Source of the DNA: an uncultured Verrucomicrobiales bacterium
GTDB taxonomy: Bacteria > Verrucomicrobiota > Verrucomicrobiia > Verrucomicrobiales > DEV007
Length of the DNA stretch: 64,000 bases
Direction of reading: 5' to 3'
Assembly (NCBI GenBank): GCA_964500945.1
Contig: CAZCRA010000002.1
Location: 27,683-91,682 of the forward strand
Position numbers and translations under genes: made by a program
The notes under the pieces: generated by a model
What the model saw: the letters and a program-made list of their open reading frames with translations, nothing else
The model's database searches: none
Told to the model about the DNA's origin: nothing
Part shown: positions 1-64,000 of the stretch, piece by piece
Layout of the letters: each line of letters opens with the position of its first letter
How positions within the stretch are numbered: the stretch's first letter is position 1

Positions 1-931
1 CTTCGGGCCCGGGAAGGTAGACCCGGTGCTGAGCGTTGAGGCGGTAGCGGCCGGAGTCGAGGTCCGTGTTCCGCGGCATGCCGGTGCGGCCGATGTTTGG
101 TTTGTCGTCCTGCGCGTAGTAATACTCGATTCGCCCGAAGTTTGGCTCTCCCCGGAGCCGCATGGATTCGAGTTCGATCCCGCCGGCCAGGCCTCGTTCG
201 GCGCGATAATCCAGGTTGGCGGTAGCGAGGGTGTGGTCCCCGATCATGAACCCGTACCGATTCAGGATGTAGCCGCCCCACGCGTCATTGTAACCGGGGG
301 TGAAATAGTAACCGAGTTCGTCCTCCAAGGGCTGGGCAAAAACGGGGAGATACATGAAAGGCACTGGTCCGGCCGAGAGGGTGGCGCCCTTGAAAACGAT
401 GTATTCGTCGGGGTAGATCGTGATTTTGCGTGCTTTGATCTTCCAATTGGGCTTCGAGAAGTCGTGCGTGGTGATCACGGTGTTCTCGGTCCGGATGACG
501 TCCATCTCGCCGGTTGGAATCGTGACGGCCTCAGTCTCGAAGTAGACGTCGCCCAGGCTGCTCTTGATGTCGCTGGAGATGATGACGCCGGTGTTGATGT
601 TGTAGACAGCTTCCTCGCCCCGGTAGAGTTGTCCGGCTTTGAAAATACTGACGTTCCGCCGCGCGAAGATGTCACCGGACTGCTGGTGATACTCGGCTTC
701 GCCAGCGTAAATCGTGGCATCGCCGTAGCGGATGAGAACGTCTCCACGCGCCCGGGCAATGCCCAACTCCTGGTCGTAGGAGGTCTCCATGCTTTCGATC
801 TGCACGGCATCGGCGACCGTCTGGGCCATGTCCTCGATCGCCTCGAACTGGGCTGCCGCGGGATGCGTCCAGGCGAAGACGGCGGTCAGAAGGAAGAAAA
901 GCGCGGAAAAAGTGGTCTTGTGCGTCGTCAT
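1..931 (-). CDS. lptD: LPS-assembly outer-membrane protein LptD/OstA-like. The 5' part is present and the gene runs off the left edge of the window.
   Basis: This gene is not in the ORF track because it has no stop inside the window. My reverse-strand translation from the ATG at 931..929 gives MTTHKTTFSALFFLLTAVFAWTHPAAAQ, a signal peptide. An OstA-type N-domain follows (GDVLIRYGDATIYAGEAEYHQQSGDIFARRNVSIFKAGQLYRGEEAVYN). Further on it reads ITIYPDEYIVFKGATLSAGPVPFMYLPVFAQP...YFTPGYNDAWGGYILNRYGF. The frame stays open to base 1. Confidence 0.75.
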   Translation of the reverse strand, partial: MTTHKTTFSALFFLLTAVFAWTHPAAAQFEAIEDMAQTVADAVQIESMETSYDQELGIARARGDVLIRYGDATIYAGEAEYHQQSGDIFARRNVSIFKAGQLYRGEEAVYNINTGVIISSDIKSSLGDVYFETEAVTIPTGEMDVIRTENTVITTHDFSKPNWKIKARKITIYPDEYIVFKGATLSAGPVPFMYLPVFAQPLEDELGYYFTPGYNDAWGGYILNRYGFMIGDHTLATANLDYRAERGLAGGIELESMRLRGEPNFGRIEYYYAQDDKPNIGRTGMPRNTDLDSGRYRLNAQHRVYLPGPE

Positions 932-1092
932 GATGAGAAGAGCGGAGGGCGGCTAGCCACACACCTCTTTAAGAACAGTAAACTATTATTGGCAAGCACA
1001 AACTTGGCTTTTCCTAGCAGGTGAATGCCCGGGGCACCACGAGAAAATGGCCAAATCGCTTCCAAAGGCCGTCCCGGGTGGAATCTGTCGAC

Positions 1093-1788
1093 TCACAGCA
1101 GGCCAAACTCGCGGAAACTGAAGTAGGGATCACCATGATTTCCGGGGGCGCCCACGATGACGTGATCGGCGAATTGAATGCCCAGTTCTTCGCTGGCCCG
1201 GTGAATGCGACGGGTCAGATCGCGATCGGCCCGGCTGGGAGAAGGGTCACCCGAGGGATGATTGTGTGCCAGAATGAAGGCGTGCGCGGCATGGACGAGG
1301 GGGCAGCGCAGGATCTCGCGCGGATGAGCGATGCACTCATTCACGGTTCCGAGGCCGACGACATCATGGGCGATCATCCGGTAGCGGGTATCGAGGGAGA
1401 GGACCCGGATGGACTCCTGCCTGAGCGGTCGCATCTGGGCATGGAGCAGATCGTAAATGGCTTCGGGATTGTCGAGCGGGAGGTCTTTCACCCGCTCCGC
1501 CGCGAAGCGCCGCCCCAATTCGAAGGCGGCCGCGAGCTGGCAGGCCTTGGCGAGCCCCATTCCGCGCGGTTTGGAGAGTTCGGCGATGGACGCTTGGGCC
1601 AATTCCCGAAGTCCGCCGTGTGTCCGCAGGAGATTGCGTCCCAGATCGACGGCACTTTCGCCTTCAACCCCAACCCGGAGGAAGATGGCGAGCAGTTCCG
1701 AGTCGGAGAGAGATTCGGGACCACGAGAGGCCAGCTTCTCGCGTGGCCGCTCATCCCCAGGTAACTCACGAATGCGTAGCGCGGACAT
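1093..1788 (-). CDS. radC: RadC-family JAMM protein (UPF0758)
   Basis: Taken from track ORF 1093..1845. The JAMM motif ILAHNHPSGDPSPSRADRDLT is present, and the N-terminus carries SDSELLAIFLRVG. The start is trimmed to the internal ATG at 1788 (MSALRIRELPGDERPREKL), which I verified as cat at 1786-1788. Confidence 0.85.
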   Translation of the reverse strand: MSALRIRELPGDERPREKLASRGPESLSDSELLAIFLRVGVEGESAVDLGRNLLRTHGGLRELAQASIAELSKPRGMGLAKACQLAAAFELGRRFAAERVKDLPLDNPEAIYDLLHAQMRPLRQESIRVLSLDTRYRMIAHDVVGLGTVNECIAHPREILRCPLVHAAHAFILAHNHPSGDPSPSRADRDLTRRIHRASEELGIQFADHVIVGAPGNHGDPYFSFREFGLL

Positions 1789-1832
1789 GCGCCACCTATG
1801 AGCGAAGCCGCGCCGCTGTCCAGCCCGAGTCG

Positions 1833-2828
1833 CTAACGCAGACAAGCGATCAGCTTCGCATCGAGAAAACCCAGGATCTGATCGAGGGCATTGGCGTATT
1901 CGTTGCTCGGTAGGACGAGCAGGTCTCCGGCAGCCTCTTCGAGGATTTCGCGGGCCGAACCGACGGCGCGTTCGAGAGCACCTTCGTAGTCGGCGATGTT
2001 GGCAAGTGCCGAAAGGTCGAAAGGCTCCTTCTGAACGAGGAGGCGGCAGAGTTTCTCCCTCTGGCGGTCAGTGGCCTCATCCAGGAGGTTGAGGATGGGC
2101 AGGGTGAGCTTTCCCTTCTCGAGATCGGTGCGGAGCGTTTTGCCGACGGCATCTTCGTCCCCCACGAGGTCGAGGCAGTCGTCATAAATCTGGTAAGCGA
2201 TACCAAGCCGGCGCCCGTAAGAGGCCAGACTCTCCTGGACCCGCTCAGTTGCTCCATTGAGTCGCGTGCCCAGCCTACAAGCCGCTTCGAACAGGGCTGC
2301 GGTCTTCATTTCGATGATCCGGAAGTAGTCATCGCGACTCAATTGGAGATCGAAGCGCCTCTGAGTTTGGATGATTTCGCCGGTGCACACCCGGCTGGCC
2401 GAATGGGCGATTTGCCGCGCGACTTCGCGATCTTCGAATTCGGTGGACACCATCAGTGCATGAGCGAAGAGGCTATCTCCCAGCAAAACGCTGAGTCCAT
2501 TTCCCCACTTCGCGTTTGCCGTCAGGAGATCTCGCCGTCTCTCGGCTCCGTCGATGATGTCATCGTGAACGAGCGTGGCGATGTGGATCATCTCGAGAGC
2601 GGTCCCGAGGAGGACGTGTTCTTCCGAAACCGAACCGGTCGCGCCACCGGCGAGGGTGACCAGGGCAGGCCGGATCCTTTTTCCGCTGGTTCCGCAAACG
2701 TAGGAGACGTAGCCTTCGACCGCGGGGTCAAAGGCGCGAACCTGATCGGAGAGCGTGCGCTCGACCCTCTGGATTTCGTCTCGGACGAGATGGAATGGGA
2801 ATTGGCCTCGGGGGGCTTCTGTGGTCAT
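1833..2828 (-). CDS. Long-chain trans-polyprenyl diphosphate synthase (IspB-like)
   Basis: The first Asp-rich motif is IATLVHDDIIDGAERRR, with small residues at -4/-5. The second Asp-rich motif is AYQIYDDCLDLVGD. The start is trimmed to the ATG at 2828 (MTTEAPRG), because the upstream 50 codons are Arg-rich junk. Confidence 0.85.
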   Translation of the reverse strand: MTTEAPRGQFPFHLVRDEIQRVERTLSDQVRAFDPAVEGYVSYVCGTSGKRIRPALVTLAGGATGSVSEEHVLLGTALEMIHIATLVHDDIIDGAERRRDLLTANAKWGNGLSVLLGDSLFAHALMVSTEFEDREVARQIAHSASRVCTGEIIQTQRRFDLQLSRDDYFRIIEMKTAALFEAACRLGTRLNGATERVQESLASYGRRLGIAYQIYDDCLDLVGDEDAVGKTLRTDLEKGKLTLPILNLLDEATDRQREKLCRLLVQKEPFDLSALANIADYEGALERAVGSAREILEEAAGDLLVLPSNEYANALDQILGFLDAKLIACLR

Positions 2829-2920
2829 AGTGCGTAGGCGCTTGGAGAATGGTTTTCTACATCTGCATACGACCTGAACGGGCAGCAAGATGGAGAGTCC
2901 GAGCGCTTTTCGTGGGACGG

Positions 2921-4057
2921 CTATTCGGAATGACCGAAAGCGAACTGGGCGTAGGCGGACTCGGCGGTCCCGAACCATTTTGAAGAAGCGGTTTGGAATT
3001 TCCGCCAGTGCTCGAAGACTCGAGCGTACGCGGGTTCCTGGCTGGATAGCTCGGCGTGCAGGTCTTCGGACTCCTTGGCGGCAGCCTTCATGAGGTCCTG
3101 CGGGAACGGTTGTAGTCTCACGCCTTTCTCCACCAGTTCATGGAGGGCGACGGGATTTTTGACATCGTAATTGTGGAGCATGTCGGCGGCGGTCCGCTCG
3201 CAAGCGATCTCCAACGCGGCCTGGTATTCGGAGGGCAGCCGGTCCCAGGACCTGCGGTTCACGTAGATGCTCATGTTCGCCCCGGGCTCCCACCAACCGG
3301 GGTAATAATAGTTCTTTGCGACCTGCCAGAATCCCAGCTTCTGATCGTCGTAGGGGCCAACCCATTCGGTGGCGTCGATGGCGCCTCGTTCTAAAGCGGG
3401 GTAGATGTCGCCACCGGGCAGGACCTGAACATTCACGCCGAGGCGGTTCATGATTTTGCCGCCGAGACCGGGGATCCGCATTTTGAGACCTTTGAGATCC
3501 TCGAGCGACTCGATTTCGCGCCGGAACCAGCCTCCCATCTGGGTTCCCGTGTTACCTCCGAGCAACGTGCGGATGTTGAAATCGGCCATGAGTTCGTTCA
3601 TCAGCTCGAGGCCGCCGCCCCGGCAAAGCCAGGCGGTCTGCTGACGGGCCGTCAATCCGAAGGGAACGGCCGTTTCGAAGGCGAGGGCGGGATTCTTTCC
3701 GACGTAGTAATAGGCGGCGGTGTGCCCGATTTCGATGCTGCCCTGTTGGACCGCGTCGAAGACCTCGCCGCCCGGAATGAGTTCGCCGGCCGAATAGACC
3801 TCCAGCTGAAAACGACCACCGGTGAGACCGGAGAGTTTCTCAGAAAGATTCTCGGCCAGGCCAAAAATGGTATCCAGGGACCGGGGATAACTCGACGCGA
3901 GGGTCCAGCGGATTCGCTTGCCGGTTTGAACGGAGGGGCTGGCTCCGCCTGGGCTTTCACCCTCGTTTCGGCAGCCGGCGAGTCCGGTTCCCGCCGCCAC
4001 GGCTCCACCAAGACCCGCCATCACGTGGCGACGGTTCATGCGCTTTGTTTGGTCCAT
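2921..4057 (-). CDS. TRAP-transporter solute-binding protein (DctP family), probable lipoprotein. No DctQ/M permease genes are adjacent.
   Basis: The translation shows GKRIRWTLASSYPRSLD..., GSIEIGHTAAYYYVGKNPALAF..., GTQMGGWFRREI and YYYPGWWEPG. The N-terminus MNRRHVMAGLGGAVAAGTGLAGC looks like a lipobox. Start candidates are 4057 (MDQTKR) and 4039 (MNRRH). Confidence 0.75.
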   Translation of the reverse strand: MDQTKRMNRRHVMAGLGGAVAAGTGLAGCRNEGESPGGASPSVQTGKRIRWTLASSYPRSLDTIFGLAENLSEKLSGLTGGRFQLEVYSAGELIPGGEVFDAVQQGSIEIGHTAAYYYVGKNPALAFETAVPFGLTARQQTAWLCRGGGLELMNELMADFNIRTLLGGNTGTQMGGWFRREIESLEDLKGLKMRIPGLGGKIMNRLGVNVQVLPGGDIYPALERGAIDATEWVGPYDDQKLGFWQVAKNYYYPGWWEPGANMSIYVNRRSWDRLPSEYQAALEIACERTAADMLHNYDVKNPVALHELVEKGVRLQPFPQDLMKAAAKESEDLHAELSSQEPAYARVFEHWRKFQTASSKWFGTAESAYAQFAFGHSE

Positions 4058-4184
4058 GAGGATCAAGCGATAAGGAAAGCTGCTGGCCGAAGCAAGCGAT
4101 TGCTGACGCGAAGACGAGTGGGCGGGTGTGGGGATCACACAGGAATCCGTGGCGTCGAGAAACGGGCGATGGTATCGGAGACGG

Positions 4185-5357
4185 ATGGCAGGACTGGTTG
4201 TCAAACCGAGATCGCGCATCTTTCACGGCCACGAATGGGTGTATGGGACGGAGGTGAAGAAGGTCTTCGGTGAACCGAAGCCGGGCGATGTGATCTCACT
4301 GAAGGATTTTCGGGATCGAGCGCTGGGGAGCGCGATTTACAATCCGGACTCCCAGATCGTGGCGCGCCGGATTTCCCGTCGCCGTCAGGACCTCGACGCC
4401 GATTTTTTCACGCGACGGCTAGCCCGTGCCGACGACTACCGCCAGCGGCTTCCGGTGGCTGCTGAACCCGGGGTTTACCGGGTGATCTGGAGTGAGAGCG
4501 ACGGACTTCCGGGGGTGATCGTCGATCGTTACGGCGAACAGATTGCATTTCAGACGCAGACCCTCGCGATGGATCAGCGGCGTGACCTGCTCGTGGAGGC
4601 GATTCGCGAGCGGTTCGAACCCGAAGTGCTGGTCGAGCGAAACGATTCCGTGATGCGGGCGGCGGAAAAGCTGGAGACGCGCAAGACGGTCCTGGCCGGG
4701 AAGCCCGAGCGACGGACGGTGCGGGTTTCGGGGATCGTGCAACAGGTCGATCTTTGGGAAGGGCAGAAGACGGGTTTGTATCTGGATCAGCTCGACAATT
4801 ATGTCGACGTGGCCCGTCACGCGTCGGGGCGCCGGGTGCTCGATGCGTTTTGTAACCAGGGAGGGTTTGCGCTGGCAGCGGCGGGAGCCGGGGCGGCCGA
4901 GGTCACCGGGGTGGATGCCAGCGGCGGCGCAATCGAGTTGGCCAAGGAAAACGCCAGGGCCATGGATGTGGAGGCGCGGTTCGAAGAAGGCAACGCTTTC
5001 GATTTTCTCCGGGAAAGGGAAGCGGAGGGCGCCACCTACGACCTGGTCGTGCTCGACCCGCCGTCCTTCACGCGGAATCGGAAGTCGCTGCGGGACGCTC
5101 TCAGGGGATATAAGGAGATTCACCTTCGTGCCTTGAAGCTTCTCGAGCCGGGCGGGCTTCTCTCCACCTTCAGCTGCAGCCACCACGTGGATCACGCGGC
5201 GTATCTGGGAGTCATTCGAGAGGCGGCGGTCGATGCCAAACGGAATCTGAGGTTGGTCGCGCAGCACGGGCAGCGGATGGATCATCCGGTGCTTCCCCTG
5301 CTACCGGAGACGGAGTATCTTCGGGGCTTCACGCTGGAAGTCATGGCCGCCTGGTGA
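4185..5357 (+). CDS. rlmI: 23S rRNA m5C methyltransferase RlmI-like (PUA domain plus class I SAM methyltransferase)
   Basis: The translation shows RIFHGHEWVYGTEV, DGLPGVIVDRYGE, GQKTGLYLDQ, VLDAFCNQGGFALAAA and LVVLDPPSF. The start is trimmed to the ATG at 4185 (MAGLVVKPRSR). Confidence 0.85.
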   Translation: MAGLVVKPRSRIFHGHEWVYGTEVKKVFGEPKPGDVISLKDFRDRALGSAIYNPDSQIVARRISRRRQDLDADFFTRRLARADDYRQRLPVAAEPGVYRVIWSESDGLPGVIVDRYGEQIAFQTQTLAMDQRRDLLVEAIRERFEPEVLVERNDSVMRAAEKLETRKTVLAGKPERRTVRVSGIVQQVDLWEGQKTGLYLDQLDNYVDVARHASGRRVLDAFCNQGGFALAAAGAGAAEVTGVDASGGAIELAKENARAMDVEARFEEGNAFDFLREREAEGATYDLVVLDPPSFTRNRKSLRDALRGYKEIHLRALKLLEPGGLLSTFSCSHHVDHAAYLGVIREAAVDAKRNLRLVAQHGQRMDHPVLPLLPETEYLRGFTLEVMAAW

Positions 5358-7078
5358 GCGAACTCGATCAATATCTCCTTTTGCTGCGCTACCACACGCG
5401 GATGTTCGTCACGCGTTCGGCCCGGATGCTGCGGGAATCGAAGTTGGCCATGTTGGCGATGGCGCTGTTCCTGGCCGGGTATGCCTTCATGAGCTACTGG
5501 CTGTTCACGAAGGGGCTTTTTCTCGTTGAACGGGTGCCCGGGATTGGCGGATTTCTGGGCGACCGGATCATCTATCTGATCTTCTTCTTTTTCCTGCTGA
5601 TGCTGATCTTCTCGGTGGGGATCACGAATTACATCAGCTTGATCAAGGGGCGAGACATCGGCTGGCTTCTGACACTGCCCGTCACGCACCGGGTGATCTT
5701 TCTTTGGAAATCGACGGAGGCCATTCTCTTTGCGAGCTGGGGCCTGGTTTTCATCAGCGGACCGCTCTTGGTGGCGTTCGCGACGTCGCGTTACGCTCCC
5801 GAAAGCTTCTACTGGCGGGCGGCGCTCTGTGTCCTGCCCTTTGTCACGATTGCCGCGGTGACGGGCAGTGTGCTGTTTCTCGGCATTCTGCGTTGGGTTT
5901 CGCGTCCGGTGGGCATGACCTTGGCGGCCATCGTCCTGGCCTGGATCGGGTGGTCGGCCATCGGTGCCTACGAAGATGCCGCCGTGGCCCGCGAGCGGAC
6001 GATGGGGGTTGTCGCCATCAACGAGCTGCTCAAACACACCGAGATGAGCGTTCACCCCTTCCTGCCGAGCAGTTGGCTGAGCCGGTCGCTCATCCAGTGG
6101 ACGCGGGAGCTTCAGCACGATGCCGTTTTTCACGCGGTGCTTCTGTGGACCTGGGCGCTGATGGGCGTCGTGGCCATGTCGGCCGCTGGGCGGAGCTGGT
6201 TCTACTCCGGCTGGAACCGGAATCTACAGCGAGCGGGAATGGCGGTGAGCCGTCGCCGGGAGAGACGGCGTGGCAAGGCCTACGGCTGGAAGCGCTACCC
6301 CAACCGGGTCCTTGGATTGGGCCGGCCACTGCGGGCAGTGATCCGGAAGGACATCAAGACCTTCCTGCGTGAACCGTCGCAGTGGGTCCAATTCGCGATC
6401 GTTTTCGGTCTTTTGCTCCTCTACGTGCTGAATCTCCGGAATCTGGGCTATGACTATGAGAACCGGTTTTGGGCGGCACTGATCAGCGCGATCAACTTCA
6501 CGGTTTGTTCGCTGGCCGTGTCGACCTTGACCACGCGCTTCGTGTTCCCGCAATTCAGTTTGGAAGGGACGCGGATTTGGATCCTGGGCATGGCCCCGAT
6601 GCCGCTCCACTTCGTGGTCCTGCAGAAGTGGATCCAGGGATTCGTGACCATCGGGTTTGTCACGACCGCACTCCAAATCCTCTCCGGCCTGGTCCTGAAA
6701 CTGCCGGCGCAGGACATCGCGCTCTACGCCAGCTCCATCGCGATCCTCAGCATCGGGCTCTGTGGCATCGCCGTCGGGCTGGGCGCCGTCTTCCCCAATC
6801 TCGAAGAAACCAATGCTGCGAAGATCGTTTCCGGCTTCGGAGGGACGCTTTGTTTGATTTGCAGCTTCTTCTACATCCTGGCGTTCGTGACCTTGCTGTG
6901 CCTGGCCAAAGCCGACATTTTCCGCGGCGGCCCGAGAGCCCTGCCGGTGGAGCCGCTCGGCGTCGGAACGGAGGTGGCGGTTTTGGGGGCGATCGCGTTG
7001 ACGGTGGTGTTTGCCGGGGTGCCGCTGTTGATCGCCATGCGGCGGGTGCACCGAATGGAATTGCTGACCCCGAGCTAA
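5354..7078 (+). CDS. Polytopic inner-membrane protein with at least 10 hydrophobic segments, possibly an ABC-2 or exporter-like permease. Function unknown.
   Basis: The 574-aa ORF carries many 20-aa hydrophobic stretches in two halves, separated by a basic loop (RRRERRRGKAYGWKRYPNR). Its ATG overlaps the rlmI stop (ATGA at 5354-5357). No ATPase gene lies nearby. Confidence 0.6.
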   Translation: MSELDQYLLLLRYHTRMFVTRSARMLRESKLAMLAMALFLAGYAFMSYWLFTKGLFLVERVPGIGGFLGDRIIYLIFFFFLLMLIFSVGITNYISLIKGRDIGWLLTLPVTHRVIFLWKSTEAILFASWGLVFISGPLLVAFATSRYAPESFYWRAALCVLPFVTIAAVTGSVLFLGILRWVSRPVGMTLAAIVLAWIGWSAIGAYEDAAVARERTMGVVAINELLKHTEMSVHPFLPSSWLSRSLIQWTRELQHDAVFHAVLLWTWALMGVVAMSAAGRSWFYSGWNRNLQRAGMAVSRRRERRRGKAYGWKRYPNRVLGLGRPLRAVIRKDIKTFLREPSQWVQFAIVFGLLLLYVLNLRNLGYDYENRFWAALISAINFTVCSLAVSTLTTRFVFPQFSLEGTRIWILGMAPMPLHFVVLQKWIQGFVTIGFVTTALQILSGLVLKLPAQDIALYASSIAILSIGLCGIAVGLGAVFPNLEETNAAKIVSGFGGTLCLICSFFYILAFVTLLCLAKADIFRGGPRALPVEPLGVGTEVAVLGAIALTVVFAGVPLLIAMRRVHRMELLTPS

Positions 7079-7209
7079 TCAAGAAAGACAGGGGAGCGCC
7101 TCGAGTTACGGAAATTATATTTAAAGCCAAAAAGTGCTAGACATTAGGGTGAGTCTGCCTTTAATGGAATGCGAACATTTCGCCTTCCCAAACCTTTCCC
7201 TGCTCCCCG

Positions 7210-7878
7210 ATGTCTGCGACTTATTCTTCGGCTCAGCGCCGATCCAGTTTCAGCGAGCGATTCCTTCCCGGAGACGCTTTGCCTACGCCGGAATACCGGC
7301 ACGACGTTTCCCTTCCCGGATTCTTGCAGCGGCCGGCGTTTTCCGGCGGGTCGTTGGATGAAGAGGCTGAGCTTGACCGCGAGGTGCGTAACGCCGCCGA
7401 CCGGTTGGAGCGTTTGCAGGCCGAGAAAAAGCGGATCGAGGTCCTTCACGAGCGCGAAACGGCCGTTCTGAACCGGCGCGATGACCTCACGGCGGCGATC
7501 GCGGGACGGATTCTCGAGTTCGAGCAGCGGATCCGGTTGATCGAGGGCCTGGGTGGCGAATTGGAGCGCGGAATCGTGAGTTCGCAGGAGCAGGGTGCCG
7601 AATTGCAGCAATTGACGCCCAATCGGTTGAAGCGTTTTGGCGACGAAGTCTGGGAGCAGGCCGAAGAGCGTCTGGAGGAGATTCAATCGGATGCCCAGGA
7701 CCGGCGGGATGCGATCGAAGAGCGTTTCGCGGATCTGACGGGCGAAGCGATTCCGGAAGAGCGCGGGTCGCTCTCGTCTGCGGTGAAGCGGGGCTTTGTC
7801 TTTTTCCTTCCGACGATCTCGGTTGGGACGCTCGTGTTGGTGGTGTGCCTGCTCATCATTAGCCGCTCAGGCATGTAA
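7210..7878 (+). CDS. Hypothetical coiled-coil protein with a C-terminal transmembrane anchor
   Basis: The region is heptad-like and rich in E/R/L (LERLQAEKKRIEVLHERETAVL...EERLEEIQSDAQDRRDAIEERF). A terminal hydrophobic helix follows (FVFFLPTISVGTLVLVVCLLII). An AT-richer intergenic region (7079-7209) lies upstream. The start is uncertain. Confidence 0.55.
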   Translation: MSATYSSAQRRSSFSERFLPGDALPTPEYRHDVSLPGFLQRPAFSGGSLDEEAELDREVRNAADRLERLQAEKKRIEVLHERETAVLNRRDDLTAAIAGRILEFEQRIRLIEGLGGELERGIVSSQEQGAELQQLTPNRLKRFGDEVWEQAEERLEEIQSDAQDRRDAIEERFADLTGEAIPEERGSLSSAVKRGFVFFLPTISVGTLVLVVCLLIISRSGM

Positions 7879-7884
7879 CTGGGA

Positions 7885-8160
7885 ATGGCCATGAGCGAAT
7901 CGACGAGTGAGGATCGGCGCGAGCGAATCGAAGCTCTGCGGAAGCGGCGGGAGGCGCTCGACAACCGGATCCAGGTGCTGGAGAGCAGCCTTCGCACGGC
8001 TGGATTCGGCGCGGCCTTGGAGGCAGAGCGTGTGCGAAGGGCGCCCGCGGCGCGAAGGGGCTCGCGAGGTCCCGGTAATCCGCAGTTGCGGCAGTTCATT
8101 CTGCTCCTGGCGATTCTGGCTGCCGTGCTCGCGTGGATCTGGCTGGCGAGCCGGGGTTGA
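7885..8160 (+). CDS. Small hypothetical coiled-coil protein with a C-terminal transmembrane anchor
   Basis: The 91-aa product has the same layout as the preceding gene. It reads RRERIEALRKRREALDNRIQVLESSL, then FILLLAILAAVLAWIWLA. Confidence 0.5.
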   Translation: MAMSESTSEDRRERIEALRKRREALDNRIQVLESSLRTAGFGAALEAERVRRAPAARRGSRGPGNPQLRQFILLLAILAAVLAWIWLASRG

Positions 8161-8215
8161 GGAGGCCAGGGCTCGCGTTGATTGACACCGCTGGGCGGGG
8201 CCGCATAGTGCGCGG

Positions 8216-8506
8216 ATGCCTGAGCAGGAGTTCGACGTCGGTTATGTGGCCGACCTTTGCCGGCTGGAGCTGAGCGCCGCCGAGCGGGAGCGATTCCAGA
8301 GTCAACTGGAGTCCGTGCTGGCCTACATGCATTGCATCGACGACTTCGATGTTTCTGACGTGGAGCCGATGGCGCACGCGAATCCGGTTTACGACGTGTT
8401 TCGGGAGGACGAAGCCCGGGCCGGTCTGACCCAGGACGAAGCGTTGAGCAACGCCCCGCAGGTGGCTCACCATCAATTTGCGGTCACCAAAGTCGTCGAC
8501 GCCTGA
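8216..8506 (+). CDS. gatC: Asp/Glu-tRNA amidotransferase subunit C
   Basis: The 96-aa product contains VGYVADLCRLELSAAERERFQSQLESVLAYM and FAVTKVVD. It lies immediately upstream of gatA. Confidence 0.9.
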   Translation: MPEQEFDVGYVADLCRLELSAAERERFQSQLESVLAYMHCIDDFDVSDVEPMAHANPVYDVFREDEARAGLTQDEALSNAPQVAHHQFAVTKVVDA

Positions 8507-8512
8507 ACGCCC

Positions 8513-9958
8513 ATGGACCTCTCTCAGCTGACGATTGCCGGGCTCCGGGAGCAGTTCCGTTCGGGTGCGGCTTCGCCCGAGGACGCCGTGCGAGCGGTTG
8601 AGCAGGCCATCAAGACGCGTGATGGCAGCGTCGGTGGCTACTTGTCGGCGGACATCGAAACGGCCTTGGCCGAGGCACGCTCGGCCGATCTCGATCTGCC
8701 TCTGGGCGGCGTGCCGATCGCGGTCAAGGATGTGATTTCGGTGAAGGGCCAGCCCTGCTCATGCGCCTCGAAGATTCTCCACGAACGCTACCGGGCGCCC
8801 TATGACGCGACGGTGATCGCGAAGCTTCGGGCGGCGGGAGCGATTCCCTTGGGCCGGACAAACATGGATGAATTCGCCATGGGATCTTCGACGGAGAACT
8901 CCGGGCTCCAGCCGACGAGGAACCCCTGGAATTTGGAGCGTGCCCCTGGTGGGTCCAGTGGTGGGTCGGCCGCGGTGGTGGCTGCGGATTCGGCCATCGC
9001 GGCGCTGGGTTCGGACACCGGCGGGTCGATCCGGCAGCCGGCCTCGTTTTGCGGCTGTGTCGGGGTCAAACCGACGTATGGTCGCGTCTCGCGCTATGGC
9101 TTGGTCGCTTTTGCGTCGTCGCTGGACCAGATCGGGCCGATGACGAAGAGCGTGGAGGATTCGGCCCTGCTCATGAATGTGATTTCGGGACGGGATCCCA
9201 GCGATTCGACTTCGCTCGACGAGGCGGTGCCGGACTACACGGCATCGCTTGGGAAAGGGGTGAAGGGGCTGAAGATCGGTCTCCCGCGGGAAATGCTGGA
9301 TTCGACACCGATGCAGGAGGGCATCAAGGACACGGTGCTGAAGGCGCTGGAGGTGCTGGAGGAGGCGGGCGCCGAAATCGTCGAGGTGCAGCTTCCAGGG
9401 AACGATGCGGCGGTGGCGGTGTATTACATCCTTGCCACGGCGGAGGCCTCGGCCAACCTGGCCCGTTTTGATGGGGTGCGCTACGGCTATCGGGCCGAGG
9501 GGGTCGAGAATCTGGAGGAACACTACAAGCGATCGCGCTCGGAGGGTTTCGGGGAAGAAGTGAAACGCCGGATCATTCTGGGGACCTACGTGCTCAGCTC
9601 AGGCTACGCGGATCAGTATTACACGCGGGCTCAGCAAGTGCGCAGCGTGATTCGGAAGGAGTTCGAGCGGGCGTTCGAAAAGGTGGACGTGATCGCAACG
9701 CCGACGTGTCCTTCGGTAGCCTTCGAGTTGGGCGAGAAGACGGACAATCCGTTGGAGATGTATCTGAGCGACATTTTCACGATCGCCTCGAATCTGTGCG
9801 GGAGCTGTGGGGTGAGCGTGCCCTGCGGGTTTCTGGACGGCCTCCCGGTCGGCTTGCAAATTCTGGGGCCGGCCTTCGCGGAGGAACGCGTTTTCCAGAT
9901 GGCGCACGCCTATGAGCAGGCGACGGAGTGGAGCCGGAAACGGCCGGAATTGGCCTGA
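8513..9958 (+). CDS. gatA: Asp/Glu-tRNA amidotransferase subunit A (amidase signature family)
   Basis: The translation shows GVPIAVKDVI, GGSSGGSAAVVAA, LGSDTGGSIRQPASFCG and VGLQILGPAFAEE. Confidence 0.95.
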   Translation: MDLSQLTIAGLREQFRSGAASPEDAVRAVEQAIKTRDGSVGGYLSADIETALAEARSADLDLPLGGVPIAVKDVISVKGQPCSCASKILHERYRAPYDATVIAKLRAAGAIPLGRTNMDEFAMGSSTENSGLQPTRNPWNLERAPGGSSGGSAAVVAADSAIAALGSDTGGSIRQPASFCGCVGVKPTYGRVSRYGLVAFASSLDQIGPMTKSVEDSALLMNVISGRDPSDSTSLDEAVPDYTASLGKGVKGLKIGLPREMLDSTPMQEGIKDTVLKALEVLEEAGAEIVEVQLPGNDAAVAVYYILATAEASANLARFDGVRYGYRAEGVENLEEHYKRSRSEGFGEEVKRRIILGTYVLSSGYADQYYTRAQQVRSVIRKEFERAFEKVDVIATPTCPSVAFELGEKTDNPLEMYLSDIFTIASNLCGSCGVSVPCGFLDGLPVGLQILGPAFAEERVFQMAHAYEQATEWSRKRPELA

Positions 9959-10972
9959 TCAGCGCGAAGGCATTTCCGCTACGACGTCGTAGAAACGTGC
10001 CAGGTCGCCGTCGACCTCTCGAAGCGCTTGCTGGAAGCGGGGGAGTTCGTGGAAATAGGCCGCCACGATGTTGAGATGGGCGTTGGTGAGTGGCCCTTCG
10101 AGCCAGATGGATCCCGAGGCGTCGCGTCCGTTTGCGGTGAGCGCGCGCCGCAGGTCCTCCTGGAGTTCCGTGAGCAGAGCGGCTTTACGTTCCCGTTTCC
10201 CGGTGTCGGGCAGGTCGCTTTCGTAGAGGTCCGCGAGTTGGCTGCGGGTTTCGAGCACTCGCGTCACCAGTGTGCCGCGGCTTTTGGTGAAGCGTTCGAA
10301 GCGGTGGAGGGCTTCGGGCTCGCGGTGTTGGACGAGCCAGCGTCGCACGCCTTCTTCCTCGACCGCTACGGCAAAAGCTTCACTGAAGGCGGTATCGCCG
10401 TGGCGGTAGTATTTCTGGTGGGCGAGTTCGTGAAAAATCAGGCCGGCGAGCCGGTCCTCGGGGTAGTCGATGAAGGTGTTCAGCAGGGGATCGCGGCTCC
10501 AACCGAGGCTCGAGTAAGCCGGGACGCCGATCACGGCCGTTTCCAGACCATCGGCTTCGAGGCTCTCAGCCAGCGCTTCGGCCTTTTCCTGCCGGTAGAA
10601 TCCCCGGTAACAGAGGCGGCCCACGAAGGGATAGCGCCAATCGTGAGGTTTCACGCTCAATTCGCGGGCCGCGTAAACGCTCCAAACGACATACTCCCGG
10701 CCGAGGTCTTTGTAGCTCTCGTAGCTGCCGCCCGAAGGTAGAAGCAGGTCGCTCTCGGCGAAGGCGACAATCTCGCGGGACAACTCGAGTCGTTGGCGCA
10801 GTTCGGGCGACGTTTCTTCTTGGTCGAGGAGGCGCTCCACCGGGGTGCCACGAGACACCTCCAGATGCCCTTTGAGGGCTTGTCCATAGTAGGCGACCTG
10901 GCACGAAGCCGGAAGCAGCAGTCCCGCCGCCAGGATGCGTAGCCAAGATTTCAACGGGAGAGACAAAGGCAC
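9959..10972 (-). CDS. Predicted zinc aminopeptidase (putative-aminopeptidase/DUF2265-like family), probable lipoprotein
   Basis: A HExxH-type site is present (LIFHELAHQKYY). The lipobox-like N-terminus is LLLPASC. The stop codon directly abuts the gatA stop, giving a convergent pair. Confidence 0.65.
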   Translation of the reverse strand: MPLSLPLKSWLRILAAGLLLPASCQVAYYGQALKGHLEVSRGTPVERLLDQEETSPELRQRLELSREIVAFAESDLLLPSGGSYESYKDLGREYVVWSVYAARELSVKPHDWRYPFVGRLCYRGFYRQEKAEALAESLEADGLETAVIGVPAYSSLGWSRDPLLNTFIDYPEDRLAGLIFHELAHQKYYRHGDTAFSEAFAVAVEEEGVRRWLVQHREPEALHRFERFTKSRGTLVTRVLETRSQLADLYESDLPDTGKRERKAALLTELQEDLRRALTANGRDASGSIWLEGPLTNAHLNIVAAYFHELPRFQQALREVDGDLARFYDVVAEMPSR

Positions 10973-11027
10973 GAGGGGAATTTGTTCCGGCCAGAAAGGG
11001 AGCGATGCAAGCCCGGGTCAGGAAATC

Positions 11028-11528
11028 ATGCGGAGAAAGCGGCGGTTTGGGCGTAGGATCCTCTGCGTGGAATTGGTCCGCTTCAAACATGCGCGCTTCA
11101 CGGCGCGATTTCCGAAAGACTACCGCTATTCGCGGTCTCACTACTGGTTGTGTCCGGACCCTGAGCAAAGCGGGTTTTGGCGTGTGGGATTCACGAAGTT
11201 TGCCACTCGGATGCTCGGCGAGTTGGTGGAAGCGGAGTTCGAAGTGGGGGAGGGGGATCCGGTCGAACCCGGGCAGCAAATCGGCTGGGTCGAGGGGTTC
11301 AAAGCGGCGAGCGACGTGTTTTGCACGATGAGCGGCCGCTTTGGAGGGATGAACCCGGTGCTGCGGGAGGATGCGTGCATCATTCGCGAGAGTCCGTATG
11401 TCGATGGATGGCTTTACCGGGTGGAAGGCGAACCGGAAGCGGAGAGCATGGACGTGGAAGGTTACCTGGCCCATCTCGAGGGTCTCATCCGGCAGATGGA
11501 GAAGGATCCGAAGTATGCCGACGATTGA
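11028..11528 (+). CDS. Glycine-cleavage H-protein-like lipoyl-carrier protein, orphan (no gcvT or gcvP nearby)
   Basis: The translation shows YRYSRSHYWL...GFTKFATRMLGELVEAEF...QIGWVEGFKAASDVFCTMSG...GWLYRVE. The lipoyl-lysine context E-x-x-K-A-A-S-D is retained, with the K codon at 11301-11303. The start is trimmed to the ATG at 11028. Confidence 0.75.
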   Translation: MRRKRRFGRRILCVELVRFKHARFTARFPKDYRYSRSHYWLCPDPEQSGFWRVGFTKFATRMLGELVEAEFEVGEGDPVEPGQQIGWVEGFKAASDVFCTMSGRFGGMNPVLREDACIIRESPYVDGWLYRVEGEPEAESMDVEGYLAHLEGLIRQMEKDPKYADD

Positions 11529-11609
11529 ACGGTCCGAACACATGGAAGAGAATGCGTTTGTGGGCCGTGGTTCGAGGCACGAGATTACCGACCGCAGTTT
11601 CACGACGTC

Positions 11610-12863
11610 ATGATGATCGAACTTTCCAGCCGGATGCTCCGGACGGTGGACCCAAAGCTTCTCTGGAATTTTCAGTGGAACTTTGGGGTCAAAGGCATCC
11701 GCTCGATCCAGCTTTTTAAGAAGCGGCTGCGCGAGGGGGTGTATTTCCCTCCGTTCCTCTACCTATCGATTCTCAACAGCTGTAATCTTCGGTGTCAGGG
11801 GTGCTGGGTGGACGTCGACCGTCCGCAGACGAAGATCGAGCTGGATGATCTGAACCGGATCGTGAACGACGCCCGGGAACACGGGAACAGCTTCTTCGGG
11901 ATCCTGGGGGGCGAACCGTTCATGCACCCGGAACTGTTCGATTTCCTGGCGCAGCATCCGGATTGCTTCTTCCAAGTTTTCACGAACGGTCAACTCATCA
12001 CTCCGAAGAAGGCGCGAACGCTTCGGAAGCTGGGCAATGCGACGCCGCTGATCAGCATCGAAGGCGATGAACTCGTCTCGAACGAGCGCCGGGGTGGAAA
12101 AGACGTTTACGAGCGCACTCTGCGGGGGCTGCGGAACGCTCTGGACGAGAAATTGCTGACGGGGGTGGCGACGAGCGTCTGCAAGACGAATCTCGATCTG
12201 CTGGTGAGCGAGCGGTGGCTCCGCCAGCTAGTCGATTTCGGCGCGCACTACGTGTGGTTTCACACTTACCGGCCCGTCGGTCCGCAAATCCACGAGGAAT
12301 TGGCACTCAGCCCGGAGGAAGCGCGGCGGGTCCGGCAGTTCGTGGTCGACATGCGCTGCAAGATGCCGATTGGGATCGTGGATGCCTACTACGACGGCGA
12401 GGGGCGCGCGGTCTGTCCGATGGCCACCGGAATCAGTCATCACATCGGGCCGACGGGTGGGGTGGAGCCGTGTCCGATCATCCAGTTCGCCACGGAGTCT
12501 GTTGGCGAGCGCTCCATTTACGAAACCCTCACGCAGAGCGGATTCATGAAGGATTTCCGCGAGACGGCGGCGCAACACACGCGGGGATGCATCGTGCTCG
12601 AGCGGCCGGATCTGGTGAAGGAGTTGGCGGAGAAACATGGGGCGCGCGACACGACACTGCGGCAGACGGCGATGGCGGAATTGGAAGGGATGACACCCAA
12701 AGGCAGCCAGTATCAGCCGGGCTGGGAGATCCCGGAGAAGCACTGGCTTTACCGCATTGCCAAGCATTTCTGGTTCAACGATTTCGGCGCTTACCAAAAC
12801 CAGAAGCCCGAGAAGCCGCGCATGCTGAAGCGGATCGCGCCCGTGACGGCGGTGCAGAACTGA
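11610..12863 (+). CDS. Radical SAM enzyme with a Cys-containing C-terminal extension; the layout resembles HpnH
   Basis: The CxxxCxxC motif is SILNSCNLRCQGCWV, with Cys codons at 11781, 11793 and 11802. GGEPF is present. A basic amphipathic leader precedes the cluster motif. The C-terminal segment is AVCPMATGISHHIGPTGGVEPCPIIQF. Confidence 0.85.
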   Translation: MMIELSSRMLRTVDPKLLWNFQWNFGVKGIRSIQLFKKRLREGVYFPPFLYLSILNSCNLRCQGCWVDVDRPQTKIELDDLNRIVNDAREHGNSFFGILGGEPFMHPELFDFLAQHPDCFFQVFTNGQLITPKKARTLRKLGNATPLISIEGDELVSNERRGGKDVYERTLRGLRNALDEKLLTGVATSVCKTNLDLLVSERWLRQLVDFGAHYVWFHTYRPVGPQIHEELALSPEEARRVRQFVVDMRCKMPIGIVDAYYDGEGRAVCPMATGISHHIGPTGGVEPCPIIQFATESVGERSIYETLTQSGFMKDFRETAAQHTRGCIVLERPDLVKELAEKHGARDTTLRQTAMAELEGMTPKGSQYQPGWEIPEKHWLYRIAKHFWFNDFGAYQNQKPEKPRMLKRIAPVTAVQN

Positions 12864-12904
12864 GGAGAGCCAGGGTCCGCGATTTGCGGTCATGGAAACG
12901 AACG

Positions 12905-13231
12905 ATGGCGGAAGAAAAGATCGTTTATTGCCGGTGCGCCTATGCGCAGGTGGTGCCTGAGGACGTCAAGGCCGAGGTGCTCCAGCGCCTGGCCGGGTCG
13001 GGCGTCAGTTTCGAGTGCGTTTCGGACCTGTGCGAGATGTCAGCGCGGCGGGACCCTCGTCTCGAAGCCATTTTTGGGGAGGGAGAAGTCCGGGTAGCGG
13101 CCTGCCATCCCCGAGCGGTTCGATGGCTGCTGCACGCCGCCGGGATCGACGCTCCGCCGGAGCGGGTGAAGGTCGCCAACATGCGGGAGGACGACGCCGA
13201 GCGCGTGGCGAATGAGACGCTGGGCGAGTGA
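12905..13231 (+). CDS. Small Cys-rich protein, tentatively MvhD/FlpD-like
   Basis: Only the last 108 codons of track ORF 12215..13231 are credible, because the upstream part overlaps the radical-SAM gene in another frame. The product is MAEEKIVYCRCAYAQVVPEDVKAEVL...FECVSDLCEM...VRVAACHPRAV. The pattern KIV-x-C-x-C ... ACHP resembles the hydrogenase delta-subunit-like fold as I remember it. Confidence 0.55.
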   Translation: MAEEKIVYCRCAYAQVVPEDVKAEVLQRLAGSGVSFECVSDLCEMSARRDPRLEAIFGEGEVRVAACHPRAVRWLLHAAGIDAPPERVKVANMREDDAERVANETLGE

Positions 13232-13265
13232 AAGCTCGGTCCATGAGAGGATTTATTAGCGAAAG

Positions 13266-14165
13266 ATGATCGATCAGGAAAACACACCATTTCAGGTCGT
13301 GCTCTACGAGGGGCGCGGGGCCGGTTTGATGGAAGCTTCGATGCGCTGGGGGCTGATGGGCCAGCTGTTGGATCAGGGCTATTGGGTCACCCGGGTGGCG
13401 CCAGACGGAGGCGGATTCGCTAAACCGGCGGGGCGATTGCTGGTGTTGGGGCAGTTTCCCGATGGCACGCCGGCCCTGGAGGATGCCGCAGGCGAGATCG
13501 AATTGGACGTTCGGGACATCAGTGGGCTGGATGAGGCGTTGATCCTGGCGCTCGTCGAAGAACGGCGGGGTGCCCACGCGATGAACCAGCCGGCGGGGGC
13601 GGCAGCGGTCGCGGGGACGAAATCGTGGAAGCCATGGTTCCCGGTGATCGACTACGATCGCTGCACGAACTGCATGCAGTGCCTGAGTTTCTGCCTGTTC
13701 GACGTGTATGGGGTCGATTCGGAACAGCGCATCCAGGTTCAGAACCAGGACAACTGCAAAACGAATTGCCCGGCCTGCTCACGGGTTTGTCCGGAGGTGG
13801 CGATCATGTTCCCAAAATACAAGGCCGGCCCCATCAACGGCGCGCCGGTCCGTCAGGAGGATCTGAACCGGGAAAAAATGAAGGTGGACATCTCCGCGCT
13901 ACTCGGTGGCGACATTTACTCGAACCTGCGGCAGCGAAGTGAAGCGGCGAAGTCGCGATTCGCGAAAGAGCGCAGCCCGGACAAGGCGTTGGACGAGCGG
14001 AAACGGTGTCTGACGAAGCTGCAGAGCGATGGCATCATCCCGACCGACGTGCTCGAGGAGATTGATCTGGCTTCGCTCCCAAGCATGGACGACATCCAAC
14101 GGAAGGCGAAAGAGGCGGCGGCGAAGGCTCAGGCGGCACTGGATGCGCAGAAGCCCTCGGAATGA
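13266..14165 (+). CDS. Ferredoxin-domain protein with two [4Fe-4S] motifs, an unknown N-domain and a charged C-terminal tail
   Basis: The first motif is CTNCMQCLSFC (CxxCxxCxxxC). The second is CKTNCPACSRVCP (Cx3CxxCxxxCP). Confidence 0.8.
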   Translation: MIDQENTPFQVVLYEGRGAGLMEASMRWGLMGQLLDQGYWVTRVAPDGGGFAKPAGRLLVLGQFPDGTPALEDAAGEIELDVRDISGLDEALILALVEERRGAHAMNQPAGAAAVAGTKSWKPWFPVIDYDRCTNCMQCLSFCLFDVYGVDSEQRIQVQNQDNCKTNCPACSRVCPEVAIMFPKYKAGPINGAPVRQEDLNREKMKVDISALLGGDIYSNLRQRSEAAKSRFAKERSPDKALDERKRCLTKLQSDGIIPTDVLEEIDLASLPSMDDIQRKAKEAAAKAQAALDAQKPSE

Positions 14166-14324
14166 GCGATTTTCATGTTCCTGCACCGTGCTCCACACGC
14201 CTTTTCCTTGAAGAAGGGCCGTTTTGAAAGACAACTGCGGGGTGATTCGGCTGTGTTTTACCCAGCTGAGCCCGTTTTTCGTCCAGGCGTGGGCGTCCAA
14301 CGGCAACGTTTACTCTAATTCATC

Positions 14325-16079
14325 ATGGCTTCCCCATCCAGCGAAATCCAGACCGTCAAGCTTCCTCAAAGCGTTCCGGTGACCACGACGCGGTTCCGGC
14401 CGCCCAAAAAGAACATTCCTCAGACGAAGGAAGAGCGAGACGCGTTGCTGGAGCGCGTGCGAGGGTATTTGGAGGAGGTTTCGGTGGTCCAGCCCATGCC
14501 GCTGGACGAGCTGGAGACCCACGCGCGGAAGATCCTGGAAGAAGCGGGGCTGGACCTGATTTACCTGCACTACACGGCAGTTTTGTTGAGCAACGAAGCG
14601 TGGCGCGAGGCGCTGGCGACCATTCCGTATGAACGGCGCCTGTTGCTGATGCCGAAGTGCCTGCGGGTGGAGGAAAAATGCCCGGCGCCATTCGACGAGT
14701 TCGGGTTGCTCTGCAAGCAGTGCGGGCTCTGCACGATTCAAGATTTCCAAAACGAAGCGGAGCGCTTGGGCTATGCGGTCCTTGTGGCGGAGGGATCGGC
14801 GATCGTGATGTCGCTGATTCAGACCGGGAAGATCGAGGCGATCGTAGGTGTCAGCTGCCTGCCCGTGCTGGAGCGGACCTTTCCCTACGTCGAAGCGGCG
14901 GCCATCCCGGCCATTGCGGTGCCTTTGCTGCAGGACGACTGCATCAACACGACGGTCGATAACGACTGGGTCTGGGATTACATCCACCTCACGAGCGAGG
15001 ACAAGACCCGGCGGTTGAATCTGAATCAGCTTCACGACGAGGTGCGGAGTTGGTTCGAACCCGAGACCGTCGAGGGGTTGATGGGCGAACCGGATGGGCA
15101 CGCGGAGCGGGTGGCGCGCGACTGGCTGCTGAAGGACGGGAAACGCTGGCGTCCGTTTTTGACCGTGGCGACTTACCAGGCACTGCGAGACGAGCCCGAG
15201 GCGCCGGTGCCAGACGGGGTCCGAAAGCTGGCTCTGGCGGTCGAGTGTTTCCACAAGGCATCGCTGATTCACGACGATATCGAGGATGAGGACCGGGAAC
15301 GCTACGGCGAGGCGACGCTGCACGAAGCCGAGGGGCTGCCGGTGGCGCTGAACGCTGGGGATCTCTTGATCGGCGAGGGCTACCGGCTCATCGCGGAAAG
15401 CGGCGTGCCGGCGGAAGCGATCGCGACGATGGTCCGTGCCGCGTCCGATGGGCAGCGGGAACTGTGCCGGGGTCAGGGAGCGGAGCTGGCCTGGGCACGC
15501 GATCCGTCGCCGCTGAAAACCACGCAGGTGCTGGAGATCTTCCGGTTAAAAACGGCGCCGGCCTTCAACGTGGCGCTGCAACTGGGTGCGGCAGCAGCCG
15601 GCAGAGCCGCCGAGGTGGACGGCACGCTGGCCAAGTTCAGCGAAGCGCTGGGCATCGCCTACCAGATCCGTGATGACATGGACGATTTGTCCCAGGATTC
15701 CGGCGACAACGAACAGCGGGCCTTCCGGCCGAGCGTGATGTTGGCTAAGGGGCGCGAGATGGCGAAGGGTGACGCGAAGAAGCTATTGGAACGGCTCTGG
15801 CGGAGGGAGATGGAGGACGCGGATTACGACGAGGTTCGGCGAATCGTTCACCAGGCTGGGGCGGATGAGAAGTGCATGCTGATGCTGGAGACCTACAAGG
15901 AAACGGCGATTCGCAGTTTAGCGGATTTGGAAAACGCGAATCTGAAAGGCCTGCTGCGCCGGGTGATCGGGAAGATCTTCAACGATCTCGAGATCAAGGG
16001 CTGGTGCCGGGAGTTCGAGGTGCGCAACGGGGTCCGGGAAGAGTCCGAAGCGAAATCGCAACCGGCCGCCGTGGCCTGA
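14325..16079 (+). CDS. Fusion protein with an N-terminal DUF116-like Cys-rich domain and a C-terminal polyprenyl diphosphate synthase
   Basis: The N-terminal half reads RRLLLMPKCLRVEEKCPAPFDEFGLLCKQCGLCTIQDF...IVGVSCLPVLE. The C-terminal half reads GKRWRPFL, FARM FHKASLIHDDIEDED (15273-15287) and SARM AYQIRDDMDDL (15672-15686). Confidence 0.8.
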   Translation: MASPSSEIQTVKLPQSVPVTTTRFRPPKKNIPQTKEERDALLERVRGYLEEVSVVQPMPLDELETHARKILEEAGLDLIYLHYTAVLLSNEAWREALATIPYERRLLLMPKCLRVEEKCPAPFDEFGLLCKQCGLCTIQDFQNEAERLGYAVLVAEGSAIVMSLIQTGKIEAIVGVSCLPVLERTFPYVEAAAIPAIAVPLLQDDCINTTVDNDWVWDYIHLTSEDKTRRLNLNQLHDEVRSWFEPETVEGLMGEPDGHAERVARDWLLKDGKRWRPFLTVATYQALRDEPEAPVPDGVRKLALAVECFHKASLIHDDIEDEDRERYGEATLHEAEGLPVALNAGDLLIGEGYRLIAESGVPAEAIATMVRAASDGQRELCRGQGAELAWARDPSPLKTTQVLEIFRLKTAPAFNVALQLGAAAAGRAAEVDGTLAKFSEALGIAYQIRDDMDDLSQDSGDNEQRAFRPSVMLAKGREMAKGDAKKLLERLWRREMEDADYDEVRRIVHQAGADEKCMLMLETYKETAIRSLADLENANLKGLLRRVIGKIFNDLEIKGWCREFEVRNGVREESEAKSQPAAVA

Positions 16080-16095
16080 GGAGGCGGTCCATCCG

Positions 16096-16980
16096 ATGTC
16101 GCTGCGGCTGGAAATGCTCCAGGTGGCGCGCCTGGCGCCGCGGGTGCTCGATGAAGCGGCGGATCTCGTGTGCGAATTCGTGCGCGGACAGGAGCGGGAC
16201 GATGGCGGGTATCCGGACCGCGATGGCAAGAGCGATCTCTACTACACGAGTTTCGCCGTCGATGCGTTGACGGCGCTGCAGGATCCGCTGCCGGAGCGTC
16301 GTCTGGCGGGGTTTTTGAGGGGTTTCGGCGACGGTGACGGGCTGGATTTCGTCCATTTATGCTGTCTGATCCGGCTGTGGTCGGTGCTGCGCGAGGAGAG
16401 ACCGGAACCGGCGCAGCTGGAGCGGATGTTCAAGCACCTGGAACGGTTCCGGAGCGACGATGGGGGGTTCGAGGTGGATGCGGAGGCGGATGAGGGTTCG
16501 GCCTACGGCTGCCTCCTGGCCTACGGGGCCCACGCGGATCACGGGCGGGAGGTGGAACGGCTGGAGGCACTGGCGGACTGTCTGGACCGGTTGCGGGCCG
16601 AAGGCGGGGGATGGGCGAACGACTCGATGATTCCGATCGGTTCCGTTCCGGCCACGGCGGCGGCGGTGACCGTGAGCCGGAACCTGCGGCATCCTGTTCC
16701 GGAGGGAACGGGCGACTGGCTCATGGCGCAGTTCCATCCGCAGGGCGGGTTTGTGGCGGTGCCGGGTGCGCCGATGCCGGATTTGCTCTCGACGGCGGTG
16801 GCGCTGCATGCGCTGGACGGGTTGCAGGCGGATTTCGAGGTGCTCAAGGAGCCCTGCCTGGATTTCATCGACAGCCTATGGACGAACGCCGGCGGGTTTC
16901 ACGGGAATTGGAGCGATGACGAACTGGATTTGGAGTACACCTACTACGGCTTGTTGGCGCTGGGGCACCTGGCGCTGTAG
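16096..16980 (+). CDS. Small prenyltransferase/squalene-oxidase-repeat (alpha/alpha-toroid) protein
   Basis: The 294-aa product carries repeated motifs: ERDDGGYPDRDGKSDLYYTSFAVDAL, RSDDGGFE, RAEGGGWAND, HPQGGFVAVPGAPMPDLLSTAVALHAL and NAGGFHGNWSDDELDLEYTYYGLLAL. I see no obvious Zn-ligand Cys/His at the positions used by protein prenyltransferase beta subunits. Confidence 0.7.
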   Translation: MSLRLEMLQVARLAPRVLDEAADLVCEFVRGQERDDGGYPDRDGKSDLYYTSFAVDALTALQDPLPERRLAGFLRGFGDGDGLDFVHLCCLIRLWSVLREERPEPAQLERMFKHLERFRSDDGGFEVDAEADEGSAYGCLLAYGAHADHGREVERLEALADCLDRLRAEGGGWANDSMIPIGSVPATAAAVTVSRNLRHPVPEGTGDWLMAQFHPQGGFVAVPGAPMPDLLSTAVALHALDGLQADFEVLKEPCLDFIDSLWTNAGGFHGNWSDDELDLEYTYYGLLALGHLAL

Positions 16981-18783
16981 GTGAGGTTTGGTCCGCGCGA
17001 GGGTATCGCAACAGGTGAAGGGATGGATTTCGAGAGCGTGAGGTTGAAGGCGCGGGAACGGCTGCTGGCGGAGCGGACGGCCGGCGGCTGGTGGACCGGA
17101 GAATTGTCCAGCAGTGCGCTCTCGACCGCGACGTCGATCGTGGCGTTGACCTTGGTGGAGGCGCACCGGGAGCGGATCAGGCGGGGGGTGACGTGGCTGG
17201 CTGGGCAGCAAAATCCGGATGGCGGCTGGGGCGACACGGACCGGAGTTTTTCGAATTTGTCGACGACGCTCCTGAGTTGGTCGGCGCTGAAGTTGGCGAG
17301 GCATCCGGACCGGGCTGCGTTGGAGCGGGCGGAGAGGTGGATTGGTGAGCGGGCAGGAGATTTGGATCCGGAGACGCTGGTCAGGAAGGTAACGGAGAGG
17401 TATGGGCGCGACCGGACGTTCGCGGTGCCGATCCTCATGATGTGCGCAATCTGCGGGACCCTGGGCGAACCGGATGCCGCTTGGCGCCGGGTGCTACCGT
17501 TGCCGTTCGAATTGGCGGCCTTTCCGAGGGAGTGGTTCGCGGCTTTGCGGCTGCCGGTGGTGAGCTACGCGCTTCCGGCCTTGATCGCGATCGGCTATGC
17601 GCGGCACCATCACGCGCCTGCGCCGGTGCCGTTGAGATGGGTCCGGTCGATGATTTGGCCACGGGTATCTGGGCTGCTCGAGCGAATCCAGCCCGGGAGC
17701 GGTGGTTTTCTGGAGGCCGCGCCGTTGACGGGCTTCGTGACGATGGCGTTGGCCTCAGCGGGCGAGAAGGATCATCCGGTGGCCCGCCGGGGTGTGGGGT
17801 TTCTGGTCGAGGGACAGCGGGAGGATGGGAGTTGGCCGATCGACACGAATCTTTCGACGTGGGTGACGACGCTGGCGGTGAAGGCGCTCTGGCGGGAGGA
17901 ACCCTGTACCGTGGAGGAGAGCGACGGGGTGTTGAGTTGGCTTCGGGCACAGCAGTATGTTCGGGTCCATCCCTTCACCAACGCCGCCCCGGGAGGCTGG
18001 GCCTGGACAAACCTGAGCGGCGGGGTGCCGGACGCCGATGATACCCCCGGAGCTCTTTTGGCCCTGCGTCTGCTCGATCCCGGGGCGCGAGAGGCGGCGG
18101 AAGCCGGGATTGGTTGGTTATTGGACCTGCAGAATTCGAACGGTGGAATTCCAACCTTTTGCCGGGGATGGGGCGCCCTACCCTTCGACCGGTCGAGCGC
18201 GGATCTGACGGCACACGCGCTGCGGGCGTGGGCAGTGTGGCGCGAGGAGGTGGCTGACGAACTCCGGGAGCGGATCGATCGAGCAGCGGCGCGCGCCATG
18301 GCCTTTCTGGCACGGCAGCAGCGGAGTGATGGCTCCTGGGTGCCGCTTTGGTTTGGCAATCAACACGTGACGGACGAAGAAAATCCGGTCTACGGGACGG
18401 CGAAGGTCGTGCTGGCGTTGAACGAAGTGCGCGACTGGTTGCCGGAGGGCGAGGTGTTGCGGAAGGGTGGCGTGGCTTGGCTGGAGACCGCGCAACGGGG
18501 AGACGGGAGTTTTGGCGGCGACGGAAGCGACAGCGGACCGGGGTCGATCGAAGAAACGGCGCTGGCGACGGAAGCCTTGATTCGCGCCGGGCGACTCGAC
18601 GCCGGGGGGCGGGGTTTGGAAGCGCTCGGCAAACTGACGGAGGGAGGAACGGCGTTTTCGGCGTCTCCAATTGGATTCTACTTTGCGAAACTGTGGTACT
18701 ACGAGCGGTTGTATCCGCTAATTTGGACCGTGAGCGCCTTTGAAGCGGGGAAGGCGGACGGGCTGGATTCTAGATTCACGTGA
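16981..18783 (+). CDS. Squalene-hopene-cyclase-like class II terpene cyclase
   Basis: QW-type repeats are present (QQNPDGGWG, QREDGSWP, QNSNGGIP, QQRSDGSWVPLWFGN, QRGDGSFGG). The catalytic-type motif is PGGWAWTNLSGGVPDADDTPGALLAL, with DADD at 18031-18042. The C-terminus is GFYFAKLWYYERLYPLIWTVSAF. A GTG at 16981 directly follows the upstream stop, and an alternative ATG lies at 17023. Confidence 0.8.
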   Translation: MRFGPREGIATGEGMDFESVRLKARERLLAERTAGGWWTGELSSSALSTATSIVALTLVEAHRERIRRGVTWLAGQQNPDGGWGDTDRSFSNLSTTLLSWSALKLARHPDRAALERAERWIGERAGDLDPETLVRKVTERYGRDRTFAVPILMMCAICGTLGEPDAAWRRVLPLPFELAAFPREWFAALRLPVVSYALPALIAIGYARHHHAPAPVPLRWVRSMIWPRVSGLLERIQPGSGGFLEAAPLTGFVTMALASAGEKDHPVARRGVGFLVEGQREDGSWPIDTNLSTWVTTLAVKALWREEPCTVEESDGVLSWLRAQQYVRVHPFTNAAPGGWAWTNLSGGVPDADDTPGALLALRLLDPGAREAAEAGIGWLLDLQNSNGGIPTFCRGWGALPFDRSSADLTAHALRAWAVWREEVADELRERIDRAAARAMAFLARQQRSDGSWVPLWFGNQHVTDEENPVYGTAKVVLALNEVRDWLPEGEVLRKGGVAWLETAQRGDGSFGGDGSDSGPGSIEETALATEALIRAGRLDAGGRGLEALGKLTEGGTAFSASPIGFYFAKLWYYERLYPLIWTVSAFEAGKADGLDSRFT

Positions 18784-19876
18784 GAATCTGGCGGATTTGG
18801 CTTTCTCGGGCTTCGATGCTTTCGCAGAGCTTCATTTGAACGCGGGCGCGGTGGAGGTTTTGGAGTTCGTGCCGGACTTTAAAATAGCGGTTTCCCGCCA
18901 GGTAATCGGTGTAGAACCGGAGCCCGAGTTCAAACGCGATCAGGCGAACGGCGTCGTAGAGGAAGCGATGGTCTGTCGGTGAAAGAAAACCGGAAGCCTC
19001 GCGGAGATAGCCCCGCATGAGGGCATCGAAAAGATCGAGATCGAAATAAACCTCGTCGAGGTCCTGGGTTTCCTCGCCGGCCGGGTTGCAGGCGCTCCGT
19101 GCGGCATCGCCGACGTCGTAGTGGATGAGCCCTGGTTTGACCGTATCAAGATCGATGATGGCCGTCCCTCGGCCGGTGACGTCATCGATCATGATGTTGG
19201 TGATCTTCGGGTCTCCGTGAATGGGCCGGATGGAGAGTTCACGGGAGGCCGCGGCATTTTCCAGGACGGGAACGAAGGACCGGCGATCCTCGATGAAGCG
19301 GGCGATCCGCTGCGATTCGGCCGAGGCCGTGAGGAGTCGCTCCCCCCCGGGGGTGGCGCGGATTTCGTCGAACGCCCGCAAGTAATCCGGCGTCACGTGG
19401 AAGCCTGGCAGGGTGTCGGCGAGATTTGCGACGGGAAAATCGGCGATGAGGTGATGAAAATGTCCCAGGACCCTGCCGGCTTCGAAGGCGTGTTCGGGGG
19501 AGTGCACCCGGTCGTGGCTTTTGGCCGAAGCGATCAGGGACAGCCCCCGCCAGTAGCTGCCATCGGGAGCTTCGAAGAGATCCCGGCCGTCGCGAGCGGG
19601 AATGATCCGTGGGAGCTGCCAGATCCGATCGGCTTCATCGGCGGCCGCTTCGATCCGGCGATGGGCATGCTCCGTGACGGCACGCATGTTCGCCATCACG
19701 GTTTCGGGCGATTTGAAGACGGCGTGATTGATGCGTTGGAGGACGAAGCGGTGTTCATCGAAGGTGGTGCGAAAGACGGCACAGAAGGTGTCGTTCACGT
19801 TCCCCGACCCGAGCGGTTCGACGGTCACCAGACGGCCGGGGACGTCGAAGGCCTTTGCGGCATCGGCTGGATTCAT
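18776..19876 (-). CDS. APH-fold sugar kinase, N-acetylhexosamine-1-kinase (NahK)-like
   Basis: The translation shows VEPLGSGNVNDTF, FVLQRINHAVFKSPETVMANMRAVTEH, IHGDPKITNIMIDD and IIDLDTV. The start is trimmed to the ATG at 19876, which overlaps the nadE stop (ATGA). The 3' end overlaps the cyclase gene by 8 nt (convergent). Confidence 0.7.
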   Translation of the reverse strand: MNPADAAKAFDVPGRLVTVEPLGSGNVNDTFCAVFRTTFDEHRFVLQRINHAVFKSPETVMANMRAVTEHAHRRIEAAADEADRIWQLPRIIPARDGRDLFEAPDGSYWRGLSLIASAKSHDRVHSPEHAFEAGRVLGHFHHLIADFPVANLADTLPGFHVTPDYLRAFDEIRATPGGERLLTASAESQRIARFIEDRRSFVPVLENAAASRELSIRPIHGDPKITNIMIDDVTGRGTAIIDLDTVKPGLIHYDVGDAARSACNPAGEETQDLDEVYFDLDLFDALMRGYLREASGFLSPTDHRFLYDAVRLIAFELGLRFYTDYLAGNRYFKVRHELQNLHRARVQMKLCESIEARESQIRQILT

Positions 19877-21810
19877 GCGTCGTCCAGTTCGTTCAGCTCC
19901 TGCTCGAAACCGCCGGAAAGGATCGGGAAGCGGCACCAGGTTTTCGGATCGAGGTTTTCGTCGTCCAGGTGGAACGAGGGGGCAAACCTCTCGCGCTTCC
20001 ACTGGTTCCTCGACCAGAGGCGGAAGAAACGGCGGACCCACTCGACCCGTTGCGGTCGCGGTTCGTCCGGAAAATCGACGGCGAGGCGCTCAACGATGGT
20101 GGCGGGAGACGATTTGTCACGGATCGCCGCGCGTTCGATGGCATCGAGGACGGGGAAAGGCATCAGATCGGCCTCATCGGTTTGCGCCTCGGATTCGGGT
20201 CGGAGCTCGGCGGTGGGTTGCTGAGCGTTGATGAGGGTGAGTTCGGGAATGGGACGGATGCGATCGCTTCCCTCGGTTTCGAGCCAGCGCAGCCAATGAC
20301 GGAGGAAGGCTTTGTCGATGCCGCAAATCGGGCTGAGACCGCCGCTGGTATCGCCGTCCATGGTGGTGTAACCCACGGCGGCTTCGGAGCGATTCGAGGT
20401 GGCGAGTAGAAGGGCGCCGCGGAGGTTTGCCAGCATCCAAATGCCGGGTGAGCGGACGCGCGCCTGGATGTTTTGGAGGGCCAAATCGTCCCGTTCCCAG
20501 CTCAACTCCCGGTCGAGCGCCGAGGAGGCGAGGCCGGTGTATTTTTCGATGAGACCGGAGATCTCCCATCGGTGAAACGATGCACCGAGGGATTTCGCGA
20601 GCGTCCGGGCGGCGGTCTCCGTAGTTTCCGAACTGTTCTCCGAAGCCTGGTAAACGCAGGTGAGAAGCTGGGCCATGCCGGGTTCAGGGAGCTTCAACCA
20701 GTCGCCCAGCCGGCGCACGACCTCGACGTCGCCCAGTTCCGCGCGGCTCAGATCGAGCATGATTCGGACCAAACACGCGATAGCACCGGAGTCAGCTCCG
20801 CCGCTGAGGGAAAGGACGAACCCCCGGCTATGGCTTTTGCGGAGGTAATCGAACAGAGCCAAAGCCACGGCGTGGGCGAATTCCTCTTCTTTGGAAAGGG
20901 TGGGGTAGGTGGTGCTGGGGTCGATCGAAACGGCTGGCTCGTCTTTCCAGGGGAAATCGATCGCGACATCGGCACCGTCGTCCGGGGCGACGGCGCGCCC
21001 GACGGTCCGGGCCTGCTCGCTGCGCAGGCGATCGAGAGGGATCGCTGCGTGAATGAGATGGTGTTCCCGAAAGCTGAGTCGAGGATGAGCCGCCAGAAGA
21101 CGGCCACCACAGGCGATGAGAGTGCCGCCATCGTAAATCGCGCGTCCGGCCTCGTTCCCGAGGAGGTTGGCGTAGAGGTAGACCGAACCGTAGGCGCGGG
21201 AGTGTTCGAGGACGTAGCGATGCCGGATGGCGTCTTTTCCAAAGGCAAAATGGCTGGCACTGGGATGGAGGATGACGTCCGCGCCGCGGGCGGCGAGCCG
21301 GGAACCGGGTGTCGACGCCACCCAGGCATCCTCACAGATTTCGATGCCGAACCGGACGCCGCCGATTTCGTAGAGGAGATCGCCGACCGGTACACCGTTC
21401 CAGGTGGTGACGACGCCGGGGGGCCAGGGTTTGAACCAGCGCGGCTCGTAGTGGAGGCCATCGCCGGCGAGATGTTGTTTGGGGGTGATGCCCAGGATGC
21501 GGCCATTCGCGATGAGGGCGATGGCGTTGTAGACCGCGCCACGAAGCCACAGCGGGATACCGAGCGTGAGGATCAGGTTCTCCGATTCGGTGGCCAGTTC
21601 CTCGACGGCCTGCCATGCGCGGTCGGCGAGATGCGGAGCGAGGAAAACGTCTTCGCACCCATATCCGGGGACGTTCATCTCCGGGAGGCAGAGAACCTGA
21701 GCCCTGGCCTCCCGGGCGGATGCCATGGCGGCGCGGATCCGGGTGAGATTACCCGGCCAGTCGAGCGGCGTCTGGTTCAGGGCCGCCGCGGCGACGGTGA
21801 TGGCATCCAT
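19873..21810 (-). CDS. nadE: Glutamine-dependent NAD+ synthetase (CN-hydrolase domain plus PP-loop synthetase)
   Basis: The nitrilase-type domain shows LCLPEMNVPGYGCED and FGIEICEDAW. The PP-loop is VLSLSGGADSGA. Confidence 0.9.
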   Translation of the reverse strand: MDAITVAAAALNQTPLDWPGNLTRIRAAMASAREARAQVLCLPEMNVPGYGCEDVFLAPHLADRAWQAVEELATESENLILTLGIPLWLRGAVYNAIALIANGRILGITPKQHLAGDGLHYEPRWFKPWPPGVVTTWNGVPVGDLLYEIGGVRFGIEICEDAWVASTPGSRLAARGADVILHPSASHFAFGKDAIRHRYVLEHSRAYGSVYLYANLLGNEAGRAIYDGGTLIACGGRLLAAHPRLSFREHHLIHAAIPLDRLRSEQARTVGRAVAPDDGADVAIDFPWKDEPAVSIDPSTTYPTLSKEEEFAHAVALALFDYLRKSHSRGFVLSLSGGADSGAIACLVRIMLDLSRAELGDVEVVRRLGDWLKLPEPGMAQLLTCVYQASENSSETTETAARTLAKSLGASFHRWEISGLIEKYTGLASSALDRELSWERDDLALQNIQARVRSPGIWMLANLRGALLLATSNRSEAAVGYTTMDGDTSGGLSPICGIDKAFLRHWLRWLETEGSDRIRPIPELTLINAQQPTAELRPESEAQTDEADLMPFPVLDAIERAAIRDKSSPATIVERLAVDFPDEPRPQRVEWVRRFFRLWSRNQWKRERFAPSFHLDDENLDPKTWCRFPILSGGFEQELNELDDA

Positions 21811-21928
21811 AGGTCAAACTGCCGGTGACGAACCGGCGTGGCAACTGTTACGTGCTCGGGGGAGGGTAGGGACGACCCGGTGTCTGCGGGCTTGACCTCT
21901 CCGCCGGGGCGATGTTTTCTCTGCGGCG

Positions 21929-22498
21929 ATGGCAAGAACGATCGTCGTTTGCGGAGCGATTCTGGTCGCGGCACTGCCGGGCTGGGGGCAGGAGGTGCAA
22001 CCGGCGCGGATCGCGGTGGTGGATTTCAAAGGGTTATTGGCTCAGCACCCGGAAGCGATCCGGATCGAGGCGGCACTCGAGAACCGTCGGGTGGAAGCGC
22101 TGCGCCAACTGGAGGAAAAGCGGAACGAAGCGCGGCTGCTGGCGGAGAATGCGCGGCAGATCCAGCAGGCGGGGCTCGATGGTGACGGCGCGTTGACGCC
22201 CGAGGCTGAGAACATGCTCATGGACCTGCGCAAGCAAGATGCCGAACTGCGCCAGACGATGCGTCAGCTGGAATACGAAGTGCAGGAGAAGTTGATCGAC
22301 GAGCGCCGGGAGGCGTTCGCGAAGCTCACTGCGGCCTTGCAGGCAGCCGTGCGGGAAACCAATTCGGGGCGTTACGATCTCGTGCTCGACGCTTCAGCGA
22401 TTTCCCGCGCCGGGTTTCCGCAGGTGCTCGATCATTCGGGCGTGGACGATTTGACCAAGGAAGTGATGGCCTTCATGGCTGCGCAAGGGGGATTCTGA
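21929..22498 (+). CDS. OmpH/Skp-like periplasmic chaperone
   Basis: A signal peptide (MARTIVVCGAILVAALPGWG) is followed by IAVVDFKGLL and a long charged helical region. Confidence 0.7.
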   Translation: MARTIVVCGAILVAALPGWGQEVQPARIAVVDFKGLLAQHPEAIRIEAALENRRVEALRQLEEKRNEARLLAENARQIQQAGLDGDGALTPEAENMLMDLRKQDAELRQTMRQLEYEVQEKLIDERREAFAKLTAALQAAVRETNSGRYDLVLDASAISRAGFPQVLDHSGVDDLTKEVMAFMAAQGGF

Positions 22499-23079
22499 TG
22501 AAGAGAGGCCGTGCATTCCCAGTTCCTGTTTTCGTTTTCGTCAGTGGCGCGCTGTTCGTCACGGCTGCCCTCGCCCAGAATGCAGGATTCGCCGTCGCGA
22601 CGGTCGATTTGGAGCGCCTCTTCAAAGCACACCCGGACACGGTGGAGGCCGAGAAAGCGTTGGACGCCAAGAAGAAGGAGCTTCGCGAGGATTACCAGGA
22701 AAAGGCCAACGCGCTCAAAAGGGTCCTGCAGGAGCATCAGGCCGCGACACGGAGGCTGGCACAGGCGGGTAAAAACCCGGATGACGATCTCGTCTCGGCC
22801 GCGGAGGATCTGCTGAAAGAGGCGAGCGAGCTCGAGAAAGAGGTCGCGACGCTTCAGACGAAACAGAAGGCTGACCTGGAACGGGAGTTTCTCGAGGTGA
22901 AGCGGGGCATCATCGCCGATTTGCGGGACGTCATCGCGGTTTACAACGCCAGCGGCCGTTTCGACGTCGTGCTCGATGCCTCGGCGAAATCGGCGAACGG
23001 GTTGCCCCAGCTCCTCCACGCTCCAGCTGCGGAGGACATCACCGAGGAAATTCTCGAACGGCTCGAGAAGCGGGGATGA
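22498..23079 (+). CDS. OmpH/Skp-like periplasmic chaperone (paralogue)
   Basis: A signal peptide is followed by VATVDLERLFKAHPDT and a charged helical hairpin region. The start overlaps the upstream stop (TGATG). Confidence 0.7.
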   Translation: MKRGRAFPVPVFVFVSGALFVTAALAQNAGFAVATVDLERLFKAHPDTVEAEKALDAKKKELREDYQEKANALKRVLQEHQAATRRLAQAGKNPDDDLVSAAEDLLKEASELEKEVATLQTKQKADLEREFLEVKRGIIADLRDVIAVYNASGRFDVVLDASAKSANGLPQLLHAPAAEDITEEILERLEKRG

Positions 23080-24182
23080 GCCGGGTCGCACTTCCGGTCG
23101 ACCGGCTGGAAGCGGTCTGGCCCAACCGGTTCCGGAGTGGCGACCTTCGATTGGGTGCGCTGTTGCATGGGGCATCGGTCACGAGCGAGCTGGAACCGGT
23201 TCTCGGGCGCCTGGAAGGTCTGGAGCGTGAGAGTTTCTTTCGGATATCGGCTCTGTTCGGCCCGCAGCACGGCTTTCAGGGGACGACGCAGGACAACATG
23301 ATCGAATGGGAGAGCTACCGCCACCCACGCCTCCAAGTGCCGGTCCACAGTTTGTATGGTGAGCACCGCAAACCGACGCCGTCCATGCTGGCCGGAATTG
23401 ACGCGCTCTTCGTCGACCTCGTCGATATCGGGACCCGGTATTACACCTTTATCTGGACGCTTCTGCTGGCGATGGAAGCGTGTGCCGAGGCAGGCGTCCC
23501 CGTGATTCTGGCGGACCGGCCCAACCCTTTGAACGGCGAAAGCGTCGAGGGTGATCCCCAGCGAGAAGATCATGTTTCTTTCGTCGGCCTCCGCCCGCTG
23601 CCCGTGAGACACGGCATGACGATCGGCGAACTGGCGATCCATTTCCGGGACGAGAATGCGGCCGGCACGGATCTGGTCGTTTTGCCGATGGAGGGGTGGA
23701 AACGCTGGATGTGGCACGATGACACCGGGCTGCCCTGGGTCATGCCGTCGCCCAACATGCCGTCGCTGGACACGGCAACGGTTTACCCGGGCATGTGCCT
23801 GTTCGAGGGGACGAACGTGAGCGAAGGGCGAGGGACGACCCGGCCCTTTGAACTCTTCGGCGCTCCGTGGATCGACGGCGAAGGGCTGGCGGACGAACTG
23901 AACTCGCTGGAGTTGCCGGGTGCCCGATTCCGTCCGGTGGCGTTTGAGCCGGGGTTCCAGAAGTCCGCCGGCGAAGTGTGCCAAGGATGTCAGCTCCATG
24001 TGACGGAGCGAAACGCGTTCTTGCCTTACCACACCGGAGTGAGCATTTTGCGAGTCATCGGGAAGCGATATCCGGCGCATTTTCAGTGGAATGCGCCGCC
24101 ATACGAGTATGAATACGAGAAGCTGCCGATCGAAATCCTCACCGGTCGCCCTGTGGCGGACACCTTTCCCGAGTTGGTTTAA
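23076..24182 (+). CDS. DUF1343 family protein (exo-beta-N-acetylmuramidase NamZ/YbbC-like)
   Basis: The translation shows LFGPQHGFQGTTQDNM, VHSLYGEHRKPT, LFVDLVDIGTRYYTFIWTL, DRPNPLNG, GLRPLPVRHGMTIGELA, PSPNMPS and FEGTNVSEGRGTTRPFE. Confidence 0.8.
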   Translation: MSRVALPVDRLEAVWPNRFRSGDLRLGALLHGASVTSELEPVLGRLEGLERESFFRISALFGPQHGFQGTTQDNMIEWESYRHPRLQVPVHSLYGEHRKPTPSMLAGIDALFVDLVDIGTRYYTFIWTLLLAMEACAEAGVPVILADRPNPLNGESVEGDPQREDHVSFVGLRPLPVRHGMTIGELAIHFRDENAAGTDLVVLPMEGWKRWMWHDDTGLPWVMPSPNMPSLDTATVYPGMCLFEGTNVSEGRGTTRPFELFGAPWIDGEGLADELNSLELPGARFRPVAFEPGFQKSAGEVCQGCQLHVTERNAFLPYHTGVSILRVIGKRYPAHFQWNAPPYEYEYEKLPIEILTGRPVADTFPELV

Positions 24183-24240
24183 GTGGCTCTGGGCCAGTTT
24201 TTTGATACCGGCTGCGCTACAGGGGAGCCCGCTGCTTCGC

Positions 24241-24909
24241 ATGAACGAACCGGCGGAGGGTTTGCTGAAAACCGCAGAGAGCTTTTCGAAGATCGGGGAA
24301 CCTCGAGAGGCGCCGGCTGGGCCGCGCTTTCATGCCGAGCAGTGGCAAACCTTGATGCGCCACTACCTGGCCGTGCACGACCGGTTCCCGCATGTCTACT
24401 ACTTCTTCTGCACGGTTTACTACACGCCGATGGAAGCGGGCTTCACGGCGGAGGCGGGGTTCGACGTGACACCGGACGGGCGCAGCCAGCTCGGCAGTCG
24501 CCGGTTCGCCAAGAGCTTTCTTCGTGCGGTCGTGATGGAAGGATTCGGACGGCTTGAAGAACCGGCTTCGGGAGGCCGGGAATACGTCAAATACTGGGGC
24601 AGCTGGGGATACGATACCCGGGCACTCGGGAACCGGAACAACACGCTGAAGGACCGGACCTCCGCGGCGGTGCACCGGCGAAACACGCTCTTTTCGAAGG
24701 GCACACCGATGCAGGTGCTCGATCCGCATGTTTGGAACACCTTCGGCGGTTCGTCCTTCGAGGCGGCAGACACTGGCGGGGGGCTGTTCCGAAGCCAGAT
24801 CGACCTCTATTGGGGTGAAGACTACCCGATGGGACCGGAGGACCTGTTTCGACCGGCGAGTTGTGATCTCGCCGTGAGCTGGATCGTCCCGGTGCTGGTC
24901 GGCTACTGA
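24241..24909 (+). CDS. 3D-domain (MltA C-terminal-like) protein
   Basis: The translation shows FFCTVYYTPMEAGF...SFLRAVVMEGFGRL...AADTGGGLFRSQIDLYWGED. The start is uncertain. The in-frame upstream stretch KWLWASFLIPAALQ could be a signal peptide if an earlier start at 24091 or 24109 is used. Confidence 0.55.
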   Translation: MNEPAEGLLKTAESFSKIGEPREAPAGPRFHAEQWQTLMRHYLAVHDRFPHVYYFFCTVYYTPMEAGFTAEAGFDVTPDGRSQLGSRRFAKSFLRAVVMEGFGRLEEPASGGREYVKYWGSWGYDTRALGNRNNTLKDRTSAAVHRRNTLFSKGTPMQVLDPHVWNTFGGSSFEAADTGGGLFRSQIDLYWGEDYPMGPEDLFRPASCDLAVSWIVPVLVGY

Positions 24910-25655
24910 CCGGACTGGCCAACGGTCAATTCTTCGCGGTAAAGATCGCGGTTGCTGGCCTGGTATTCGGCTTTCAGCCGGATTTGGAAGTCGTGGAGGC
25001 TGATCAGTTTCCAGCCGGTGAACGACCACGCGCCGGTCTTCCCGTCGTGCTGGATCCCGGCCAGGAGGTGGTAGGCGTCCTCGGTGATCTTGTTGGTTTC
25101 GTTTCGCGGTGTGTAGTAGAACGTCCGGAAAGAACTGCCGAGGGAATCTTCGCGCACGAGTTTCGGATCGAGGTAAACGACTTTCCCCGAGGCCTGGTGG
25201 ATGAGGCGGAGGTCGGGGTAGCCGGAGCTTTGGAGTTTTCCTTCCTCGGTCAGTGGACGGCTACAACGAAAGCCCGGGCGCTGGTCCAACTCTTTCTCGA
25301 GGAAAGCTTCGAAGTGGCGACTGACTTCGTTGATTCTTCGTTCGTCGTAGACGGGGCTGTCCTCCTTGGCGAGAGCGATCAAGGAGCGGTCCAGCGCGCT
25401 GGAGACCGCTTCGATGATTGCCTTGCCCGCCGTCGAATCAGGGTTCAGCGGGAGGACCCGGTGTCCGGTCGCGGCGCGGACAACTTCCCGGAAGGCGACC
25501 TCTTCGGTGGATGACTGGTCGAGGAGCGTCCGGATGAGCGGTTCGAGTTCGGCTTCCTGGCTCTGGGCGGGCCCTCCGCCAGTGAGCAAAAAGAGCGAGG
25601 CGAAGACGATTTCAAACCCCGCTCGTTTGCCAGATCGTCTTGTATTCCGTGGCAT
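24903..25655 (-). CDS. Hypothetical secreted protein with a PD-(D/E)xK-like motif
   Basis: The start is trimmed to the ATG at 25655 (MPRNTRRSGKRAGFEIVFASLFLLTGGGPAQSQ, a signal peptide). The core reads GYPDLRLIHQASGKVVYLDPKLV. Confidence 0.5.
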   Translation of the reverse strand: MPRNTRRSGKRAGFEIVFASLFLLTGGGPAQSQEAELEPLIRTLLDQSSTEEVAFREVVRAATGHRVLPLNPDSTAGKAIIEAVSSALDRSLIALAKEDSPVYDERRINEVSRHFEAFLEKELDQRPGFRCSRPLTEEGKLQSSGYPDLRLIHQASGKVVYLDPKLVREDSLGSSFRTFYYTPRNETNKITEDAYHLLAGIQHDGKTGAWSFTGWKLISLHDFQIRLKAEYQASNRDLYREELTVGQSGQ

Positions 25656-26490
25656 CGAGGCAGCGGTAGGGGGTGGCGGCGGTTGATTCGAACCAGTCCC
25701 GTGAGTCGAGCTCCCAGTTGGCCGTGCGCTTGAGATTCGCGGCGGAACCGGCCCGGGTGAGGCTGGCGATTTCCGGATCCCCCGTGGCATCGATCAAGGC
25801 GTTCACGTCCATGTGCGAAGCCAGGACGGGCGCCAATTCGGCGGGATCACCCGTCAGAAGGTTGACGATTCCGGCCGGCAAATCGCTGGTGGCGAAGACT
25901 TCACCCAGGGACAAGGAAGGCGGAGCCGAATTGGGGGGAAGGACGAGGACCACGGCGTTTCCGGTGAGAATCGTGGCCGAGGCGAGGGTGACTGGGGCGA
26001 GCAGGCGGGGTGTTTCGGGGGCTAGGGCCGCCACGACACCAGTGGGTTCGAGTCGCGTCTGATTCTCGAGGGCGCCGGCGACGGGATTGGGCGAGCCGAA
26101 GACGGATTCCAACTTGTCGCACCAGCCGGCGTAGTAAACGAGGCGCCCGATGGAGGCCTCCACTTCGTTCCGCGCCTCATCCGGTCCCGAGCCGGAGCGC
26201 TCCAGCTCGCCGGTCAATGAGGCCGAGCGAGACTCCAGCATTTCGGCGGCGCGGTAGAGGATCTGGCTGCGAAGGAAGGCCGAACTTCCGAACCAGCCTG
26301 GCTGGACCTTTCGTGCGGCGCGAACGGCGTCCCTAAGGTCTTTTCTCGAGGCGAGTGGCACGTTGGCGTGAAATTGGCCTTCCGGCGTTTCCATTTTGCG
26401 GTATCGCCCGCTCTCCGTCCGGACGAAGCATCCATTGACGAAGAGTTTCGGTGTCTTCAGGACGTCCAGGCGAGCTGGGGCGGGTTCCAT
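25612..26490 (-). CDS. Aldehyde-dehydrogenase-like protein lacking the catalytic domain
   Basis: The N-terminal ALDH-like sequence includes KLFVNGCFV...ASRKDLRDAVRAARKVQPGW...EARNEVEASIGRLVYYAGWCDK...EPTGVVAALAPETPRLL...GNAVVL. It ends about 30 aa after NLKRTANWELD. No Cys-nucleophile region is present. Confidence 0.6.
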   Translation of the reverse strand: MEPAPARLDVLKTPKLFVNGCFVRTESGRYRKMETPEGQFHANVPLASRKDLRDAVRAARKVQPGWFGSSAFLRSQILYRAAEMLESRSASLTGELERSGSGPDEARNEVEASIGRLVYYAGWCDKLESVFGSPNPVAGALENQTRLEPTGVVAALAPETPRLLAPVTLASATILTGNAVVLVLPPNSAPPSLSLGEVFATSDLPAGIVNLLTGDPAELAPVLASHMDVNALIDATGDPEIASLTRAGSAANLKRTANWELDSRDWFESTAATPYRCLDATEYKTIWQTSGV

Positions 26491-26599
26491 GCGGGACGCT
26501 AGGCTCCAACGTCTGCCGGGCCAAGCGGATTTCAACCGCTCAGCATTCCGATTGTGTTTTTGACAGAGCGGAGGGTTCCGGCTTTTGGTGGAGGAGAAA

Positions 26600-28771
26600 A
26601 TGGGACGTCGATTTTCAAAGGTCGCGCGTCAAAGCAACGAAAGCCTCTCCGTGCCAAAATTCCTCAGTATTCTCCTCCTTCTCGCGGTCTTTCCCGCTTC
26701 CTCGATCTTGGGCTACCCGCTGACGGTCGCTCAACAGGAGCGTTTGGAGACCTATCTCCCTCGCACTTTGGAGAAACTCGAGCGGCGGCAACCGATTCAC
26801 GTGGCCCTGGTTGGAGACGGCGTGGCGCAGATGATCACGCTCGACGAAAACCGGCACAACATGCTGCTTTCGCTGCACGGCTATTTTCTGAGGCGGCTGG
26901 AGCAGGAGTTCTTCTATCCTGGAGGAGTTCACCTGCTGAATCCTCTGGCGGACCATCCCCGGAAGCTCCGGAACCATCGCGGGGAAGAGATTCTTCTCGA
27001 GCAATTCACCTCGGCGGAGGCGACGAGTCTCAATGCGCTACAGTGGGTGACGACCCGGGTCTTCTTGAACCGGCCGGATTTGGTGGTGCTTCACCTCGGG
27101 CTGAACGACTTCCGGTTCGATGTCCTGGGCGAGTCGACGCGGCGCTCGCTGAGCCGGGCGATCGAGTTCTGCCTGCGGAACGAAGCGGAGGTGATTTTGG
27201 TGGGCCCGACTCTGATGCGCGATGCCGGTGGGCCGAACGGATGGGGAGCGACGCGTTTGCACGCCGCGATTCTTCGGGATTTGGCGGCGCAGTGGAACGT
27301 CATGTTCCTGGATCCCGGCCACGCGTTGGGGAGGACCCGGCCGGCCTTGTCCGAAGGGACGCCGGAAGATCTGGCAGCGCAGGTCTCGCGCGATCTCGCA
27401 CTCGATCTCTTCGATTACGGTCCGGGGGTAAAGGAAGCTATTTTCATGAATTCGGTGGCTCACCGGAATGCCGGTGCCGCCATGGCCGGACAGCTCATGG
27501 ATGGGGTGGCCGACTCGGGCTACGAGATCTCCGCGAGCGCTGTTCTGGCGGGAGAAGATGGATTGGAGGTCGATCTGACGCTTCGTGCAAAAGACGGATT
27601 GAGGCGGCAGGGAGTGCTCACGGCCCTGAATATTGGTCGAATCTGGGAACCGAAAGTGGTGCCGCATGCCCTCTCGATCGATCCCGAAGGAGAGCAGCGG
27701 TTTCGAATTCGGTACGAGAGACGGACCGCGGGCGGCGACGGAGGGGATTACCGGTTCACGGCGAACATGACGACCCTCCCATGCTCGTTTCTCCTCAGCG
27801 ATCTGGACCGCACCACGATGGTGGATGTTCAGGTGCCGAAGGAGCCGGTGCACGTGGTCTGGGATTTCAGCCCGCGCATCGATCAGCGCCGGACGTTTCC
27901 GCTGCGCTTCATGATTGGCAACGCCTCGGCCGAGCCGGTGAACGGAACCTACCGCCTTCGCTATGCCGGACAGCAGGCGCGTGGGGCTTTCGATTTAGAG
28001 CCTGGAGGAAACAAGACCTTCACGGCCAATCCACAGCTGCCCTCCGATGAGGTCTGGCGCAGCCGGGAGACGGTCGTTCTCGAGGTCGAAACGGGGGGGC
28101 AGACCCTACTGTTCAAACGACAGGCGGAAGCCGTGCAGGATGGGGTTTTAGAATCGGCGATTCCGCTGGAGCCCCTCGATCGCTACGCGGAGGGTGAGGC
28201 ATCGAAGGGCAAGCGCGTGACGATGACGGCGAGCGCCAGCGATGAAGCGCTTCAGTTGGTGTTCGATCTAGGGGGGATCCCCCTGGAAACGGCGACGGGC
28301 CGGGATGCCCTGATCCTGAAGCTGGCTTTGGATGGGCGGCCCTCGGCAGAGTGTCAGGGGACGGGTTTCGTGGAACCTCTGGTCATCCGGTTCAGGGACA
28401 GCGAGCCGGTTGGCAAGGTGGCGCCGATTCCGCCCGCCGCCTTTGGGAATGGCTACAGCAAAGAGCTGGATTCACGCGGCATCCAGGCTGTAATGGAAGA
28501 CGGAGCTGAGGGAAAGCGGGTTCGGGTGATCCTTCCGCGGATCTATTTTTACCGGCACTTCTGGAAGATCGGCGACGGCGGCGACCGGCTGGGACTGGCG
28601 GCGCAGGTTCAGTTTCTTCGCGCCGATGCGGTTTCGGGCGAGTTTTCCTATCCGGAATCGGCGACTTGGGTGACTTCGGCACCGGGCTTGCACCGGAACG
28701 ACGCTTGCGGGTTGCCGTCGCTGGATCTCCGGACCGGCTCACCCGATGGGTGGAGCGTTCGGCTCTACTGA
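26600..28771 (+). CDS. Large secreted protein with an N-terminal SGNH/GDSL-like domain; the block I Ser is replaced by Gly
   Basis: GGAGGAG lies 4 nt upstream of the ATG at 26600. A signal-anchor is present (FLSILLLLAVFPASS). The blocks read VALVGDGVAQ (GDG rather than GDS), VVLHLGLNDF (GxND) and FLDPGHAL (DxxH). About 470 aa of unknown C-terminal region follows. Confidence 0.6.
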   Translation: MGRRFSKVARQSNESLSVPKFLSILLLLAVFPASSILGYPLTVAQQERLETYLPRTLEKLERRQPIHVALVGDGVAQMITLDENRHNMLLSLHGYFLRRLEQEFFYPGGVHLLNPLADHPRKLRNHRGEEILLEQFTSAEATSLNALQWVTTRVFLNRPDLVVLHLGLNDFRFDVLGESTRRSLSRAIEFCLRNEAEVILVGPTLMRDAGGPNGWGATRLHAAILRDLAAQWNVMFLDPGHALGRTRPALSEGTPEDLAAQVSRDLALDLFDYGPGVKEAIFMNSVAHRNAGAAMAGQLMDGVADSGYEISASAVLAGEDGLEVDLTLRAKDGLRRQGVLTALNIGRIWEPKVVPHALSIDPEGEQRFRIRYERRTAGGDGGDYRFTANMTTLPCSFLLSDLDRTTMVDVQVPKEPVHVVWDFSPRIDQRRTFPLRFMIGNASAEPVNGTYRLRYAGQQARGAFDLEPGGNKTFTANPQLPSDEVWRSRETVVLEVETGGQTLLFKRQAEAVQDGVLESAIPLEPLDRYAEGEASKGKRVTMTASASDEALQLVFDLGGIPLETATGRDALILKLALDGRPSAECQGTGFVEPLVIRFRDSEPVGKVAPIPPAAFGNGYSKELDSRGIQAVMEDGAEGKRVRVILPRIYFYRHFWKIGDGGDRLGLAAQVQFLRADAVSGEFSYPESATWVTSAPGLHRNDACGLPSLDLRTGSPDGWSVRLY

Positions 28772-28834
28772 CGAAGTCGGAGCGAATCGGGTTTCGGGTT
28801 GGCAATCGCCGGACTCTTCCATAGGGTTTCTACG

Positions 28835-30337
28835 ATGAGTTCTTCCCAAACCCCCGTTAGTCCTGCCCGCCGCCGCTTTCTGAAGGCCACCTTTGCCTCG
28901 GCGCTCGCGCTCCCCGCTTCACGTGTCCTCGGCGCCAACGAGGAAATTCGAGTCGGTGTCGTCGGCGTTCGAGGGAGAGGGAAAGGTCACCTGGACGCAT
29001 TCAGCCGGTTGTCCGGTAGCCGGGTCGTGGCGGTCTGCGATGTGGATCCCGCGGTTTTGGCGGAACAAACGGCTCGAGTGACGCAAGCGCAGGGGATCAA
29101 AGTCGACGCCATCGAGGACTACCGGCGTTTGCTGGAGCGTTCGGACATCGATGCGGTGGCCATCGCGACACCGAATCATTGGCACGCGCTGATGGGGATC
29201 TGGGCGTGCCAGGCTGGAAAGGACGTCTACCTCGAGAAGCCGATTTCTCACAACGTGCGCGAAGGGAGAATCCTGGTCCAGGCGGCGCGCAAACACGGGA
29301 GGATCGTTCAAGGTGGGACGCAGAACCGGTCGAATCCCAAATTCCAGGAGGCGGTCGCTTTTGGCCAGTCCGGTGAATTGGGGAAACTTCAGAGGGTTTA
29401 CGGGCGCTGTTTCAAGGCGCGTTCTTCCATTGGGAGCAAGGGGAAAGGCCAGTTACCCAAGGGCCTGAACTATGATCTCTGGACGGGACCGGCCGAAATG
29501 GAACCTTTGACCCGCGAACGCCTCCACTACGATTGGCACTGGGTCTACAACACCGGAAACGGCGACATGGGCAACCAGGGCGTTCACCAGCTGGATATCG
29601 GGCTCTGGGTGCTGGGTGATCCGGGCGGGTCGCGCCGCGTTTTCAGCGTGGGGGGACGCCTGGGTTACGTGGATGACGCCGAGACGCCGAACAGCCAGTT
29701 TGTGCTTCATGAATTCGATGAAGCTCCGCTGATCTTTGAAACCCGGGGCTTGCCGCGGGCCAAGGAATTTCAGGACCCCGGAGCGTGGCGCGGAAACATG
29801 GATAAGCCCCTTGGAAATCCCTCCCTCAGCGGAATCTCCCTGATCGCGGAGTATGAAAAGGGGTCCATCTACTTCGATCACGGTCGTCGGGCGGCGATCA
29901 TCGACGAGAAGGGCGATTTTGTCCGCCAATTCGAGGGTGATGCCAGCGTCTCATCCGATCACTACGCCAATTTCCTCGGCGCGATGCGCTCACGGAAGGT
30001 TGAGGACCTCACGGCGGACTGCGAGAAGACGCATCACTCGAGCGCCATGTGCCACACGGGAATGATTTCTCATATGATCGGCAAAAAGAGCGAGCCCAAT
30101 GAGATTCGCGATCGCTTGAAGGGCGATTCTCTGGCCCTCGAGGGTTACGAGCAGTTGGCTGAGCACCTTGGGCGGAACGGGGTCGACCTGGCGAAGACAC
30201 CGCTGACGTTGGGGCCGAGTTTGGCCTTTGATCCGGCCGAAGAGCGCTTTGCGGGGAACGGAGAGTTGGATGAAGCGGCGAACGCGCTTCTTTTCCGGGT
30301 CGGCCGGGGCGAGTTTCGAATTCCAGAGGAAGTTTGA
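28835..30337 (+). CDS. Gfo/Idh/MocA-family oxidoreductase with a twin-arginine signal
   Basis: The TAT signal is SPARRRFLKATFASALALPASRVLG. The Rossmann region is IRVGVVGVRGRGKGH. The translation also shows ATPNHWHA and YLEKPISHN. Confidence 0.85.
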   Translation: MSSSQTPVSPARRRFLKATFASALALPASRVLGANEEIRVGVVGVRGRGKGHLDAFSRLSGSRVVAVCDVDPAVLAEQTARVTQAQGIKVDAIEDYRRLLERSDIDAVAIATPNHWHALMGIWACQAGKDVYLEKPISHNVREGRILVQAARKHGRIVQGGTQNRSNPKFQEAVAFGQSGELGKLQRVYGRCFKARSSIGSKGKGQLPKGLNYDLWTGPAEMEPLTRERLHYDWHWVYNTGNGDMGNQGVHQLDIGLWVLGDPGGSRRVFSVGGRLGYVDDAETPNSQFVLHEFDEAPLIFETRGLPRAKEFQDPGAWRGNMDKPLGNPSLSGISLIAEYEKGSIYFDHGRRAAIIDEKGDFVRQFEGDASVSSDHYANFLGAMRSRKVEDLTADCEKTHHSSAMCHTGMISHMIGKKSEPNEIRDRLKGDSLALEGYEQLAEHLGRNGVDLAKTPLTLGPSLAFDPAEERFAGNGELDEAANALLFRVGRGEFRIPEEV

Positions 30338-30451
30338 TTTCCTGGAGGGGCAGGTTTGCGGAAAAACGGGTGACAAACGCTCCGGTTTACGAGAATCTGG
30401 CGGTTTAGTTGTGGTGAAGGAGTTTCCTTTCCCCAATCTCCCTGAAGACAG

Positions 30452-32926
30452 ATGGTTCTCGCGCTCCGGCTTCCGCTTCGATTCCTCGTCCCCCTGCTTC
30501 TCGTGGCGGGGGAGGGCGTGACATGGGCTCAGGGCGCGGGTGCGGTCGACTCGACGCAACAGCTCGTCGCCCAACGGCAGGAGCGGCTCCGTTTTCTCGA
30601 GGGGAAGCTCTCCGAAGCCGCAGAGCTTCAACGATCTGGCGATTTGGCAGGGGCGCATTCCCTGAGCCGGGCGGTTTTTCTCGAGACGCCTGGGTGGGAG
30701 GCGAGTTCGGAGCTGAAGCGGCGGTCCTTCGATCAGTATCAGGTCGTGGTCCGGCAGCGGACCGATGAGATGGCCCGGGGAGGTCGCGTGAAGGAAGCGG
30801 CGCAGACGATGGAACAGTTCTTCGCCGATGCGCAACAGAAGCAAGTTCCAGCCCACTGGTTGGAGCAGAGATCGAAAGATCACCTGGGGGACTTAAAGGA
30901 TGACGACACCTACGAGGTGGCGCGCACGCCCCAGCATGTGGCGAATGCGGACCAGGTCCGGAAATGGCTGATCGAGGCAGATCACGCCGCGCAACTCGGG
31001 CGTTTCGACCATGCTTCGACGCTGTATGCGCAGGTGTTGAACGTGGACGCTTACAACACCGCCGCGCGCCGGGGGATGGAACAGGTCGACCGGTTAGTGA
31101 ACCAGTATTACGACGCGGCTTACGATCAAACCCGGGCGTCCTTCCTTGCCGAGATCACCAAGCAGTGGGAGAGCCCGGTGCCACAGTTCCAACTGGAAAA
31201 CGTCGAGCAGCCTGCGCCGGACTTCTTCGAGGCGCCCGAGGCGTTCGAAACCGTGCGCACCCGGATGAAAATGATCCAGATTCCATCCGTCGAGTTCGTT
31301 CAGACGCCACTGCGAGAGGTGGTGGAGTTCCTGGATGCGCGAAGCAAGGCTCTCGACCCATCCGGGCAAGGGGTCAACCTGGTCCTCGACACCGGGGGGA
31401 ACACGTCGCTGGAAACCTATCCGATCTCGCTTCGGCTGAACCGGGTGACGCTGGAGGTCGTTCTGGATTACGTGGCGCAACTGGCCGGGATGAAGGTTCG
31501 CCCGGAGGAGTTTGCGGTGTCGATCGTGCCTGCGACAGCGCTCGATAACACGGCATTGATCACCAAGAGCTACCGGGTGCCGCCCGATTTTATTTCCTCG
31601 GGATCGATGGGCGAAGGAGACGATCCTTTCGGAGCGAACGATCCCTTTGCCGGTTTGGGCGGGGGGGGCGGCTCCGAGACCAAGCTTCAGAAGCGTCTCA
31701 CGGCAAAAGAGTTTCTCGGTCGGAACGGCGTGCAATTTTCGGAAGGGGCCACGGCGCAATTCATTCCGTCGACGAGCACGCTTCTCGTCCGGAACACCCA
31801 GGATCAACTCGACTTGGTCGAACGTTTGGTGGAAGCGAGTTTTGGAGGCGTGGCGAAGCTGCTGAAGGTGTCGGTCAAGACGCTCGAAATCGCGGAGACG
31901 GACCTTCGAGAAATCGGTTTTGACTGGCTACTCGGACAATTCAATGTGCCAGGTAGCGATCGCGTTTTCGCAAGCGGCGGCACTTACGGCAACACCTCGC
32001 AGGCTCCGGGAGCCAATTTGGAGCGTGATTACTCCTTTGTCCCGCCCGGCAGTTCCGCCCCCCTCGGCGATTACCCCGTGACGAGTGGAAATCGGACCGG
32101 TGGAGCGATTCAATTTGGCGACTCCGTCGAAGCGGCGATCAATCGGACCGTGGGTGTGGGGGAGACCACACCCGCTTTCACAGGAAATCGCACTCCCGGG
32201 ACGTTTTCCGTAGGGGGTGTTTTTACGGATCCGCAGTATCAAGTCGTGCTCCGGACACTGGAGCAGCGGCGCGGGAATGATATCGGGGCGACGACCACCA
32301 TCGTGACGCGAACCGGGCAGCCGGCTAAGGTCGAGGGGATCCGGGAGTTCATGTATCCTTCGGAGTATGATCCACCGGAAGTTCCGGATCAGTTCGGAGG
32401 AGGACTTGGGGGCACGCAAGCCACGCCCTTCACCCCCGCTCACCCCACGTCATTCGAAGTCCGGGAACTCGGAACGACCCTCGAGGTCGAAGGGGCCATC
32501 GCTCCGGACGGAGTGACGGTGGACCTTTCGCTCATCCCCGAGATCGTCGAGTTTATCGGCTTCATCGATTACGGCAGCCCGATCCGCTTCATTAATTCCG
32601 ATCCATTCGGAAATATCACGGAGGACCGGGTGCAGCCGAATCCGATCCTTCAGCCCGTCTTCCGGACGATCCGGGAGAACACCATGGCGTGGGTTTACGA
32701 TGGAGCGACCGTCGTGATCGGGGGATTGGTTCAAGACCGTCCGTCGATGCTCGAAGACCGTGTTCCGATCCTCGGCGACACCCCTTTGATCGGGCGGTTC
32801 TTCCGTTCAAAGATCTCGCAGAACGAACGGCGCGCGATCATCTTTTTCGTTACGGTCAACATCGTCGATCCCGCCGGAATGGCGGTGGCGGAGAGCCAAA
32901 ACACGCTGGCACCGGGCGGCGAGTGA
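30452..32926 (+). CDS. Secretin-family outer-membrane channel (GspD/PilQ-like) with a long N-terminal extension
   Basis: A signal peptide is present. An N0-like segment reads VEFVQTPLREVVEFLDARSK...ISLRLNRVTLEVVLDYVAQLAGM. The secretin domain starts at KVSVKTLEIAETDLREIGFDW. The C-terminal signature is VVIGGLVQDRPSMLEDRVPILGDTPLIGRFFRSKISQNERRAIIFFVTVNIV. Confidence 0.75.
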   Translation: MVLALRLPLRFLVPLLLVAGEGVTWAQGAGAVDSTQQLVAQRQERLRFLEGKLSEAAELQRSGDLAGAHSLSRAVFLETPGWEASSELKRRSFDQYQVVVRQRTDEMARGGRVKEAAQTMEQFFADAQQKQVPAHWLEQRSKDHLGDLKDDDTYEVARTPQHVANADQVRKWLIEADHAAQLGRFDHASTLYAQVLNVDAYNTAARRGMEQVDRLVNQYYDAAYDQTRASFLAEITKQWESPVPQFQLENVEQPAPDFFEAPEAFETVRTRMKMIQIPSVEFVQTPLREVVEFLDARSKALDPSGQGVNLVLDTGGNTSLETYPISLRLNRVTLEVVLDYVAQLAGMKVRPEEFAVSIVPATALDNTALITKSYRVPPDFISSGSMGEGDDPFGANDPFAGLGGGGGSETKLQKRLTAKEFLGRNGVQFSEGATAQFIPSTSTLLVRNTQDQLDLVERLVEASFGGVAKLLKVSVKTLEIAETDLREIGFDWLLGQFNVPGSDRVFASGGTYGNTSQAPGANLERDYSFVPPGSSAPLGDYPVTSGNRTGGAIQFGDSVEAAINRTVGVGETTPAFTGNRTPGTFSVGGVFTDPQYQVVLRTLEQRRGNDIGATTTIVTRTGQPAKVEGIREFMYPSEYDPPEVPDQFGGGLGGTQATPFTPAHPTSFEVRELGTTLEVEGAIAPDGVTVDLSLIPEIVEFIGFIDYGSPIRFINSDPFGNITEDRVQPNPILQPVFRTIRENTMAWVYDGATVVIGGLVQDRPSMLEDRVPILGDTPLIGRFFRSKISQNERRAIIFFVTVNIVDPAGMAVAESQNTLAPGGE

Positions 32927-33013
32927 ACGATCGCAACCTTGCAAATCGAACCGGAGAAGGTCAAACCGACCGGTTGCTGTAAAGGCGGTTCCGGTGTTCT
33001 CGTCCAACGAGCA

Positions 33014-34480
33014 ATGAGTGAAGCAAGGGGGTCAGCGCGGCTTTGGTGGGGGTTCGGGATCGTCTTGGTGATGATCGCGATTCTCGTGGCGACGGCCCTT
33101 CTGGGATCCGCCTGGGCATTGAAGCGGGTGATCGCCGCTGAGGGTTTTGAAGGGGAAGTTCGGCACTGTTTGCAAGAGGGCCTGGGTGTCGATGTCGTGC
33201 TCGACCCGATCGAATCCCGCGGCATGGTGTTCGCCCAATGCCCTTCGGCTTGGCTCGTCGCCAAGGACCGCACCTGGGCCGTTCGTCTGGTCAACGTCAA
33301 GAGCGAGCTTAACCCACGAGGCCTTTTCCGGCGCGCTTTCGAGTTCCGCTCCGTTCGGATTCAAGAGGCTCATTTCTGGTTCGGAATGGTTCCGGAAGAG
33401 GCTCCTGAACTGGTGGCCGGATTGCCCCGTGCAAGAGACGTTTCCAACTGGGTGGCGGCGCTCTTGCCGAGAACGGTCCGTTTCGGTCCGGGTTGTCGCT
33501 TGGAAGCGGTCACACTGCACGCGAGGGGCGCCTCGGCAGCCGGCGGCGCTCCGGTCTTTCAATTGGAGGCGGAAGGAGCTGCCAGTTTTCGAAACGACCG
33601 GTTGAGCTGGCGGCTGAAGGAGGGCGAGATCGCGAGCATCATGTCCGGCGAATGGCGGCTGGAGGAGCTAAGTGGTTTCCTGGAGGCCACGGAGTTTGGC
33701 CTGGAGCGCGGTGAGTTCCGCTCGGCTCGGGGCGGGGTGATCTCGTTTTCGCCGGCGCAGGGGGCTCCGGGAAAACCGCTCGTCCTTCCGGTGGAGGGTT
33801 CGGGACTGACGTTTGAGCCGGCCGCTCCGGACCAAGAAGAGCCCGTGGGTCCCGTCAACCGGGTGCAAGCTGACTTCCGGGGCGAACTGGAGACTCAACT
33901 TCCATTCGCCCACCGCGTCCGTTTCACCGGTGACTTTCATGCGGAGGGGCTGCAACTGGGGAAATCGCGAGTGTTCGAGCTTCTCGCCAGTCAAACGGGT
34001 GAAGAGCAGCTGCGGAAGCTGACCAATGGTGAGGCCACGGGATTGCTTCAGTGGTCGCCAGGGTTGGTGCGTTTGGAGGAACTGCAGTTTCGCGAGGAGG
34101 AATTGGTTCGCCTCGACGGGTGGATGTCCGTCGCGGGACCGGAACTGGCCGGGGTCTTTGAGCTTTCTCTCCCTGCCAACCTGGTCTCTCAGATCCCGGG
34201 TGGAAAACCGCGTGGTTTCAGTTATCCGGCTTCCGGATGGAGCACCGCGCAACTCCAGGTGGAAGGCCGGATCGGAAGTTGGCGAGAGGATTTGACCCGC
34301 CGCCTGGTTGATCAGGTTTCATCCGAAATCGGCGTCGCGCCAGCGCCTGTGATCGAGGGCGGCTCCTTCGTCGATCGCGATCGCCGTCCGAGCCCGAAGG
34401 AACTGAACCGGATGTTTGAAGAGCTGTTTCAGGAGTTGATTTCGCGCGAATCGGGAGCGGCCGGTGGAGCCTCCTCGTGA
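33014..34480 (+). CDS. Hypothetical membrane-anchored protein (AsmA-like layout)
   Basis: The start is trimmed to the ATG at 33014. An N-terminal TM segment (LWWGFGIVLVMIAILVATALLG) is followed by about 460 aa of extended soluble sequence. Confidence 0.5.
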   Translation: MSEARGSARLWWGFGIVLVMIAILVATALLGSAWALKRVIAAEGFEGEVRHCLQEGLGVDVVLDPIESRGMVFAQCPSAWLVAKDRTWAVRLVNVKSELNPRGLFRRAFEFRSVRIQEAHFWFGMVPEEAPELVAGLPRARDVSNWVAALLPRTVRFGPGCRLEAVTLHARGASAAGGAPVFQLEAEGAASFRNDRLSWRLKEGEIASIMSGEWRLEELSGFLEATEFGLERGEFRSARGGVISFSPAQGAPGKPLVLPVEGSGLTFEPAAPDQEEPVGPVNRVQADFRGELETQLPFAHRVRFTGDFHAEGLQLGKSRVFELLASQTGEEQLRKLTNGEATGLLQWSPGLVRLEELQFREEELVRLDGWMSVAGPELAGVFELSLPANLVSQIPGGKPRGFSYPASGWSTAQLQVEGRIGSWREDLTRRLVDQVSSEIGVAPAPVIEGGSFVDRDRRPSPKELNRMFEELFQELISRESGAAGGASS

Positions 34481-34580
34481 CGCAGGAGGAAGGTGTTGGC
34501 CGGAGAGAGCTGATAATAAAGGCTTCTTTATAATTTGATTTTCGAGATCTCTTCCCTATCATAGCTACCAAGCCTCTCGC

Positions 34581-36170
34581 TTGGTCGCCGTGAAATTTCG
34601 TTCTCCCTTCAGCGCTTTCGCCCTCTCCGTCGCATTCCGTGTGCTCTTGATGCCGATCATGGCGGCGCAGGCTCCTGCCGAAGGGGAGGTCGCGGCGCCA
34701 CGGGCTGGGGAAACACCTTTGATCGAACCTGCGTCGCCCGCCTCGGAAGATGAGGGAACGGAAAGGCGGCTTCCCGCCACCGCCTTTTCGGCGCTGCGCC
34801 GGTTGGCGGGAGCGTGGAGAGAGAGTCAGGAGGAACAGGCGTCAGTCGCCCCCGCCCCCTCTTCTGCGGCCGACATCGATGAAGGTCATGCCGAGGGAGG
34901 CGGTGGAATTGAGGTTGAGGACGGTGCGGCGGTCATCGCCGAGAGCGAACCGGCGCCGCTCGTCGTGGTGGTGGAACCTGCTGAGGAAGAACCAGACCCT
35001 ACCGAGTTGGGGGCGCGCCCGATGGTAGTGGAAGACGAAGTTTCCCGGCCATCCGAAGGCGAAGTGGTGGCCGAGATTCCGGTGATGGAAGAAGCCGGCC
35101 CCCCGGTTGTTGATGACGAAGAACCGGCCGCGTTGTTGGCGCAGGCCGCGGAACCGGATCTGGACGAATGGGTCGACGGCGAAGCTTCCGGTTTGGTCCG
35201 CCCGCCGGAGAGCGGGAGCGGACCTGGGCCAAGGGAACGTCGTCCGGAAGGACAGGCTGCATCCTCCGAAGGCGGCGGAGTCGCCCTTCATCCGGTGCGG
35301 GGAAGTTACCGGCTCGGTCCGGGTGACCAGCTCAATTTCGGGCTCCATGGTAAACCCTCACTGACCAGGAAAGCCGTGCCGGTGGGACCGGACGGCACGG
35401 TGAGTTACCTTCAGGCCAGACAGGTGACTGCCGCAGGGCGGACCCTGCCGGCGCTCAAAGCCGAACTCGAGAAGCTCCTCGCGAATTATCACCGCAACCC
35501 GAAGGTCATCCTGACCCCAGCCCGACTCGAGAGCAAACGCTACACCATTCTCGGTGAGGTGCGAAGGAACGGAGCTTACCCACTGGATCAGCAGGTCACC
35601 TTGGTGCAAGCCCTGGCCCGGGCGGGCGGCGTGGTGCTGGGCGCCGACGGAAACGGAGTGACCGAGCTGGCCGATCTTCAGCGTTCGTTCGTCGTGAGGG
35701 AGGGGGCCAGGCTGCCGGTCGATATGGAGGCCTTGTATCTGCGGGGAGACCTGGAGCAAGACGTTCCGCTAAAGGCAGGCGACTACATCTACGTCGCCTC
35801 CCGCGTCCGAAACGAGGTGTATGTGTTCGGGGCGGTCCGGGAGCCCGGGATGAAGGCGATGCCGAGCGGCCGGACGACGTTGGCGGCCATTGCCGCTGCG
35901 GGCGGCTTTGGCCAGGCGGCGTGGCGCGACCGGGTTTTGGTGGTGCGCGGGCGACTGGACCAGCCCGAAGGGTTCATTGTGCCGCTGAACGATGTGATTC
36001 GCGGGCGTAACCCGGATTTTGAGCTTCATCCTGGCGACATCATTTACGTCTCCCGCCGTCCCTGGGCGGTGGCGGTGCAGGTGATGGATCAGGCCTTGCA
36101 GGCCTACATCGACGGCACCGTTGCCGGTTGGGTCGCGGATGGAGACATCGCGGTTTCGGCCGCGTTTTGA
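34581..36170 (+). CDS. Polysaccharide-export (Wza-like, Poly_export plus SLBB) protein with an acidic N-terminal extension
   Basis: A TTG start is preceded by an AT-rich region. A signal-like N-terminus is present. The core reads YRLGPGDQLNFGL...VGPDGTVSYLQARQVTAAGRTLPALKAELEKLL...RYTILGEVRRNGAYPL...TLVQALARAGG...AGDYIYV. Confidence 0.75.
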   Translation: MVAVKFRSPFSAFALSVAFRVLLMPIMAAQAPAEGEVAAPRAGETPLIEPASPASEDEGTERRLPATAFSALRRLAGAWRESQEEQASVAPAPSSAADIDEGHAEGGGGIEVEDGAAVIAESEPAPLVVVVEPAEEEPDPTELGARPMVVEDEVSRPSEGEVVAEIPVMEEAGPPVVDDEEPAALLAQAAEPDLDEWVDGEASGLVRPPESGSGPGPRERRPEGQAASSEGGGVALHPVRGSYRLGPGDQLNFGLHGKPSLTRKAVPVGPDGTVSYLQARQVTAAGRTLPALKAELEKLLANYHRNPKVILTPARLESKRYTILGEVRRNGAYPLDQQVTLVQALARAGGVVLGADGNGVTELADLQRSFVVREGARLPVDMEALYLRGDLEQDVPLKAGDYIYVASRVRNEVYVFGAVREPGMKAMPSGRTTLAAIAAAGGFGQAAWRDRVLVVRGRLDQPEGFIVPLNDVIRGRNPDFELHPGDIIYVSRRPWAVAVQVMDQALQAYIDGTVAGWVADGDIAVSAAF

Positions 36171-36212
36171 CGGGTCCGATTCGCCATCCACCAGTCCTCC
36201 CTCGACATCACC

Positions 36213-37265
36213 ATGCGACGAAACTTTCTCTTTCCTTTGGCACCTTTGCTGACGGGGCTCAGCCTCTCCAGCTGCGCGCTGATGTATTTGGACGACACGT
36301 TTGAACCGGACGAAACCTCGTTCCATCGTCCGCTCGAGCAGCGCCTGGACTTTGTGGCCTTGGATTTCGGGAAGCCGATCGACCAAGAAATGCTCTCAGC
36401 GACGGGAGAGGCTTACCAGGTCGGACCGGGCGACGTTTTGAAGATCGGAGTCGTGGAAATCCCCGAGACGGAGACAGAAACGGTCGTCCTGCCGGATGGG
36501 ATGCTCTATTTCGACGTGGTGGCGCCCGTTCCGGCGGCTGGGAAAACGTTGACTCAGCTGGAACTGATCATGGCGGATTCCCTCCGGGATTTGTATCCGG
36601 ACCCGGTGGTGGCCATCCAAGTGGCCGAGGTCAAGAGCCGGACTTACACCGTGATGGGGCAGGTCGTAGAGCCTGGTGTCTATCCGCTGGACCGGCCCAC
36701 GACGCTTCTGGAAGCCATTTCCTTGGCTGGCGGCGTCTCCAGCCGCGAGGTGGCCTCGGTTTCACAGAACCTGGCCGATTTGAGGCGCTCCGTGGTGCTG
36801 AGGCATGGCCACGTCATTCCCGTGGATTTCGCCGCCCTGATCGAGGAGGGGGACATGTCTCAGAACATCCATCTTCGGCCGGGGGACTACCTGTATCTTC
36901 CAGCCAAAGGCACCGAGAAGGTGTATGTCATGGGCAGCGTGGTGAGGCCGGGGCCCGTGCCGCACTCGAGCGACATGACCTTCATCCGCGCCCTGGCATC
37001 GGCGGGTGGACCAGCTCCGAGTTCCTTCCGTTCTGGGGTTCTGGTGGTGCGGGATGCCATGGGGGGCGAGCCCAGAGTCGCCAGCATCAATCTCCACAAG
37101 CTGCTCCAGGGTGAACTGCGCGATTTCCCGATCGAGGCGAACGACATCATCTGGGTTCCCAAGGCGCCCTGGAAAAAGCTGTCCGAGTATGCCGAGGTGG
37201 CGACGACTTCGGCCGTGAGCACGATCGCGATCCAGGAGGCGGCGGAAAACTTCAACGGAGATTGA
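36213..37265 (+). CDS. Polysaccharide-export (Wza-like) outer-membrane lipoprotein
   Basis: The lipobox is LLTGLSLSSC. The core reads YQVGPGDVLKIGV...LPDGMLYFDVVAPVPAAGKTLTQLE...TYTVMGQVVEPGVYPL...LLEAISLAGG...PGDYLYLP. Confidence 0.8.
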   Translation: MRRNFLFPLAPLLTGLSLSSCALMYLDDTFEPDETSFHRPLEQRLDFVALDFGKPIDQEMLSATGEAYQVGPGDVLKIGVVEIPETETETVVLPDGMLYFDVVAPVPAAGKTLTQLELIMADSLRDLYPDPVVAIQVAEVKSRTYTVMGQVVEPGVYPLDRPTTLLEAISLAGGVSSREVASVSQNLADLRRSVVLRHGHVIPVDFAALIEEGDMSQNIHLRPGDYLYLPAKGTEKVYVMGSVVRPGPVPHSSDMTFIRALASAGGPAPSSFRSGVLVVRDAMGGEPRVASINLHKLLQGELRDFPIEANDIIWVPKAPWKKLSEYAEVATTSAVSTIAIQEAAENFNGD

Positions 37266-37398
37266 GGAGCCGTCACAAAGCAGCCTTCACCCGCGAGAAA
37301 AGAATCACGAAAGCGGTTGCGCGTCGCAAGGTCGTGCTGCTACAGCGTTACGGTTTGCGGCTGCGATCGATGTCCAGCGGCGGACGTTCCTCCATGGT

Positions 37399-40300
37399 AT
37401 GAAACCCGACCGCTCTACGCTCCGGTTCCTGAATTCCTTTCCCGAAGACAACCGGCTTGAAGGCGAACGCTTGTTCCGCAAAGGCCGCGTAACTCAAATC
37501 TTCGGTAATCACCTGGTCGTCAATGGACGGGTCGAGGAGAACGGCACACTCTGCCGGACGACTCTCCGGCTCCAGGGCGACGTTTGGGAGGGCGACTGCT
37601 CCTGCCACGAGGGCGAACACTGTAGTTCGGTCGTGGCGACCATGTTTGCGCGCATGGATCGCGGCGAGGATCTGCCTTCGTCCCCGAACGAAGTAGCGGA
37701 CCAGTCGATCACCGAGATGCTCGAAGAGAAGCTGGGGCGGGAACTTCTGCCGAACGAACAGCAATTCATCGACAAACTTGAGAAACGCTACCGGCGCTTT
37801 GAAACCGAAGGTGAGCTCACGGACCACGATCTCGTCCGCCTCAACGCCAAATGGCCGGTCGAAACCTACGGGCCGATCGAACTGTGGCCGGTTCCACCCG
37901 ACGACATCGTCCATTTCTGGAATTACGTGGCCTACCAGTTTCGAAACCGGAACTTGGCTTATCCAAAGTTCATGGACACGATCACGGATCTCGAAGCCGT
38001 GGAGCAGTCCCTGAAAGACTGGGAACGCGAGAAGGCGGAGGAGGCCTGGAAGAAGGCCATCTTTGGTTTTGACCCGGGTGAGGACGAGGACGCCAAAGAG
38101 GTGGAGTTTCGCGTGATGCTGACGCCGACTGAGGCCCGGCTGCAGTGGCGACCCACCACCGAAGAGGCAGGTCCCTACGATTCGATTCAGGACCGGGCGC
38201 AGTTGGACGTCTTCCGCGAGCGCCACGAGCGCGGGGCACTGCAGATGGACGACCCTTCGGCGCTGATTTTGGAGTCCTTTCTGGCCGTGGTCGATTCGGC
38301 CGAGCACGCGACCATCCGCCTCGAGAACTCGAATCAGGCCGCGGCCTTGAACCGGCTGTTTCACGCCGGGGACGCCGCCACGCGCATGGTAAATCTGGAC
38401 GCTCAGCGGGTGGCGCTGGAGGAGGCGTCCCTTGTATGGGAGTGCCGGGAGGAGGCCCAGGAGCCAGGGATGATGACCCTGCAGCTCGTCACCGCCAAGG
38501 GCGACGACATTCCGCACGCCGTGCGCCTGCTCCCCGGCCTCAGGAACCTCTATCTGGCCGACCATTCGGTGTTCCCCGGCCCGCGATTCTGGGAGGAGGG
38601 CACGGAGGTCTTGCCCAGCTACGAGATACCGGCCAGCCTGTTGTGTAGCGAGGCTGGCGTGGCGTTCCTCGACGGGATCGATGCCAATCTGCCGGAGGCA
38701 CTCGAGAAGCGGATCGAAGAACGGCGCATGCGGGTCCGGCTGGCGATGCGCCTGAATCAAAAGCTGACCGGGAGCGAGAGCGAGCAACTCCTGGTGGAGG
38801 TGACAGCCCAGGACGAAGAGGAAAGCCGCGCCGAGGTCCTCGAACGTGAGGGCTGGATCGTGAGCGATCGCGTGGCGCCCGCCAACGGGACGCTCTACCG
38901 TTACGAACGGGATGCGCTGAGGCCCTTCCCCCGCCTGCTCGAGCCTTTGAACGTGACCTGGGACGCAAGCCGGACCTGCTTCCGGTCGAGAGTGACGAAG
39001 ACGTTTCCCGATAAGTTCGTCGCGTGGTATGAATCGCTTCCCGATGGCATGGAGATCACGCTCGACGAGCATCTCCAGACGCTGATGGCGGATCCGGTGA
39101 AGGCTTCTGTCACGTTCGATATCGTCGCCAGTGAGATCGACTGGTTCGACCTGAAGGTGGTGGTGGATGTCGAGGGGCTAAACCTGTCCATGCAGGAAAT
39201 CCGGGCCCTCGTCGCCGCCCGCGGCGGTTTTGTCCGGATGAAGAACGGCGGTTGGTTGCGGCTGCAGATCGATCTCACCGAAGCGCAAGCCCAGGCGGTG
39301 AGCCGGATCGGTTTGGATCCGTTCGATCTCTCGGGGGAGACGCATCGTCTGCACGTGCTTCAACTCTCCGAGCCGGCCGCGAAGGAGGTTTTCGGCCAGA
39401 AAGCCTGGGAGGAAATCTGCGAACGCTCGAATGCCCTGAAGCTCCAGGTCAAACCGGGAGTTCCGGACAAACTGCAGCTCTCGCTCCGTCCATACCAAAT
39501 CGACGGGTTCCACTTTCTGGCCTACCTCTCGACGAACCACTTTGGCGGCATCCTGGCTGACGACATGGGTCTGGGGAAAACGGTGCAGTCCATCACCTGG
39601 CTGCTGTGGCTCAAAGAGAGCGCTTCGAATGGCGCGCCGGTGCTTGTGGTCTGCCCGAAATCCGTTCTCGATGTCTGGGCGGGTGAGGTCAAGAAGTTCG
39701 CCCCTCACCTGCAGGTGCAAATTCTCCGTAACAAGGGCGATTTGGACATGGCTGACATCCGTGAAGGCGTTGACGTCCTGGTGATGAACTACTCCCAACT
39801 CCGCGTGAACGTGGAGAAACTGATGCAGCAGCGCTGGCTGGCCGTCATCCTGGACGAGGGGCAACAGATCAAGAACCCCGACTCGAAGGCGGCGAAGGCC
39901 GCGCGCCAGCTCGAGGCCGAGAATCGCCTGGTCCTGACCGGGACCCCGATCGAAAACCGCTTGCTCGATATCTGGAGCTTGATGGCCTTCGCCATGCCGG
40001 GCGTGCTCGGAAGCCGGAAGTATTTCCGCGATCGCTTTGACCGGAGGAAAGACCCAAACTGCCAGGAGCGGCTTTCCGCGCGACTGCGCCCCTTCCTTCT
40101 GCGGAGAACCAAAGGCCAAGTGGCGGTGGATCTCCCTCCCCGAACCGAAGAGGACGTGTTCTGCAAGCTGGATGGCAAGCAGGAGGAATTGTATCGGGCC
40201 GAGATCGACCGAATCCAGTCGATGCTGCTGCAACTGAAGAGCGATCAAGACTTCAATCAGGCGCGCTTCACCGTGCTGCAAGGACTTACCCGGCTGCGAC

Positions 40301-40866
40301 AGATCTGCTGCCATCCAGGCCTCCATGACCGGTCCTGCGCTCACGAGGAGAGCGCCAAGATGACCGCCCTCTTCTACCTCCTCGACCAGCTCCGGGAGGA
40401 AGGGCATAAGGTTCTCGTCTTCAGCCAGTTCGTCACGATGCTTGAGATCATCCGGGAGCGGCTTGAAGAGGAATCACGCCCTTACCAGCTGCTCACCGGA
40501 CAGACAAAGGATCGGATGGGAGTGATCGAAGAGTTCCAGACGTCACCGGATCCTTCGGTTTTTCTGTTGTCGCTGAAGGCGGGTGGCGCGGGCCTGAACC
40601 TCACCGCGGCTTCGTATGTCGTCCTCTATGATCCCTGGTGGAATCCCGCCGTCGAGAACCAGGCGATCGACCGGACCCACCGGATCGGTCAGGAAAACAA
40701 GGTCATCGCTTACCGGCTCATCATGCGCGACAGCGTGGAGGAGAAGATCCGGATTCTACAGCAGCAAAAAGAAGCGGTGTCATCCGGAGTCCTGGGCGAA
40801 GAAAGTTTCGCGAGATCGCTGACTCAGGACGATCTCCAATTCCTGTTCACGCCCGGCGGAGGCTGA
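37399..40866 (+). CDS. SNF2-family DNA/RNA helicase with an N-terminal SWIM zinc finger
   Basis: The SWIM finger is GDCSCHEGEHCSSVVATMF. The SNF2 motifs are LRPYQIDGFHFL, ILADDMGLGKTVQ, VILDEGQQIKNP, LTGTPIENRL, KVLVFSQF and DPWWNPAVENQAIDRTHRIGQ. Confidence 0.9.
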   Translation: MKPDRSTLRFLNSFPEDNRLEGERLFRKGRVTQIFGNHLVVNGRVEENGTLCRTTLRLQGDVWEGDCSCHEGEHCSSVVATMFARMDRGEDLPSSPNEVADQSITEMLEEKLGRELLPNEQQFIDKLEKRYRRFETEGELTDHDLVRLNAKWPVETYGPIELWPVPPDDIVHFWNYVAYQFRNRNLAYPKFMDTITDLEAVEQSLKDWEREKAEEAWKKAIFGFDPGEDEDAKEVEFRVMLTPTEARLQWRPTTEEAGPYDSIQDRAQLDVFRERHERGALQMDDPSALILESFLAVVDSAEHATIRLENSNQAAALNRLFHAGDAATRMVNLDAQRVALEEASLVWECREEAQEPGMMTLQLVTAKGDDIPHAVRLLPGLRNLYLADHSVFPGPRFWEEGTEVLPSYEIPASLLCSEAGVAFLDGIDANLPEALEKRIEERRMRVRLAMRLNQKLTGSESEQLLVEVTAQDEEESRAEVLEREGWIVSDRVAPANGTLYRYERDALRPFPRLLEPLNVTWDASRTCFRSRVTKTFPDKFVAWYESLPDGMEITLDEHLQTLMADPVKASVTFDIVASEIDWFDLKVVVDVEGLNLSMQEIRALVAARGGFVRMKNGGWLRLQIDLTEAQAQAVSRIGLDPFDLSGETHRLHVLQLSEPAAKEVFGQKAWEEICERSNALKLQVKPGVPDKLQLSLRPYQIDGFHFLAYLSTNHFGGILADDMGLGKTVQSITWLLWLKESASNGAPVLVVCPKSVLDVWAGEVKKFAPHLQVQILRNKGDLDMADIREGVDVLVMNYSQLRVNVEKLMQQRWLAVILDEGQQIKNPDSKAAKAARQLEAENRLVLTGTPIENRLLDIWSLMAFAMPGVLGSRKYFRDRFDRRKDPNCQERLSARLRPFLLRRTKGQVAVDLPPRTEEDVFCKLDGKQEELYRAEIDRIQSMLLQLKSDQDFNQARFTVLQGLTRLRQICCHPGLHDRSCAHEESAKMTALFYLLDQLREEGHKVLVFSQFVTMLEIIRERLEEESRPYQLLTGQTKDRMGVIEEFQTSPDPSVFLLSLKAGGAGLNLTAASYVVLYDPWWNPAVENQAIDRTHRIGQENKVIAYRLIMRDSVEEKIRILQQQKEAVSSGVLGEESFARSLTQDDLQFLFTPGGG

Positions 40867-40912
40867 CGCGGGCCTCTAAAACAACTGCGGCGTCGCCATG
40901 ATGCGCTGAAGC

Positions 40913-42073
40913 TCAAGCCTGAGGGGTTTTGCCCAGCAATTCTTCGTAAATACCCTCCAGCTTCGCGATCTGCTGGCTGGATTCGAAATTTTCCCGGACA
41001 TCTTCGGCAGCAGCGTGGCTCATGGCCCTCCATCTCTCTTCGCCGGCGGTCAGCTCGTGGAGGTGCGCCAGGAGTGAATCGGTATCGTTTTCGGGCCCTA
41101 ACAGCCCGGTTTGCTCATGCGTGACGGCTTCGGGAATACCTCCGTGAAGGGTGGCGATGACCGGAAGGCCCGTGGCCATGGCTTCCAGCATCGAATTGGG
41201 AATTCCTTCCTGGTTGCGATCCTTTGTGATTCGGCTGGGGTGCAGGAAGAGATGGGCGCTGGCGTAGCGTGCATGGAGTTCCCGCATGGTGAGGAAACCG
41301 GCGAAATCAACCGCCTCAGACACGCCCAGCTCGGCGGCCTGACGTTCCAGCTCCGGCAGCAGCGGTCCGTCTCCCGCGATGGTGAGGCGCGCCTTGGGAT
41401 GACGATGGCGGAACGACGCAAACGCCGAAAGCGTCAAATCCAGTCCCTTTTTCTCAATGAGCCGGCAGGCCTGCACCAGATGCCATGCTCCATCGGCCGG
41501 GAACCTGCGGTCCACACTGGGAAACTCGTCCATGGGAATGCCGGTTCGATTGATCCGGATCTTGTCCGAAGAGCAACCCAATTCCTCCAGCCCCTGCCGG
41601 AGCGATTCGGACCTGGCAAGGACGAGGGGCAGCGTTTGCAGCAATTGACGGAGCCGGTCGAGGTAACCGGGTTGATTCTCCCGAGGCTGAATGTCCATGC
41701 CGTGAAACGATACCGTCACGGGGCGGGGCCAGCGTTCGATAAACGGAAGCAAGTGCACTCCGGTATGACCGAAATAGACATGCATCAGGTCCGCGTGCCG
41801 CCGCTCGAGGATCCGGTTCAGGACGCCGTATTCGCCGCGATAGACGATCGGTGGCTCTTTGCGGACATACTTCAGCCAAAATCGACGGATGAAATTGCTT
41901 CGAACCGGAGGCGCCATCTCCACCGATTTGAATGGGAACGCCTCCTCGCTGCGGCGTTCTTTGCAGATGACGAAGGTGTCGAAACGATCAAGCCCGGTCA
42001 CCTGCCGGTAGATGTGCAGCATCTCCGGTTTCAGAAAGGTCGTGCAGTAGCTGGCGACGACAGGCTTGGCCAT
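40913..42073 (-). CDS. Glycosyltransferase, GT4 (GT-B fold) family
   Basis: The translation shows LTIAGDGPLLPELERQAAELGVSEAVDFAGF and EGIPNSMLEAMATGLPVIAT.HGGIPE. The start is trimmed to the ATG at 42073 (MAKPVVASY). Confidence 0.8.
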   Translation of the reverse strand: MAKPVVASYCTTFLKPEMLHIYRQVTGLDRFDTFVICKERRSEEAFPFKSVEMAPPVRSNFIRRFWLKYVRKEPPIVYRGEYGVLNRILERRHADLMHVYFGHTGVHLLPFIERWPRPVTVSFHGMDIQPRENQPGYLDRLRQLLQTLPLVLARSESLRQGLEELGCSSDKIRINRTGIPMDEFPSVDRRFPADGAWHLVQACRLIEKKGLDLTLSAFASFRHRHPKARLTIAGDGPLLPELERQAAELGVSEAVDFAGFLTMRELHARYASAHLFLHPSRITKDRNQEGIPNSMLEAMATGLPVIATLHGGIPEAVTHEQTGLLGPENDTDSLLAHLHELTAGEERWRAMSHAAAEDVRENFESSQQIAKLEGIYEELLGKTPQA

Positions 42074-42135
42074 GAGCGACCCTGCACGGGAACCGGGCTT
42101 GTGCAATCGGGCGTTCCGGTTAGTTTGCCGCGCGG

Positions 42136-42435
42136 ATGAGACCGACGGAAACACCCCGGGACCGCGAACTGGCCTGGCTCGGCGACGCGGCGCTCGCGCT
42201 CGTGGTCCGAGAGTGGATTCTCGCCTCGCGGGGCGAACTCGACGGAGAAATTCACCGGCGGATCACTTCGAACGATTTCCTGCGGGCATTCGGCCACCCC
42301 ACGCTGGTCGAAGCGGATCTTGGGACGCGTTTCCAAACCGGAGGCATTGAGGCCGTTCGGGGGCATTTCCTGGAAGTCATGCTTCCCAAGTTTCGAGAAC
42401 GGTATGGCGAACTACTGAGGAACTCGCCCGGCTAA
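42136..42435 (+). CDS. Short ribonuclease-III-domain-like protein (99 aa)
   Basis: RELAWLGDAALALVVREWIL resembles the RNase III signature E-x-L-x-x-L-G-D-A. There is no dsRBD. The 3' end overlaps obg by 24 nt (convergent). Confidence 0.5.
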   Translation: MRPTETPRDRELAWLGDAALALVVREWILASRGELDGEIHRRITSNDFLRAFGHPTLVEADLGTRFQTGGIEAVRGHFLEVMLPKFRERYGELLRNSPG

Positions 42436-43515
42436 TTCGTCGAGCCGCTCCCGGAGACGATCGATTCCGTCACCTTCGCTGGCCGACACCGGAAGAATCT
42501 CCACCTTTGGAAAGCGTTCGCGGAAGGCGGTCAGGTGGGCTTCGAACTCCGGCAAATCCTGTTTGTTGGCGACCACGAGCCAGGGGCGTTTGCCGAGGTC
42601 GGTGTCGTAGAGATTGATCTCGCGACGCAAAACTTCCAAATCCTCCACGGGTTGACGGCCTTCCGTTCCGGCCATGTCGACGACGAAAAGCAGAAGGCGA
42701 CAGCGCCAGATATGGCGGAGAAATTCGTGGCCCAGCCCCGCGTTGTCGCTGGCACCCTCGATAAGGCCGGGAATGTCCGCGATCGTAGCCCGGCGAAATC
42801 CGGGGAACTCGATGACACCGACCTGCGGCTTGAGGGTGGTAAACGGGTAGGAGGCGATCTTGGGTTTGGCGGCCGAAAGGACGGAGAGGAGGGTCGATTT
42901 GCCGGCGTTTGGAAGTCCGACAAGCCCGATATCGGCGATCTGGCGCAGCTCCAGGTAGAAAAAACCCGATTCACCCTCTTCGCCCGGTGTTCTCTCTTCG
43001 GGCGCACGATTCGTGGCGCTCTTGAAGTGGACGTTTCCCTTGCCGCCACGTCCGCCCGAGCAAAGCACGAATTCGTCTCCGGGCTCAGTTAAGTCAGCGA
43101 TCAGTTCACCCCGCTCCGCATCCGCGTCGGTGTCGAGCACTTCCTCGGCTTGCGCCTCGAGGTCGTAAAAGAACGCCATGCCATCCTCAACGTTCTCGGG
43201 CTCGGGCCCGGTGGACTGTTTCGTTTCGTAAACTAAAGTGCCCGGGGGCACAGGGAGAACCAGTCGCTTTCCGGATTTGCCGGTCCGCTGTCGCCCCATG
43301 CCGTGCTCGCCATTACCGGCTTTCAGATTGGGTTTGAAGAAGAAGGCACGGAGATTGTCAACGTGCGGATCCACCTTCAGCACGACGTCCGCGCCATGCC
43401 CCCCATCGCCTCCGTCGGGACCTCCTTTCGGCACATACTTCTCCCTGCGGAAACTGGCACAGCCATCGCCGCCGTTGCCGGCTTGCGCAAAGACCCTGAC
43501 GTGATCGACAAACAT
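42412..43515 (-). CDS. obg: GTPase Obg/CgtA
   Basis: The translation shows MFVDHVRVFAQAGNGGDGCASFRREKYVPKGGPDGGDGGHGADV, GLVGLPNAGKSTLL, DIPGLIEGA and NKQD. Confidence 0.95.
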   Translation of the reverse strand: MFVDHVRVFAQAGNGGDGCASFRREKYVPKGGPDGGDGGHGADVVLKVDPHVDNLRAFFFKPNLKAGNGEHGMGRQRTGKSGKRLVLPVPPGTLVYETKQSTGPEPENVEDGMAFFYDLEAQAEEVLDTDADAERGELIADLTEPGDEFVLCSGGRGGKGNVHFKSATNRAPEERTPGEEGESGFFYLELRQIADIGLVGLPNAGKSTLLSVLSAAKPKIASYPFTTLKPQVGVIEFPGFRRATIADIPGLIEGASDNAGLGHEFLRHIWRCRLLLFVVDMAGTEGRQPVEDLEVLRREINLYDTDLGKRPWLVVANKQDLPEFEAHLTAFRERFPKVEILPVSASEGDGIDRLRERLDELAGRVPQ

Positions 43516-43564
43516 CGGATTCTAGTTCGAGGTAGGTAACCGGCATGGGGGGTCAAGCGTCCAA

Positions 43565-45088
43565 ATGCCCGAAATGAGCGTTCTCCGAAATCTTCCCGCG
43601 ATGCTGTTGTTACCGGCGACGATCGCCTGCGAAGCGGCCACCTTCAACGAAGACATCGCTCCGCTGATGCACGGCAGCTGTGTGGAATGTCATCGGCCGG
43701 GTCAGGCAGCTCCGTTTTCGCTGATTTCCTACGAGGAGGTCTACAAGAAATCCCGGACCATTCAACGCGTTCTCAAGACGGGCTACATGCCCCCATGGCA
43801 CCCGGTGGAATCTTCGATCCCCTTCGCCGGAAACCGAAAACTCGAGGCGGAACAAATCGAGCTGTTCGAGCGATGGGTCGAGGCCGGAATGCCGGAAGGA
43901 CCCGGTCAACATCCCAAGCCTCCCGTCTTCACTGAGGGGTGGCAACTCGGCGAACCGGATCTGATCGTCAGCATGGCGGCCGCGTTCCAGGTCCCAGCCG
44001 ACGGACCCGACGTCTACCGGAACTTCGCGCTGCCGATCCAGCTTCCCGAAGACCGGTGGGTCAAAGCCATCGAGATGCGGGCCAGCGCAAGAGAGGTGGT
44101 TCATCACTCCCTCTTCTTCCTCGACACCTCCGGAAGAGCGGCCCAGCAGGACGGGCAGGACGGCAAACCCGGATTCAACGGCATGTTCTTCCGGCGGAGC
44201 GGCTCTCTCGGCGGTTACGTCCCGGGCAGCACGGTCAAGCTTCTGCCGGATGGCCTTGCGATGCACCTTCCCGCCGGTTCGGATCTCGTTCTCGCCACCC
44301 ATTTCCATCCGAACGGGAAGCCGATGGCCGAAAAGAGCACGGTGGGATTCTATTTCGCGGAGGAGCCTCCCTCCCGCACTCTGGCCCAGATCCAGGTTCC
44401 ACCTGCCTTCGGCCGGGGAGCCGGAATCGACATCCCACCCGGCGATTCCGCCTACACCGTCTCGGATCGCTTCGAACTTCCCGTGGCCGTCGATGCCTAC
44501 ACCGTCGGAGGTCACGCACACTATTTGTGTGTTGAAATGAAGCTGCGCGCCCAGCTGCCGCATGGCGAAGCGCTGACCTTGCTCCATATCGACGACTGGG
44601 ATTTGAATTGGCAGGATCGTTACACCTTCCTGGAGCCGGTTCGGCTCCCAGCCGGCACGGTGCTCGAAACGACGCTCGTCTATGACAACAGTGCGGCGAA
44701 TCCGCGAAATCCGTTCCATCCGCCCAAACGGGTCCGATGGGGACGTGAGAGCACCGACGAGATGGGGAGCATTACGCTTTTAGTCAGTCCGGTCGATGGA
44801 GCCAGCGCCAGCGATCTCGCCCGCGCGGTGAGAATGCAGCAGGTGGAACTGCTGGGCAACGTCGTCCGGTCGCAAAGGGGAGCTGGACCGAGACGCTCAT
44901 CCGCTCGCGCCGGCTTCCTCGATCGCAACGGCGACGGGATCATCGAGGGAGACGAAATCCCCGAGCGATGGCGGGACCGTGTGCTCAGGCGTTTTGATTC
45001 GAACCGAAACGGAGCGATCGATCCGGACGAGCGGGAGGAGGCGCTTCGCCAAATCAATCCGGCCACCAACGAGGCGGAGAGCCCCTAA
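43565..45088 (+). CDS. Secreted CXXCH-motif plus copper type II monooxygenase-like protein with two C-terminal EF-hand loops
   Basis: A signal peptide is present. The heme-c-type motif is GSCVECHRPGQAAPFSLISYEE...GYMPPWHP. His clusters are VVHHSLFF, ATHFHPNGK and GGHAHYLCVEM. The EF loops are DRNGDGIIEGDE and DSNRNGAIDPDE. Confidence 0.65.
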   Translation: MPEMSVLRNLPAMLLLPATIACEAATFNEDIAPLMHGSCVECHRPGQAAPFSLISYEEVYKKSRTIQRVLKTGYMPPWHPVESSIPFAGNRKLEAEQIELFERWVEAGMPEGPGQHPKPPVFTEGWQLGEPDLIVSMAAAFQVPADGPDVYRNFALPIQLPEDRWVKAIEMRASAREVVHHSLFFLDTSGRAAQQDGQDGKPGFNGMFFRRSGSLGGYVPGSTVKLLPDGLAMHLPAGSDLVLATHFHPNGKPMAEKSTVGFYFAEEPPSRTLAQIQVPPAFGRGAGIDIPPGDSAYTVSDRFELPVAVDAYTVGGHAHYLCVEMKLRAQLPHGEALTLLHIDDWDLNWQDRYTFLEPVRLPAGTVLETTLVYDNSAANPRNPFHPPKRVRWGRESTDEMGSITLLVSPVDGASASDLARAVRMQQVELLGNVVRSQRGAGPRRSSARAGFLDRNGDGIIEGDEIPERWRDRVLRRFDSNRNGAIDPDEREEALRQINPATNEAESP

Positions 45089-45095
45089 CCGACTC

Positions 45096-46154
45096 CTAGA
45101 ACTCCGCTTCCTGGAGGACTGTCACGAGATCGTAGGCTGCCTGAAGTGTCCGGTCCTGGAGCGGCACGCGGTCGAAACGCGTCTCCTCACCCCGGGCTTT
45201 CGCGAGGTTGTAGTCGAGTTCCGGGTCGAACTGGTGGACCAGAGCGGCTTCATTCATCCTCGGCCGCGCCACTTCGAGAACGAATTCTTCCAGTGGCGTT
45301 TCTTTCGAGGCGGCAAACACCTGCTTCTTTGCTTCCAAATCCGCTTCAATGGCGAGGTCGGGCGCGATGCCCTTCGCAAAAAGACTCGAGCCGTCCGGCA
45401 GCAAAACTTCCGCGACCGCGTATTTCAGATCGAGTCCGGGCGCGAGAGGGTGGCGCCGGAACTCGACCGTTCGACCCGTCGTCGACTCGCCGACAACGAA
45501 AACGTCCGCAAACGATTCCAATCCCGCCAGAATCAGTTCCGCGGCCCGGCATGACTCCCGGTCGATGAGGGCGATGATTTTTTTCTCCCAACGGGCGTCC
45601 TGGATGCGCGAAATGAAAAGCTGGGGGCGCCCATCCTCGGTTTGGTCGAACTTGAACAGGATCCGATCGGGGGGCACGAAGCGGTCCAAAAAGCGCGCGG
45701 CAAACTCGAGGCTGGATTCCTCGGCTGGAACGCGCAGGTCGAGAAGAAGAATCTCCCGCTCGGTGCCCTCGAATCCCAGTAGCGCCTCGTCCACCGCAGC
45801 CAACTCATCCGGTTGGTAAGCGCTCAGTCGCAGGTAGGCTGAGGTGGCGCCCAACTCCGCGGCGAGAAAATCGCCTGCCTGAGCGGATGCTTCGCCATTT
45901 TCGCCATTTCCCGGAACGATGGAAACGCCGTCCCCAAGGTAGCGGACCAATCCCAGGAGTGCCGCCCGGTTGATCGTCTCGAAGTCCAACCTTTCCGCGT
46001 GCAGGTAATCGTTGCGCAAAACGCGGAAGGCTTCCTGAAGGTCCGCCTGGCCGAGAGCATCAACGCCTACCTCTTCATCCGCCTCGTCCTTGGCCACCGC
46101 TGCCTGCGCCGCCGTGAGCCAAAGGCAGATCATTCCGAACACGTGCCATCTCAT
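45096..46154 (-). CDS. S41 (C-terminal processing peptidase)-like protein, probably non-catalytic
   Basis: The start is trimmed to the ATG at 46154 (MRWHVFGMICLWLTAAQAAVA, a signal peptide), which overlaps the thiD stop (ATGA). The S41-like core is ILLLDLRVPAEESS...KIIALIDRESCRAAELILAGLESFADVFVVGESTTGRTVEF...LLPDGSSLFAKGIAPD. Confidence 0.6.
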   Translation of the reverse strand: MRWHVFGMICLWLTAAQAAVAKDEADEEVGVDALGQADLQEAFRVLRNDYLHAERLDFETINRAALLGLVRYLGDGVSIVPGNGENGEASAQAGDFLAAELGATSAYLRLSAYQPDELAAVDEALLGFEGTEREILLLDLRVPAEESSLEFAARFLDRFVPPDRILFKFDQTEDGRPQLFISRIQDARWEKKIIALIDRESCRAAELILAGLESFADVFVVGESTTGRTVEFRRHPLAPGLDLKYAVAEVLLPDGSSLFAKGIAPDLAIEADLEAKKQVFAASKETPLEEFVLEVARPRMNEAALVHQFDPELDYNLAKARGEETRFDRVPLQDRTLQAAYDLVTVLQEAEF

Positions 46155-46972
46155 GGGGAGATACACTGCATGCCGGAGGGGAAATGCGCCAGTCCAATTC
46201 CACGTTGACCATGGGCCGTCTCCCACTGCACGGCCTCGCGCATGGCAGCCTGCAGGTAGGCCCTGGCCGCCGTCACGGCTTCGATCAACGAATGACCCCG
46301 GGCCAGGTTCGCGGCGATGGCGGCGGAATAGGTGCACCCGCTCCCGTGGTAGGAGACTTCCGGGAGACGTTCTTCCCGGATCTCCTCCACCTCGCCATCG
46401 TGAGCCAACCAGTCCCTGGCCTCGGTGCCATCGAAGTGCCCTCCCTTGACGAGGACGGCCGTATTCCAGCGCTTCGACAAGGCCAAGGCGGCGTCGGGAC
46501 CGTCACCCGCATCCCTCAGAGGTTGCCCAAGAAACGCTTCGGTCTCGTCCCGGTTCGGCGTCACGATCGTGGCCCGCGCTTCGATCAGCGATTGCAAGGC
46601 CTCCGCGAAAGTTTCGCCTTCGGCCAGCCGGTCACCCGTTGATGCCACCAAGACGGGATCGACGACCATGCTCCCTTCAAAACTCGACAGCTGCTTCTCG
46701 ACGGCGCGCACGATTTCGGGTGTCCCCAAGAGTCCCGTCTTCAGGGCAGTCACTGGGAAGTGCTCAAGGAGAATCGCGAGTTGGGCTTCCACCATCGAAG
46801 CCTCCATCGGATCGATGCGGTCGACCCGCAGGGGTGACTCCGCAACAACGGACGTCACGACGGTGAGGCCATAAACGTGAAGTGCGGAGAACGTTTTGAG
46901 GTCCGCCTGCAAACCGGCGCCAGCGGAACAGTCCGACCCCGCGATGGACAGGGCGAAGGGAAGATCGGCCAT
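46151..46972 (-). CDS. thiD: Hydroxymethylpyrimidine/phosphomethylpyrimidine kinase
   Basis: The translation shows ALSIAGSDCSAGAGLQADLKTFSALHVYGLTVVT, KTGLLG, GGH and GSGCTYSAAIAANLARG. The start is trimmed to the ATG at 46972, because the longer track ORF would run into the tRNA. Confidence 0.9.
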   Translation of the reverse strand: MADLPFALSIAGSDCSAGAGLQADLKTFSALHVYGLTVVTSVVAESPLRVDRIDPMEASMVEAQLAILLEHFPVTALKTGLLGTPEIVRAVEKQLSSFEGSMVVDPVLVASTGDRLAEGETFAEALQSLIEARATIVTPNRDETEAFLGQPLRDAGDGPDAALALSKRWNTAVLVKGGHFDGTEARDWLAHDGEVEEIREERLPEVSYHGSGCTYSAAIAANLARGHSLIEAVTAARAYLQAAMREAVQWETAHGQRGIGLAHFPSGMQCISP

Positions 46973-47020
46973 GGGATCGGGGAATGCGCAAGCCCGTGAT
47001 GGCCTGAAGCGCACCGGGAA

Positions 47021-47092
47021 CTCCGGCAGTTGGATTCGAACCAACGACCTAGTGGTTAACAGCCACCCGCTCTACCGCTGAGCTATGCCGGA
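47021..47092 (-). tRNA. tRNA-Asn (anticodon GTT); the 3' CCA is not encoded
   Basis: The reverse complement reads TCCGGCA-TA-GCTC-AGCGGT-AGAGC-G-GGTGG-CTGTTAA-CCACT-AGGTC-GTTGG-TTCGAAT-CCAAC-TGCCGGA-G. It has a 7-bp acceptor stem, a T-loop TTCGAAT and an anticodon loop CT-GTT-AA. The bases following the discriminator are TTC, not CCA. Confidence 0.9.
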
Positions 47093-47170
47093 AGGTCGGT
47101 TTCCGCGTGAGCGGAGGGAGGGTAGCATGCGGCATCGCGACGCGGATGCAACCGCTTTTTGAGAAGGGCA

Positions 47171-47515
47171 CTAACCCGGTGGCCAGGTCAGGGGACGGCC
47201 AGCCAGGAGGTGGACGTGCAGGTGTGGGACACTTTCACCGCCATCGCGGCCGTGGTTGATCACGAGGCGATAGCCTTGCTCGGTCGAATTCAGACCAAGA
47301 TCTTGGGCCGCCTTGGCCGCCGTCAGGAGCAGGTGACCAAGGAGAGCCGCATCTTCTTCCTCCGCCTCACCAATCCGTGGGATCACCTTCTTGGGCACGA
47401 TCAGAAGATGGGTCGGCGCCTGAGGGTTGATGTCCCGGAGCACGGCACAGTGATCGTCCTCGTGAAGGATCTCGGCTGGAATCTCCTGGGCGATGATCTT
47501 TTCGAAGATGGTCAT
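47171..47515 (-). CDS. HIT-family nucleotide hydrolase (HinT-like)
   Basis: The translation shows MTIFEKIIAQEIPAEILHEDDHCAVLRDINPQAPTHLLIVPKK and the histidine triad SVPHLHVHLLAG. Confidence 0.9.
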   Translation of the reverse strand: MTIFEKIIAQEIPAEILHEDDHCAVLRDINPQAPTHLLIVPKKVIPRIGEAEEEDAALLGHLLLTAAKAAQDLGLNSTEQGYRLVINHGRDGGESVPHLHVHLLAGRPLTWPPG

Positions 47516-47533
47516 GGCGGTCGCAGCTTCTCC

Positions 47534-48097
47534 TCAGGAAACCACCAGCGCAACCTGACGATCGTCCGGAGCGGAACGTGCGACGTCCAACGACATGAAT
47601 TCGAGGATCTCACTGGCGAGACGATCGCAGCGCCGGCACCAGCGTTTGGCGCCGGAGATCTTCGAGACGGCGCGCTTCAGGTCGGAGATCACGATCCGGT
47701 TCACGGGCTGCCGGGTGACGGTGCGGAGTTCCTCACCGAGCAACCCGAAGAACGAAAGCTCGAAACCTGAACCGGCTTCCTCGGCCAGCTCTTCGAGCGA
47801 AATGCGAGAGGCTGGCATGCTCGGCTGAAGGTTGCCGGCGACGTGGGGAAAGCCCACCGCAGTAAGTGTCCGGCGCATCTTGAGAAAGAGTTCGTCGATA
47901 TCAATGGATGTCCCAGGGAAGGACTCCTTCAGGTAAATCGCGATGCCTTCGGCGATGTGTTCGGCGAACCAGGTGTCGTCCATTCCCGTGCGCTCGGCGG
48001 CATCGCGAATGAGATCGAGCAACCAGGACTCTTCGTATCTGAGGACCTCGCCCCGCTGATTTCGGAGGAGGGGGAGTTGTTCGTGCAGCGTGATCAA
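47534..48097 (-). CDS. Hypothetical protein (187 aa)
   Basis: The ORF is clean and has coding-like codon usage. It lies between nrdR and the HIT gene on the same strand. I recognise no motif. Confidence 0.5.
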   Translation of the reverse strand: MITLHEQLPLLRNQRGEVLRYEESWLLDLIRDAAERTGMDDTWFAEHIAEGIAIYLKESFPGTSIDIDELFLKMRRTLTAVGFPHVAGNLQPSMPASRISLEELAEEAGSGFELSFFGLLGEELRTVTRQPVNRIVISDLKRAVSKISGAKRWCRRCDRLASEILEFMSLDVARSAPDDRQVALVVS

Positions 48098-48190
48098 AAT
48101 GGCGTGTCTGTTAGGGTTCGGAGAGCAATACTCGGGTGGGTTTGTCGCGATGCAAGGCGCGAATCGGAATGGGATGCAGAGGCGGGAATC

Positions 48191-48688
48191 TTACCCCCGC
48201 TCGACGAAAAGCTCCGGGTGAGTCCGTCCCGGGACCGGGTTCCGGCTCAAGGACTGAATTTCGTCGATGAACTCGCCGACGTCGGCAAACTGCCGGTAGA
48301 CGGAGGCGTAGCGGACGTAGGCCACCGGATCGATGGACTGAAGTTGCTTCATGACGAGGGGACCGATCATCCGGGTCGGGATTTCCCGCATCGAACTGGC
48401 CGTGAGTTCGTCCACGATATTCTCCACCGCGGCCTCCAACTCGTCGATGGAGACAGGCCGCTTTTCGCAGGCCTTCAGGAGCCCGGAAAGGAGTTTGTCC
48501 CGATCAAACGATTCCCGGTTCCCATCCCGCTTGATCACCCGCAACTCGGTTTGCTCCAGCTGTTCATACGTGGTGAACCGGTGGCCGCAACCCGTGCATT
48601 CGCGCCTGCGGCGGATGAGAGTTCCGTCGCGCGCAGCCCTCGAATCGATGACCTTATCCTCCAGGCTCTTACACTTGATGCACCTCAT
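48191..48688 (-). CDS. nrdR: Transcriptional repressor NrdR (zinc ribbon plus ATP-cone)
   Basis: The translation shows MRCIKCKSLEDKVIDSRAARDGTLIRRRRECTGCGHRFTTYE, followed by the ATP-cone VIKRDGNRESFDRDKL. Confidence 0.95.
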   Translation of the reverse strand: MRCIKCKSLEDKVIDSRAARDGTLIRRRRECTGCGHRFTTYEQLEQTELRVIKRDGNRESFDRDKLLSGLLKACEKRPVSIDELEAAVENIVDELTASSMREIPTRMIGPLVMKQLQSIDPVAYVRYASVYRQFADVGEFIDEIQSLSRNPVPGRTHPELFVERG

Positions 48689-48717
48689 ATGGCGTGATCG
48701 TCACGCAATGAGCCTTG

Positions 48718-48766
48718 CATCCACATCTTGTGGCGTCAAAGGGAAATTGGCCCCAATATCTTGTGG
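48718..48766. promoter_or_regulatory. Putative tandem NrdR boxes upstream of nrdR
   Basis: ATCTTGTGG occurs twice, at 48725-48733 and 48758-48766, 33 bp apart. The 16-mer at 48751-48766 (CCCCAATATCTTGTGG) matches the NrdR-box consensus acaCwAtATaTwGtgt, as I recall it, at 12 of 16 positions. The 13-mer at 48721-48733 (CCACATCTTGTGG) is an inverted repeat. The site lies 30-80 nt upstream of the nrdR ATG. Confidence 0.4.
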
Positions 48767-48818
48767 GCGGCATTGTAAGGGAAGCCCTTTGGCACCGAAG
48801 CCTTCCTTCAGCGCTTGG

Positions 48819-51365
48819 TCATGAAGCCGATGCCGGTTTTTTCTGGGCACCTTTTTTCTTGGCCGACTTTTTGGCCGAGGGAGGCCGCGGCGGGAATTCC
48901 CAGTCGACGAAACGGCGTCCATTCTGATTGAGGATCAGGTGGGCCTTGAACGGGCGTCCCTTCTTCGAGATGAACGTTTCGATGAGCGGACTCTTGCCCT
49001 CCTTGAAGAAGGCCTCCGCTTCGGCGCGCGTGATCGCATGCTTGCACATCTCCTTCGGCAGTCGCGCCTTGCAATCACCGCTCCCATTGCGGTCGCAGAC
49101 GTACGCCGCTCCCGTCTCGTGGATTTTGCCTTCGCAAACCGGACAATCCATCATCACGTTGTCGCTCCGCTGGGCCTCTTCGATCTCGCGCTCTTTCTCC
49201 TGGGATTTCTCGGTCACGAACTTCACTTTCCCAGCGTCATCCAGCTCGAGCGCGGCGTCGAAATCCTTACCAAGCCGGCTGCGAAAGCCGCTCATTTTCG
49301 GAAGATGGCGGTCCCGTAGGAGCGTCGTGATCTCCTTCTCGGTCATTTCCCGGCTGGCGATTGTCTTCCAGACGCTGAACTTGCAATCCGGCGCCGTGCA
49401 CCGGTAGGAACCCTCGTCCTGCTTCAACGGGCGGTTGTCACAGAGAGGGCAGGGAATGTCCAGCGGTTCGTAAACCGTTTGCTTGGCGGCCTGAGCGGAG
49501 GTTTTGGCTCTTTCGACGACGTCGACCGTCAGATCCCGGATATCGCGCATGAAGGCGTCCCTCGGCAATTCGCCGTGCTCCATCCGTTTGAGCTTCTGCT
49601 CCCACTGACCGGTCATTTCGGGTGAGTAAAGGATGTCGATCCCGATTCGCTCCAGCACATCGATCAGTTTTCGCGCGCTGGGTGTCGGCACCAATTCCTT
49701 CTCATTCCGAACCACATACTTGTCCGAAATCAAACCCTCCAGGATGGCAGCCCGGGTGGCTGGAGTGCCCAACCCACGCTCGGCCATCGCCTCGCGCAAT
49801 TCCTCGTCGTCAACGAGCTTGCCCGCCCCTTCCATCGCCGAGAGGATCGTCGCCTCGGTGAAGCGGGGAGGCGGCTTGGTGGTCTTGGATTCTGGCCGGA
49901 TTTCCACGGTCGATGCGCCTTCGCCCGGGGTGATGGGAACCAACTCGTCATCTTTTCCGCCCGCGGACTTCCCGTAAACTTCGCGCCAGCCCGGAACCTT
50001 GAGCACTTTGCCTTCGGTCTTGAAGGCGTCGCCCCCGATCCGGGTGATGCGCGTCGTGATTTCGAACTCGGCCGCCGGATAGAAGATGGCGATGAAGCGC
50101 TGGACGACCATGCCGTAGAGCTTCATTTCCGCTTCATCGAGCCGTTTTGGGATTTGACCCGTCGGGATGATGGCGAAGTGATCGCTGACTTTCCGGTCAT
50201 CGAAGATCCGTGGATTCGGCCGGACCCAATTCTGGTCGAGCGCCTTTCCGGCGAATCGTGGAGCTCCTTCCGGCAGCGGACCGCCCTGGGCACTCTGGAT
50301 GTCACCAAGTGCACCTTTCACCACGCCGACGTAGTCGCCGGGCAGATATCGTGAATCCGTTCTCGGGTAAGTGAGAGCCTTGTGCCGCTCGTAAAGGCTC
50401 TGCGCGAGTTGAAGGGTCCGGCGCGCGCTGAATCCAAACCGGTTGCTGGCCTCGCGCTGCAGGCTGGTCAGGTCGTAGAGCGAAGGAGGGGCCTGCTTGG
50501 ACGGTTTGATCTTCTGCTCGATCTCTCCCTCTTTCCCCCGGCAGCGGTCGACGATGGCCTGCGCCTCTTCCTCGCTCCAAACGCGCTCGGCGCGGTCGTG
50601 CTCGTCCTCGGCGTTCTTCTTCCACTTCTCATCGAACCAACGCCCCGGATAAACCCCGGCTGCGACGGCGAAATCGGCGTGAATCTCGAAGTAATCGCGT
50701 GGTTCGAACGCCAGAATTTCATTCTCGCGATGCACCATGATGGCCAGTGTCGGTGTCTTTACACGCCCGACCGGCGTCTTGCTGAATCCCCCATAGCGAG
50801 AGTTGAATGCGGTCAGGGCGCGGGTGCCGTTGATGCCGACCAACCAGTCGCTCTCCGACCGGCAGCGCGCGGCGTCGGCCAAAGGCAGGAGTTCCTCGTC
50901 CCGTCTCAAATTCTGGTAAGCCTCGGTGATGGCTTTGGTGGTCATCGATTGCATCCACATCCGGCACATCGGCTTCTCAACCCCGGCTGCCTCAACCAGA
51001 TAGCGGAAGATCAGTTCCCCCTCGCGCCCCGCATCGCAGGCGTTCACGATTTCGGAAACGTCTTTCCGCTTCATCAGCTTCACGAGAAGCTTCAGCCGCG
51101 ACTTCGTATCCTCGATCGGTTGTAACTCAAAGTGGTCCGGCAGGATCGGCAGATGCTCGAAATTCCATTTCAGCCGGGCACCGGTTTGCGCGTTCGGCAT
51201 GCAGAGCTCGACCAAGTGTCCCAACGACGATGAAATGACGACGTGCTCGCTTTCGAAATAGTCTTTTTCCTTCTGAAATCGTCCGACTTCCGGCAGTTTT
51301 CCCAGGGCGCGACTGAGGTCTTGAGCGACGCTGGGCTTCTCGGCAATGATGAGTATCTTCGACAT
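48819..51365 (-). CDS. topB: DNA topoisomerase III with C-terminal zinc-ribbon repeats
   Basis: The translation shows MSKILIIAEKPSVAQDL, ACDAGREGELIF, RSESDWLVGINGTRA and the active-site region ALTYPRTDSRYL. C-terminal CxxC pairs are present (CPLCDN...CTAPDC and CPVCEG...). Confidence 0.9.
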   Translation of the reverse strand: MSKILIIAEKPSVAQDLSRALGKLPEVGRFQKEKDYFESEHVVISSSLGHLVELCMPNAQTGARLKWNFEHLPILPDHFELQPIEDTKSRLKLLVKLMKRKDVSEIVNACDAGREGELIFRYLVEAAGVEKPMCRMWMQSMTTKAITEAYQNLRRDEELLPLADAARCRSESDWLVGINGTRALTAFNSRYGGFSKTPVGRVKTPTLAIMVHRENEILAFEPRDYFEIHADFAVAAGVYPGRWFDEKWKKNAEDEHDRAERVWSEEEAQAIVDRCRGKEGEIEQKIKPSKQAPPSLYDLTSLQREASNRFGFSARRTLQLAQSLYERHKALTYPRTDSRYLPGDYVGVVKGALGDIQSAQGGPLPEGAPRFAGKALDQNWVRPNPRIFDDRKVSDHFAIIPTGQIPKRLDEAEMKLYGMVVQRFIAIFYPAAEFEITTRITRIGGDAFKTEGKVLKVPGWREVYGKSAGGKDDELVPITPGEGASTVEIRPESKTTKPPPRFTEATILSAMEGAGKLVDDEELREAMAERGLGTPATRAAILEGLISDKYVVRNEKELVPTPSARKLIDVLERIGIDILYSPEMTGQWEQKLKRMEHGELPRDAFMRDIRDLTVDVVERAKTSAQAAKQTVYEPLDIPCPLCDNRPLKQDEGSYRCTAPDCKFSVWKTIASREMTEKEITTLLRDRHLPKMSGFRSRLGKDFDAALELDDAGKVKFVTEKSQEKEREIEEAQRSDNVMMDCPVCEGKIHETGAAYVCDRNGSGDCKARLPKEMCKHAITRAEAEAFFKEGKSPLIETFISKKGRPFKAHLILNQNGRRFVDWEFPPRPPSAKKSAKKKGAQKKPASAS

Positions 51366-51387
51366 GTAACAGGGAGGATCGACGGGT

Positions 51388-52497
51388 CTAGTCCCGAGCG
51401 TAAGACTGCCCCGGCCCCTGTCGAATCAGGCGCCGGAGCTGCAGGCGCATCAGGGTAGAAGACACGGTTGAGGGTGGCAAACCGGTTTTTTGAACAACCC
51501 TTTCGACGCTCGTTTCTTCCCTCCCGATGCTGTCCAACACGCTACGCTCTTCCGCAGAAAGCTGGATGTCGGGCAATTCCAGGCCCGGCAATTCCGGCAT
51601 TTCTCTATCCGGCTCGCGCCCCGTCGGTGGCCCGCCCCACTCCAGGTCCTCGGCCAGATCTTCGAAGGAGCGAACCAGCCGCGCCCCATCCCGGATCAAC
51701 GAATTCGGCCCGGCTGAACCCGGGCGATCGATCGGGCCCGGCACGGCGAAGACGTCACGATTCTGATCGAGCGCCGCCTTGGCGGTAAGCATCGACCCGC
51801 TCTTCAAATTCCCTTCGGTGATCAGGATCCCCCGGCACAAACCACTGACCGTCAGGTTTCGCGCCGGAAATAGGCGAGGTTCGGCCTTGGTGTCCATCGC
51901 GAACTGGGAAATGAGAGCACCTTGCCGGGTGATCTGCTCGGCGAGTGCCGCGTTCTCCGGGGGATAAAGCCGGTTCAATCCACTGCCCAGAACGGCCAGC
52001 GTCCTTCCGCCCGCCGCCAGCGCCGCTTCGTGAGCTGCCGTGTCGACGCCATACGCCAAGCCACTCACCACGGTGAAACCTGCTCGAGCGATTTGAAAAC
52101 TCAGCCGTCGCGTGGCTTCCCGGCCGTAACGCGTCATCTGCCGCGTACCCACCACGGCGATCGATTGGGCATCCGAAGGCGACAGGCTGCCGCGAACGTA
52201 AATCGCCACGGGTGGCGAGTGGATTTGCCGAAGCAAAGCCGGGTAATCCTCATCCGCCCAGGTGACCACTCTGGCGTCGCCGCTTCGAACCGCCTCCCAT
52301 TCGGCCGGCAAATCGACTTGCTCTTCCCAGGTCGAAACCACCGTGGCGAGCTTGCCACCGAGAACGGCGCGAAGGTCGGAGCGGGACGCGGCCAAAGCCG
52401 AGGCGGCGGTGCGGAAATGGTCCAGCAGGTCCCGGGTCCGGAGTGGACCGATTCCCGGCAAGAGGTGGAAAACCAGAAGCGCCGAACGTTCTTCCAT
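51388..52497 (-). CDS. dprA: DNA-processing protein DprA (Smf)
   Basis: The translation shows LLPGIGPLRTRDLL, IAVVGTRQMTRYG, VVSGLAYGVDTAAHEAAL, AVLGSGL and GSMLTAKAALDQNRDVFAVPG. Confidence 0.9.
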   Translation of the reverse strand: MEERSALLVFHLLPGIGPLRTRDLLDHFRTAASALAASRSDLRAVLGGKLATVVSTWEEQVDLPAEWEAVRSGDARVVTWADEDYPALLRQIHSPPVAIYVRGSLSPSDAQSIAVVGTRQMTRYGREATRRLSFQIARAGFTVVSGLAYGVDTAAHEAALAAGGRTLAVLGSGLNRLYPPENAALAEQITRQGALISQFAMDTKAEPRLFPARNLTVSGLCRGILITEGNLKSGSMLTAKAALDQNRDVFAVPGPIDRPGSAGPNSLIRDGARLVRSFEDLAEDLEWGGPPTGREPDREMPELPGLELPDIQLSAEERSVLDSIGREETSVERVVQKTGLPPSTVSSTLMRLQLRRLIRQGPGQSYARD

Positions 52498-52514
52498 TTC
52501 CCCGCCAAGTTTCT

Positions 52515-53627
52515 TCAGACCAGGATCAGTCGCTCCACCTGAGCCTCCAAGTCCTTCCAGGTGACGTCGGTCGAAACAAAAGCCTCGCCCAGCGCCCGGG
52601 CAAGAACGAACCGGATGCTGCCACCCGTGAACTTTTTGTCCCGGGCAAGTGCCGCGAGGATCCGCTTTGCATCGCTGCCCGGCGGGAGGTGAAGCGGCAG
52701 TTCAAAGGCTTCCAGCGCCGCCATCACCTTGCGGCTGACGGCGGGATCCAAGCCCGCTTTCTCTTCCGAAAGGCGGAGGGCGGCGACCATCCCGAGGCTC
52801 ACCGCTTCGCCATGAAGCCATTCCCCATAACCAGCGGCCGCCTCGATCCCGTGGCCGATCGTGTGACCGAAATTCAGCAGCGCCCGCAAACCCGAAGTTT
52901 CTCTCTCGTCCGCTTCCACCACGCCTGCCTTGAGCAAGACGTTACGGGCGATCAAAGGGGCGATGCCTTTCGGCGAATCACGAAATCGGATCACTTCATC
53001 GAGCATGGCGCCGTCCCGGATGACCGCGTGTTTGATGATCTCCGCGAATCCCTCACGATACTCGCGTCCAGGCAGACTCTTCAGCGTCGAGACGTCAGCA
53101 AGGACCAGCCGGGGTTGGTGAAAGGCTCCGACCAAATTCTTTCCCTGTGGCAAATTGACCCCTGTTTTTCCGCCGACCGAACTGTCGACGAGGCTGACCA
53201 CGGTCGTAGGGATTTGCACCATCGGAATCCCGCGGTAGAACGCCGCGGCCACGAAGCCGGCCAGATCGCCGATCACACCGCCGCCCAGTGCCACGACGAA
53301 AGAGCTCCGGTCGAATCCCGCCGCCGACAGCTGCTCGCAGAGGCTGGTGAAGGTCGTCAAGCCCTTCGACGACTCGCCCGCCGGCACGGTGAAAATCGAT
53401 CCGTCGAATCCAGCCGCTTTCAGTGATGCCGCCACGCGCTCGCCATAGAGCGGAGCGACGTGATCATCGCTGATGAGGGCAAACCGTGCACCCGCGGGCA
53501 GCCCCGCGCCGGCGACCCAGCGGCCGGTTTGGTCGAGAATCCCGTCGCCGATCCGCACCTCGTAGGTCCGCCCCGGCAGATCGATGGCTACGAGGTGGCT
53601 ACCGTCCTCGATTCGTTCTTTGGCCAT
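52515..53627 (-). CDS. aroB: 3-dehydroquinate synthase
   Basis: The translation shows ALGGGVIGDLAGFVAAAFYRGIPMVQIPTT.V..VDSSVGGKTGVN, KNLVGAFHQP, GFAEIIKH and LNFGHTIGHGIE...HGEAVSLGM. Confidence 0.95.
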   Translation of the reverse strand: MAKERIEDGSHLVAIDLPGRTYEVRIGDGILDQTGRWVAGAGLPAGARFALISDDHVAPLYGERVAASLKAAGFDGSIFTVPAGESSKGLTTFTSLCEQLSAAGFDRSSFVVALGGGVIGDLAGFVAAAFYRGIPMVQIPTTVVSLVDSSVGGKTGVNLPQGKNLVGAFHQPRLVLADVSTLKSLPGREYREGFAEIIKHAVIRDGAMLDEVIRFRDSPKGIAPLIARNVLLKAGVVEADERETSGLRALLNFGHTIGHGIEAAAGYGEWLHGEAVSLGMVAALRLSEEKAGLDPAVSRKVMAALEAFELPLHLPPGSDAKRILAALARDKKFTGGSIRFVLARALGEAFVSTDVTWKDLEAQVERLILV

Positions 53628-53680
53628 GCCGGAACTTCATCGCGGCACGCAGCGGAAAAACAAGCCCCTTTCCTTTGGCC

Positions 53681-54355
53681 TCAGGACTGTTCGCCGGCGA
53701 TTTGGATGTAGGTCGTCGACTGCTTTCGGCCGTTCTCGTAGGAAATGACCCTCATCTGCTCCCCGAGCTGCTGATCGCCGAACCTTTTGATCTTTTGGAC
53801 CTGGAGACGGCGGGCGAGGTTTCCAGAAGCGTCATAGGCATCCATCCGGATCAAGGCCAGAGAGTTTTGGTGAATCCAAACATCGGCGGACTTGTAGGCG
53901 CCCTCACCGTTTGGATTGCGCACGCTGACTTTCCAGCATTTGAAACCGCTGGTGCGATCCTCTTTCACCCCGGTGGCAGGCCAACCCAGCTGCCAAATGC
54001 TGAGATCTTCCCGCGTCACGTCTGTTCCCCGGACCGGTTCCGTGAAACGGCCACCGAGGAGACCAGCCGACGATCCGACGCGGACCTGGATGGATTCGTT
54101 GGGATTATTGAATCGGTAGATCATCCGCCCGTCCTGGCGAGAAGACACGGCGAAAGGAACGACATTCCGACCCACGCCCTGCTGGAACGTGCCGTAAAAG
54201 GAACCGGACATCGAGGCGATCGACTGCCGGGCGGCGGCCAGAAGGCGTTGTGGATCGACGTTCTGCGCGGCGGCTTCACCGAGCATCAAGGCAGGCAGGG
54301 CCGCGGACAGGAAGGGAACGAGAAGGTTGTTTTTCATGATGGGAATCGAAATCAT
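53681..54355 (-). CDS. Outer-membrane lipoprotein-sorting (LolA-fold-like) protein
   Basis: A signal peptide is present, followed by GTDVTREDLSIW...FKCWKVSVRNPNGEGAYKSADVWIHQNSLALIRMDAYD. It is a paralogue of the next gene. An alternative start at 54337 (MKNN) exists. The 54355 start overlaps the upstream stop (ATGA). Confidence 0.55.
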   Translation of the reverse strand: MISIPIMKNNLLVPFLSAALPALMLGEAAAQNVDPQRLLAAARQSIASMSGSFYGTFQQGVGRNVVPFAVSSRQDGRMIYRFNNPNESIQVRVGSSAGLLGGRFTEPVRGTDVTREDLSIWQLGWPATGVKEDRTSGFKCWKVSVRNPNGEGAYKSADVWIHQNSLALIRMDAYDASGNLARRLQVQKIKRFGDQQLGEQMRVISYENGRKQSTTYIQIAGEQS

Positions 54356-55074
54356 TCGTCGTCTTCAGGTTTGATCTCCAGCCAGGTGACACCCCTTTTG
54401 CGGTCTTCCTGGAAAGATCGGACGCGGATGACGTCGGCCATCCAGACATCGCCGATTTTTCTGCCACTGGTGACCTCGAAATCCTTGATTCGTTGCGCCG
54501 GCTCGGAGCGGTCGTAGCCCTCCAACTGAATCAACCCACCGCTCTGCTGGTCGATCCAAATCAGCACGTAGCCATAAGGACCCCGGGCATCCGGATTGTT
54601 CACGCGAAGCTTCCAGGCCTGGCGCGTCTTGATCCGGTCCACCTCGAGAAGCTCCGGATCGGGCCAGTAAAGAAACCGCATCGCCAAATCTTCATAGGTG
54701 ATGTCGGTTCCCCGGATGAACTCGCCATACCGGGCGGCCGGCACGGGCGCATTGCTCCCTTCGACGACCTCGCGCAGGAGGAGTTCTTCTCCCGCGGTAT
54801 CGAGGTGAATCGCCTGGGGCGGCTGCGCGAACCGGAGGCGGATGTAATTCGACCGGAGGGAAAGCGTGAACGGCACGAACTGATTGTGCTTTCGCAGGCG
54901 GGCCGGAAATTCCTGGTCGTTCAGCGTGTAGCTGTATTGAACCAGCTTGAGGATTTCGGGTGCCGTGAGGTCTTCGAGCTTTTTGCCGAACGGACTGCCG
55001 TCTTGTGCCAGAGCCGCCGGCTGAAGCGCCGCGGCAAGGGTCGCAAAGATGAGGATGGTGCTCCGTGGGATCAT
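54352..55074 (-). CDS. Outer-membrane lipoprotein-sorting (LolA-fold-like) protein (paralogue)
   Basis: A signal peptide (MIPRSTILIFATLAAALQPAALA) is followed by GTDITYEDLAMRFLYW...AWKLRVNNPDARGPYGYVLIWIDQQSGGLIQLEGYD. Confidence 0.55.
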   Translation of the reverse strand: MIPRSTILIFATLAAALQPAALAQDGSPFGKKLEDLTAPEILKLVQYSYTLNDQEFPARLRKHNQFVPFTLSLRSNYIRLRFAQPPQAIHLDTAGEELLLREVVEGSNAPVPAARYGEFIRGTDITYEDLAMRFLYWPDPELLEVDRIKTRQAWKLRVNNPDARGPYGYVLIWIDQQSGGLIQLEGYDRSEPAQRIKDFEVTSGRKIGDVWMADVIRVRSFQEDRKRGVTWLEIKPEDDE

Positions 55075-55231
55075 GGGTGGTCACAGTCTAGCAGAACTCC
55101 ACCGTTTTCAAAGGGGAGCCGCTGCGTCACCCACTTTCGACGAGGGCTGGAGCCCTGATTTGCATCATCCGCCGGAATTTCCCAAAAAAACTCCGCTTGC
55201 CTCGAGCGTTTTGAGCGGCTTTTCGTGGCGG

Positions 55232-55978
55232 GTGTCCGACCTATCTCCGAACCCGCGCTTTTCCCTCGTCGTGCCGCTTTACAACGAGGAGGAGAACATC
55301 GCCCCACTCCAAGATGAGGTGGCCCGCGTTCTGGAGGGCTGGGACTACGAATTGATTCTGGTCAACGATGGATCAAACGACCGGACGCTGGAGCGGATCG
55401 TTCGCGGCCCGAGAGTCCGGGTTTTGAACCTACGGAAAAACTCCGGGCAAAGCGCGGCCATGTATGTGGGCATTCAGGCGGCCCGTGGGGGGTTAATCGG
55501 CCTGATGGACGGCGATCTCCAAAACGATCCGGCCGATTTCGAGGCCCTGGTCGCCGAAGTCGAGAAGGGCGCCGATCTGGCCTGCGGTTACCGCGCGAAT
55601 CGCCGGGACACCTGGTTCAAAAAGGTCCAGAGCCGCATCGCCAACGGTGTCCGGAGCCGCTTCACCGGCGATGGTGTCCGGGATACGGGTTGCACGCTGA
55701 AGGTCATGCGAGCGCCTTGCCGGAGCGCCCTGGTTCCGTTTCGTGGCATGCACCGATTCATTCCGGCGCTGGTCAAGGCGGCGGGTTTCGAGCTGGTGGA
55801 AGTGCCCGTTCGGCATCGCGCCCGGCAGCACGGGGTCAGCAAATACGGCGGCGGGTTGGGCCGGGCGGTGCCAGCCACCACCGACATGCTGGGAGTGCAG
55901 TGGTTGAATTCGCGACACCTCACCATCGAGGCTGACGAGGAGGAAAGCGCCCGGGACACTAGCGAAACCACAATCTAA
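55232..55978 (+). CDS. GT2-family glycosyltransferase (polyprenyl-phosphate sugar synthase-like)
   Basis: The translation shows FSLVVPLYNEEENI, LILVNDGSNDRT, NSGQSAAM and LMDGDLQNDP. The start is uncertain. The track start at 55049 overlaps the divergent gene. In-frame alternatives are a GTG at 55232 (chosen) and a TTG at 55211. Confidence 0.75.
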   Translation: MSDLSPNPRFSLVVPLYNEEENIAPLQDEVARVLEGWDYELILVNDGSNDRTLERIVRGPRVRVLNLRKNSGQSAAMYVGIQAARGGLIGLMDGDLQNDPADFEALVAEVEKGADLACGYRANRRDTWFKKVQSRIANGVRSRFTGDGVRDTGCTLKVMRAPCRSALVPFRGMHRFIPALVKAAGFELVEVPVRHRARQHGVSKYGGGLGRAVPATTDMLGVQWLNSRHLTIEADEEESARDTSETTI

Positions 55979-56004
55979 ACCTTGACCGCCGCTCGCTCAG
56001 GCCT

Positions 56005-57093
56005 TTGATAGGTGGAATTGTGACCAACGGTTTGAATTTGCGCGATCAGCTGAAGCAGATCCTCCCGGACATCCTTCCCAGGAACCCGGCGGACTCGATC
56101 AAGGGAACGGAGCTGATCCAGCTCGTGAAGTTCCGGCTCAACCAGAACTACTCGGACGCGACCTTGCGCTACCACTTTTCGATCATGTCTTGCGATCCTT
56201 CGTCGCCGATCGCGAAGGTCGAACAGGGTCAGGGCTACTACCTCCGAAGCACGACTCTCGAATCGCTCGAGAGCGCGCGGAATTTCATCACGGGACCTGC
56301 CAGCGGCCTGCTGTTCACCGACGCCACCGGCCCAGGCGAAAGTGTCATCATCAAACGGGCGAACAAGTTTCGCGCGATCGTCAGTCGCTGGCATGAGATG
56401 GAGCAGCACTTTCCGTTTTCCTTAGAGCGCTCATTTTCTGGGCAAGACGCCGCGAAGAACCAGTGGCGACTGCCCGACATGGCCGTGGTCGAGTGGTTGG
56501 TTGGCGAGGCATTCGACGACGGCATGCACTTGGACAAACAGAGCCTGGAAATCCGCCGCCGCATGGGCGGGGCCCCCTTTCGCGTGGCCGCCGTCACCCT
56601 GAAACTCGAGGTGCACCACACCACCCTTCGCCAGACTTTTTTCAACGCGCTCAGCTCGGGGCTCTGGGCGCATCGCGCCGATTTGATCATCGCCGGCCGC
56701 ATCAGCGACGAGCAGCTTGCCGACGAACTCCGCCAACTCGGGGACACCTTTGGCGTCGGGGTGACGTGCCTGGGACTGTCGGCCGAAGACCTCGATAACC
56801 TCCCCGAACCCGCGTCGATCGCGGCCTTTCACACCCGTGAACTGGAGGCGCTCCAATCCATGTTTCAAATCCGGCGGATCACGGGCGGTCAGGAACGTCC
56901 TCAGTTGGATTGGGAGGCGGTGAATCGTTTCAGAAACGAAAATCCTGAGTTCGAGCAATTCTACGCGTGGATTTCCCGCTGTTTGATCGATGAGCGGGCC
57001 TACTCGCTCGGGGACTTCCTGGAGTTGGTGAGGGCGGAAACCGTCGAGGAAGAGGAAAACATCGAAGTTCCGCTGCCCGTCGTCGCGAGTTGA
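56005..57093 (+). CDS. Hypothetical protein (362 aa), possibly with an N-terminal winged-helix domain
   Basis: The ORF is clean. The N-terminus reads IKGTELIQLVKFRLNQNYSDATLRYHFSIMS...GQGYYLR. The C-terminal tail is acidic. The start could be TTG at 56005 or GTG at 56020. I recognise no family. Confidence 0.5.
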   Translation: MIGGIVTNGLNLRDQLKQILPDILPRNPADSIKGTELIQLVKFRLNQNYSDATLRYHFSIMSCDPSSPIAKVEQGQGYYLRSTTLESLESARNFITGPASGLLFTDATGPGESVIIKRANKFRAIVSRWHEMEQHFPFSLERSFSGQDAAKNQWRLPDMAVVEWLVGEAFDDGMHLDKQSLEIRRRMGGAPFRVAAVTLKLEVHHTTLRQTFFNALSSGLWAHRADLIIAGRISDEQLADELRQLGDTFGVGVTCLGLSAEDLDNLPEPASIAAFHTRELEALQSMFQIRRITGGQERPQLDWEAVNRFRNENPEFEQFYAWISRCLIDERAYSLGDFLELVRAETVEEEENIEVPLPVVAS

Positions 57094-57124
57094 GGGGCAG
57101 CCAAATCGATCCTAAGGAAGCCGG

Positions 57125-58228
57125 TCAACACCGGCCGGCGTCCACCCTCTGTTCGGGGAACAATTCGAGTATCGAGTCCTCGTCCGCGGCGCAGACCCCA
57201 CGTTCGGTGATGAGGCCCGTGACCAGCCGGGATGGTGTCACGTCGAAAGCCGGGTTGGCCGCGGCCGTCGTTTCCGGAGTCAAGCGCACTTCCCGTTCGG
57301 CCCCGTCCGAACTCCAGCCGGCAAGATGCGTGACCTCTCGCGGATCGCGTTCCTCAATCGGGATAGCCTGCCCCTCCCGCGTTTCCCAGTCGAAGGTCGA
57401 GGAGGGTAGGGCCACGTAGAACGGAATGCCGTTGTCGCCAGCAGCGAGCGCCTTCAGATATGTTCCAATCTTGTTAGCGACGTCGCCGGTGCGCGTCGTC
57501 CGGTCCGTTCCCGTGATCACCACGTCGATCTCACCACGCTGCATCAGATGCCCCCCTGCATTGTCAGCGATCACCGTGTGCGGCACGCCGTGCATCCCGA
57601 GTTCCCAGGCCGTCAGGCGCGCCCCTTGGTTCCGCGGCCGGGTTTCGTCCACCCAGACGTGAACCGGAATGCCCACGTCGAAAGCCGCATAAATCGGCGA
57701 GGTCGCCGAACCGTAGTCGACGAAGGCCAACCAACCCGCATTGCAATGGGTGAGAATCTGCACGGGCTCGCCCCGCTTGGTCTTAGCCAGCTCCTGCAAA
57801 ATGAGTAACCCATGCTCGCCAATCGCCCGACAGCACGCCGCGTCCTCATCCGCGACCGCTTGGGCAACCTCTCGCGCTTTATCCGGCTCAGGCGCGCTCC
57901 CTGCGGCCTCGATTTGGCGCCGAACCGCCCAACCCAAGTTCACCGCCGTGGGACGGGTGGCGATCAATTGCTCCCCGAGAGACGCAAACATGTCCGCGTT
58001 GCCTCCGGCCTCCAAGGATGCCAGATACATTCCCCAGGCGGCGGTCGCCCCGATCAGTCCGGCCCCACGGACGTGCATGTCGCGAATGGCGATGGCGACG
58101 TCGTCCACCGAGCGCAGATCCTCGATCTCAAGGCGGAAAGGAAGGTGGCGCTGATCGATGATCTGAACCACGGCGGGATCATCCGGATGAGGCCAGATGG
58201 TCCGGTAAGGCGTTCCTTCGACGAGCAT
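57125..58228 (-). CDS. mtnA: S-methyl-5-thioribose-1-phosphate isomerase
   Basis: The translation shows IIDQRHLPF, IRDMHVRGAGLIG, RPTAVNL, ILTHCNAG, VWVDETRPRNQGARLTAWEL, VITGTDRTTRTGDVANKIGTY and NPAFDVTP. Confidence 0.9.
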   Translation of the reverse strand: MLVEGTPYRTIWPHPDDPAVVQIIDQRHLPFRLEIEDLRSVDDVAIAIRDMHVRGAGLIGATAAWGMYLASLEAGGNADMFASLGEQLIATRPTAVNLGWAVRRQIEAAGSAPEPDKAREVAQAVADEDAACCRAIGEHGLLILQELAKTKRGEPVQILTHCNAGWLAFVDYGSATSPIYAAFDVGIPVHVWVDETRPRNQGARLTAWELGMHGVPHTVIADNAGGHLMQRGEIDVVITGTDRTTRTGDVANKIGTYLKALAAGDNGIPFYVALPSSTFDWETREGQAIPIEERDPREVTHLAGWSSDGAEREVRLTPETTAAANPAFDVTPSRLVTGLITERGVCAADEDSILELFPEQRVDAGRC

Positions 58229-58231
58229 TCG

Positions 58232-59425
58232 TCAGGATACGCCGGCCAAGCCCAGATACCAACGAATCAGCCCGGGCCCCGCGAAGAGAAAAATGAGGGC
58301 TCCGGCGGCCAGGAAGGGACCGAACGGGATGGGCTTGCTCCACTTTTCACCGCCAACCGCTTTTTGCAGGATGCCGCCTACCGCGCCGGCCAAGGCACCG
58401 GCAACGAGCGTGAAAAGCGTTGCTTGCCACCCGAGAAACGCCCCGATCATCGCCACGAACTTCACGTCGCCAAACCCCATCGCCTCACGGGGTTGGACGA
58501 TGCGCTGCGTGCGCCCTTCGAGCCGCTGCACGTCGGCCAGAGGAACCGTCTTGGCCGAAACAATCATCCGGTCGAAGTAGAACTCCACCGGTCCCTCGAT
58601 GCCTTGTGCCGTGCCGTCGACGGTGATCGATTCTCCCTCGATGATGAGACGGTCACTGGGACGGGAAAACAACTCGCTCCAGGGGTAGACATCCCCGCCG
58701 ATTTCAAGCTGAGGCTCGGCGTCCGGATCCGGTTCGTGAATCCGCCACTCCAGCGGTTCGTTGAAACGATGCTCTTTACGGCCAAAAGCCAGTTTGCCGA
58801 GTTGAACGACGGCCCAGATCAGACCGTAGCCGCAAACCGCGCCCAGAAGCGCTGTCAGTGGCGCCTTCCACCAGGGACTCTCCTGGATCGGAAAGCGCAC
58901 CGGAGCCGTCTCCTGGATCGCCTGCCAAGAGGGAATTGCCAGATCCATCAGGGGCGCTATCAGCGCAAAAACGATCCCTGCGGCCACCCCGCCCCAGTTG
59001 ATCGAATCGGGAATGATGTAGTGTTCGAAATCAATCCACGTCGCCGAGACCAGAAGACTCACCAAAACCCAAAGCGCGAGCACACAAGCCCAACCAAAGG
59101 CCGCGAACTGAAGCCAGACGGCGATGAAAAGCAGCGTTGTCACCACCTCGACCACGACGTAGCGTGACGATATGCGCGCTCCACACGCCGCGCATTTGCC
59201 GCGAAGCAGGATCCAACTCACGACCGGGAGGTTCTGATGCCACGGAATCGTTTTCTCACACGCCGGACAGAACGACCGCGACGGTTCGTGCACCTTCAAT
59301 CCGAGCGGGAGACGGTAGATTACCACGTTCAGAAACGAGCCGATGCAGGCACCCAACCCCGCCACCAGCAGTAAAACCACCGGATGATCGTGGATGGAGA
59401 GGAGAACAGGGTCCGGGAAGCGCAT
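58232..59425 (-). CDS. pilD: Prepilin peptidase (A24 family) with a large internal insertion
   Basis: The translation shows GSFLNVVIYRLP and the Zn-type CPACEKTI...GKCAACG. The first catalytic-type Asp lies in TWIDFEHYIIPD and the second in GFGDVKFVAMIGAFLG. FGPFLAAG is also present. The two Asp motifs are 188 residues apart. Confidence 0.85.
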   Translation of the reverse strand: MRFPDPVLLSIHDHPVVLLLVAGLGACIGSFLNVVIYRLPLGLKVHEPSRSFCPACEKTIPWHQNLPVVSWILLRGKCAACGARISSRYVVVEVVTTLLFIAVWLQFAAFGWACVLALWVLVSLLVSATWIDFEHYIIPDSINWGGVAAGIVFALIAPLMDLAIPSWQAIQETAPVRFPIQESPWWKAPLTALLGAVCGYGLIWAVVQLGKLAFGRKEHRFNEPLEWRIHEPDPDAEPQLEIGGDVYPWSELFSRPSDRLIIEGESITVDGTAQGIEGPVEFYFDRMIVSAKTVPLADVQRLEGRTQRIVQPREAMGFGDVKFVAMIGAFLGWQATLFTLVAGALAGAVGGILQKAVGGEKWSKPIPFGPFLAAGALIFLFAGPGLIRWYLGLAGVS

Positions 59426-59500
59426 GAAAAGGTAAAAGACGATGTTTCGGCGGCGTCAAAATAAAGGCCGAAAAGGAACCATTAGCAAAGTCAAAATGTC

Positions 59501-60211
59501 ATGATCTCTAAACGAGCAGCGTCCGGACCTCTCCTCATGGTGCTCCTGCTGGGAATGGTTCAGTGCAGCACGTCCCCGAAACCGGCTCGCCAATCCGCCG
59601 CCACCAAGATCGTTCGGCAGGCGGCGAAAGTCGATCTCATCCCGGTGCAGCAGGCCGCGCCCGGAGTCGTCGTCGATCTGCGCTACGCCACCCGCAACAA
59701 CCTGACGGGCAAACCGCTCTACCCACCCGAGATGCCCTGCCTCATTCACCGCTCGACGGGCGGCAAATTGAAGCGCGCTCAGCAGGCCCTCGCACGGCAG
59801 GGGTTCGGCCTCAAAGTGTTCGATGCCTATCGTCCCCCGGAGGCCCAACAGGCGCTGTGGAATAAGGCGCAGGACCCGAATTACGTGGTGCCCCCGTCCG
59901 TGACATGGTCGCGCCACTGTTCCGGGACCGCGGTCGACGTGACGCTGGTGGATGCCAACGGGCGGGAACTTCGCATGCCGACCGGCTTTGATCATTTCGG
60001 GCCTGAAGCCGCTTCAGCCTACATCGGCTCCGACCTCGAAATCCGGCGAAATCTGACCCTCTTGCAACAAGCCATGATCGACGCCGGTTTCAGCAAGATC
60101 CGCAGCGAGTGGTGGCACTTCGTCGATCCCTTCCCGCCGGGAGCGCGCGTCGTGCCCGCGGCGGCTGCGGGCATCAACATGCCGGACCATGTCCCGACCG
60201 TCCGATACTGA
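59501..60211 (+). CDS. D-alanyl-D-alanine dipeptidase (VanX/DdpX, M15D)
   Basis: A signal peptide is present. The translation shows VVDLRYATRNNLTGKPLY, KVFDAYRPPEAQQALW, SRHCSGTAVDVTLVD and EWWHF. Confidence 0.85.
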   Translation: MISKRAASGPLLMVLLLGMVQCSTSPKPARQSAATKIVRQAAKVDLIPVQQAAPGVVVDLRYATRNNLTGKPLYPPEMPCLIHRSTGGKLKRAQQALARQGFGLKVFDAYRPPEAQQALWNKAQDPNYVVPPSVTWSRHCSGTAVDVTLVDANGRELRMPTGFDHFGPEAASAYIGSDLEIRRNLTLLQQAMIDAGFSKIRSEWWHFVDPFPPGARVVPAAAAGINMPDHVPTVRY

Positions 60212-61541
60212 AGCCGAGCCGGATCGAAACGGTCCTCCGGGGGATGCGTTGCGTTTGGCGGCCGTCCGAATCGCGACCGTCTTGCGGGAGGCGGACCACG
60301 AAGCCTACTTTGCCGGCGGCTGCGTCCGGGATGACCTTCTCGGCAAGCGTCCGAAAGACTACGACATCGCCACCAGCGCTCATCCGAAACAGGTGCGCCG
60401 TCTCTTCCCCCGCGCCAACCTGGTGGGGGCCCACTTCGGGGTCATTCTGATTCACGAACCCGAGGGCGATTTCGAAATCGCCACCTTCCGGACCGACGGC
60501 GATTATGTGGACGGGCGCCGGCCGAAAGAGGTCCAGTTTTCGAACGCGGAACAGGACGCGCGGCGTCGCGATTTCACGATCAACGGACTGTTCGAGGTGC
60601 CGGGAACCGGGGAGATCATCGATTTCGTCGGCGGCCGGGAGGATCTCGAAAGCCGGCAGGTCCGCGCGATCGGCGATCCAGTGGACCGGTTTCGTGAGGA
60701 TCATCTCCGCATGTTGCGGGCCGTGCGGTTTGCGACCGTCTTGGATTTCGCCATCGAAGATGAGACCGCGGCCGCCATCCGGCATCATGCCGCGGAGATC
60801 GCACGGATCAGCGCCGAGCGCGTCCGGGACGAATTGGTCCGAACCCTGAACGCCCCCCGGCGTCTGCTGGGTTTCGACCTGCTCGATGAAACCGGGCTGC
60901 TGCGCGAGATCCTTCCCGAAGTGGCCCAGCTTAAAGGTTGTCCAGATCCGGAATGGAGGACGGTTGACGGCGATTTGTTCGAGCGCACCCGGGGTATTCT
61001 GGAGAGATTGCCGGCCGATGCCCCGGCGGCGGTCGTGCTTGGCGCCCTTCTTCACGGGATAGGGAAGAGTTCAGTGGAGGCCTCGGTGCTCGAGCGGGAG
61101 GAAGCCGCCGCGTCCGAGGCTGCCGAGATCCTTCGAAGGTTACGATTTTCCAACGAAGTCCTGGACCGCGTGGTGGCGCTGGTGAAACACCGGGACGCCT
61201 ATGGTCGCGCCACGAAAATGTCTGAGGCGGAACTCCGCCGTTTCATGGCTCTGCCGGAGTTCGAGGACGGCTTGACGTTGCACCGCGCTGTCTGCGCCGC
61301 TCGCGGACGTCCGGACGATGACGAGCGCTTTCTTCGGCAGAGGCGCGGCAGCTACGATGCGAATCGGCCGCTGATTCCACCACGGCTGCTTTCAGGGAAT
61401 GATCTCATTCAGGCCGGTTGGCCATCGGGGCCCCTGGTCGGAAAGATCTTGCATGCCGTCCAGACCGAGCAACTTGAGGAGCGGCTCACCACCCGGGAGG
61501 AGGCCCTTCGATGGGTGGCTGCCAAGTTTCCGAAGCCCTGA
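60189..61541 (+). CDS. cca: CCA-adding tRNA nucleotidyltransferase (PolyA-pol head plus HD domain)
   Basis: The translation shows YFAGGCVRDDLLGKRPKDYDIATSA, RTDGDYVDGRRP, RRDFTINGL, DRFREDHLRMLRAVRF and LLHGIGK. It overlaps the upstream gene by 23 nt. Confidence 0.85.
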   Translation: MSRPSDTEAEPDRNGPPGDALRLAAVRIATVLREADHEAYFAGGCVRDDLLGKRPKDYDIATSAHPKQVRRLFPRANLVGAHFGVILIHEPEGDFEIATFRTDGDYVDGRRPKEVQFSNAEQDARRRDFTINGLFEVPGTGEIIDFVGGREDLESRQVRAIGDPVDRFREDHLRMLRAVRFATVLDFAIEDETAAAIRHHAAEIARISAERVRDELVRTLNAPRRLLGFDLLDETGLLREILPEVAQLKGCPDPEWRTVDGDLFERTRGILERLPADAPAAVVLGALLHGIGKSSVEASVLEREEAAASEAAEILRRLRFSNEVLDRVVALVKHRDAYGRATKMSEAELRRFMALPEFEDGLTLHRAVCAARGRPDDDERFLRQRRGSYDANRPLIPPRLLSGNDLIQAGWPSGPLVGKILHAVQTEQLEERLTTREEALRWVAAKFPKP

Positions 61542-61573
61542 ATCTGTCCCGGGCGATGCTTCGCCCCAATCCC

Positions 61574-63082
61574 TCACGAAACGAGGGGAACCTCGTCGGT
61601 CGCCACCTCACGGCCCCGATGCATCCCCAGCGGGCTCGTGGACCGGGATGACTTTCCCGCGCTGCGCGTATCCAAAGGTTTGACGTCCTCGGCCCAACCG
61701 ATCCAGCGAGCCACTTCCTTCAGGTCGGGCTGCATCGATTCACTCACCAAACGCTGGCCGGTCGAACTTTCCAGGAACGGGCGAATGTCGGCCAGCATCT
61801 CCTCCGGCTGCGCCACCGCCACGCTGTCCGTGGTCCGGTAACCGGAGAACACAAGAATCTGGGCGTCGTGACCTTTGAGTTCGGGAATCTCCGTCACCAA
61901 CCGGGCTTGGTCCTGCCAATCGCGAACCGTTTCTGCGGTGATGTGGCGGACATTGACCTCCCTCGCGACACTCTCCGGGTCCGCCACGAGAAGATCTCCC
62001 ACGGTCCGGATACCGGCGGGCTCGAGGCGTTCGGTGGTCTTCGGGCCGATGGACGGTGCGCGCTCCACCGAATCGCTGAGCTGTAGCCCACCGCGATGCC
62101 GGGCCGGGGCCGGTTTGGGTGAGGCGTCTTCGATGATCCTCACTGGCGCCGCCGTCGACTCGGCACGCTGCGTGGATTCCTGACGCCGAGCTTCGGCTTT
62201 GTCTCGAATCATGCGGACGTCGGCCGAAAGCGTCTTCTCGACCGATCCAGTGCTGGACCATTCCTTGAACTGCTGAGCGACGACTCTCGCTTCGGCCGCC
62301 GATTCCATGCGTTTCGTGACCCAGGCCACCGGCATGTCGAGCGTTGCGAACAAGCCGCGCAAATCCGGATTGGTTTTCGGAGGCTTCACCCCAGCTTCAT
62401 CGATCGCGCGCTCCAGGATCCGGGCCAGTGCCACGCAGGCAAAGCCGATCATGTGGGCCACGATTTCACGTCCGGTTTCATCGAGACCCTCTTCCGGCTT
62501 CTTCCGTCCCCTGGCGAAGTCGTAGTGCTCGATCAGCGCTTCGTAATAACCGTTGGCCACCTCTGCGCCGGCCATGATCAGTTCCGAGAGCCACTCGGCA
62601 TCGTTGCCCGGAGTGAGCTCCGGAAAACCGATCCGGGTGGCCGTGAGCTCATGAAGTTCGGGGTAAGAGCACGCAATGGACCACTCAACGGCTCGGTGGA
62701 TGTCGGTCTCTTCCTTCGACTGCCCCGTGTGAAACGGCATCAGCGGATCGGTGCAGTAATGACTGAGGACACCCGCGTTATAGGCGGCCAGTGCCCAGTC
62801 GCGCCGCTGAAGGGCTCGGACCGTGCCTGCATACCAGCGCTTTGCCGCCTCGCGAGCCCCTCCCCAGTAACCATCGCGCACATGGAGGACGTGGTTGGTG
62901 AAGTCCTTGAACTGTTTATCCGGATCCTTGGCCCCCTCGAGAAGAGGTTCATAGCGAGTGAGAAAGAGATTCGACCAAGCTTCAGCATCCGGAATCCGGA
63001 GCTGATCGAGGGCATCGAGGATGAGGAAATGGTGAGTGCTGCGACAATAAGCCGCCCGTGTGACGCGCTGGAGAAGACTCAT
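61574..63082 (-). CDS. Fusion of a zinc-dependent phospholipase C/P1-nuclease-like N-domain with a C-terminal DUF4332-like helix-hairpin-helix region
   Basis: The N-terminal part reads STHHFLILDAL...GAKDPDK...FTNHVLHV...LSHYCTDPLMPFHT...IHRAVEW. The C-terminal part reads APSIGPKTTERLEPAGIRTVGDLL...LKGHDAQIL. Confidence 0.55.
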   Translation of the reverse strand: MSLLQRVTRAAYCRSTHHFLILDALDQLRIPDAEAWSNLFLTRYEPLLEGAKDPDKQFKDFTNHVLHVRDGYWGGAREAAKRWYAGTVRALQRRDWALAAYNAGVLSHYCTDPLMPFHTGQSKEETDIHRAVEWSIACSYPELHELTATRIGFPELTPGNDAEWLSELIMAGAEVANGYYEALIEHYDFARGRKKPEEGLDETGREIVAHMIGFACVALARILERAIDEAGVKPPKTNPDLRGLFATLDMPVAWVTKRMESAAEARVVAQQFKEWSSTGSVEKTLSADVRMIRDKAEARRQESTQRAESTAAPVRIIEDASPKPAPARHRGGLQLSDSVERAPSIGPKTTERLEPAGIRTVGDLLVADPESVAREVNVRHITAETVRDWQDQARLVTEIPELKGHDAQILVFSGYRTTDSVAVAQPEEMLADIRPFLESSTGQRLVSESMQPDLKEVARWIGWAEDVKPLDTRSAGKSSRSTSPLGMHRGREVATDEVPLVS

Positions 63083-63123
63083 GGTGGTCGGTTAAGGAAA
63101 GCGAAATTGATATTAAACCTTCC

Positions 63124-64000
63124 CTAACCATACCGTGCTTTTCCCTTCTGCCAAGGGCTTTTTTGAATAGCCGTTAGGACGATCCTCAGTCCCGCCAGAC
63201 GTTTTCCGATTTGCCCCTTCCAATCCCCGGGCGTCCACCATTTTCTCATCGCTTCGAAAAGCGATCCGGCCGTCCCGTGGACGACGGGTGCCAGTTGATC
63301 CAAGCGGTTCTCCACGGCGGTCAGGACCCGCTCCACGGAAGGAGGCGTTCGCCGGGCCACCCACCGGTGCATTGGAGCCAGGCGCCAATGCCCTTGCGTC
63401 CATTCCCGCTCTTCGCGACAAGTCCGGAAGGCGTGCCTCACGAGCCGAATCCGTCGGGGGTCGTCAGCCAACGGTTCAACCCGAAGCGTGGTCGACCCGC
63501 CGCGTTCGAGTCGCTCTGGAAGGTGTTCCATGAGAATGACCGCGTCCAATAGGGCCAGTTCCTGCCGGGCGCCGCTCGAGGGACACAGTTGCGTCCGTGC
63601 GTCGCCTGAGAGAATCAACTCGGGCTCGGACGGGTTGGCACGCTCGAACAGATCGTATCGCTGAGGGCGGCCCAGCGGCGTGGCTTCAAAAGCTCCTGCT
63701 TCCTCCTCCAGCTGGGGCAGGATTTCCCGAAGCACCGCCGTGGCCTGGCCCTCCATCATCGCCCGCTCGAAGCGGTGCCCCGGGGGCCAATAGGTCAGGA
63801 GATCGGCCGAAATTCGTCCCGCGCGGCATGCGGCGGTGAACGAATGCCATCCGAGATCCGAACCCGCGCCGCGAAAGTGCATCACCGGGTAGGGCAAATC
63901 GAACCGCTCGAGCAACCGGATCCTCAGATGGTGGCGCGTGGCGTGCTGCAGAGCCACGACCTGTGCCATCGGCAAACCGTCGATTCCGGTTACGCGCTGG
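63124..64000 (-). CDS. Hypothetical protein; the 5' end probably lies beyond the right edge
   Basis: The track ORF is 63124..63975. My reading of 63976-63999 in the same frame (..QRVTGIDGLPMAQ..) shows no stop, so the gene may start outside the window. I recognise no family. Confidence 0.45.
   Translation of the reverse strand, partial: QRVTGIDGLPMAQVVALQHATRHHLRIRLLERFDLPYPVMHFRGAGSDLGWHSFTAACRAGRISADLLTYWPPGHRFERAMMEGQATAVLREILPQLEEEAGAFEATPLGRPQRYDLFERANPSEPELILSGDARTQLCPSSGARQELALLDAVILMEHLPERLERGGSTTLRVEPLADDPRRIRLVRHAFRTCREEREWTQGHWRLAPMHRWVARRTPPSVERVLTAVENRLDQLAPVVHGTAGSLFEAMRKWWTPGDWKGQIGKRLAGLRIVLTAIQKSPWQKGKARYG

Follow-up and report, generated by a model that had tools for sequence, protein, structure and literature searches.

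Gene clusters for hopanoids (SHC, HpnCDE, HpnH) combine a squalene-hopene cyclase (SHC) with squalene synthesis and a radical-SAM enzyme. SHC-family cyclases can also act on a head-to-tail polyprenyl chain, not squalene, as in the Bacillus sporulenol pathway (HepS/HepT, YtpB, SqhC) and with the epoxy-polyprenyl cyclases Lon15/AtoE, and the chain is supplied by a polyprenyl diphosphate synthase. Published phylogenies (Santana-Molina et al. 2020, PMC7306690; Mol Biol Evol 2025, PMC12414744) further place an uncharacterised "SHC-like" clade of cyclases, which includes Verrucomicrobia, outside SHC; the length range given in the latter is 550-700 aa. DUF116 (PF01976, arCOG02078) is a predicted Cys-rich electron-transfer domain with a flavodoxin-like fold. 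Its archaeal stand-alone members have two N-terminal membrane helices and lie near sulfite/nitrite reductase or ArsA-type genes, and a DUF116-polyprenyl synthetase fusion was noted in 2015 in Pirellula staleyi (Psta_0175) with no function assigned (Makarova et al. 2015, PMC5898192). Lipoate-binding systems (LipA; in sHdr clusters, LipS1/LipS2 with LbpA) likewise pair a radical-SAM enzyme with a GcvH-type carrier that has a lipoyl Lys.

In this study, we examine a seven-gene block of a Verrucomicrobiales MAG that contains counterparts to parts of each of these systems. The block lies in a 64-kb stretch of DNA, the whole of which was analysed and is called the window. An earlier note on this DNA had described the block and predicted for it a dedicated prenyl-diphosphate supply, cyclisation and the tailoring of a cyclic isoprenoid lipid. 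We compared the seven proteins with family profiles and solved structures, and the gene neighborhood with those of related species and of more distant metagenome loci.

Results

An ORF check of the window bore out the seven co-directional ORFs of the earlier note at their coordinates (Table 1), with their spacing, the 8-nt overlap at the 3' end and the divergent 5' gene. The seven-gene observation is confirmed as real. Intergenic gaps measure, in order, 81, 41, 34, 159, 16 and 0 nt; a search of these gaps for terminator-like sites found none, and Rfam gave no match. Six of the seven ORFs are the same as genes called on a 95,241-nt NCBI contig, and the NCBI call of the cyclase starts at Met15.

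Table 1. Position of the block genes and of other genes discussed in the window
Feature	Position	Strand	Description
Second synthase	1833-2828		polyprenyl synthase
Divergent 5' gene	9959-10972		PF10023 aminopeptidase
GcvH-like protein (H)	11028..11528	+	166 aa; accessory cluster member
Radical-SAM enzyme (R)	11610..12863	+	417 aa; SPASM/twitch structural class, from model
4-Cys protein (C)	12905..13231	+	108 aa; N-terminal half of split redox protein
2x[4Fe-4S] ferredoxin-domain protein (F)	13266..14165	+	299 aa; C-terminal half of split C-F protein
DUF116::trans-polyprenyl diphosphate synthase fusion (FUS)	14325..16079	+	584 aa; Pfam
FUS domains	DUF116 ~14544-14981; synthase ~15114-15806	+	
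Prenyltransferase-repeat alpha/alpha-toroid protein (P)	16096..16980	+	294 aa
SHC-like class II terpene cyclase (Y)	16981..18783	+	600 aa; 586 aa if ATG at 17023
Convergent 3' gene	18776-20041		APH-family kinase; 8-nt overlap with cyclase gene

A profile search of the seven proteins agreed with six of the domain calls that had been made from the letters alone. These are a GcvH-like protein (Pfam GCV_H, 5.5e-18), a radical-SAM enzyme (Radical_SAM, 5.7e-15), a 2x[4Fe-4S] ferredoxin-domain protein (Fer4 dicluster families at residues 124-185), a DUF116::polyprenyl-synthase fusion (DUF116, 3.6e-34, 117.9 bits against a cut-off of 25; polyprenyl_synt, 2.6e-39), a 294-aa prenyltransferase-repeat toroid protein (Prenyltrans, 1.7e-10) and an SHC-like cyclase of two-domain architecture (SQHop_cyclase_N, 5.9e-18; SQHop_cyclase_C, 5.2e-33). 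The suggestion that failed was FlpD (MvhD/FlpD, PF02662) for the 108-aa protein, as none of 19 family members matches the FlpD profile at E<=10. The 108-aa protein had no match in Pfam, NCBIfam or the PDB, and its family profile likewise found none in the PDB.

The DxDD-type motif (DADD) that had been claimed for the cyclase occupies the general-acid position, where PDADDT aligns with PDVDDT of the solved SHC 1gsz, and GGVPD[A/G]DDT is invariant in 120 of 120 cyclase homologues. The best solved relative is an SHC (1.5e-20), and the homologues are annotated in their sources as squalene-hopene cyclase. Against the NCBIfam family cut-offs used for SHC (TIGR01507/TIGR01787), however, the protein scores 119.9 where 322.7 is required (squalene_cyclas) and 105.3 where 431.1 is required (hopene_cyclase), and an identity as canonical SHC or OSC was rejected on these scores. 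The comparisons support a cyclase that is not a canonical SHC and that keeps the protonation motif. The neighboring toroid protein resembles the FTase beta subunit weakly (E 0.06; residue-level alignment by eye, with regard to the Asp/Cys/His zinc site) and has no invariant Cys in 21 orthologues.

With SHC/hpn clusters the block shares the cyclase fold, QW-type repeats, a DxDD aligned with D374-D377 of the solved SHC and a radical-SAM gene in the cluster. It differs in that its cyclase scores about a quarter of the cut-off (hopene_cyclase), its radical-SAM enzyme is not HpnH, and squalene synthesis genes are missing: SQS_PSY and hpn-type families were sought among the ~50 largest ORFs of the window and none was found, in keeping with the earlier note. 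The hpn clusters in turn have no counterpart to the toroid protein or to the Fe-S, desulfurase and H-protein genes of the block and its relatives. The likeness to the sporulenol and Lon15/AtoE systems would lie in an SHC-family cyclase that acts on a head-to-tail polyprenyl chain and, as predicted for the block, in supply of that chain by a polyprenyl diphosphate synthase; unlike them, the block has neither a YtpB-type class I enzyme nor an epoxidase, its DxDD is of the alkene-protonation type, and the redox and radical-SAM accessory set is its own. The cyclase is a candidate member of the published "SHC-like" clade (PMC7306690, PMC12414744) by PVC host, a length of 586-600 aa and sub-threshold SHC/OSC scores. 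The likeness extends to a beta-gamma architecture built from SQHop_cyclase N and C domains, a retained catalytic Asp motif, family scores that exclude SHC, OSC and SqhC, no squalene genes nearby and a polyprenyl synthase in context; linkage to radical-SAM, C-F, DUF116, NifS, COG0523 and GcvH-like genes is not described in the accessible parts of those papers.

In the fusion, the DUF116 region has seven invariant Cys (C112, C119, C130, C133, C136, C178, C206). These include the CxxCxxC that DUF116/arCOG02078 proteins carry among their conserved Cys (PMC5898192); unlike the archaeal stand-alone members, the domain is cytosolic-looking and fused. The synthase domain has an intact and invariant FARM (DDIED) and SARM (RDDMDD). 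After the first Asp-rich motif, the RRG of PF00348, which binds the substrate diphosphate, is replaced by RYG, whose R326 and Y327 do not vary among 31 fusions. Its nearest PDB entries, the archaeal GGPPS 5jfq and 1wy0, both carry RRG, and have Phe/Tyr at the floor residue five before the FARM, where the fusion has Ala. The invariant RYG may set the synthase apart from standard chain-elongating enzymes. Identity of the fusion is 67-76% in the 80 species of the fusion identity set. For the second synthase of the window, also reported earlier, the nearest families are HepT, solanesyl and octaprenyl.

The radical-SAM enzyme, which is 70-81% identical across Verrucomicrobiales, carries a CNLRCQGC motif (C58/C62/C65) and five more conserved Cys at 119, 191, 269, 288 and 327. 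A Foldseek search with its AF2 model (pLDDT 85.5) gave SkfB, SuiB, BlsE, PqqE and anSME as the top PDB folds (probability 1.00, TM ~0.55), and the modelled enzyme has the features of the SPASM/twitch structural class, namely CxxxCxxC and a partial TIM barrel with a Cys-bearing C-terminal extension after it (C269, C288, C327). No NCBIfam family reached its cut-off with the enzyme, and a Pfam scan showed neither a SPASM nor a DUF3463 domain. The adenosyl-hopene transferase HpnH (TIGR03470) was rejected as an identity at 34.7 against 225 bits, with no DUF3463. In the 4-Cys protein C9, C11, C43 and C67 are invariant, and the ferredoxin-domain protein has eight invariant Cys. Elsewhere the 4-Cys domain is the N-terminus of 280-440 aa proteins that bear a dicluster ferredoxin domain; in one of these, P0397, residues 131-396, downstream of the 4-Cys (cys108) domain, are 47% identical to the ferredoxin-domain protein over the latter's full length. 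On these alignments, the third and fourth genes of the block are one protein, split here and fused in other organisms.

The GcvH-like protein scores 67-73 bits, under the NCBIfam GcvH cut-offs of 116-117 (TIGR00527). Its lipoyl-lysine context is kept, as had been noted: the Lys of the E-x-x-K-A-x-S-D hairpin lines up with the lipoyl Lys in E. coli GcvH 3a8i (vegfKaasdv against aesvKaasdi), and EGFKA is invariant across 16 orthologues. The gene lies beside the cluster in part of the loci only and is dispensable in several lineages; gcvT and gcvP were sought among the scanned ORFs of the window and none was found. The usual extra genes in relatives, all absent from the window, are a NifS-type cysteine desulfurase, its ~70-aa partner and a COG0523 GTPase; the catalytic Cys and PLP-Lys motifs of the desulfurase are intact, and the GTPase bears a GCxCC metal motif. 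Lipoate-binding systems resemble the block in having a GcvH-type carrier with a lipoyl Lys beside a radical-SAM enzyme whose Cys set is auxiliary-cluster-like, in ferredoxin-type proteins and, for the block's relatives, in a cysteine desulfurase. In contrast, the block has no ligase or octanoyl transferase, its radical-SAM enzyme matches no lipoyl synthase family, and in several lineages the cluster dispenses with the H-like gene.

The synteny of the block was checked in the 47 related species with sufficient DNA around the fusion. R-C-F-FUS-P-Y occur together and in the same order in 10 of them, and in 32 none of the five neighbors lies beside the fusion; partial (eroded) subsets are present in further species. 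The genes that flank the block in the window (gatA, aminopeptidase, kinase, nadE) are conserved beside the fusion in 0 of 80 species. At distant metagenome loci, where the fusion is 53-62% identical, the same nine or ten genes are clustered within ~12 kb in differing orders and orientations (L122, L140, L147, L129, L137, L141). At L122 the desulfurase gene has the cyclase directly behind it, and at L147 the cyclase is on the far side of the redox genes. With at least five alternative orders, the gene set persists through rearrangement, and this speaks for functional coupling. The block is a trimmed copy of this 9-10 gene Verrucomicrobial cluster, and its genes are a conserved and probably co-transcribed unit. 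The invariant core comprises the radical-SAM enzyme, 4-Cys protein, ferredoxin protein, fusion, toroid protein and cyclase, so that the linkage put forward in the earlier note stands, whereas its unit of seven is reduced to six with the GcvH-like gene as an accessory.

In every clustered locus the toroid gene adjoins the fusion; it is next to the cyclase in 23 of 57 loci anchored on the latter. The ferredoxin gene is the neighbor most persistently retained beside the fusion, and many loci have genes that overlap or are tightly spaced. Sub-modules also occur separately (F with FUS only, RCF with FUS only, FUS with PY only, and PY alone). The cyclase is solitary in 12 of 21 well-flanked metagenome loci. 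So, in certain genomes, is the radical-SAM gene; on one contig it lies 27 kb away from the fusion. Across the order the fusion and radical-SAM enzyme are 67-81% identical, as against 52-65% for the cyclase and toroid protein, and in about two thirds of species they lie apart from the other cluster genes. The cluster occurs in only one half of the fusion tree, with many eroded states. In the sister clade, the gene beside the fusion encodes another kind of lipid radical-SAM enzyme, homologous to GDGT-MAS/Tes (7tol, 2.7e-40). An unrelated-looking ABC_tran_2 gene recurs beside the fusion in both clades, and some synteny can therefore last without an obvious functional link.

Discussion

Our best explanation, which we advance tentatively, is that the cluster encodes a pathway to a cyclic isoprenoid which does not start from squalene and is tailored by Fe-S/radical-SAM proteins. 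The synthase domain would produce an all-trans prenyl diphosphate whose chain probably exceeds C20, because Ala replaces the Phe/Tyr floor residue of archaeal GGPPS. The DxDD acid of the cyclase would protonate a terminal double bond and lead to ring closure, perhaps jointly with the neighboring toroid protein, to yield a cyclic isoprenoid of non-squalene origin. The radical-SAM enzyme may then tailor the cyclic lipid or its precursor, with electrons delivered via the C-F iron-sulfur protein and perhaps also the Cys-rich DUF116 domain; desulfurase, GTPase and H-protein, where present, would supply or maintain Fe-S clusters or sulfur for this step. Catalytic competence is predicted from the DxDD in all 120 homologues, the intact FARM and SARM, the radical-SAM motif with five extra Cys and the confident model. 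A route that is neither squalene-based nor hopanoid is proposed because the cyclase falls far under the SHC/OSC cut-offs and no SQS_PSY or hpn gene occurs among the window ORFs scanned. The GDGT-MAS/Tes homologue beside the fusion in the sister clade also counts in favor.

Several observations count against this explanation. In 32 of the 47 species the fusion lacks all five neighbors, and the cyclase is solitary in 12 of 21 metagenome loci. The higher identity of the fusion and radical-SAM enzyme (67-81% against 52-65%) would be expected of housekeeping genes. Most of the closest structural relatives of the modelled radical-SAM enzyme modify peptides or proteins, and desulfurase, COG0523 GTPase and H-protein together suggest the maturation of a cofactor or protein more than the tailoring of a lipid. 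The invariant RYG of the fusion, too, may point away from standard chain elongation.

A less likely explanation is that there are two or three independent modules that are often neighbors. The radical-SAM enzyme, C-F, GcvH-like protein, COG0523 GTPase and NifS would mature a protein-bound cofactor or modify a protein, for example the H-like protein, which would receive a lipoyl-type or thioether modification; DUF116::synthase would serve the order as its housekeeping prenyl-diphosphate synthase and carry a redox domain; and the toroid protein and cyclase would be a separate terpenoid module, merely helped by a nearby substrate supplier. Every gene is order-wide and mostly unlinked, and the sub-modules F with FUS, RCF with FUS, FUS with PY, and PY occur separately. 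SkfB, SuiB, PqqE and anSME act on peptides or proteins, and the lipoyl-type Lys of the H-like protein, the desulfurase catalytic Cys/PLP-Lys motifs and the GTPase GCxCC are all kept. Independent modules do not readily explain why the full set is together again in at least five gene orders, those of L122 and L147 included. Moreover, the cluster has no octanoyl or lipoyl transferase and no RiPP-type precursor, and the 4-Cys protein belongs to a ferredoxin protein as one of its domains and is no substrate peptide.

It is improbable that the genes are neighbors by descent alone, as an ancestral arrangement decaying in one Verrucomicrobiales lineage without functional coupling. The restriction to one half of the fusion tree, the eroded states and the recurrent ABC_tran_2 gene would suit such decay, but more distant lineages have rearranged yet complete clusters, the block is conserved while its flanking genes are conserved in no species, two members are fused as one gene elsewhere, and the genes overlap or are tightly spaced at many loci. 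Least probable of all is an ordinary hopanoid or squalene-derived triterpenoid route, in which a divergent SHC would draw on squalene that other parts of the genome provide, and a divergent HpnH-like side-chain enzyme would be the role of the radical-SAM protein: the source annotations, the SHC as best solved relative (1.5e-20) with DxDD kept, and a Bipolaricaulota cluster that joins DUF116, IspH, SHC, HpnH and polyprenyl synthetase (bioRxiv 10.1101/2025.11.21.689855, Fig. S12) favor it, but the hopene_cyclase (105 against 431) and HpnH (34.7 against 225) scores, the lack of squalene-synthesis or hpn genes among the ~50 largest window ORFs, and the position of PVC "SHC-like" proteins outside SHC, in a clade of unknown function in published phylogenies (PMC12414744, PMC7306690), oppose it.

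Of the pathway interpretation in the earlier note, the conserved unit, the non-canonical cyclase with its DxDD and a neighborhood that survives rearrangement are retained, and FlpD and the unit of seven genes are given up. The "dedicated" prenyl-diphosphate supply is unproven, as the fusion is conserved across the order and mostly unlinked to cluster genes; the fusion and radical-SAM enzyme are 67-81% identical order-wide and apart in about two thirds of species. The claim that the combination fits no known pathway agrees with our comparison, in which no characterised pathway was found to match. Since the fusion and the "SHC-like" clade have already been published as unknowns, the novelty lies in the linkage and not in the parts. 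The conserved cluster points to an undescribed pathway, probably to a cyclic isoprenoid that is not made from squalene.

Organization of the gene block

Seven co-directional open reading frames were recovered by ORF calling, separated by gaps of 81, 41, 34, 159, 16 and 0 nt, and the last of them overlaps a convergent gene by 8 nt, all as the earlier note had described. They encode a GcvH-like protein (H), a radical-SAM enzyme (R), a 108-aa four-cysteine protein (C), a dicluster ferredoxin protein (F), a fusion of DUF116 to a polyprenyl-diphosphate synthase (FUS), a toroid protein (P) and a cyclase resembling squalene-hopene cyclase (SHC; Y). Six of the seven gene models are identical to those called on a 95,241-nt NCBI contig, where the cyclase model instead starts at Met15 (586 aa); some homologues nevertheless have matches to residues 2-14. 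No terminator-like site was found in any intergenic gap of the block, nor any match in an Rfam search, and for the 159-nt gap the idea of a terminator or a riboswitch was dropped because nothing was found; this gap varies in length among relatives and is not conserved.

The flanking genes encode an aminopeptidase, GatA, an APH-type kinase and NadE, and elsewhere in the window lie housekeeping and envelope genes without relation to the block. The closest families of the second synthase are HepT, solanesyl and octaprenyl synthases. Read by eye in the ORF translation, a start of the kinase gene at its internal ATG (19876) would share 4 nt (ATGA) with the stop of NadE, an overlap that would point to coupled translation of the two genes. 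Further along, a secretin gene, a 513-aa ORF without a family match and two Wza-like Poly_export/SLBB genes resemble a cluster for envelope export, with no relation to the terpene-cyclase block.

Coordinates of features in the window and in related loci (L-numbers)
Feature	Location	Strand	Remark
Block of interest	11028-18783	+	seven genes
C and F	12905-14165		
FUS	14325-16079	+	
RYG region of synthase	15285-15305		fusion residues 321-327
Cyclase (Y)	16981-18783	+	
Second synthase	1833-2828		
ABC_tran_2 gene	5354-7078	+	PF16949; 4 kb upstream of block
Kinase ATG/NadE stop overlap	19873-19876	-	
Secretin/export genes	30452-37265	+	
COG0523 GTPase (W)	L010:6162-7283		invariant GCFCC; 17 of 21 clustered loci
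NifS/IscS-type cysteine desulfurase (A5)	L010:14679-15827	-	SxGSAC and HK motifs intact; 16 of 21 clustered loci
~70-aa helical protein (f7)	L088:1973-2209		no family; always adjoins desulfurase; 17 of 21 clustered loci
GcvH-like protein (H)			16 of 21 clustered loci
~210-250-aa protein	L010:15827-16465	-	N-terminal hydrophobic segment; no family match
~210-250-aa protein	L060:5603-6364		as above
Insertion between F and FUS	L076:7180-10001		~2.8 kb
459-aa radical-SAM gene near FUS	L085:12132-13511		15 more loci: L012, L014, L015, L017, L019, L024, L031, L033, L039, L047, L050, L054, L059, L063, L071

Domain and family assignments

Pfam searches confirmed GCV_H, Radical_SAM, dicluster Fer4, DUF116 with polyprenyl_synt, Prenyltrans, and the N- and C-terminal SQHop_cyclase domains. 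The domain calls made earlier stood, with the exception of FlpD/MvhD as a candidate identity of the 108-aa protein: the FlpD profile matches none of 19 members of this protein's family, and a profile of that family found no match in the PDB. NCBIfam curated cut-offs were reached by none of the seven proteins (GcvH, 73 against 117; for the cyclase, hopene_cyclase 105 against 431 and squalene_cyclas 120 against 323), and identity of the radical-SAM enzyme with HpnH was rejected on a score far under the cut-off (34.7 against 225). The toroid protein was also considered as a duplicated half of the cyclase, an idea rejected since the similarity is at the level of repeats only (E ~0.015). The best 120 matches listed in the protein searches were all verrucomicrobial, and homologues of the block's proteins came, among the matches listed, from Verrucomicrobiales or Verrucomicrobiota MAGs. 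Annotated plasmids, searched for context, gave no match to either the cyclase or DUF116.

Four cysteines are invariant in the 108-aa protein, but it matches no family. A search with it over the full library returned 552 representatives at E<=1e-3, a family without a name, in which many homologues are 280-440 aa long and carry the domain at the N-terminus. A dicluster ferredoxin domain lies downstream in eight of ten long homologues sampled, and gene 4 is 47% identical over its whole length to one of them. Many other organisms encode C and F as one fused protein (P0397, of 439 aa, is an example), and genes 3 and 4 are therefore the two halves of a split redox protein.

The model of the radical-SAM enzyme is confident (pLDDT 85.5) and has SkfB, SuiB, BlsE, PqqE and anSME as its nearest solved folds, which places the enzyme in the SPASM/twitch class, and five extra cysteines are conserved. 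Identity with GDGT-MAS/Tes was excluded, as 7tol is not among its PDB matches. The AF2 model of DUF116, built from a shallow alignment, falls below pLDDT 50 over residues 100-217. A prediction of 2015 gave DUF116 a flavodoxin-like fold and the role of a Cys-rich domain for electron transfer, and its fusion to a polyprenyl synthetase had already been noted in Pirellula (PMC5898192).

Active-site features of the cyclase and the synthase

The earlier note had assigned a DxDD-type motif, DADD, to the 600-aa cyclase. This motif aligns with the DVDD acid of solved SHC, and GGVPD[A/G]DDT is invariant in all of the best 120 homologues listed (120/120), which upholds the assignment. A DxDD acid in a class II cyclase is consistent with protonation of an alkene rather than with the opening of an epoxide. 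Section 6 of PMC12414744 and passages of PMC7306690 describe an "SHC-like" clade of unassigned function that includes Verrucomicrobia; according to the same passages, the planctomycete members keep the catalytic residues and their context suggests a precursor other than squalene.

The synthase domain most resembles the GGPP synthases of archaea. Five positions before its first Asp-rich motif it has Ala, as against the Phe or Tyr floor residue of the archaeal enzymes, and at -8 it has an invariant Phe. Rules for chain length derive from mutants of archaeal GGPP synthases, and under these rules the two residues predict a product longer than C20. After the first Asp-rich motif, RYG replaces RRG, invariantly in 31 fusions; altered substrate binding is a possibility.

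Conservation of the cluster in relatives

With one genome per GTDB species, a scan anchored on the fusion gave 80 Verrucomicrobiales loci (67-76% identity), on which tblastn of all window proteins was run. Adequate flanks (at least 6 kb upstream and at least 4 kb downstream) were available for 47. Synteny in the same order held in part: R, C, F, P and Y surround FUS in the window's order in 10 of these 47 loci, while 32 carry none of them. The window's own flanking genes lie near FUS in 0 of the 80 species. In a neighbour-joining tree of the fusion, clustered and eroded states, the latter with only R, C and F, only F, or only P and Y beside FUS, are confined to one half, and neighbour genes are never present in the other 41 leaves. 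The radical-SAM gene is 70-81% identical order-wide and also occurs alone in other genomes, in one case 27 kb from FUS on the same contig; the cyclase is likewise found with the toroid gene only, or alone. In one close relative (L076; fusion 75% identical), extra sequence separates the ferredoxin gene from FUS, and R, P and Y are missing from the locus, which exemplifies erosion of the cluster.

Other genes accompany FUS in the sister clade, where it stands without the window's neighbours. ABC_tran_2 homologues (40-44% identity) lie 2-7 kb from FUS in 18 loci and are a recurrent neighbour. In 16 loci, a 459-aa radical-SAM homologue of GDGT-MAS/Tes, the tetraether synthase of archaea (7tol at E 2.7e-40, with Pfam Zn_ribbon_HMPTM), is encoded 0.1-2 kb after FUS (7 kb in L047), with Lgt next in most of them. 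This radical-SAM gene is absent from the window.

A metagenome scan anchored on the cyclase gave 80 loci (48-59% identity). Among the 21 with at least 8 kb upstream, 6 had the full set and 12 none. Of 57 loci, 23 have the toroid gene ahead of the cyclase. ORF clustering of 21 clustered loci found six families in all of them: R, C, F, FUS, P and Y. The accessory GTPase, desulfurase and ~70-aa gene of the table have no counterpart in the 64-kb window. Gene order varies: A5-f7-H-W-R-C-F-FUS-P-Y in L088, L089 and L095; H-W-C-F-R-FUS-P-Y in L140; Y, then A5 on the opposite strand, then H-W-C-F-R-FUS-P in L147; P-FUS-R-F-C-H, with A5-Y facing it from the opposite strand, in L122; R-FUS-P-Y in L137 and L141; and Y-H-C in L129. 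The ~210-250-aa protein borders the cluster in five loci.

Discussion

The genes of the cluster are probably functionally coupled. We tentatively propose that the unit may make a cyclic isoprenoid that does not come from squalene, and that the radical-SAM enzyme may tailor it with C-F and DUF116 as its electron chain. The main rival, which we consider rather unlikely, is modular: the radical-SAM enzyme, Fe-S proteins, H-protein, desulfurase and GTPase would mature a protein or cofactor, and the fusion would be a housekeeping synthase. Order-wide conservation, the frequent lack of linkage and the peptide-modifying structural relatives of the radical-SAM enzyme all speak for it. Synteny purely by descent is quite improbable, the decisive point being that the set persists through shuffled gene orders, which descent alone is hard pressed to explain. 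A canonical hopanoid pathway is very improbable; a family scan of the window's roughly 50 largest ORFs found no SQS_PSY or hpn-type family in the rest of the window, in agreement with the earlier claim that genes for squalene synthesis and hopanoid side chains are lacking there.

The combination had been said to fit no known pathway, and the literature searched (on DUF116, the gene combination, Akkermansia SHC and "SHC-like") yielded no description of this cluster. Its parts are already known as uncharacterised; the linkage between them appears undescribed in that literature.

In the tree of terpenoid cyclases, two recent evolutionary studies point to the "SHC-like" cyclases found in PVC bacteria and other Gracilicutes as the chief branch without characterisation; according to them, knowledge of its substrate would constrain the evolution of sterol and hopanoid cyclases. 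Because the cluster is a defined, expressible gene set, with candidates for the substrate supplier and the partner subunit and with a predicted tailoring radical-SAM enzyme and its electron chain, that substrate question becomes a feasible experiment. The cluster also offers a first contextual handle on three families without a function (DUF116, the split C-F iron-sulfur proteins and the ~70-aa desulfurase partner) and a hint of isoprenoid radical chemistry in a phylum abundant in water and soil. Should its product be a stable cyclic lipid, this could serve as a new biomarker.

A bolder proposal, which we regard as unlikely, extends our tentative reading of a tailored isoprenoid. Verrucomicrobia, and perhaps other PVC bacteria, would make an undescribed polycyclic isoprenoid, the "SHC-like" cyclase acting directly and independently of O2 on a regular C25-C35 prenyl chain. 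The radical-SAM/Fe-S system of the cluster, supplied by a cysteine desulfurase, an H-protein and a metallochaperone of its own, would introduce sulfur into the product or cross-link it. Such a lipid could serve as a hopanoid or sterol surrogate. If true, this would supply substrate and pathway for the last of the large clades of triterpenoid-type cyclases that still lack characterisation, and it would predict a new class of lipid biomarkers.

Follow-up and report, generated by a model that had tools for sequence, protein, structure and literature searches.

A candidate new family of SPASM/twitch-class radical-SAM enzymes linked by gene neighborhood to terpenoid genes in the Verrucomicrobia-Planctomycetes lineage

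Our analysis suggests that the radical-SAM enzyme studied here (rSAM) founds an undescribed family of the SPASM/twitch class, and that it lies in what appears to be a terpenoid pathway conserved across the Verrucomicrobia-Planctomycetes lineage. The four genes described by the first-pass annotation make up the upstream half of an operon-like array of seven genes (11028-18783; Table 1) in the window, i.e., the whole 64,000-nucleotide stretch of DNA analyzed. Their open reading frames (11028-14165) are all present on the forward strand with every motif that had been quoted, and the downstream terpene genes that had been invoked are real, each with Pfam matches. Upstream of the array are genes for an aminopeptidase and GatA/GatC, and downstream is one for an APH-family kinase. 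On the basis of gene neighborhood, we tentatively propose, with a little less than even confidence, that rSAM is a radical enzyme that tailors a terpenoid and draws on an electron chain of its own.

Table 1. Genes of the array, with positions in the window.
Feature	Coordinates	Strand	Description
GcvH-like lipoyl-domain protein	11028..11528	+	166 aa; Pfam GCV_H; EGFKAASD with candidate modified lysine
Radical-SAM enzyme (rSAM), putative new family	11610..12863	+	417 aa; Pfam Radical_SAM; CX3CX2C, GGEP, twitch-type signature
Small Cys protein	12905..13231	+	108 aa; four invariant Cys (CxC...C...C), flavodoxin-like alpha/beta fold
Ferredoxin-domain protein, 2x[4Fe-4S]	13266..14165	+	299 aa; Pfam Fer4 families
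DUF116 + trans-prenyl diphosphate synthase fusion	14325..16079	+	Pfam DUF116, polyprenyl_synt
Single alpha/alpha-toroid protein, PFTB-type prenyltransferase/terpene-cyclase repeats	16096..16980	+	Pfam Prenyltrans
Squalene-hopene-cyclase-like (SHC-like) class II terpene cyclase	16981..18783	+	Pfam SQHop_cyclase_C + SQHop_cyclase_N

The rSAM protein matches Pfam Radical_SAM above the cut-off (56.3 vs 29.5 bits). The motif CNLRCQGC noticed at first sight is indeed there, at C58/C62/C65 (CX3CX2C), and the protein also carries AVCPMATGISHHIGPTGGVEPCPII. A twitch-type auxiliary-cluster signature is formed by C269-X13-G283-X4-C288 and the invariant C327 (CX13GX4C plus one Cys). Orthologues down to 35% identity keep CX3CX2C, GGEP, TNG, and the three further invariant cysteines (alignment A1). 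With these motifs, rSAM has the full set expected of an active SAM-cleaving enzyme, together with a predicted twitch-type auxiliary site of only three cysteines, which resembles that of MoaA and suggests an open iron. No NCBIfam model attains its cut-off on the protein, and its C-terminal half (residues 230-417) has no Pfam match even at E <= 10. The AF2 model (pLDDT 86.8) has SuiB, SkfB, BlsE, CteB, and anSME as its top Foldseek matches (TM 0.47-0.58, about 0.55 for the nearest three, SuiB, SkfB, and BlsE). These enzymes and MoaA are the best matches by sequence and fold and have the CX9-15GX4C element, GGEP, and TNG in common with rSAM, but the TM scores are modest, identity is 15-19%, rSAM falls below every curated family cut-off and lacks the second SPASM Cys block, and its context is terpenoid rather than peptide, sugar, or nucleotide.

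Two identities considered for rSAM were rejected. It had been called HpnH-like; on the model of HpnH (adenosylhopane synthase, TIGR03470) it reaches 34.7 bits where the cut-off is 225, the alignment spans only the generic core, and the C-terminal half, which is unrelated to HpnH, belongs to no Pfam family. The C-x(n)-PC segment quoted as a trait of HpnH lies in this unmatched half and is instead the SPASM/twitch signature CX9-15GX4C. The LipS-like or BioB-like identity was discarded since the closest sequence and fold matches are of the SPASM/twitch class, whereas LipS1/LipS2 are biotin-synthase-like (PMC9585515). The lipid-modifying radical-SAM enzymes (Tes/GDGT-MAS, GrsA/B, Mss, HpnJ, HpnP/R, Jaw5) resemble rSAM in having auxiliary clusters and, presumably, in acting on isoprenoid lipids, but none is close to it (GDGT-MAS ranks 36th in Foldseek, with a TMq of 0.42), and a 2026 review of these enzymes lists no such architecture or partners (PMC13459092). 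The substrates of the structurally closest enzymes are peptides, nucleotides, and sugars, not lipids, and a hydrophobic-moment scan of the terminal helices of rSAM gave no strong membrane-association signal; both observations count against terpenoid tailoring.

Co-occurrence and a gene fusion point to the small Cys protein and the ferredoxin-domain protein as obligate partners of rSAM. In P0124, the three form a single natural chain of 675 aa (small-Cys, then Fer4, then rSAM), and DUF116 and prenyl synthase come after the fusion gene on the same contig. The small protein contains KIVYCRC...AACHP, its four cysteines are invariant among 30 sequences of the family, and its 1197 homologues are all unnamed. 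It had been described as MvhD/FlpD-like, a label that did not hold: it has no Pfam match at E <= 10, and its model (pLDDT 92.7), which adopts a flavodoxin-like alpha/beta fold, finds nothing better than E = 7.5e-3 among PDB folds, none of it significant. We presume that it is a metal or Fe-S redox partner of rSAM. The second protein does have the two [4Fe-4S] motifs ascribed to it, CTNCMQCLSFC and CKTNCPACSRVCP. Several Fer4 models match it, of which only Fer4_2 passes its cut-off (27.9 vs 24.5). An N-terminal domain without conserved Cys precedes the central 2x[4Fe-4S] core (~125-180) and a charged C-terminal tail; across 22 orthologues, both the core and the tail show strong conservation.

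Gene neighborhoods were compared at 46 species-representative rSAM loci flanked on both sides by 5 kb or more of sequence. The partners found near rSAM were the Fer4 protein (24 loci), the small protein (23), the GcvH-like protein (18), the DUF116-prenyl synthase (17, in conserved order), a GTPase (17), the toroid protein (15), the SHC-like cyclase (11), and a NifS-like desulfurase (10). All cluster genes except the latter are on one strand, in two conserved orders, and a full version of nine genes occurs in an Akkermansiaceae metagenome-assembled genome (L086). Dozens of distantly related genomes share this gene order, so the grouping exceeds chance. Beyond the two Fe-S-type proteins, the most persistent neighbor of rSAM appears to be the DUF116 domain, attached to or beside a prenyl diphosphate synthase; the adjacency holds in orthologues at 39-47% identity, which upholds the suggested link between the module and the terpene genes. 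The first-pass annotation had named wide occurrence of the four genes away from terpene genes as an argument against this link. Part of this was seen: rSAM has none of the partners nearby at 21 of the 46 loci and occurs with its two partners but no terpene genes at four, and both observations count against terpenoid tailoring. The distribution nevertheless looks as if orthologues had been scattered by lineage, not as if the genes were independent of one another. The cluster also lacks HpnG-like or other side-chain processing genes, which again speaks against tailoring.

The downstream enzymes look active, to judge from their conserved motifs. The fusion protein matches DUF116 (E = 3.6e-34) and polyprenyl_synt (E = 2.6e-39); its DUF116 domain is Cys-rich, with an internal CxxCxxC, and the synthase keeps both DDxxD motifs. 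In the distant lineages L089 and L090, the two parts are separate genes and rSAM still adjoins them. Genes for a toroid protein and, to judge from its DxDD motif, a class II cyclase usually follow. The toroid protein matches Pfam Prenyltrans (E = 1.7e-10), its best PDB matches are weak (farnesyltransferase beta subunits, E = 0.06), and its gene is kept where the SHC-like gene is missing (L069). The SHC-like protein has the A. acidocaldarius SHC as its best PDB match (E = 1.5e-20), and its GGVPDADDT motif (DxDD; DxDDT) is invariant in 14 orthologues. It scores 105 against the hopene-cyclase equivalog, far under the cut-off of 431, so its product need not be diploptene. The DUF116 domain (COG1852/arCOG02078) is a predicted electron-transfer or redox domain already noted in fusion with a prenyl synthase, in Psta_0175 of Pirellula staleyi (PMC5898192). 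Links to a radical-SAM enzyme, Fe-S partners, cyclases, or a GcvH-like protein are not described there. A cluster in Bipolaricaulota has DUF116 together with SHC, HpnH, and prenyl synthase.

In the pathway that we favor, the prenyl synthase would make a short-chain prenyl diphosphate; in related genomes, an HpnD-like enzyme points to a squalene route. The cyclase and toroid proteins would then cyclize the product. Electrons could reach rSAM through a private chain, from the small four-Cys protein to the 2x[4Fe-4S] protein and perhaps by way of DUF116 as well. The 5'-deoxyadenosyl radical of rSAM would then functionalize the isoprenoid: it might abstract hydrogen from a C-H bond or add to an olefin. 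The presumed open iron site of the auxiliary cluster may bind the substrate or handle a second electron.

A different role, which we judge unlikely if the least so of the alternatives, is a cofactor-maturation machine in which rSAM, the CobW-type GTPase, the NifS-type desulfurase, the GcvH-like protein, and the ferredoxins build or insert a metal or Fe-S centre, probably with the DUF116 domain of the prenyl synthase as client. The parts list fits: the GTPase bears GGCFCC, a motif typical of CobW/COG0523 proteins, the desulfurase gene adjoins at 10 of the 46 loci, and rSAM-DUF116 is the most persistent pair in distant lineages. The maturation of [FeFe]-hydrogenase by HydE/HydG/HydF and the lipoyl-H-protein sets a precedent, since an H-protein acts there with radical-SAM enzymes, a GTPase, and a supply of sulfur and Fe-S (PMC12752695, PMC11736057). 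The desulfurase, the metallochaperone-type GTPase, and the H-protein homologue fit such a machine and the tailoring reading equally, which counts against the latter. But GTPase and desulfurase are missing from the window and from L089 and L090, which keep rSAM-DUF116, and they could just serve the roughly six ordinary Fe-S clusters encoded by these genes. There is no hydrogenase here and no homology to HydE/G/F, the GTPase is of another type, and GcvT, hence the aminomethyl donor, is missing; the analogy is confined to the parts list.

Marginally more doubtful still is that rSAM performs the chemistry of HpnH as a non-homologous enzyme, adding its radical to the olefin of a cyclized terpenoid to give an adenosyl-terpenoid, while an electron or hydrogen atom from the Fe-S partners, or from a dihydrolipoyl arm on the GcvH-like protein, quenches the product radical. 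As in HpnH systems, an SHC-type cyclase and a prenyl synthase are encoded next to the radical-SAM gene, the N-terminal leader before CX3CX2C is helical and basic (the region N-terminal of the Cys motif aligns to positions 15-173 of the HpnH profile), and a terpenoid olefin would, by analogy, be a plausible substrate. Once its radical has added, HpnH requires a donor of a hydrogen atom (PMC13459092), and a net-reductive reaction would account for a dedicated electron chain. Against this, rSAM fails HpnH family membership, its C-terminal half has the twitch-type CX13GX4C plus Cys in place of any Pfam match, and it has two Fe-S partner proteins of its own. The HpnG/I/J/K genes are not nearby, the conserved neighbors include neither an HpnG-like nucleosidase nor other bacteriohopanepolyol genes, and the cyclase score leaves diploptene dispensable as product.

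The GcvH-like protein is a paralogue distinct from the housekeeping GcvH. It matches Pfam GCV_H (64.8 bits, cut-off 22.2) and scores 66.4 on the GcvH equivalog TIGR00527, under the cut-off of 115.85; one genome (L078) has a canonical GcvH besides it. This fits the earlier view that it acts outside glycine cleavage, as does the failure of a verrucomicrobial GcvT to find any tblastn match across the whole window (best E = 0.23). The lysine of EGFKAASD, whose loss in orthologues would have spoken against both readings first proposed, is invariant in 141 of 141 sequences and presumably carries a lipoyl-type arm. Among 2015 database matches, the best 120 are 59-76% identical, and those of the 120 labelled by source are all Verrucomicrobiota.

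Some bacteria use GcvH to relay lipoyl groups, and the GcvH-like protein could be a mere housekeeping lipoyl-relay or redox protein lying beside the cluster by chance, the four genes then being no functional unit. Its neighbors do vary widely, and 13 of 22 well-flanked metagenome loci lack any tested partner. We nevertheless find this quite improbable because independent arrangements recur: an HpnD-like presqualene diphosphate synthase gene (246.9 bits vs a cut-off of 278.6) lies directly upstream at 16 of 65 assessable metagenome loci, often with no rSAM, the GTPase (cobW family) and/or rSAM lies downstream at 19 of 55, and 18 of 46 rSAM-anchored loci have the gene; the adjacency also holds among GcvH-like sequences just 40-50% identical. 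These patterns suggest a tie to terpenoid genes independent of rSAM. Most likely, the protein and its usual partners, the CobW-type GTPase and NifS-type desulfurase (neither of them in the window), form an accessory redox, sulfur, or cluster-assembly module of the same pathway.

The GcvH-like protein is probably not the substrate of rSAM. SkfB and CteB, among the nearest folds, form thioethers, with the thiol bound at the open auxiliary-cluster site. Least probable of all, and very much so, is that rSAM acts like LipS or LipA on a group carried by the GcvH-like lysine (e.g., by sulfur insertion or thioether formation) beside unrelated terpene genes: the gene with its invariant lysine ends 81 nt upstream of rSAM in the window, as in systems whose carrier is GcvH or LbpA, a cysteine desulfurase gene is often close by, and those thioether enzymes are near in fold, but LipS1/LipS2 are of another class, LipA and BioB are not among the closest matches, the GTPase and often both Fe-S partners intervene in most full clusters, the GcvH-like gene frequently sits by the HpnD-like gene instead and is not the most constant neighbor of rSAM, whose distant orthologues keep DUF116 and not GcvH, and the neighborhood lacks lipoate ligase and octanoyltransferase. 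The absence of lipoate ligase and Hdr genes from the conserved neighbors also disfavors the heterodisulfide-reductase-type lipoate module that had been proposed. If translation began instead at the GTG at 11067, the GcvH-like protein would have ~153 aa, the length typical of its orthologues.

The feature is real and widespread, and we read it as an undescribed form of radical-SAM-assisted terpenoid biosynthesis in which an H-protein takes an unusual place; a full-text literature search found no description of the gene cluster. Its genes form an array of closely spaced open reading frames (see the table), with gaps of 81, 41 and 34 nt between the first four co-directional ORFs, and when the array was scanned for consensus promoters and terminators, the signals did not exceed the shuffled expectation. 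The four leading genes described in the first-pass annotation are all present with their motifs, and its reading frame for the small cysteine protein is correct. On its 5' side the array is preceded by a divergent aminopeptidase gene and gatC/gatA. Its last gene and the convergent kinase gene overlap by 8 bp (18776-18783) at their 3' ends. Neither a CobW-type GTPase nor a NifS-type desulfurase was found anywhere in the window, where the single GTPase match was Obg, and an HpnD-like gene was not found there either. The window also encodes a second, stand-alone polyprenyl diphosphate synthase (1833-2978, minus strand; 381 aa, both DDxxD motifs), so the synthase fused to DUF116 is an extra, dedicated copy.

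Genes of the array and the convergent gene that closes it (window coordinates)
Gene	Position	Strand	Basis or remark
GcvH-like (H-protein paralogue)	11028-11528	+	ORF, Pfam GCV_H
Radical-SAM enzyme (rSAM)	11610-12863	+	ORF, Pfam Radical_SAM
Small Cys protein	12905-13231	+	ORF, ATG at 12905
Fer4 protein	13266-14165	+	ORF, Fer4 models
DUF116-polyprenyl synthase fusion (DUF116-PPS)	14325-16079	+	
Prenyltransferase-type alpha/alpha toroid	16096-16980	+	
Squalene-hopene-cyclase-like (SHC-like)	16981-18783	+	
APH-family kinase	18776-20041	-	convergent, closes array

To which class does the radical-SAM enzyme belong? No curated NCBIfam model came close to its cut-off, the best being SPASM/twitch models (ScmF, NirJ2, AhbD, BlsE), and the sequence matches in the PDB were BlsE, SkfB and SuiB. 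An alignment of 14 diverse family members shows conserved SAM-binding motifs (GGEP and TNG) and, in C269, C288 and C327, three further invariant cysteines; those of the CX3CX2C motif (C58/C62/C65) are invariant or nearly so. The segment C269-X13-G283-X4-C288, also invariant or nearly so, fits exactly the CX9-15GX4C pattern of SPASM/twitch domains. It is not followed by the other SPASM cysteine block (CX2CX5CX3C): C327 is the sole further invariant cysteine, and Pfam SPASM is unmatched. The domain thus has three cysteines and is of the twitch-like kind. From this pattern, a single auxiliary [4Fe-4S] cluster is probably bound here, one iron of which would be open or bound by a non-cysteine ligand. 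The C-terminal half (residues 230-417) has no Pfam family at E <= 10. The AlphaFold model built on the same alignment is confident (pLDDT 86.8, pTM 0.87), and Foldseek against the PDB returned SuiB, SkfB, BlsE, CteB, anSME, viperin, PqqE and MoaA (TMq 0.42-0.58), the first five at E values of 3e-15 to 1e-11 and TMq 0.47-0.58, with GDGT-MAS at rank 36. A hydrophobic-moment scan of the terminal helices gave no distinctive membrane-binding signal. The family is very large and well conserved: 7351 proteins matched at E <= 0.001, and the best 120 of these share 69-100% identity with the query and come, where a source is named, from Verrucomicrobiota, Verrucomicrobiales or Akkermansiaceae. A library clustered at 50% identity gave 274 clusters at E <= 1e-30, with full-length orthologues down to about 35% identity.

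The first-pass annotation had likened this enzyme to HpnH or to LipS and had proposed comparison by HMM and structure prediction; these comparisons place it in the SPASM/twitch class and with neither HpnH nor LipS/LipA/BioB. With the HpnH model (TIGR03470; IPR017833) the match reaches 34.7 bits, where the cut-off is 225.05, and covers residues 35-192, the generic core alone; the C-terminal segment once likened to HpnH is the CX9-15GX4C element. Membership of the HpnH family, whose specific C-terminal domain is DUF3463, is rejected on this score and on a C-terminal half without any Pfam match. Kinship with LipS, LipA or BioB is rejected because the top NCBIfam matches are all SPASM/twitch and the fold ranking is against it (BioB at rank 48, TMq 0.42; LipA absent from the top 50). 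For LipS the comparison is by description, LipS1/LipS2 being biotin-synthase-like and annotated as biotin synthases (PMC9585515). The enzyme thus represents a new family inside the twitch class, without a curated model, a name or any literature that we found. It also resembles none of the lipid-modifying radical-SAM enzymes covered by a 2026 review, which include Tes, Mss, Gms, GrsA/B, Gmm, Cds, HpnH/J/P/R, Jaw5 and ladderane candidates (PMC13459092).

Two proteins are the closest partners of this enzyme. The small protein has no NCBIfam match and no Pfam match even at E <= 10; its 1197 homologues are all unnamed, and four cysteines in the pattern CxC...C...C are invariant. Its model is a confident flavodoxin-like/Rossmann 2x2 fold (pLDDT 92.7), for which Foldseek found at best generic Rossmann or flavodoxin-like folds in the PDB (E >= 7.5e-3). 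The earlier label MvhD/FlpD-like (PF02662) is accordingly unsupported, there being neither a Pfam nor a fold match. A kinship with DUF116 gave nothing either (hhalign E = 0.63). The Fer4 protein carries two CxxCxxCxxxC(P)-type motifs, at residues about 133-143 and 164-176, which do not vary among 22 orthologues. Its charged tail is conserved too, whereas its N-domain is poorly conserved and lacks cysteines. It matches several Pfam Fer4 families, Fer4_2 alone above its cut-off. Between the small protein and this N-domain (13266-13600), hhalign gave only a weak collinear match (E = 0.024, probability 2%); the N-domain may be a degenerate duplicate. The strongest case for a partnership comes from P0124, a homologous natural chain of 675 aa that joins the small cysteine domain, the ferredoxin domain and the radical-SAM enzyme; at the level of sequence we regard this fusion as decisive evidence that the three are predicted to work together. 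On its contig (locus L089), separate DUF116 and polyprenyl synthase genes follow the fusion gene. The Fer4 N-domain occupies the place that the small four-cysteine domain holds in this chain.

The neighborhood of the enzyme in other genomes extends this picture. One genome per GTDB species gave 80 loci, mostly from Verrucomicrobiota and some from Planctomycetota, which were screened by tblastn with the window proteins; counts were made on those 46 that are flanked by 5 kb or more of sequence on either side. The Fer4 protein (24/46) and the small protein (23/46) were the most frequent neighbors, followed by the GcvH-like protein (18), DUF116-PPS and a CobW-type GTPase (17 each), the toroid (15), the SHC-like protein (11) and a NifS-type cysteine desulfurase (10); the enzyme stood alone in 21 of the 46. 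A complete cluster most often begins with the desulfurase, on the opposite strand, and continues with GcvH-like, GTPase, small protein, Fer4 protein, rSAM, DUF116-PPS, toroid and SHC-like; an annotated nine-gene version occurs in an Akkermansiaceae MAG (L086). The window shows a second gene order, with the rSAM ahead of its partners and the GTPase lost between it and the GcvH-like gene. The GTPase, a cobW-family protein with a GGCFCC motif, has no equivalog match; the desulfurase is NifS/DndA-like. Adjacency of rSAM and DUF116 is kept in distant orthologues at 39-47% identity (L089, L090), hence DUF116 is the most persistent neighbor after the Fe-S partners.

The enzymes encoded downstream point to isoprenoids. 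The SHC-like protein, judged by its sequence, is a class II cyclase: its GGVPDADDT (DxDD) motif is invariant in 14 orthologues, and among PDB entries the SHC of A. acidocaldarius matches it best. Its score lies far below the hopene-cyclase cut-off, so hopene is not assigned as its product. Both DDxxD motifs of the fused prenyl synthase are kept in orthologues. The toroid has PFTB-type repeats weakly similar to farnesyltransferase beta subunits and is kept in one locus (L069) where the cyclase gene is not adjacent. In a Bipolaricaulota terpenoid cluster, DUF116 occurs together with IspH, SHC, HpnH and a prenyl synthase. DUF116 (COG1852) was predicted by Makarova et al. to be a flavodoxin-like, Cys-rich electron-transfer domain, and the same authors pointed out a DUF116-polyprenyl synthase fusion in Pirellula staleyi (PMC5898192).

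We tentatively favor, at somewhat less than even confidence, a terpenoid pathway of the PVC lineage in which a new twitch-type radical-SAM enzyme with a private electron chain functionalizes an isoprenoid. Electrons would reach the enzyme by way of the small four-cysteine protein and the 2x[4Fe-4S] protein, perhaps with DUF116 taking part as well, and the reduced enzyme would act on an isoprenoid made by the adjoining prenyl synthase and cyclase. Motifs, folds, the natural fusion and synteny are what the analysis shows; the class of substrate, the route of the electrons and an open iron in the auxiliary cluster are inferred. The terpenoid reading of the first-pass annotation thus survives in outline, while its specific labels HpnH, MvhD/FlpD and LipS all fail. 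For the GcvH-like protein, the role that we favor is an accessory one in redox, sulfur or cluster-assembly chemistry, together with the GTPase and the desulfurase.

The GcvH-like family has 2015 matches and, among the matches listed, every source label is Verrucomicrobiota. In a metagenome sample of 80 loci anchored on this protein, an HpnD-like presqualene diphosphate synthase (246.9 bits, cut-off 278.6) was encoded directly 5' of it in 16 of 65 assessable loci (L084:6072-11645 and 15 others). These often show the order lepA, lepB (signal peptidase I), hpnD-like, gcvH-like, with or without a following cobW-type GTPase, and in this recurrent arrangement the HpnD-like and GcvH-like genes have a stop/start overlap; no HpnC or HpnE was seen alongside. 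The GTPase and/or rSAM lay 3' of the GcvH-like gene in 19/55 metagenome loci. These two independent arrangements thus tie the GcvH-like paralogue to terpenoid genes. A bolder possibility, which we consider doubtful, is that this paralogue, as a lipoyl-type carrier working with its CobW-type GTPase, acts directly in the isoprenoid lipid chemistry of the PVC lineage. Such a carrier could supply reducing equivalents, hydrogen atoms or sulfur to the twitch-type enzyme, whose substrate would derive from squalene or another prenyl compound, or could even be joined covalently to the terpenoid via a radical C-S bond. If true, this would connect H-protein/lipoyl-arm biochemistry with terpenoid biosynthesis for the first time and would define terpenoids or terpenoid-protein conjugates of a new class.

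The other explanations fare worse. The cluster could encode a Hyd-like maturation machine with DUF116 as its client; H-proteins with radical-SAM enzymes and a GTPase have a precedent in [FeFe]-hydrogenase maturation (PMC12752695, PMC11736057), and the persistence of DUF116 beside the enzyme would suit such a client. With neither the GTPase nor the desulfurase in the window, we find this unlikely. Quite unlikely, too, is an HpnH-type adenosylation carried out by a non-homologue of HpnH. HpnH is encoded with SHC and with side-chain processing genes such as hpnG; here an SHC-like gene adjoins in the window and in 11/46 loci, and no HpnG-like gene is among the conserved neighbors of the enzyme. 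A third possibility, that the GcvH-like protein is a paralogue of the housekeeping GcvH present by coincidence, is very unlikely. It scores above the cut-off of Pfam GCV_H (64.8 bits, cut-off 22.2) but below that of the TIGR00527 equivalog (66.4 bits, cut-off 115.85); gcvT was not found in the window, nor were GCV_T and GDC-P in the annotated orthologous loci. One locus (L078) has a canonical GcvH (19332-19691), 60% identical to E. coli GcvH (approximate reference sequence), and, 12 kb away, the GcvH-like paralogue (7118-7492; 29% identical); the two therefore coexist in one genome. Finally, LipS-like action of the enzyme on the GcvH-like carrier, whose candidate lysine is invariant in all 141 aligned sequences, is highly improbable given the class of the enzyme, and no lipoate ligase, octanoyltransferase or sHdr genes were found in the window or in annotated orthologous loci.

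Soils, lakes, oceans and guts are rich in Verrucomicrobia and Planctomycetes, whose terpenoid lipids are, to our knowledge, poorly known. The radical-SAM enzyme with its Fe-S partners, DUF116-PPS, the DxDD cyclase and the H-protein paralogue form a defined system, open to direct tests, that could lead to a terpenoid or biomarker lipid not yet described, to new radical-SAM chemistry on isoprenoids, and possibly to a non-canonical job for lipoyl-carrier proteins. Three families so far "hypothetical" or DUF, the small four-cysteine protein, the Fer4 protein and DUF116, also gain a functional context.

What are the lone radical-SAM genes? No neighbor is conserved among their loci, and their products resemble the enzyme of the window as closely as the clustered ones do, so by this similarity they seem to be orthologues that are scattered, and a separate paralogue seems less likely. 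In one Limisphaerales MAG (L057; 8459-9583, 11713-20518), a GcvT-type aminomethyltransferase gene lies immediately 5' of the lone gene, and a MerR/B12 (CarH-like) regulator, a sigma factor and a C30-carotenoid-like set (two amine-oxidase desaturases, an aldehyde dehydrogenase, an acyltransferase and a glycosyltransferase) lie 3' of it. A link between GcvT and the lone enzyme was rejected as a single case, unsupported in the 33 other lone loci. Ten MAG records (L055, L062, L066, L027, L050, L059, L060, L065, L080 and L083) carry the verrucomicrobial-type cluster under titles that include Klebsiella, Bifidobacterium, Akkermansia muciniphila, Haliangiales, Limnocylindria, Armatimonadota and others. 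These titles are probably binning or labelling errors, and the apparent spread of the cluster beyond the PVC group should therefore not be trusted. One full-length member of the alignment (P0123, row 7; 44% identity) has lost all three cysteines of CX3CX2C, with GGSLARQSTGV in place of CNLRCQGCWV, and keeps the C-terminal cysteines; it may be a pseudo-radical-SAM paralogue.

Follow-up and report, generated by a model that had tools for sequence, protein, structure and literature searches.

The window analysed here is the whole 64,000-nucleotide stretch of DNA from an uncultured Verrucomicrobiales bacterium. At the locus under study, a small toroid protein, a cyclase and a prenyl diphosphate synthase are encoded next to each other, downstream of a redox module. 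The features are as follows.

11028..14165, + strand: co-directional redox module, upstream (Pfam, NCBIfam, translations)
11028-11528, + strand: GcvH-like protein of the redox module
11610-12863, + strand: radical SAM protein of the redox module
12905-13231, + strand: Cys-rich 108-aa protein of the redox module
13266-14165, + strand: Fer4-domain protein of the redox module
14325..16079, + strand: fusion of DUF116 and polyprenyl diphosphate synthase, 584 aa (Pfam PF01976 and PF00348)
16096..16980, + strand: small alpha/alpha-toroid protein P0001, 294 aa (ORF and translation; Pfam PF00432, E 1.7e-10)
16777..16794, + strand: P-D229-L-L-S-T233 of P0001, resembling by eye the cyclase P-D-A-D-D-T, without the catalytic Asp pair
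16927..16938, + strand: D278-L-E280-Y281 of P0001; D278 and E280 are invariant and align with the farnesyltransferase-beta zinc ligands D297 and C299
17023..18783, + strand: squalene-hopene cyclase (SHC)-like class II terpene cyclase P0122, 586 aa (Pfam SQHop_cyclase_N and _C)
17551..17595, + strand: LPVVSYALPALIAIG, a near-invariant hydrophobic block of the cyclase (invariant columns P178-G191) with no aligned SHC counterpart in HMMER
18031..18042, + strand: DADD (D337-A-D339-D340), the class II proton-donor motif, aligned to SHC D374-V-D376-D377
18202..18216, + strand: DLTAH (D394-L-T-A-H398), equivalents of SHC D447...H451 by alignment to 1gsz, invariant in the cyclase family

The DUF116-synthase gene lies immediately upstream of the small toroid gene, whose stop codon (TAG, 16978-16980) is directly followed by an in-frame GTG at 16981 that opens a 600-aa frame to 18783. 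Both reading frames are thus as the first-pass annotation described them. Its 600-aa cyclase exists as a frame, but the probable start is ATG 17023, giving 586 aa, because the public gene call P0122 starts there and alignments with homologues begin at residues 2-12 of the 586-aa form. Additionally, the 14 residues after GTG 16981 show no conservation in the homologue alignment, and a GGTGAAGGG stretch lies just 5' of ATG 17023. A promoter and terminator scan of 10.5-19.5 kb gave no signal above chance.

The SHC hallmarks reported earlier for the cyclase were all located in the sequence: five QW-like repeats (window positions 17194, 17800, 18115, 18304 and 18478), PGGWAW at 17989-18006, the DADD motif and the C-terminal GFYFAKLWYYERLYP at 18673-18717. 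The protein carries the Pfam domains PF13249 and PF13243 (SQHop_cyclase_N and SQHop_cyclase_C) and is the product of the sole SQHop_cyclase_C gene in the 97.8%-complete source genome. Its fold is of the beta-gamma type, and the TMt is 0.71 against SHC and about 0.8 against drimenyl diphosphate synthase. D337, D339 and D340 are invariant among 51 homologues, and the Tyr of the VYGT sequence that aligns with SHC Y495 is Y457. The SHC-type proton donor and its supporting His and Tyr are therefore kept, with DADD, H398 and Y457 matching D374-D377, H451 and Y495 of the Alicyclobacillus acidocaldarius enzyme. Overall, the invariant positions of the family include the equivalents of DxDD, D447, H451, Y495, W312 and W489.

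Compared with A. acidocaldarius SHC (PDB 1sqc/2sqc/1gsz), the cyclase thus shares the beta-gamma didomain architecture, the QW repeats, DxDD and the five residues just named outside it. In contrast, the identity is only ~23%, D313 is replaced by Ala or Val, and F365 by Trp. Moreover, the F434-F437 channel loop lacks C435 and F437 owing to a deletion of 7 residues, and the block 127-245 is highly conserved within the cyclase family yet cannot be aligned with SHC. The score against the squalene-hopene cyclase equivalog TIGR01507 is 105.3 bits, below the cut-off of 431.1 bits, and the protein falls far under both the SHC and the oxidosqualene cyclase (OSC) equivalog cut-offs. A six-frame TIGR01507 search of the source genome returned no match at E <= 1e-20, and 22 other genomes gave 441-775 bits. 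Furthermore, in eight sampled genomes an SHC that passes TIGR01507 stands side by side with an orthologue of the SHC-like protein at 47-58% identity. The 586-aa protein is a paralogue distinct from canonical SHC and OSC.

Published trees define an 'SHC-like' clade that spans PVC, FCB, Spirochaetota and Acidobacteriota (Santana-Molina et al. 2020, PMC7306690; McShea et al. 2025, PMC12414744). The SHC-like proteins of PVC bacteria were placed there in a clade of unknown function (PMC7306690, PMC12414744), for which no function has been demonstrated (PMC12414744), and in one of these two papers genomic context pointed to a precursor other than squalene. The 586-aa cyclase is no standard squalene-hopene cyclase and fits this clade, as judged from host taxa, length, SHC N and C domains and coexistence with SHC, the clade itself being defined by trees. 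The protein comes from a PVC bacterium, belongs to the 550-700 aa class, has detectable SHC-type N and C domains and retains the catalytic residues; its family is separate from canonical SHC yet coexists with it, in a genomic context that points away from squalene. Nothing was found to contradict membership, and the small toroid partner and its co-occurrence are absent from the main texts of PMC7306690 and PMC12414744. Named homologues of the cyclase are from Verrucomicrobiales, with further orthologues in Gemmatales, Fimbriiglobus and Tepidisphaeraceae; those of Gemmatales, Fimbriiglobus included, share 55-57% identity. An SHC-like gene in Gemmata obscuriglobus is on record in the literature. 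The protein had been described as shorter than SHC, and it is (586 versus 631 aa), but full-length best hits span 572-647 aa, so that this length is usual in the SHC-like family. The 'short SHC' is no truncated SHC; it fits the clade already published (PMC12414744, PMC7306690).

The small protein P0001 contains five GG[F/Y/W] prenyltransferase-type repeats and matches PF00432 with 41 bits against a cut-off of 26.5 bits. Its AlphaFold model (pLDDT 96.5, pTM 0.93) is an alpha/alpha toroid, and its nearest folds in Foldseek all bind isoprenoids: the monodomain class II cyclases 8paj/8pak, prenyltransferase beta subunits and MstE, at TMq 0.6-0.69 (8paj/8pak 0.67-0.69, MstE 0.63). Profile matches to farnesyltransferase beta and drimenyl diphosphate synthase are equally weak (E about 1e-6), and the only one that extends over several repeats is to farnesyltransferase beta (E 1.5e-6). 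Derivation of the small protein from the cyclase beta or gamma domain by recent duplication was rejected at a profile-profile probability of 13%. The family comprises 477 clusters at 50% identity (E <= 1e-30) and is annotated only as a generic repeat. A scan of genomes detected the small gene in 566 species, with hundreds of adjacent small/cyclase pairs.

Based on the sequence scan, P0001 has no DxDD motif, and the Asp/Cys/His zinc site is likewise missing, since the profile alignment puts D278/E280/Y50 at the D297/C299/H362 positions of rat farnesyltransferase beta; both absences bear out the earlier description. Among 96 small-family representatives at 35-56% identity, the only invariant polar residues are D278, E280 and T233; in the divergent alignment A6 the invariant columns are T233, D278, E280 and G290, with D229 nearly invariant. 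In addition, the N- and C-termini are very strongly conserved. According to DSSP, the conserved residues, D278-x-E280 included, lie at the N-terminal ends of inner helices. In toroid enzymes these ends form the active-site mouth. Some of the conserved Asp residues are helix N-cap residues of the kind typical of every prenyltransferase repeat, and their invariance thus need not imply catalysis.

Two groups of known proteins resemble P0001. Like farnesyl- and geranylgeranyltransferase beta subunits (1ft2_B, 1dce_B; TMq 0.6-0.69), it is a single alpha/alpha toroid with GGF-type repeats whose conserved residues fall at the zinc-ligand positions. In contrast, it has D/E/Y for D/C/H and hence no zinc site, is ~100 residues shorter, and is bacterial and encoded within a terpenoid cluster; among the neighbouring genes scanned at the locus, no Pfam match to a PPTA-repeat-type alpha subunit was found. 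Like the monodomain class II cyclases (MstE, 6sbb-6sbg; Archangium/Cystobacter 8paj/8pak), it is a stand-alone toroid, these being about 300-350 aa long and part of terpenoid pathways. MstE has DxD in place of DxDD (PMC12414744), whereas P0001 contains no literal DxD(D), shows negligible sequence similarity to these enzymes and always occurs alongside a full beta-gamma cyclase.

We compared sampled genomes of Verrucomicrobiota and Planctomycetota. The small gene is present in 86 of the 89 genomes that carry the cyclase. In Planctomycetota (n=201), 51 genomes have both genes, 2 the cyclase only, none the small gene only and 148 neither. In Verrucomicrobiota (n=301), a small homologue was detected in 35 of 36 cyclase genomes, 7 of these 35 by profile alone (3 of the 7 in the same synthase/cyclase context). 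None of the 14 sampled genomes with canonical SHC only (over the TIGR01507 cut-off) has it. Of the 71 species loci that could be judged, 55 have the cyclase directly next to the small gene and 5 more have it no further than 3 kb away; for adjacent same-strand pairs, the HSP gap has a median of 58 nt. Where no cyclase is adjacent (11 loci), and for 2 loci too short to judge, the cyclase is elsewhere in the genome, and in the phylum samples the two genes are unlinked in 36 of 86 two-gene genomes (on different contigs in 30, far apart on one contig in 6). Collectively, these results show the pairing noted earlier to be conserved and specific, with the small protein as a genuine and specific companion of the SHC-like cyclase. 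A two-subunit arrangement of toroid proteins was also called unusual for bacterial triterpene cyclases, and the literature that we searched yielded no paper describing a partner of this kind for a class II cyclase.

The small gene also adjoins the DUF116-synthase in many loci, and several lineages have the synthase, not the cyclase, as its neighbour. Both gene orders, synthase-small-cyclase and cyclase-synthase-small, were found, and in Gemmatales the small gene stays beside the synthase with the cyclase elsewhere. In all 12 genomes where the small/cyclase pair stands alone, a DUF116-synthase is present elsewhere at 69-77% identity; in one complete chromosome, it is 1.6 Mb from the pair. For the small gene, the tie with the DUF116-polyprenyl synthase is no weaker than that with the cyclase. 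All four redox-module genes recur with the core in 6 of 80 species loci, and a partial module occurs in several more and in the extra Planctomycetota loci L101-L106. A comparable scheme is known from the Bacillus sporulenol pathway (HepS/HepT, YtpB, SqhC), in which a dedicated prenyl diphosphate synthase supplies an SHC-family cyclase by way of an intermediate-processing protein (PMC7306690). In contrast to the present system, its intermediate enzyme YtpB is no toroid, its SqhC branches next to SHC, and it has no DUF116 or radical-SAM module.

The first-pass annotation had raised a two-subunit enzyme and proposed that the structure of the pair be predicted. A search for longer proteins with the small domain gave five hits, and no true cyclase fusion is among them. 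P0243, the only hit that joins small protein and cyclase, is a frameshift artefact in which the last 30 or so small-protein residues are replaced by out-of-frame sequence, and P0123 (743 aa) is an assembly duplication. We then modelled the pair as one read-through chain, using alignments (A3/A4) in which 15 natural pairs that read through in frame were supplemented with unpaired rows; a simple block alignment (A2) was dropped for misaligning the large proteins. Both parts are well folded (mean pLDDT 91) but do not dock (pTM 0.67), and the linker, naturally about 15-28 residues long, is disordered (pLDDT <50); with one chain and 15 paired rows, this is a weak test of the complex. These results speak against the two-subunit proposal, and the small protein is a separate polypeptide that we do not think to be a permanently bound cyclase subunit. 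As for gene arrangement, the stop/start abutment and the adjacency in 55/71 loci would suit a heteromer, too.

Several explanations of the pair have to be weighed. The small toroid could belong to a heteromeric class II cyclase as a stable subunit, non-catalytic or regulatory, that shapes or gates the substrate channel in a fixed complex. This would account for the same-strand adjacency with its short gaps, the near-perfect co-occurrence and the strong conservation of both termini of the small protein; however, with no genuine fusion, no docking in the read-through model, 36 of 86 genomes with unlinked genes and several lineages placing the small gene by the synthase, we consider it unlikely. 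That the small toroid is a monodomain class II-type cyclase or protonase in its own right, with D278-x-E280 as the acid and working on the same chain either ahead of the SHC-like enzyme or following it, appears distinctly improbable. The monodomain cyclases 8paj/8pak and MstE are its best Foldseek hits, which favours this view, but prenyltransferase beta subunits reach equally high TM-scores; farnesyltransferase beta matches the profile as well as drimenyl diphosphate synthase does, and alone over several repeats; and the cyclase family gives no significant match in profile-profile comparison. The MstE precedent of DxD for DxDD and the invariance of D278 and E280 are the points in favour of such an acid.

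The remaining alternative is that the 586-aa protein is the ordinary squalene-hopene cyclase of the organism and the small gene an unrelated neighbour. As the only SQHop_cyclase gene in a nearly complete genome, with its alkene-protonating residues complete, it could fill that role, and the genome does hold an HpnD-like gene together with another gene of the SQS family, with no other cyclase; squalene is thus still a possible substrate. Even so, this explanation is very improbable. The protein scores 105 against 431 bits, the genome has no TIGR01507 match at the threshold used, and orthologues sit beside true SHCs in eight sampled genomes. Moreover, the small gene follows the SHC-like family and is absent from the 14 SHC-only genomes, and the linkage of the cyclase is with a prenyl diphosphate synthase, the squalene synthase genes being on other contigs. 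The substrate is probably other than squalene.

The reading that we prefer is that the small protein, the cyclase and the DUF116-polyprenyl diphosphate synthase form a conserved terpenoid pathway core of Verrucomicrobiota and Planctomycetota in which the toroid handles a prenyl chain; we give it about an even chance of being right. In this pathway, the DUF116-synthase would make an all-trans prenyl diphosphate. The small toroid would then act between synthase and cyclase, holding the isoprenoid chain in its central funnel, which is the weakest step of the scheme. The mouth of the funnel would carry the invariant D278/E280 cluster (with Y50, T233 and D229), at the place where farnesyltransferase beta holds zinc. 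From there, the toroid may hand the chain to the cyclase or alter it, for example by diphosphate transfer or removal. Finally, the 586-aa enzyme, a putatively active class II cyclase, would use D339, the middle Asp of DADD, to protonate a terminal double bond with the help of H398 and Y457, and would close rings; conservation of this catalytic machinery is seen in the alignments. Its substrate would be a product of the linked synthase and not squalene. The role of the small protein is inferred from genomic context and remote alignment. We tentatively suggest, as a possibility somewhat short of probable, that the toroid is an essential and previously unrecognised part of the SHC-like system. 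It would then be an enzyme, for zinc-free prenyl transfer or for diphosphate processing, or else an obligatory activator.

Within the triterpenoid-cyclase superfamily, the SHC-like clade has been named as the main branch that is still uncharacterised (PMC7306690, PMC12414744), and according to the authors of these studies its substrate would constrain scenarios for the origin of hopanoid and sterol cyclases. In the present analysis, the cyclase is virtually never found without its specific toroid partner of ~295 aa, and a DUF116-prenyl synthase is present wherever this was checked. A large protein family, so far under generic repeat annotation only, is now defined, and the three core genes together, rather than the cyclase by itself with squalene, offer a concrete recipe for reconstitution. 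If the toroid is indeed essential, the SHC-like clade would be functionally orphan because its real substrate comes from the DUF116-synthase and the toroid, not from squalene or oxidosqualene. Planctomycetota and Verrucomicrobiota would then make a new class of cyclic polyprenoid lipids, which may serve as geological biomarkers.

The small gene and the cyclase gene lie directly behind a polyprenyl diphosphate synthase fusion gene in the window, and the features considered are as follows.

14325–16079 (+): DUF116-IDS (the synthase), a DUF116 and polyprenyl diphosphate synthase fusion
16096–16980 (+): P0001, the small protein, 294 aa, from ORF listing and translation
17023–18783 (+): P0122, the SHC-like cyclase, 586 aa, database form from ATG 17023
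17551–17595: invariant cyclase block LPVVSYALPALIAIG, with RYGKDRTF...ILMxCAxCG just upstream and no SHC equivalent aligned
18776–20041 (−): APH-family kinase gene

The TAG of P0001 is directly followed by an in-frame GTG at 16981, from which the frame runs for 600 aa to 18783; ORF listing and translation both display this abutment at 16980/16981, as the first-pass annotation described. The 600-aa cyclase proposed there stands as an open frame but not in its start. Judged from sequence, ATG 17023 (586 aa) is likelier than GTG 16981. The database record has the ATG form, alignments of relatives begin at its residues 2–12, a GGTGAAGGG stretch lies just 5' of ATG 17023, and the 14 residues after GTG 16981 are not conserved in read-through alignments. 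The convergent kinase gene runs 8 nt into the end of the cyclase gene; locus L001, a relative, carries an unannotated 343-aa protein gene at that position, so the kinase gene falls outside the conserved module.

The pairing of the small gene and the cyclase is real. One genome per species was scanned for small-protein relatives (566 species). The best 80 of the 566 loci belong to Verrucomicrobiota, Gemmatales, Fimbriiglobus and Tepidisphaeraceae (53–66% identity), and adjacency was judged in the 71 with enough downstream sequence. The cyclase adjoins the small gene in 55 of these 71, with a median HSP gap of 58 nt; 5 others have it within 3 kb, and 11 have no cyclase at the locus. A cyclase was located elsewhere in all 13 genomes checked (the 11, plus 2 with too-short loci), the full-length matches having 55–60% identity. 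Even samples of whole phyla gave the following counts.

Co-occurrence of the two genes
Verrucomicrobiota (301 genomes): both 35 (7 by profile only); cyclase only 1; small only 2; neither 263
Planctomycetota (201 genomes): both 51; cyclase only 2; small only 0; neither 148

Of the seven weak matches in Verrucomicrobiota, three directly follow an IDS homologue or precede the cyclase, and the small gene was found in 0 of 14 genomes with canonical SHC alone. Fisher tests on co-occurrence gave p ~1e-42 to 1e-46, which overstates independence because shared ancestry is ignored. Absence of the small gene from orthologous loci, named at first pass as a condition that would refute the pairing, was clearly not seen; unlinking partly was, since a sizeable share of genomes, though fewer than half, keep the two genes apart. 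At G267:C6:43258–44509, in a Verrucomicrobiota genome, the small gene is followed only by an N-terminal cyclase fragment (residues 12–115, 136-aa frame), which looks like a relic of broken adjacency; a full cyclase copy lies on another contig of that genome.

All cyclase motifs listed in the first-pass annotation were found, namely five QW-like repeats, PGGWAW, DADD and C-terminal GFYFAKLWYYERLYP, and Pfam assigns SQHop_cyclase_N and SQHop_cyclase_C. Aligned with A. acidocaldarius SHC, DADD corresponds to D374-V-D376-D377, D394/H398 to D447/H451, Y457 to Y495, W280 to W312 and W443 to W489. These cyclase residues are invariant in 51 homologues, and the proton-donating machinery is, by this alignment, intact. 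In contrast, D313 of SHC is Ala/Val in the cyclase family, F365 is Trp, C435 and F437 of the F434–F437 channel loop are lost through a 7-residue deletion, and no part of SHC aligns with the near-invariant block RYGKDRTF...LPVVSYALPALIAIG. This block, which includes a confidence dip in the read-through AlphaFold model (fusion residues 486–488), may be a feature of the SHC-like clade alone that dips into the membrane or admits substrate. The cyclase part of the model is confident and resembles beta-gamma class II cyclases (TMt 0.71 to SHC, ~0.8 to drimenyl diphosphate synthase).

The cyclase falls far under every NCBIfam equivalog cut-off (hopene cyclase, 105 versus 431 bits; oxidosqualene cyclase, 87 versus 851). 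Its named homologues are Verrucomicrobiales, and Gemmatales, Fimbriiglobus included, have orthologues of 55–57% identity. Eight sampled genomes hold both a P0122 orthologue and an SHC passing TIGR01507, the hopene cyclase equivalog; the cyclase is thus a separate paralogous family rather than a short SHC. By homologues and taxa, it resembles the "SHC-like" clade already described as of unknown function (PMC7306690, PMC12414744). One genome, G264, encodes the SHC-like protein twice, as full-length paralogues of 54% and 52% identity, but has only one small-protein gene. In the host genome (97.8% complete), the cyclase is the only SQHop_cyclase gene, canonical hopene cyclase is lacking, and two further genes lie on contigs other than the cyclase's.

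C9:11266–12156 (−): HpnD-like gene, product 262 bits versus a 279-bit cut-off
C27:19660–20700 (+): second, divergent SQS-family gene, first Asp-rich motif DTIAD, resembling the squalene-synthase signature

This gene complement would suit an ordinary SHC that has the small gene beside it by chance, yet the low bit score, the coexistence with true SHC and the 0/14 count make that reading very improbable.

As noted at first pass, the small protein lacks DxDD; five GG[F/Y/W] repeats were counted. In its very confident AlphaFold model (pLDDT 96.5, pTM 0.93), six helical hairpins form one alpha/alpha toroid, and no curated NCBIfam model matches the protein. The family comprises 477 clusters at 50% clustering with E <= 1e-30 (1224 with E <= 1e-10) and is uniform in length, mostly 280–310 aa among the representatives listed. 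Across 96 representatives (35–56% identity), only T233, D278, E280 and G290 are invariant, while R42, D47, Y49, Y50, D84, R93, Y137, W208 and D229 are almost so. In a profile alignment, the zinc ligands D297, C299 and H362 of rat farnesyltransferase beta correspond to D278, E280 and Y50, so the zinc site is missing, in agreement with the earlier reading; its position holds the best-conserved polar residues of the small protein. DSSP places the conserved residues at the N-terminal ends of inner helices, which in toroid enzymes form the mouth of the central cavity. Part of this conservation reflects the Asp that caps the helix N-terminus in every repeat of this type, so it is no proof of catalysis. 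Recent duplication of a cyclase domain was rejected as the origin of the small protein, the profile–profile comparison with the cyclase family being insignificant. The 743-aa P0123 is not a long form but an artefact of an internal assembly duplication of ~150 residues. Foldseek (TMq 0.6–0.69) finds the monodomain class II cyclases 8paj/8pak and MstE, a likeness that would favor a second monodomain cyclase; protein prenyltransferase beta subunits are equally near, and we consider this role improbable.

The two ORFs share a reading frame, which allows translation through the stop, and the pair was modeled as a single read-through chain from an alignment of the window pair, 14 in-frame relatives and 80 unpaired homologues. 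The fold of each part is confident (mean pLDDT 91.4), but the two do not dock: with a disordered linker between them, the model reaches a pTM of only 0.67, by our own estimate about what rigid bodies of 294 and 586 residues would give if they were not docked. A search for longer proteins with the small domain gave five, none of them a genuine fusion; the 906-aa P0243, the one in which small protein and cyclase are joined, is a frameshift read-through artefact. The two tests agree and argue weakly against a fixed heterodimer. A stable heteromer of small protein and cyclase is unlikely, if less so than a second cyclase, and we read the pairing as part of a three-gene core rather than as a two-subunit enzyme.

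The toroid partner does not belong to the cyclase alone. The full set of seven genes, in the order GcvH-like, radical SAM, Cys-rich protein, Fer4 protein, DUF116-IDS, small, cyclase, stands together in 6 of the best 80 loci, and most of the cluster in several more. Gemmatales loci, Fimbriiglobus included, show an overlap between the end of the synthase gene and the small gene, with the cyclase elsewhere; other Planctomycetota have the order cyclase, DUF116-IDS, small. Most Verrucomicrobiales have the small/cyclase pair alone and retain the synthase elsewhere (69–77% identity), 1.6 Mb away in one complete chromosome. The small gene thus keeps beside either synthase or cyclase, which suits a step between the two. 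The synthase (here and in loci L097–L100) is 69–77% identical between genomes, its DUF116 part up to 84%, above the cyclase (53–63%) and the small protein (53–66%). It has Ala and Ser at −5 and −4 before the first DDxxD (ECFHKASLIHDDIED); small residues there usually permit products longer than C15–C20.

We found no literature that describes how strict and specific the toroid partner's co-occurrence is, or the D/E/Y site that it has where prenyltransferases bind zinc. The Fig. S12 legend of 10.1101/2025.11.21.689855 lists, for cultured Bipolaricaulota strain J31, a cluster of a DUF116 protein, a "squalene-hopene cyclase", a polyprenyl synthetase, an "adenosyl-hopene transferase" (radical SAM) and hypothetical proteins; going by that legend, this phylum, though distant, may share the module, and in a culturable host. 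We give about an even chance to a core of synthase, small protein and cyclase with a redox module, in which the synthase would make a prenyl diphosphate, the small toroid would bind or convert it, and the SHC-like enzyme would carry out protonation-initiated cyclisation.
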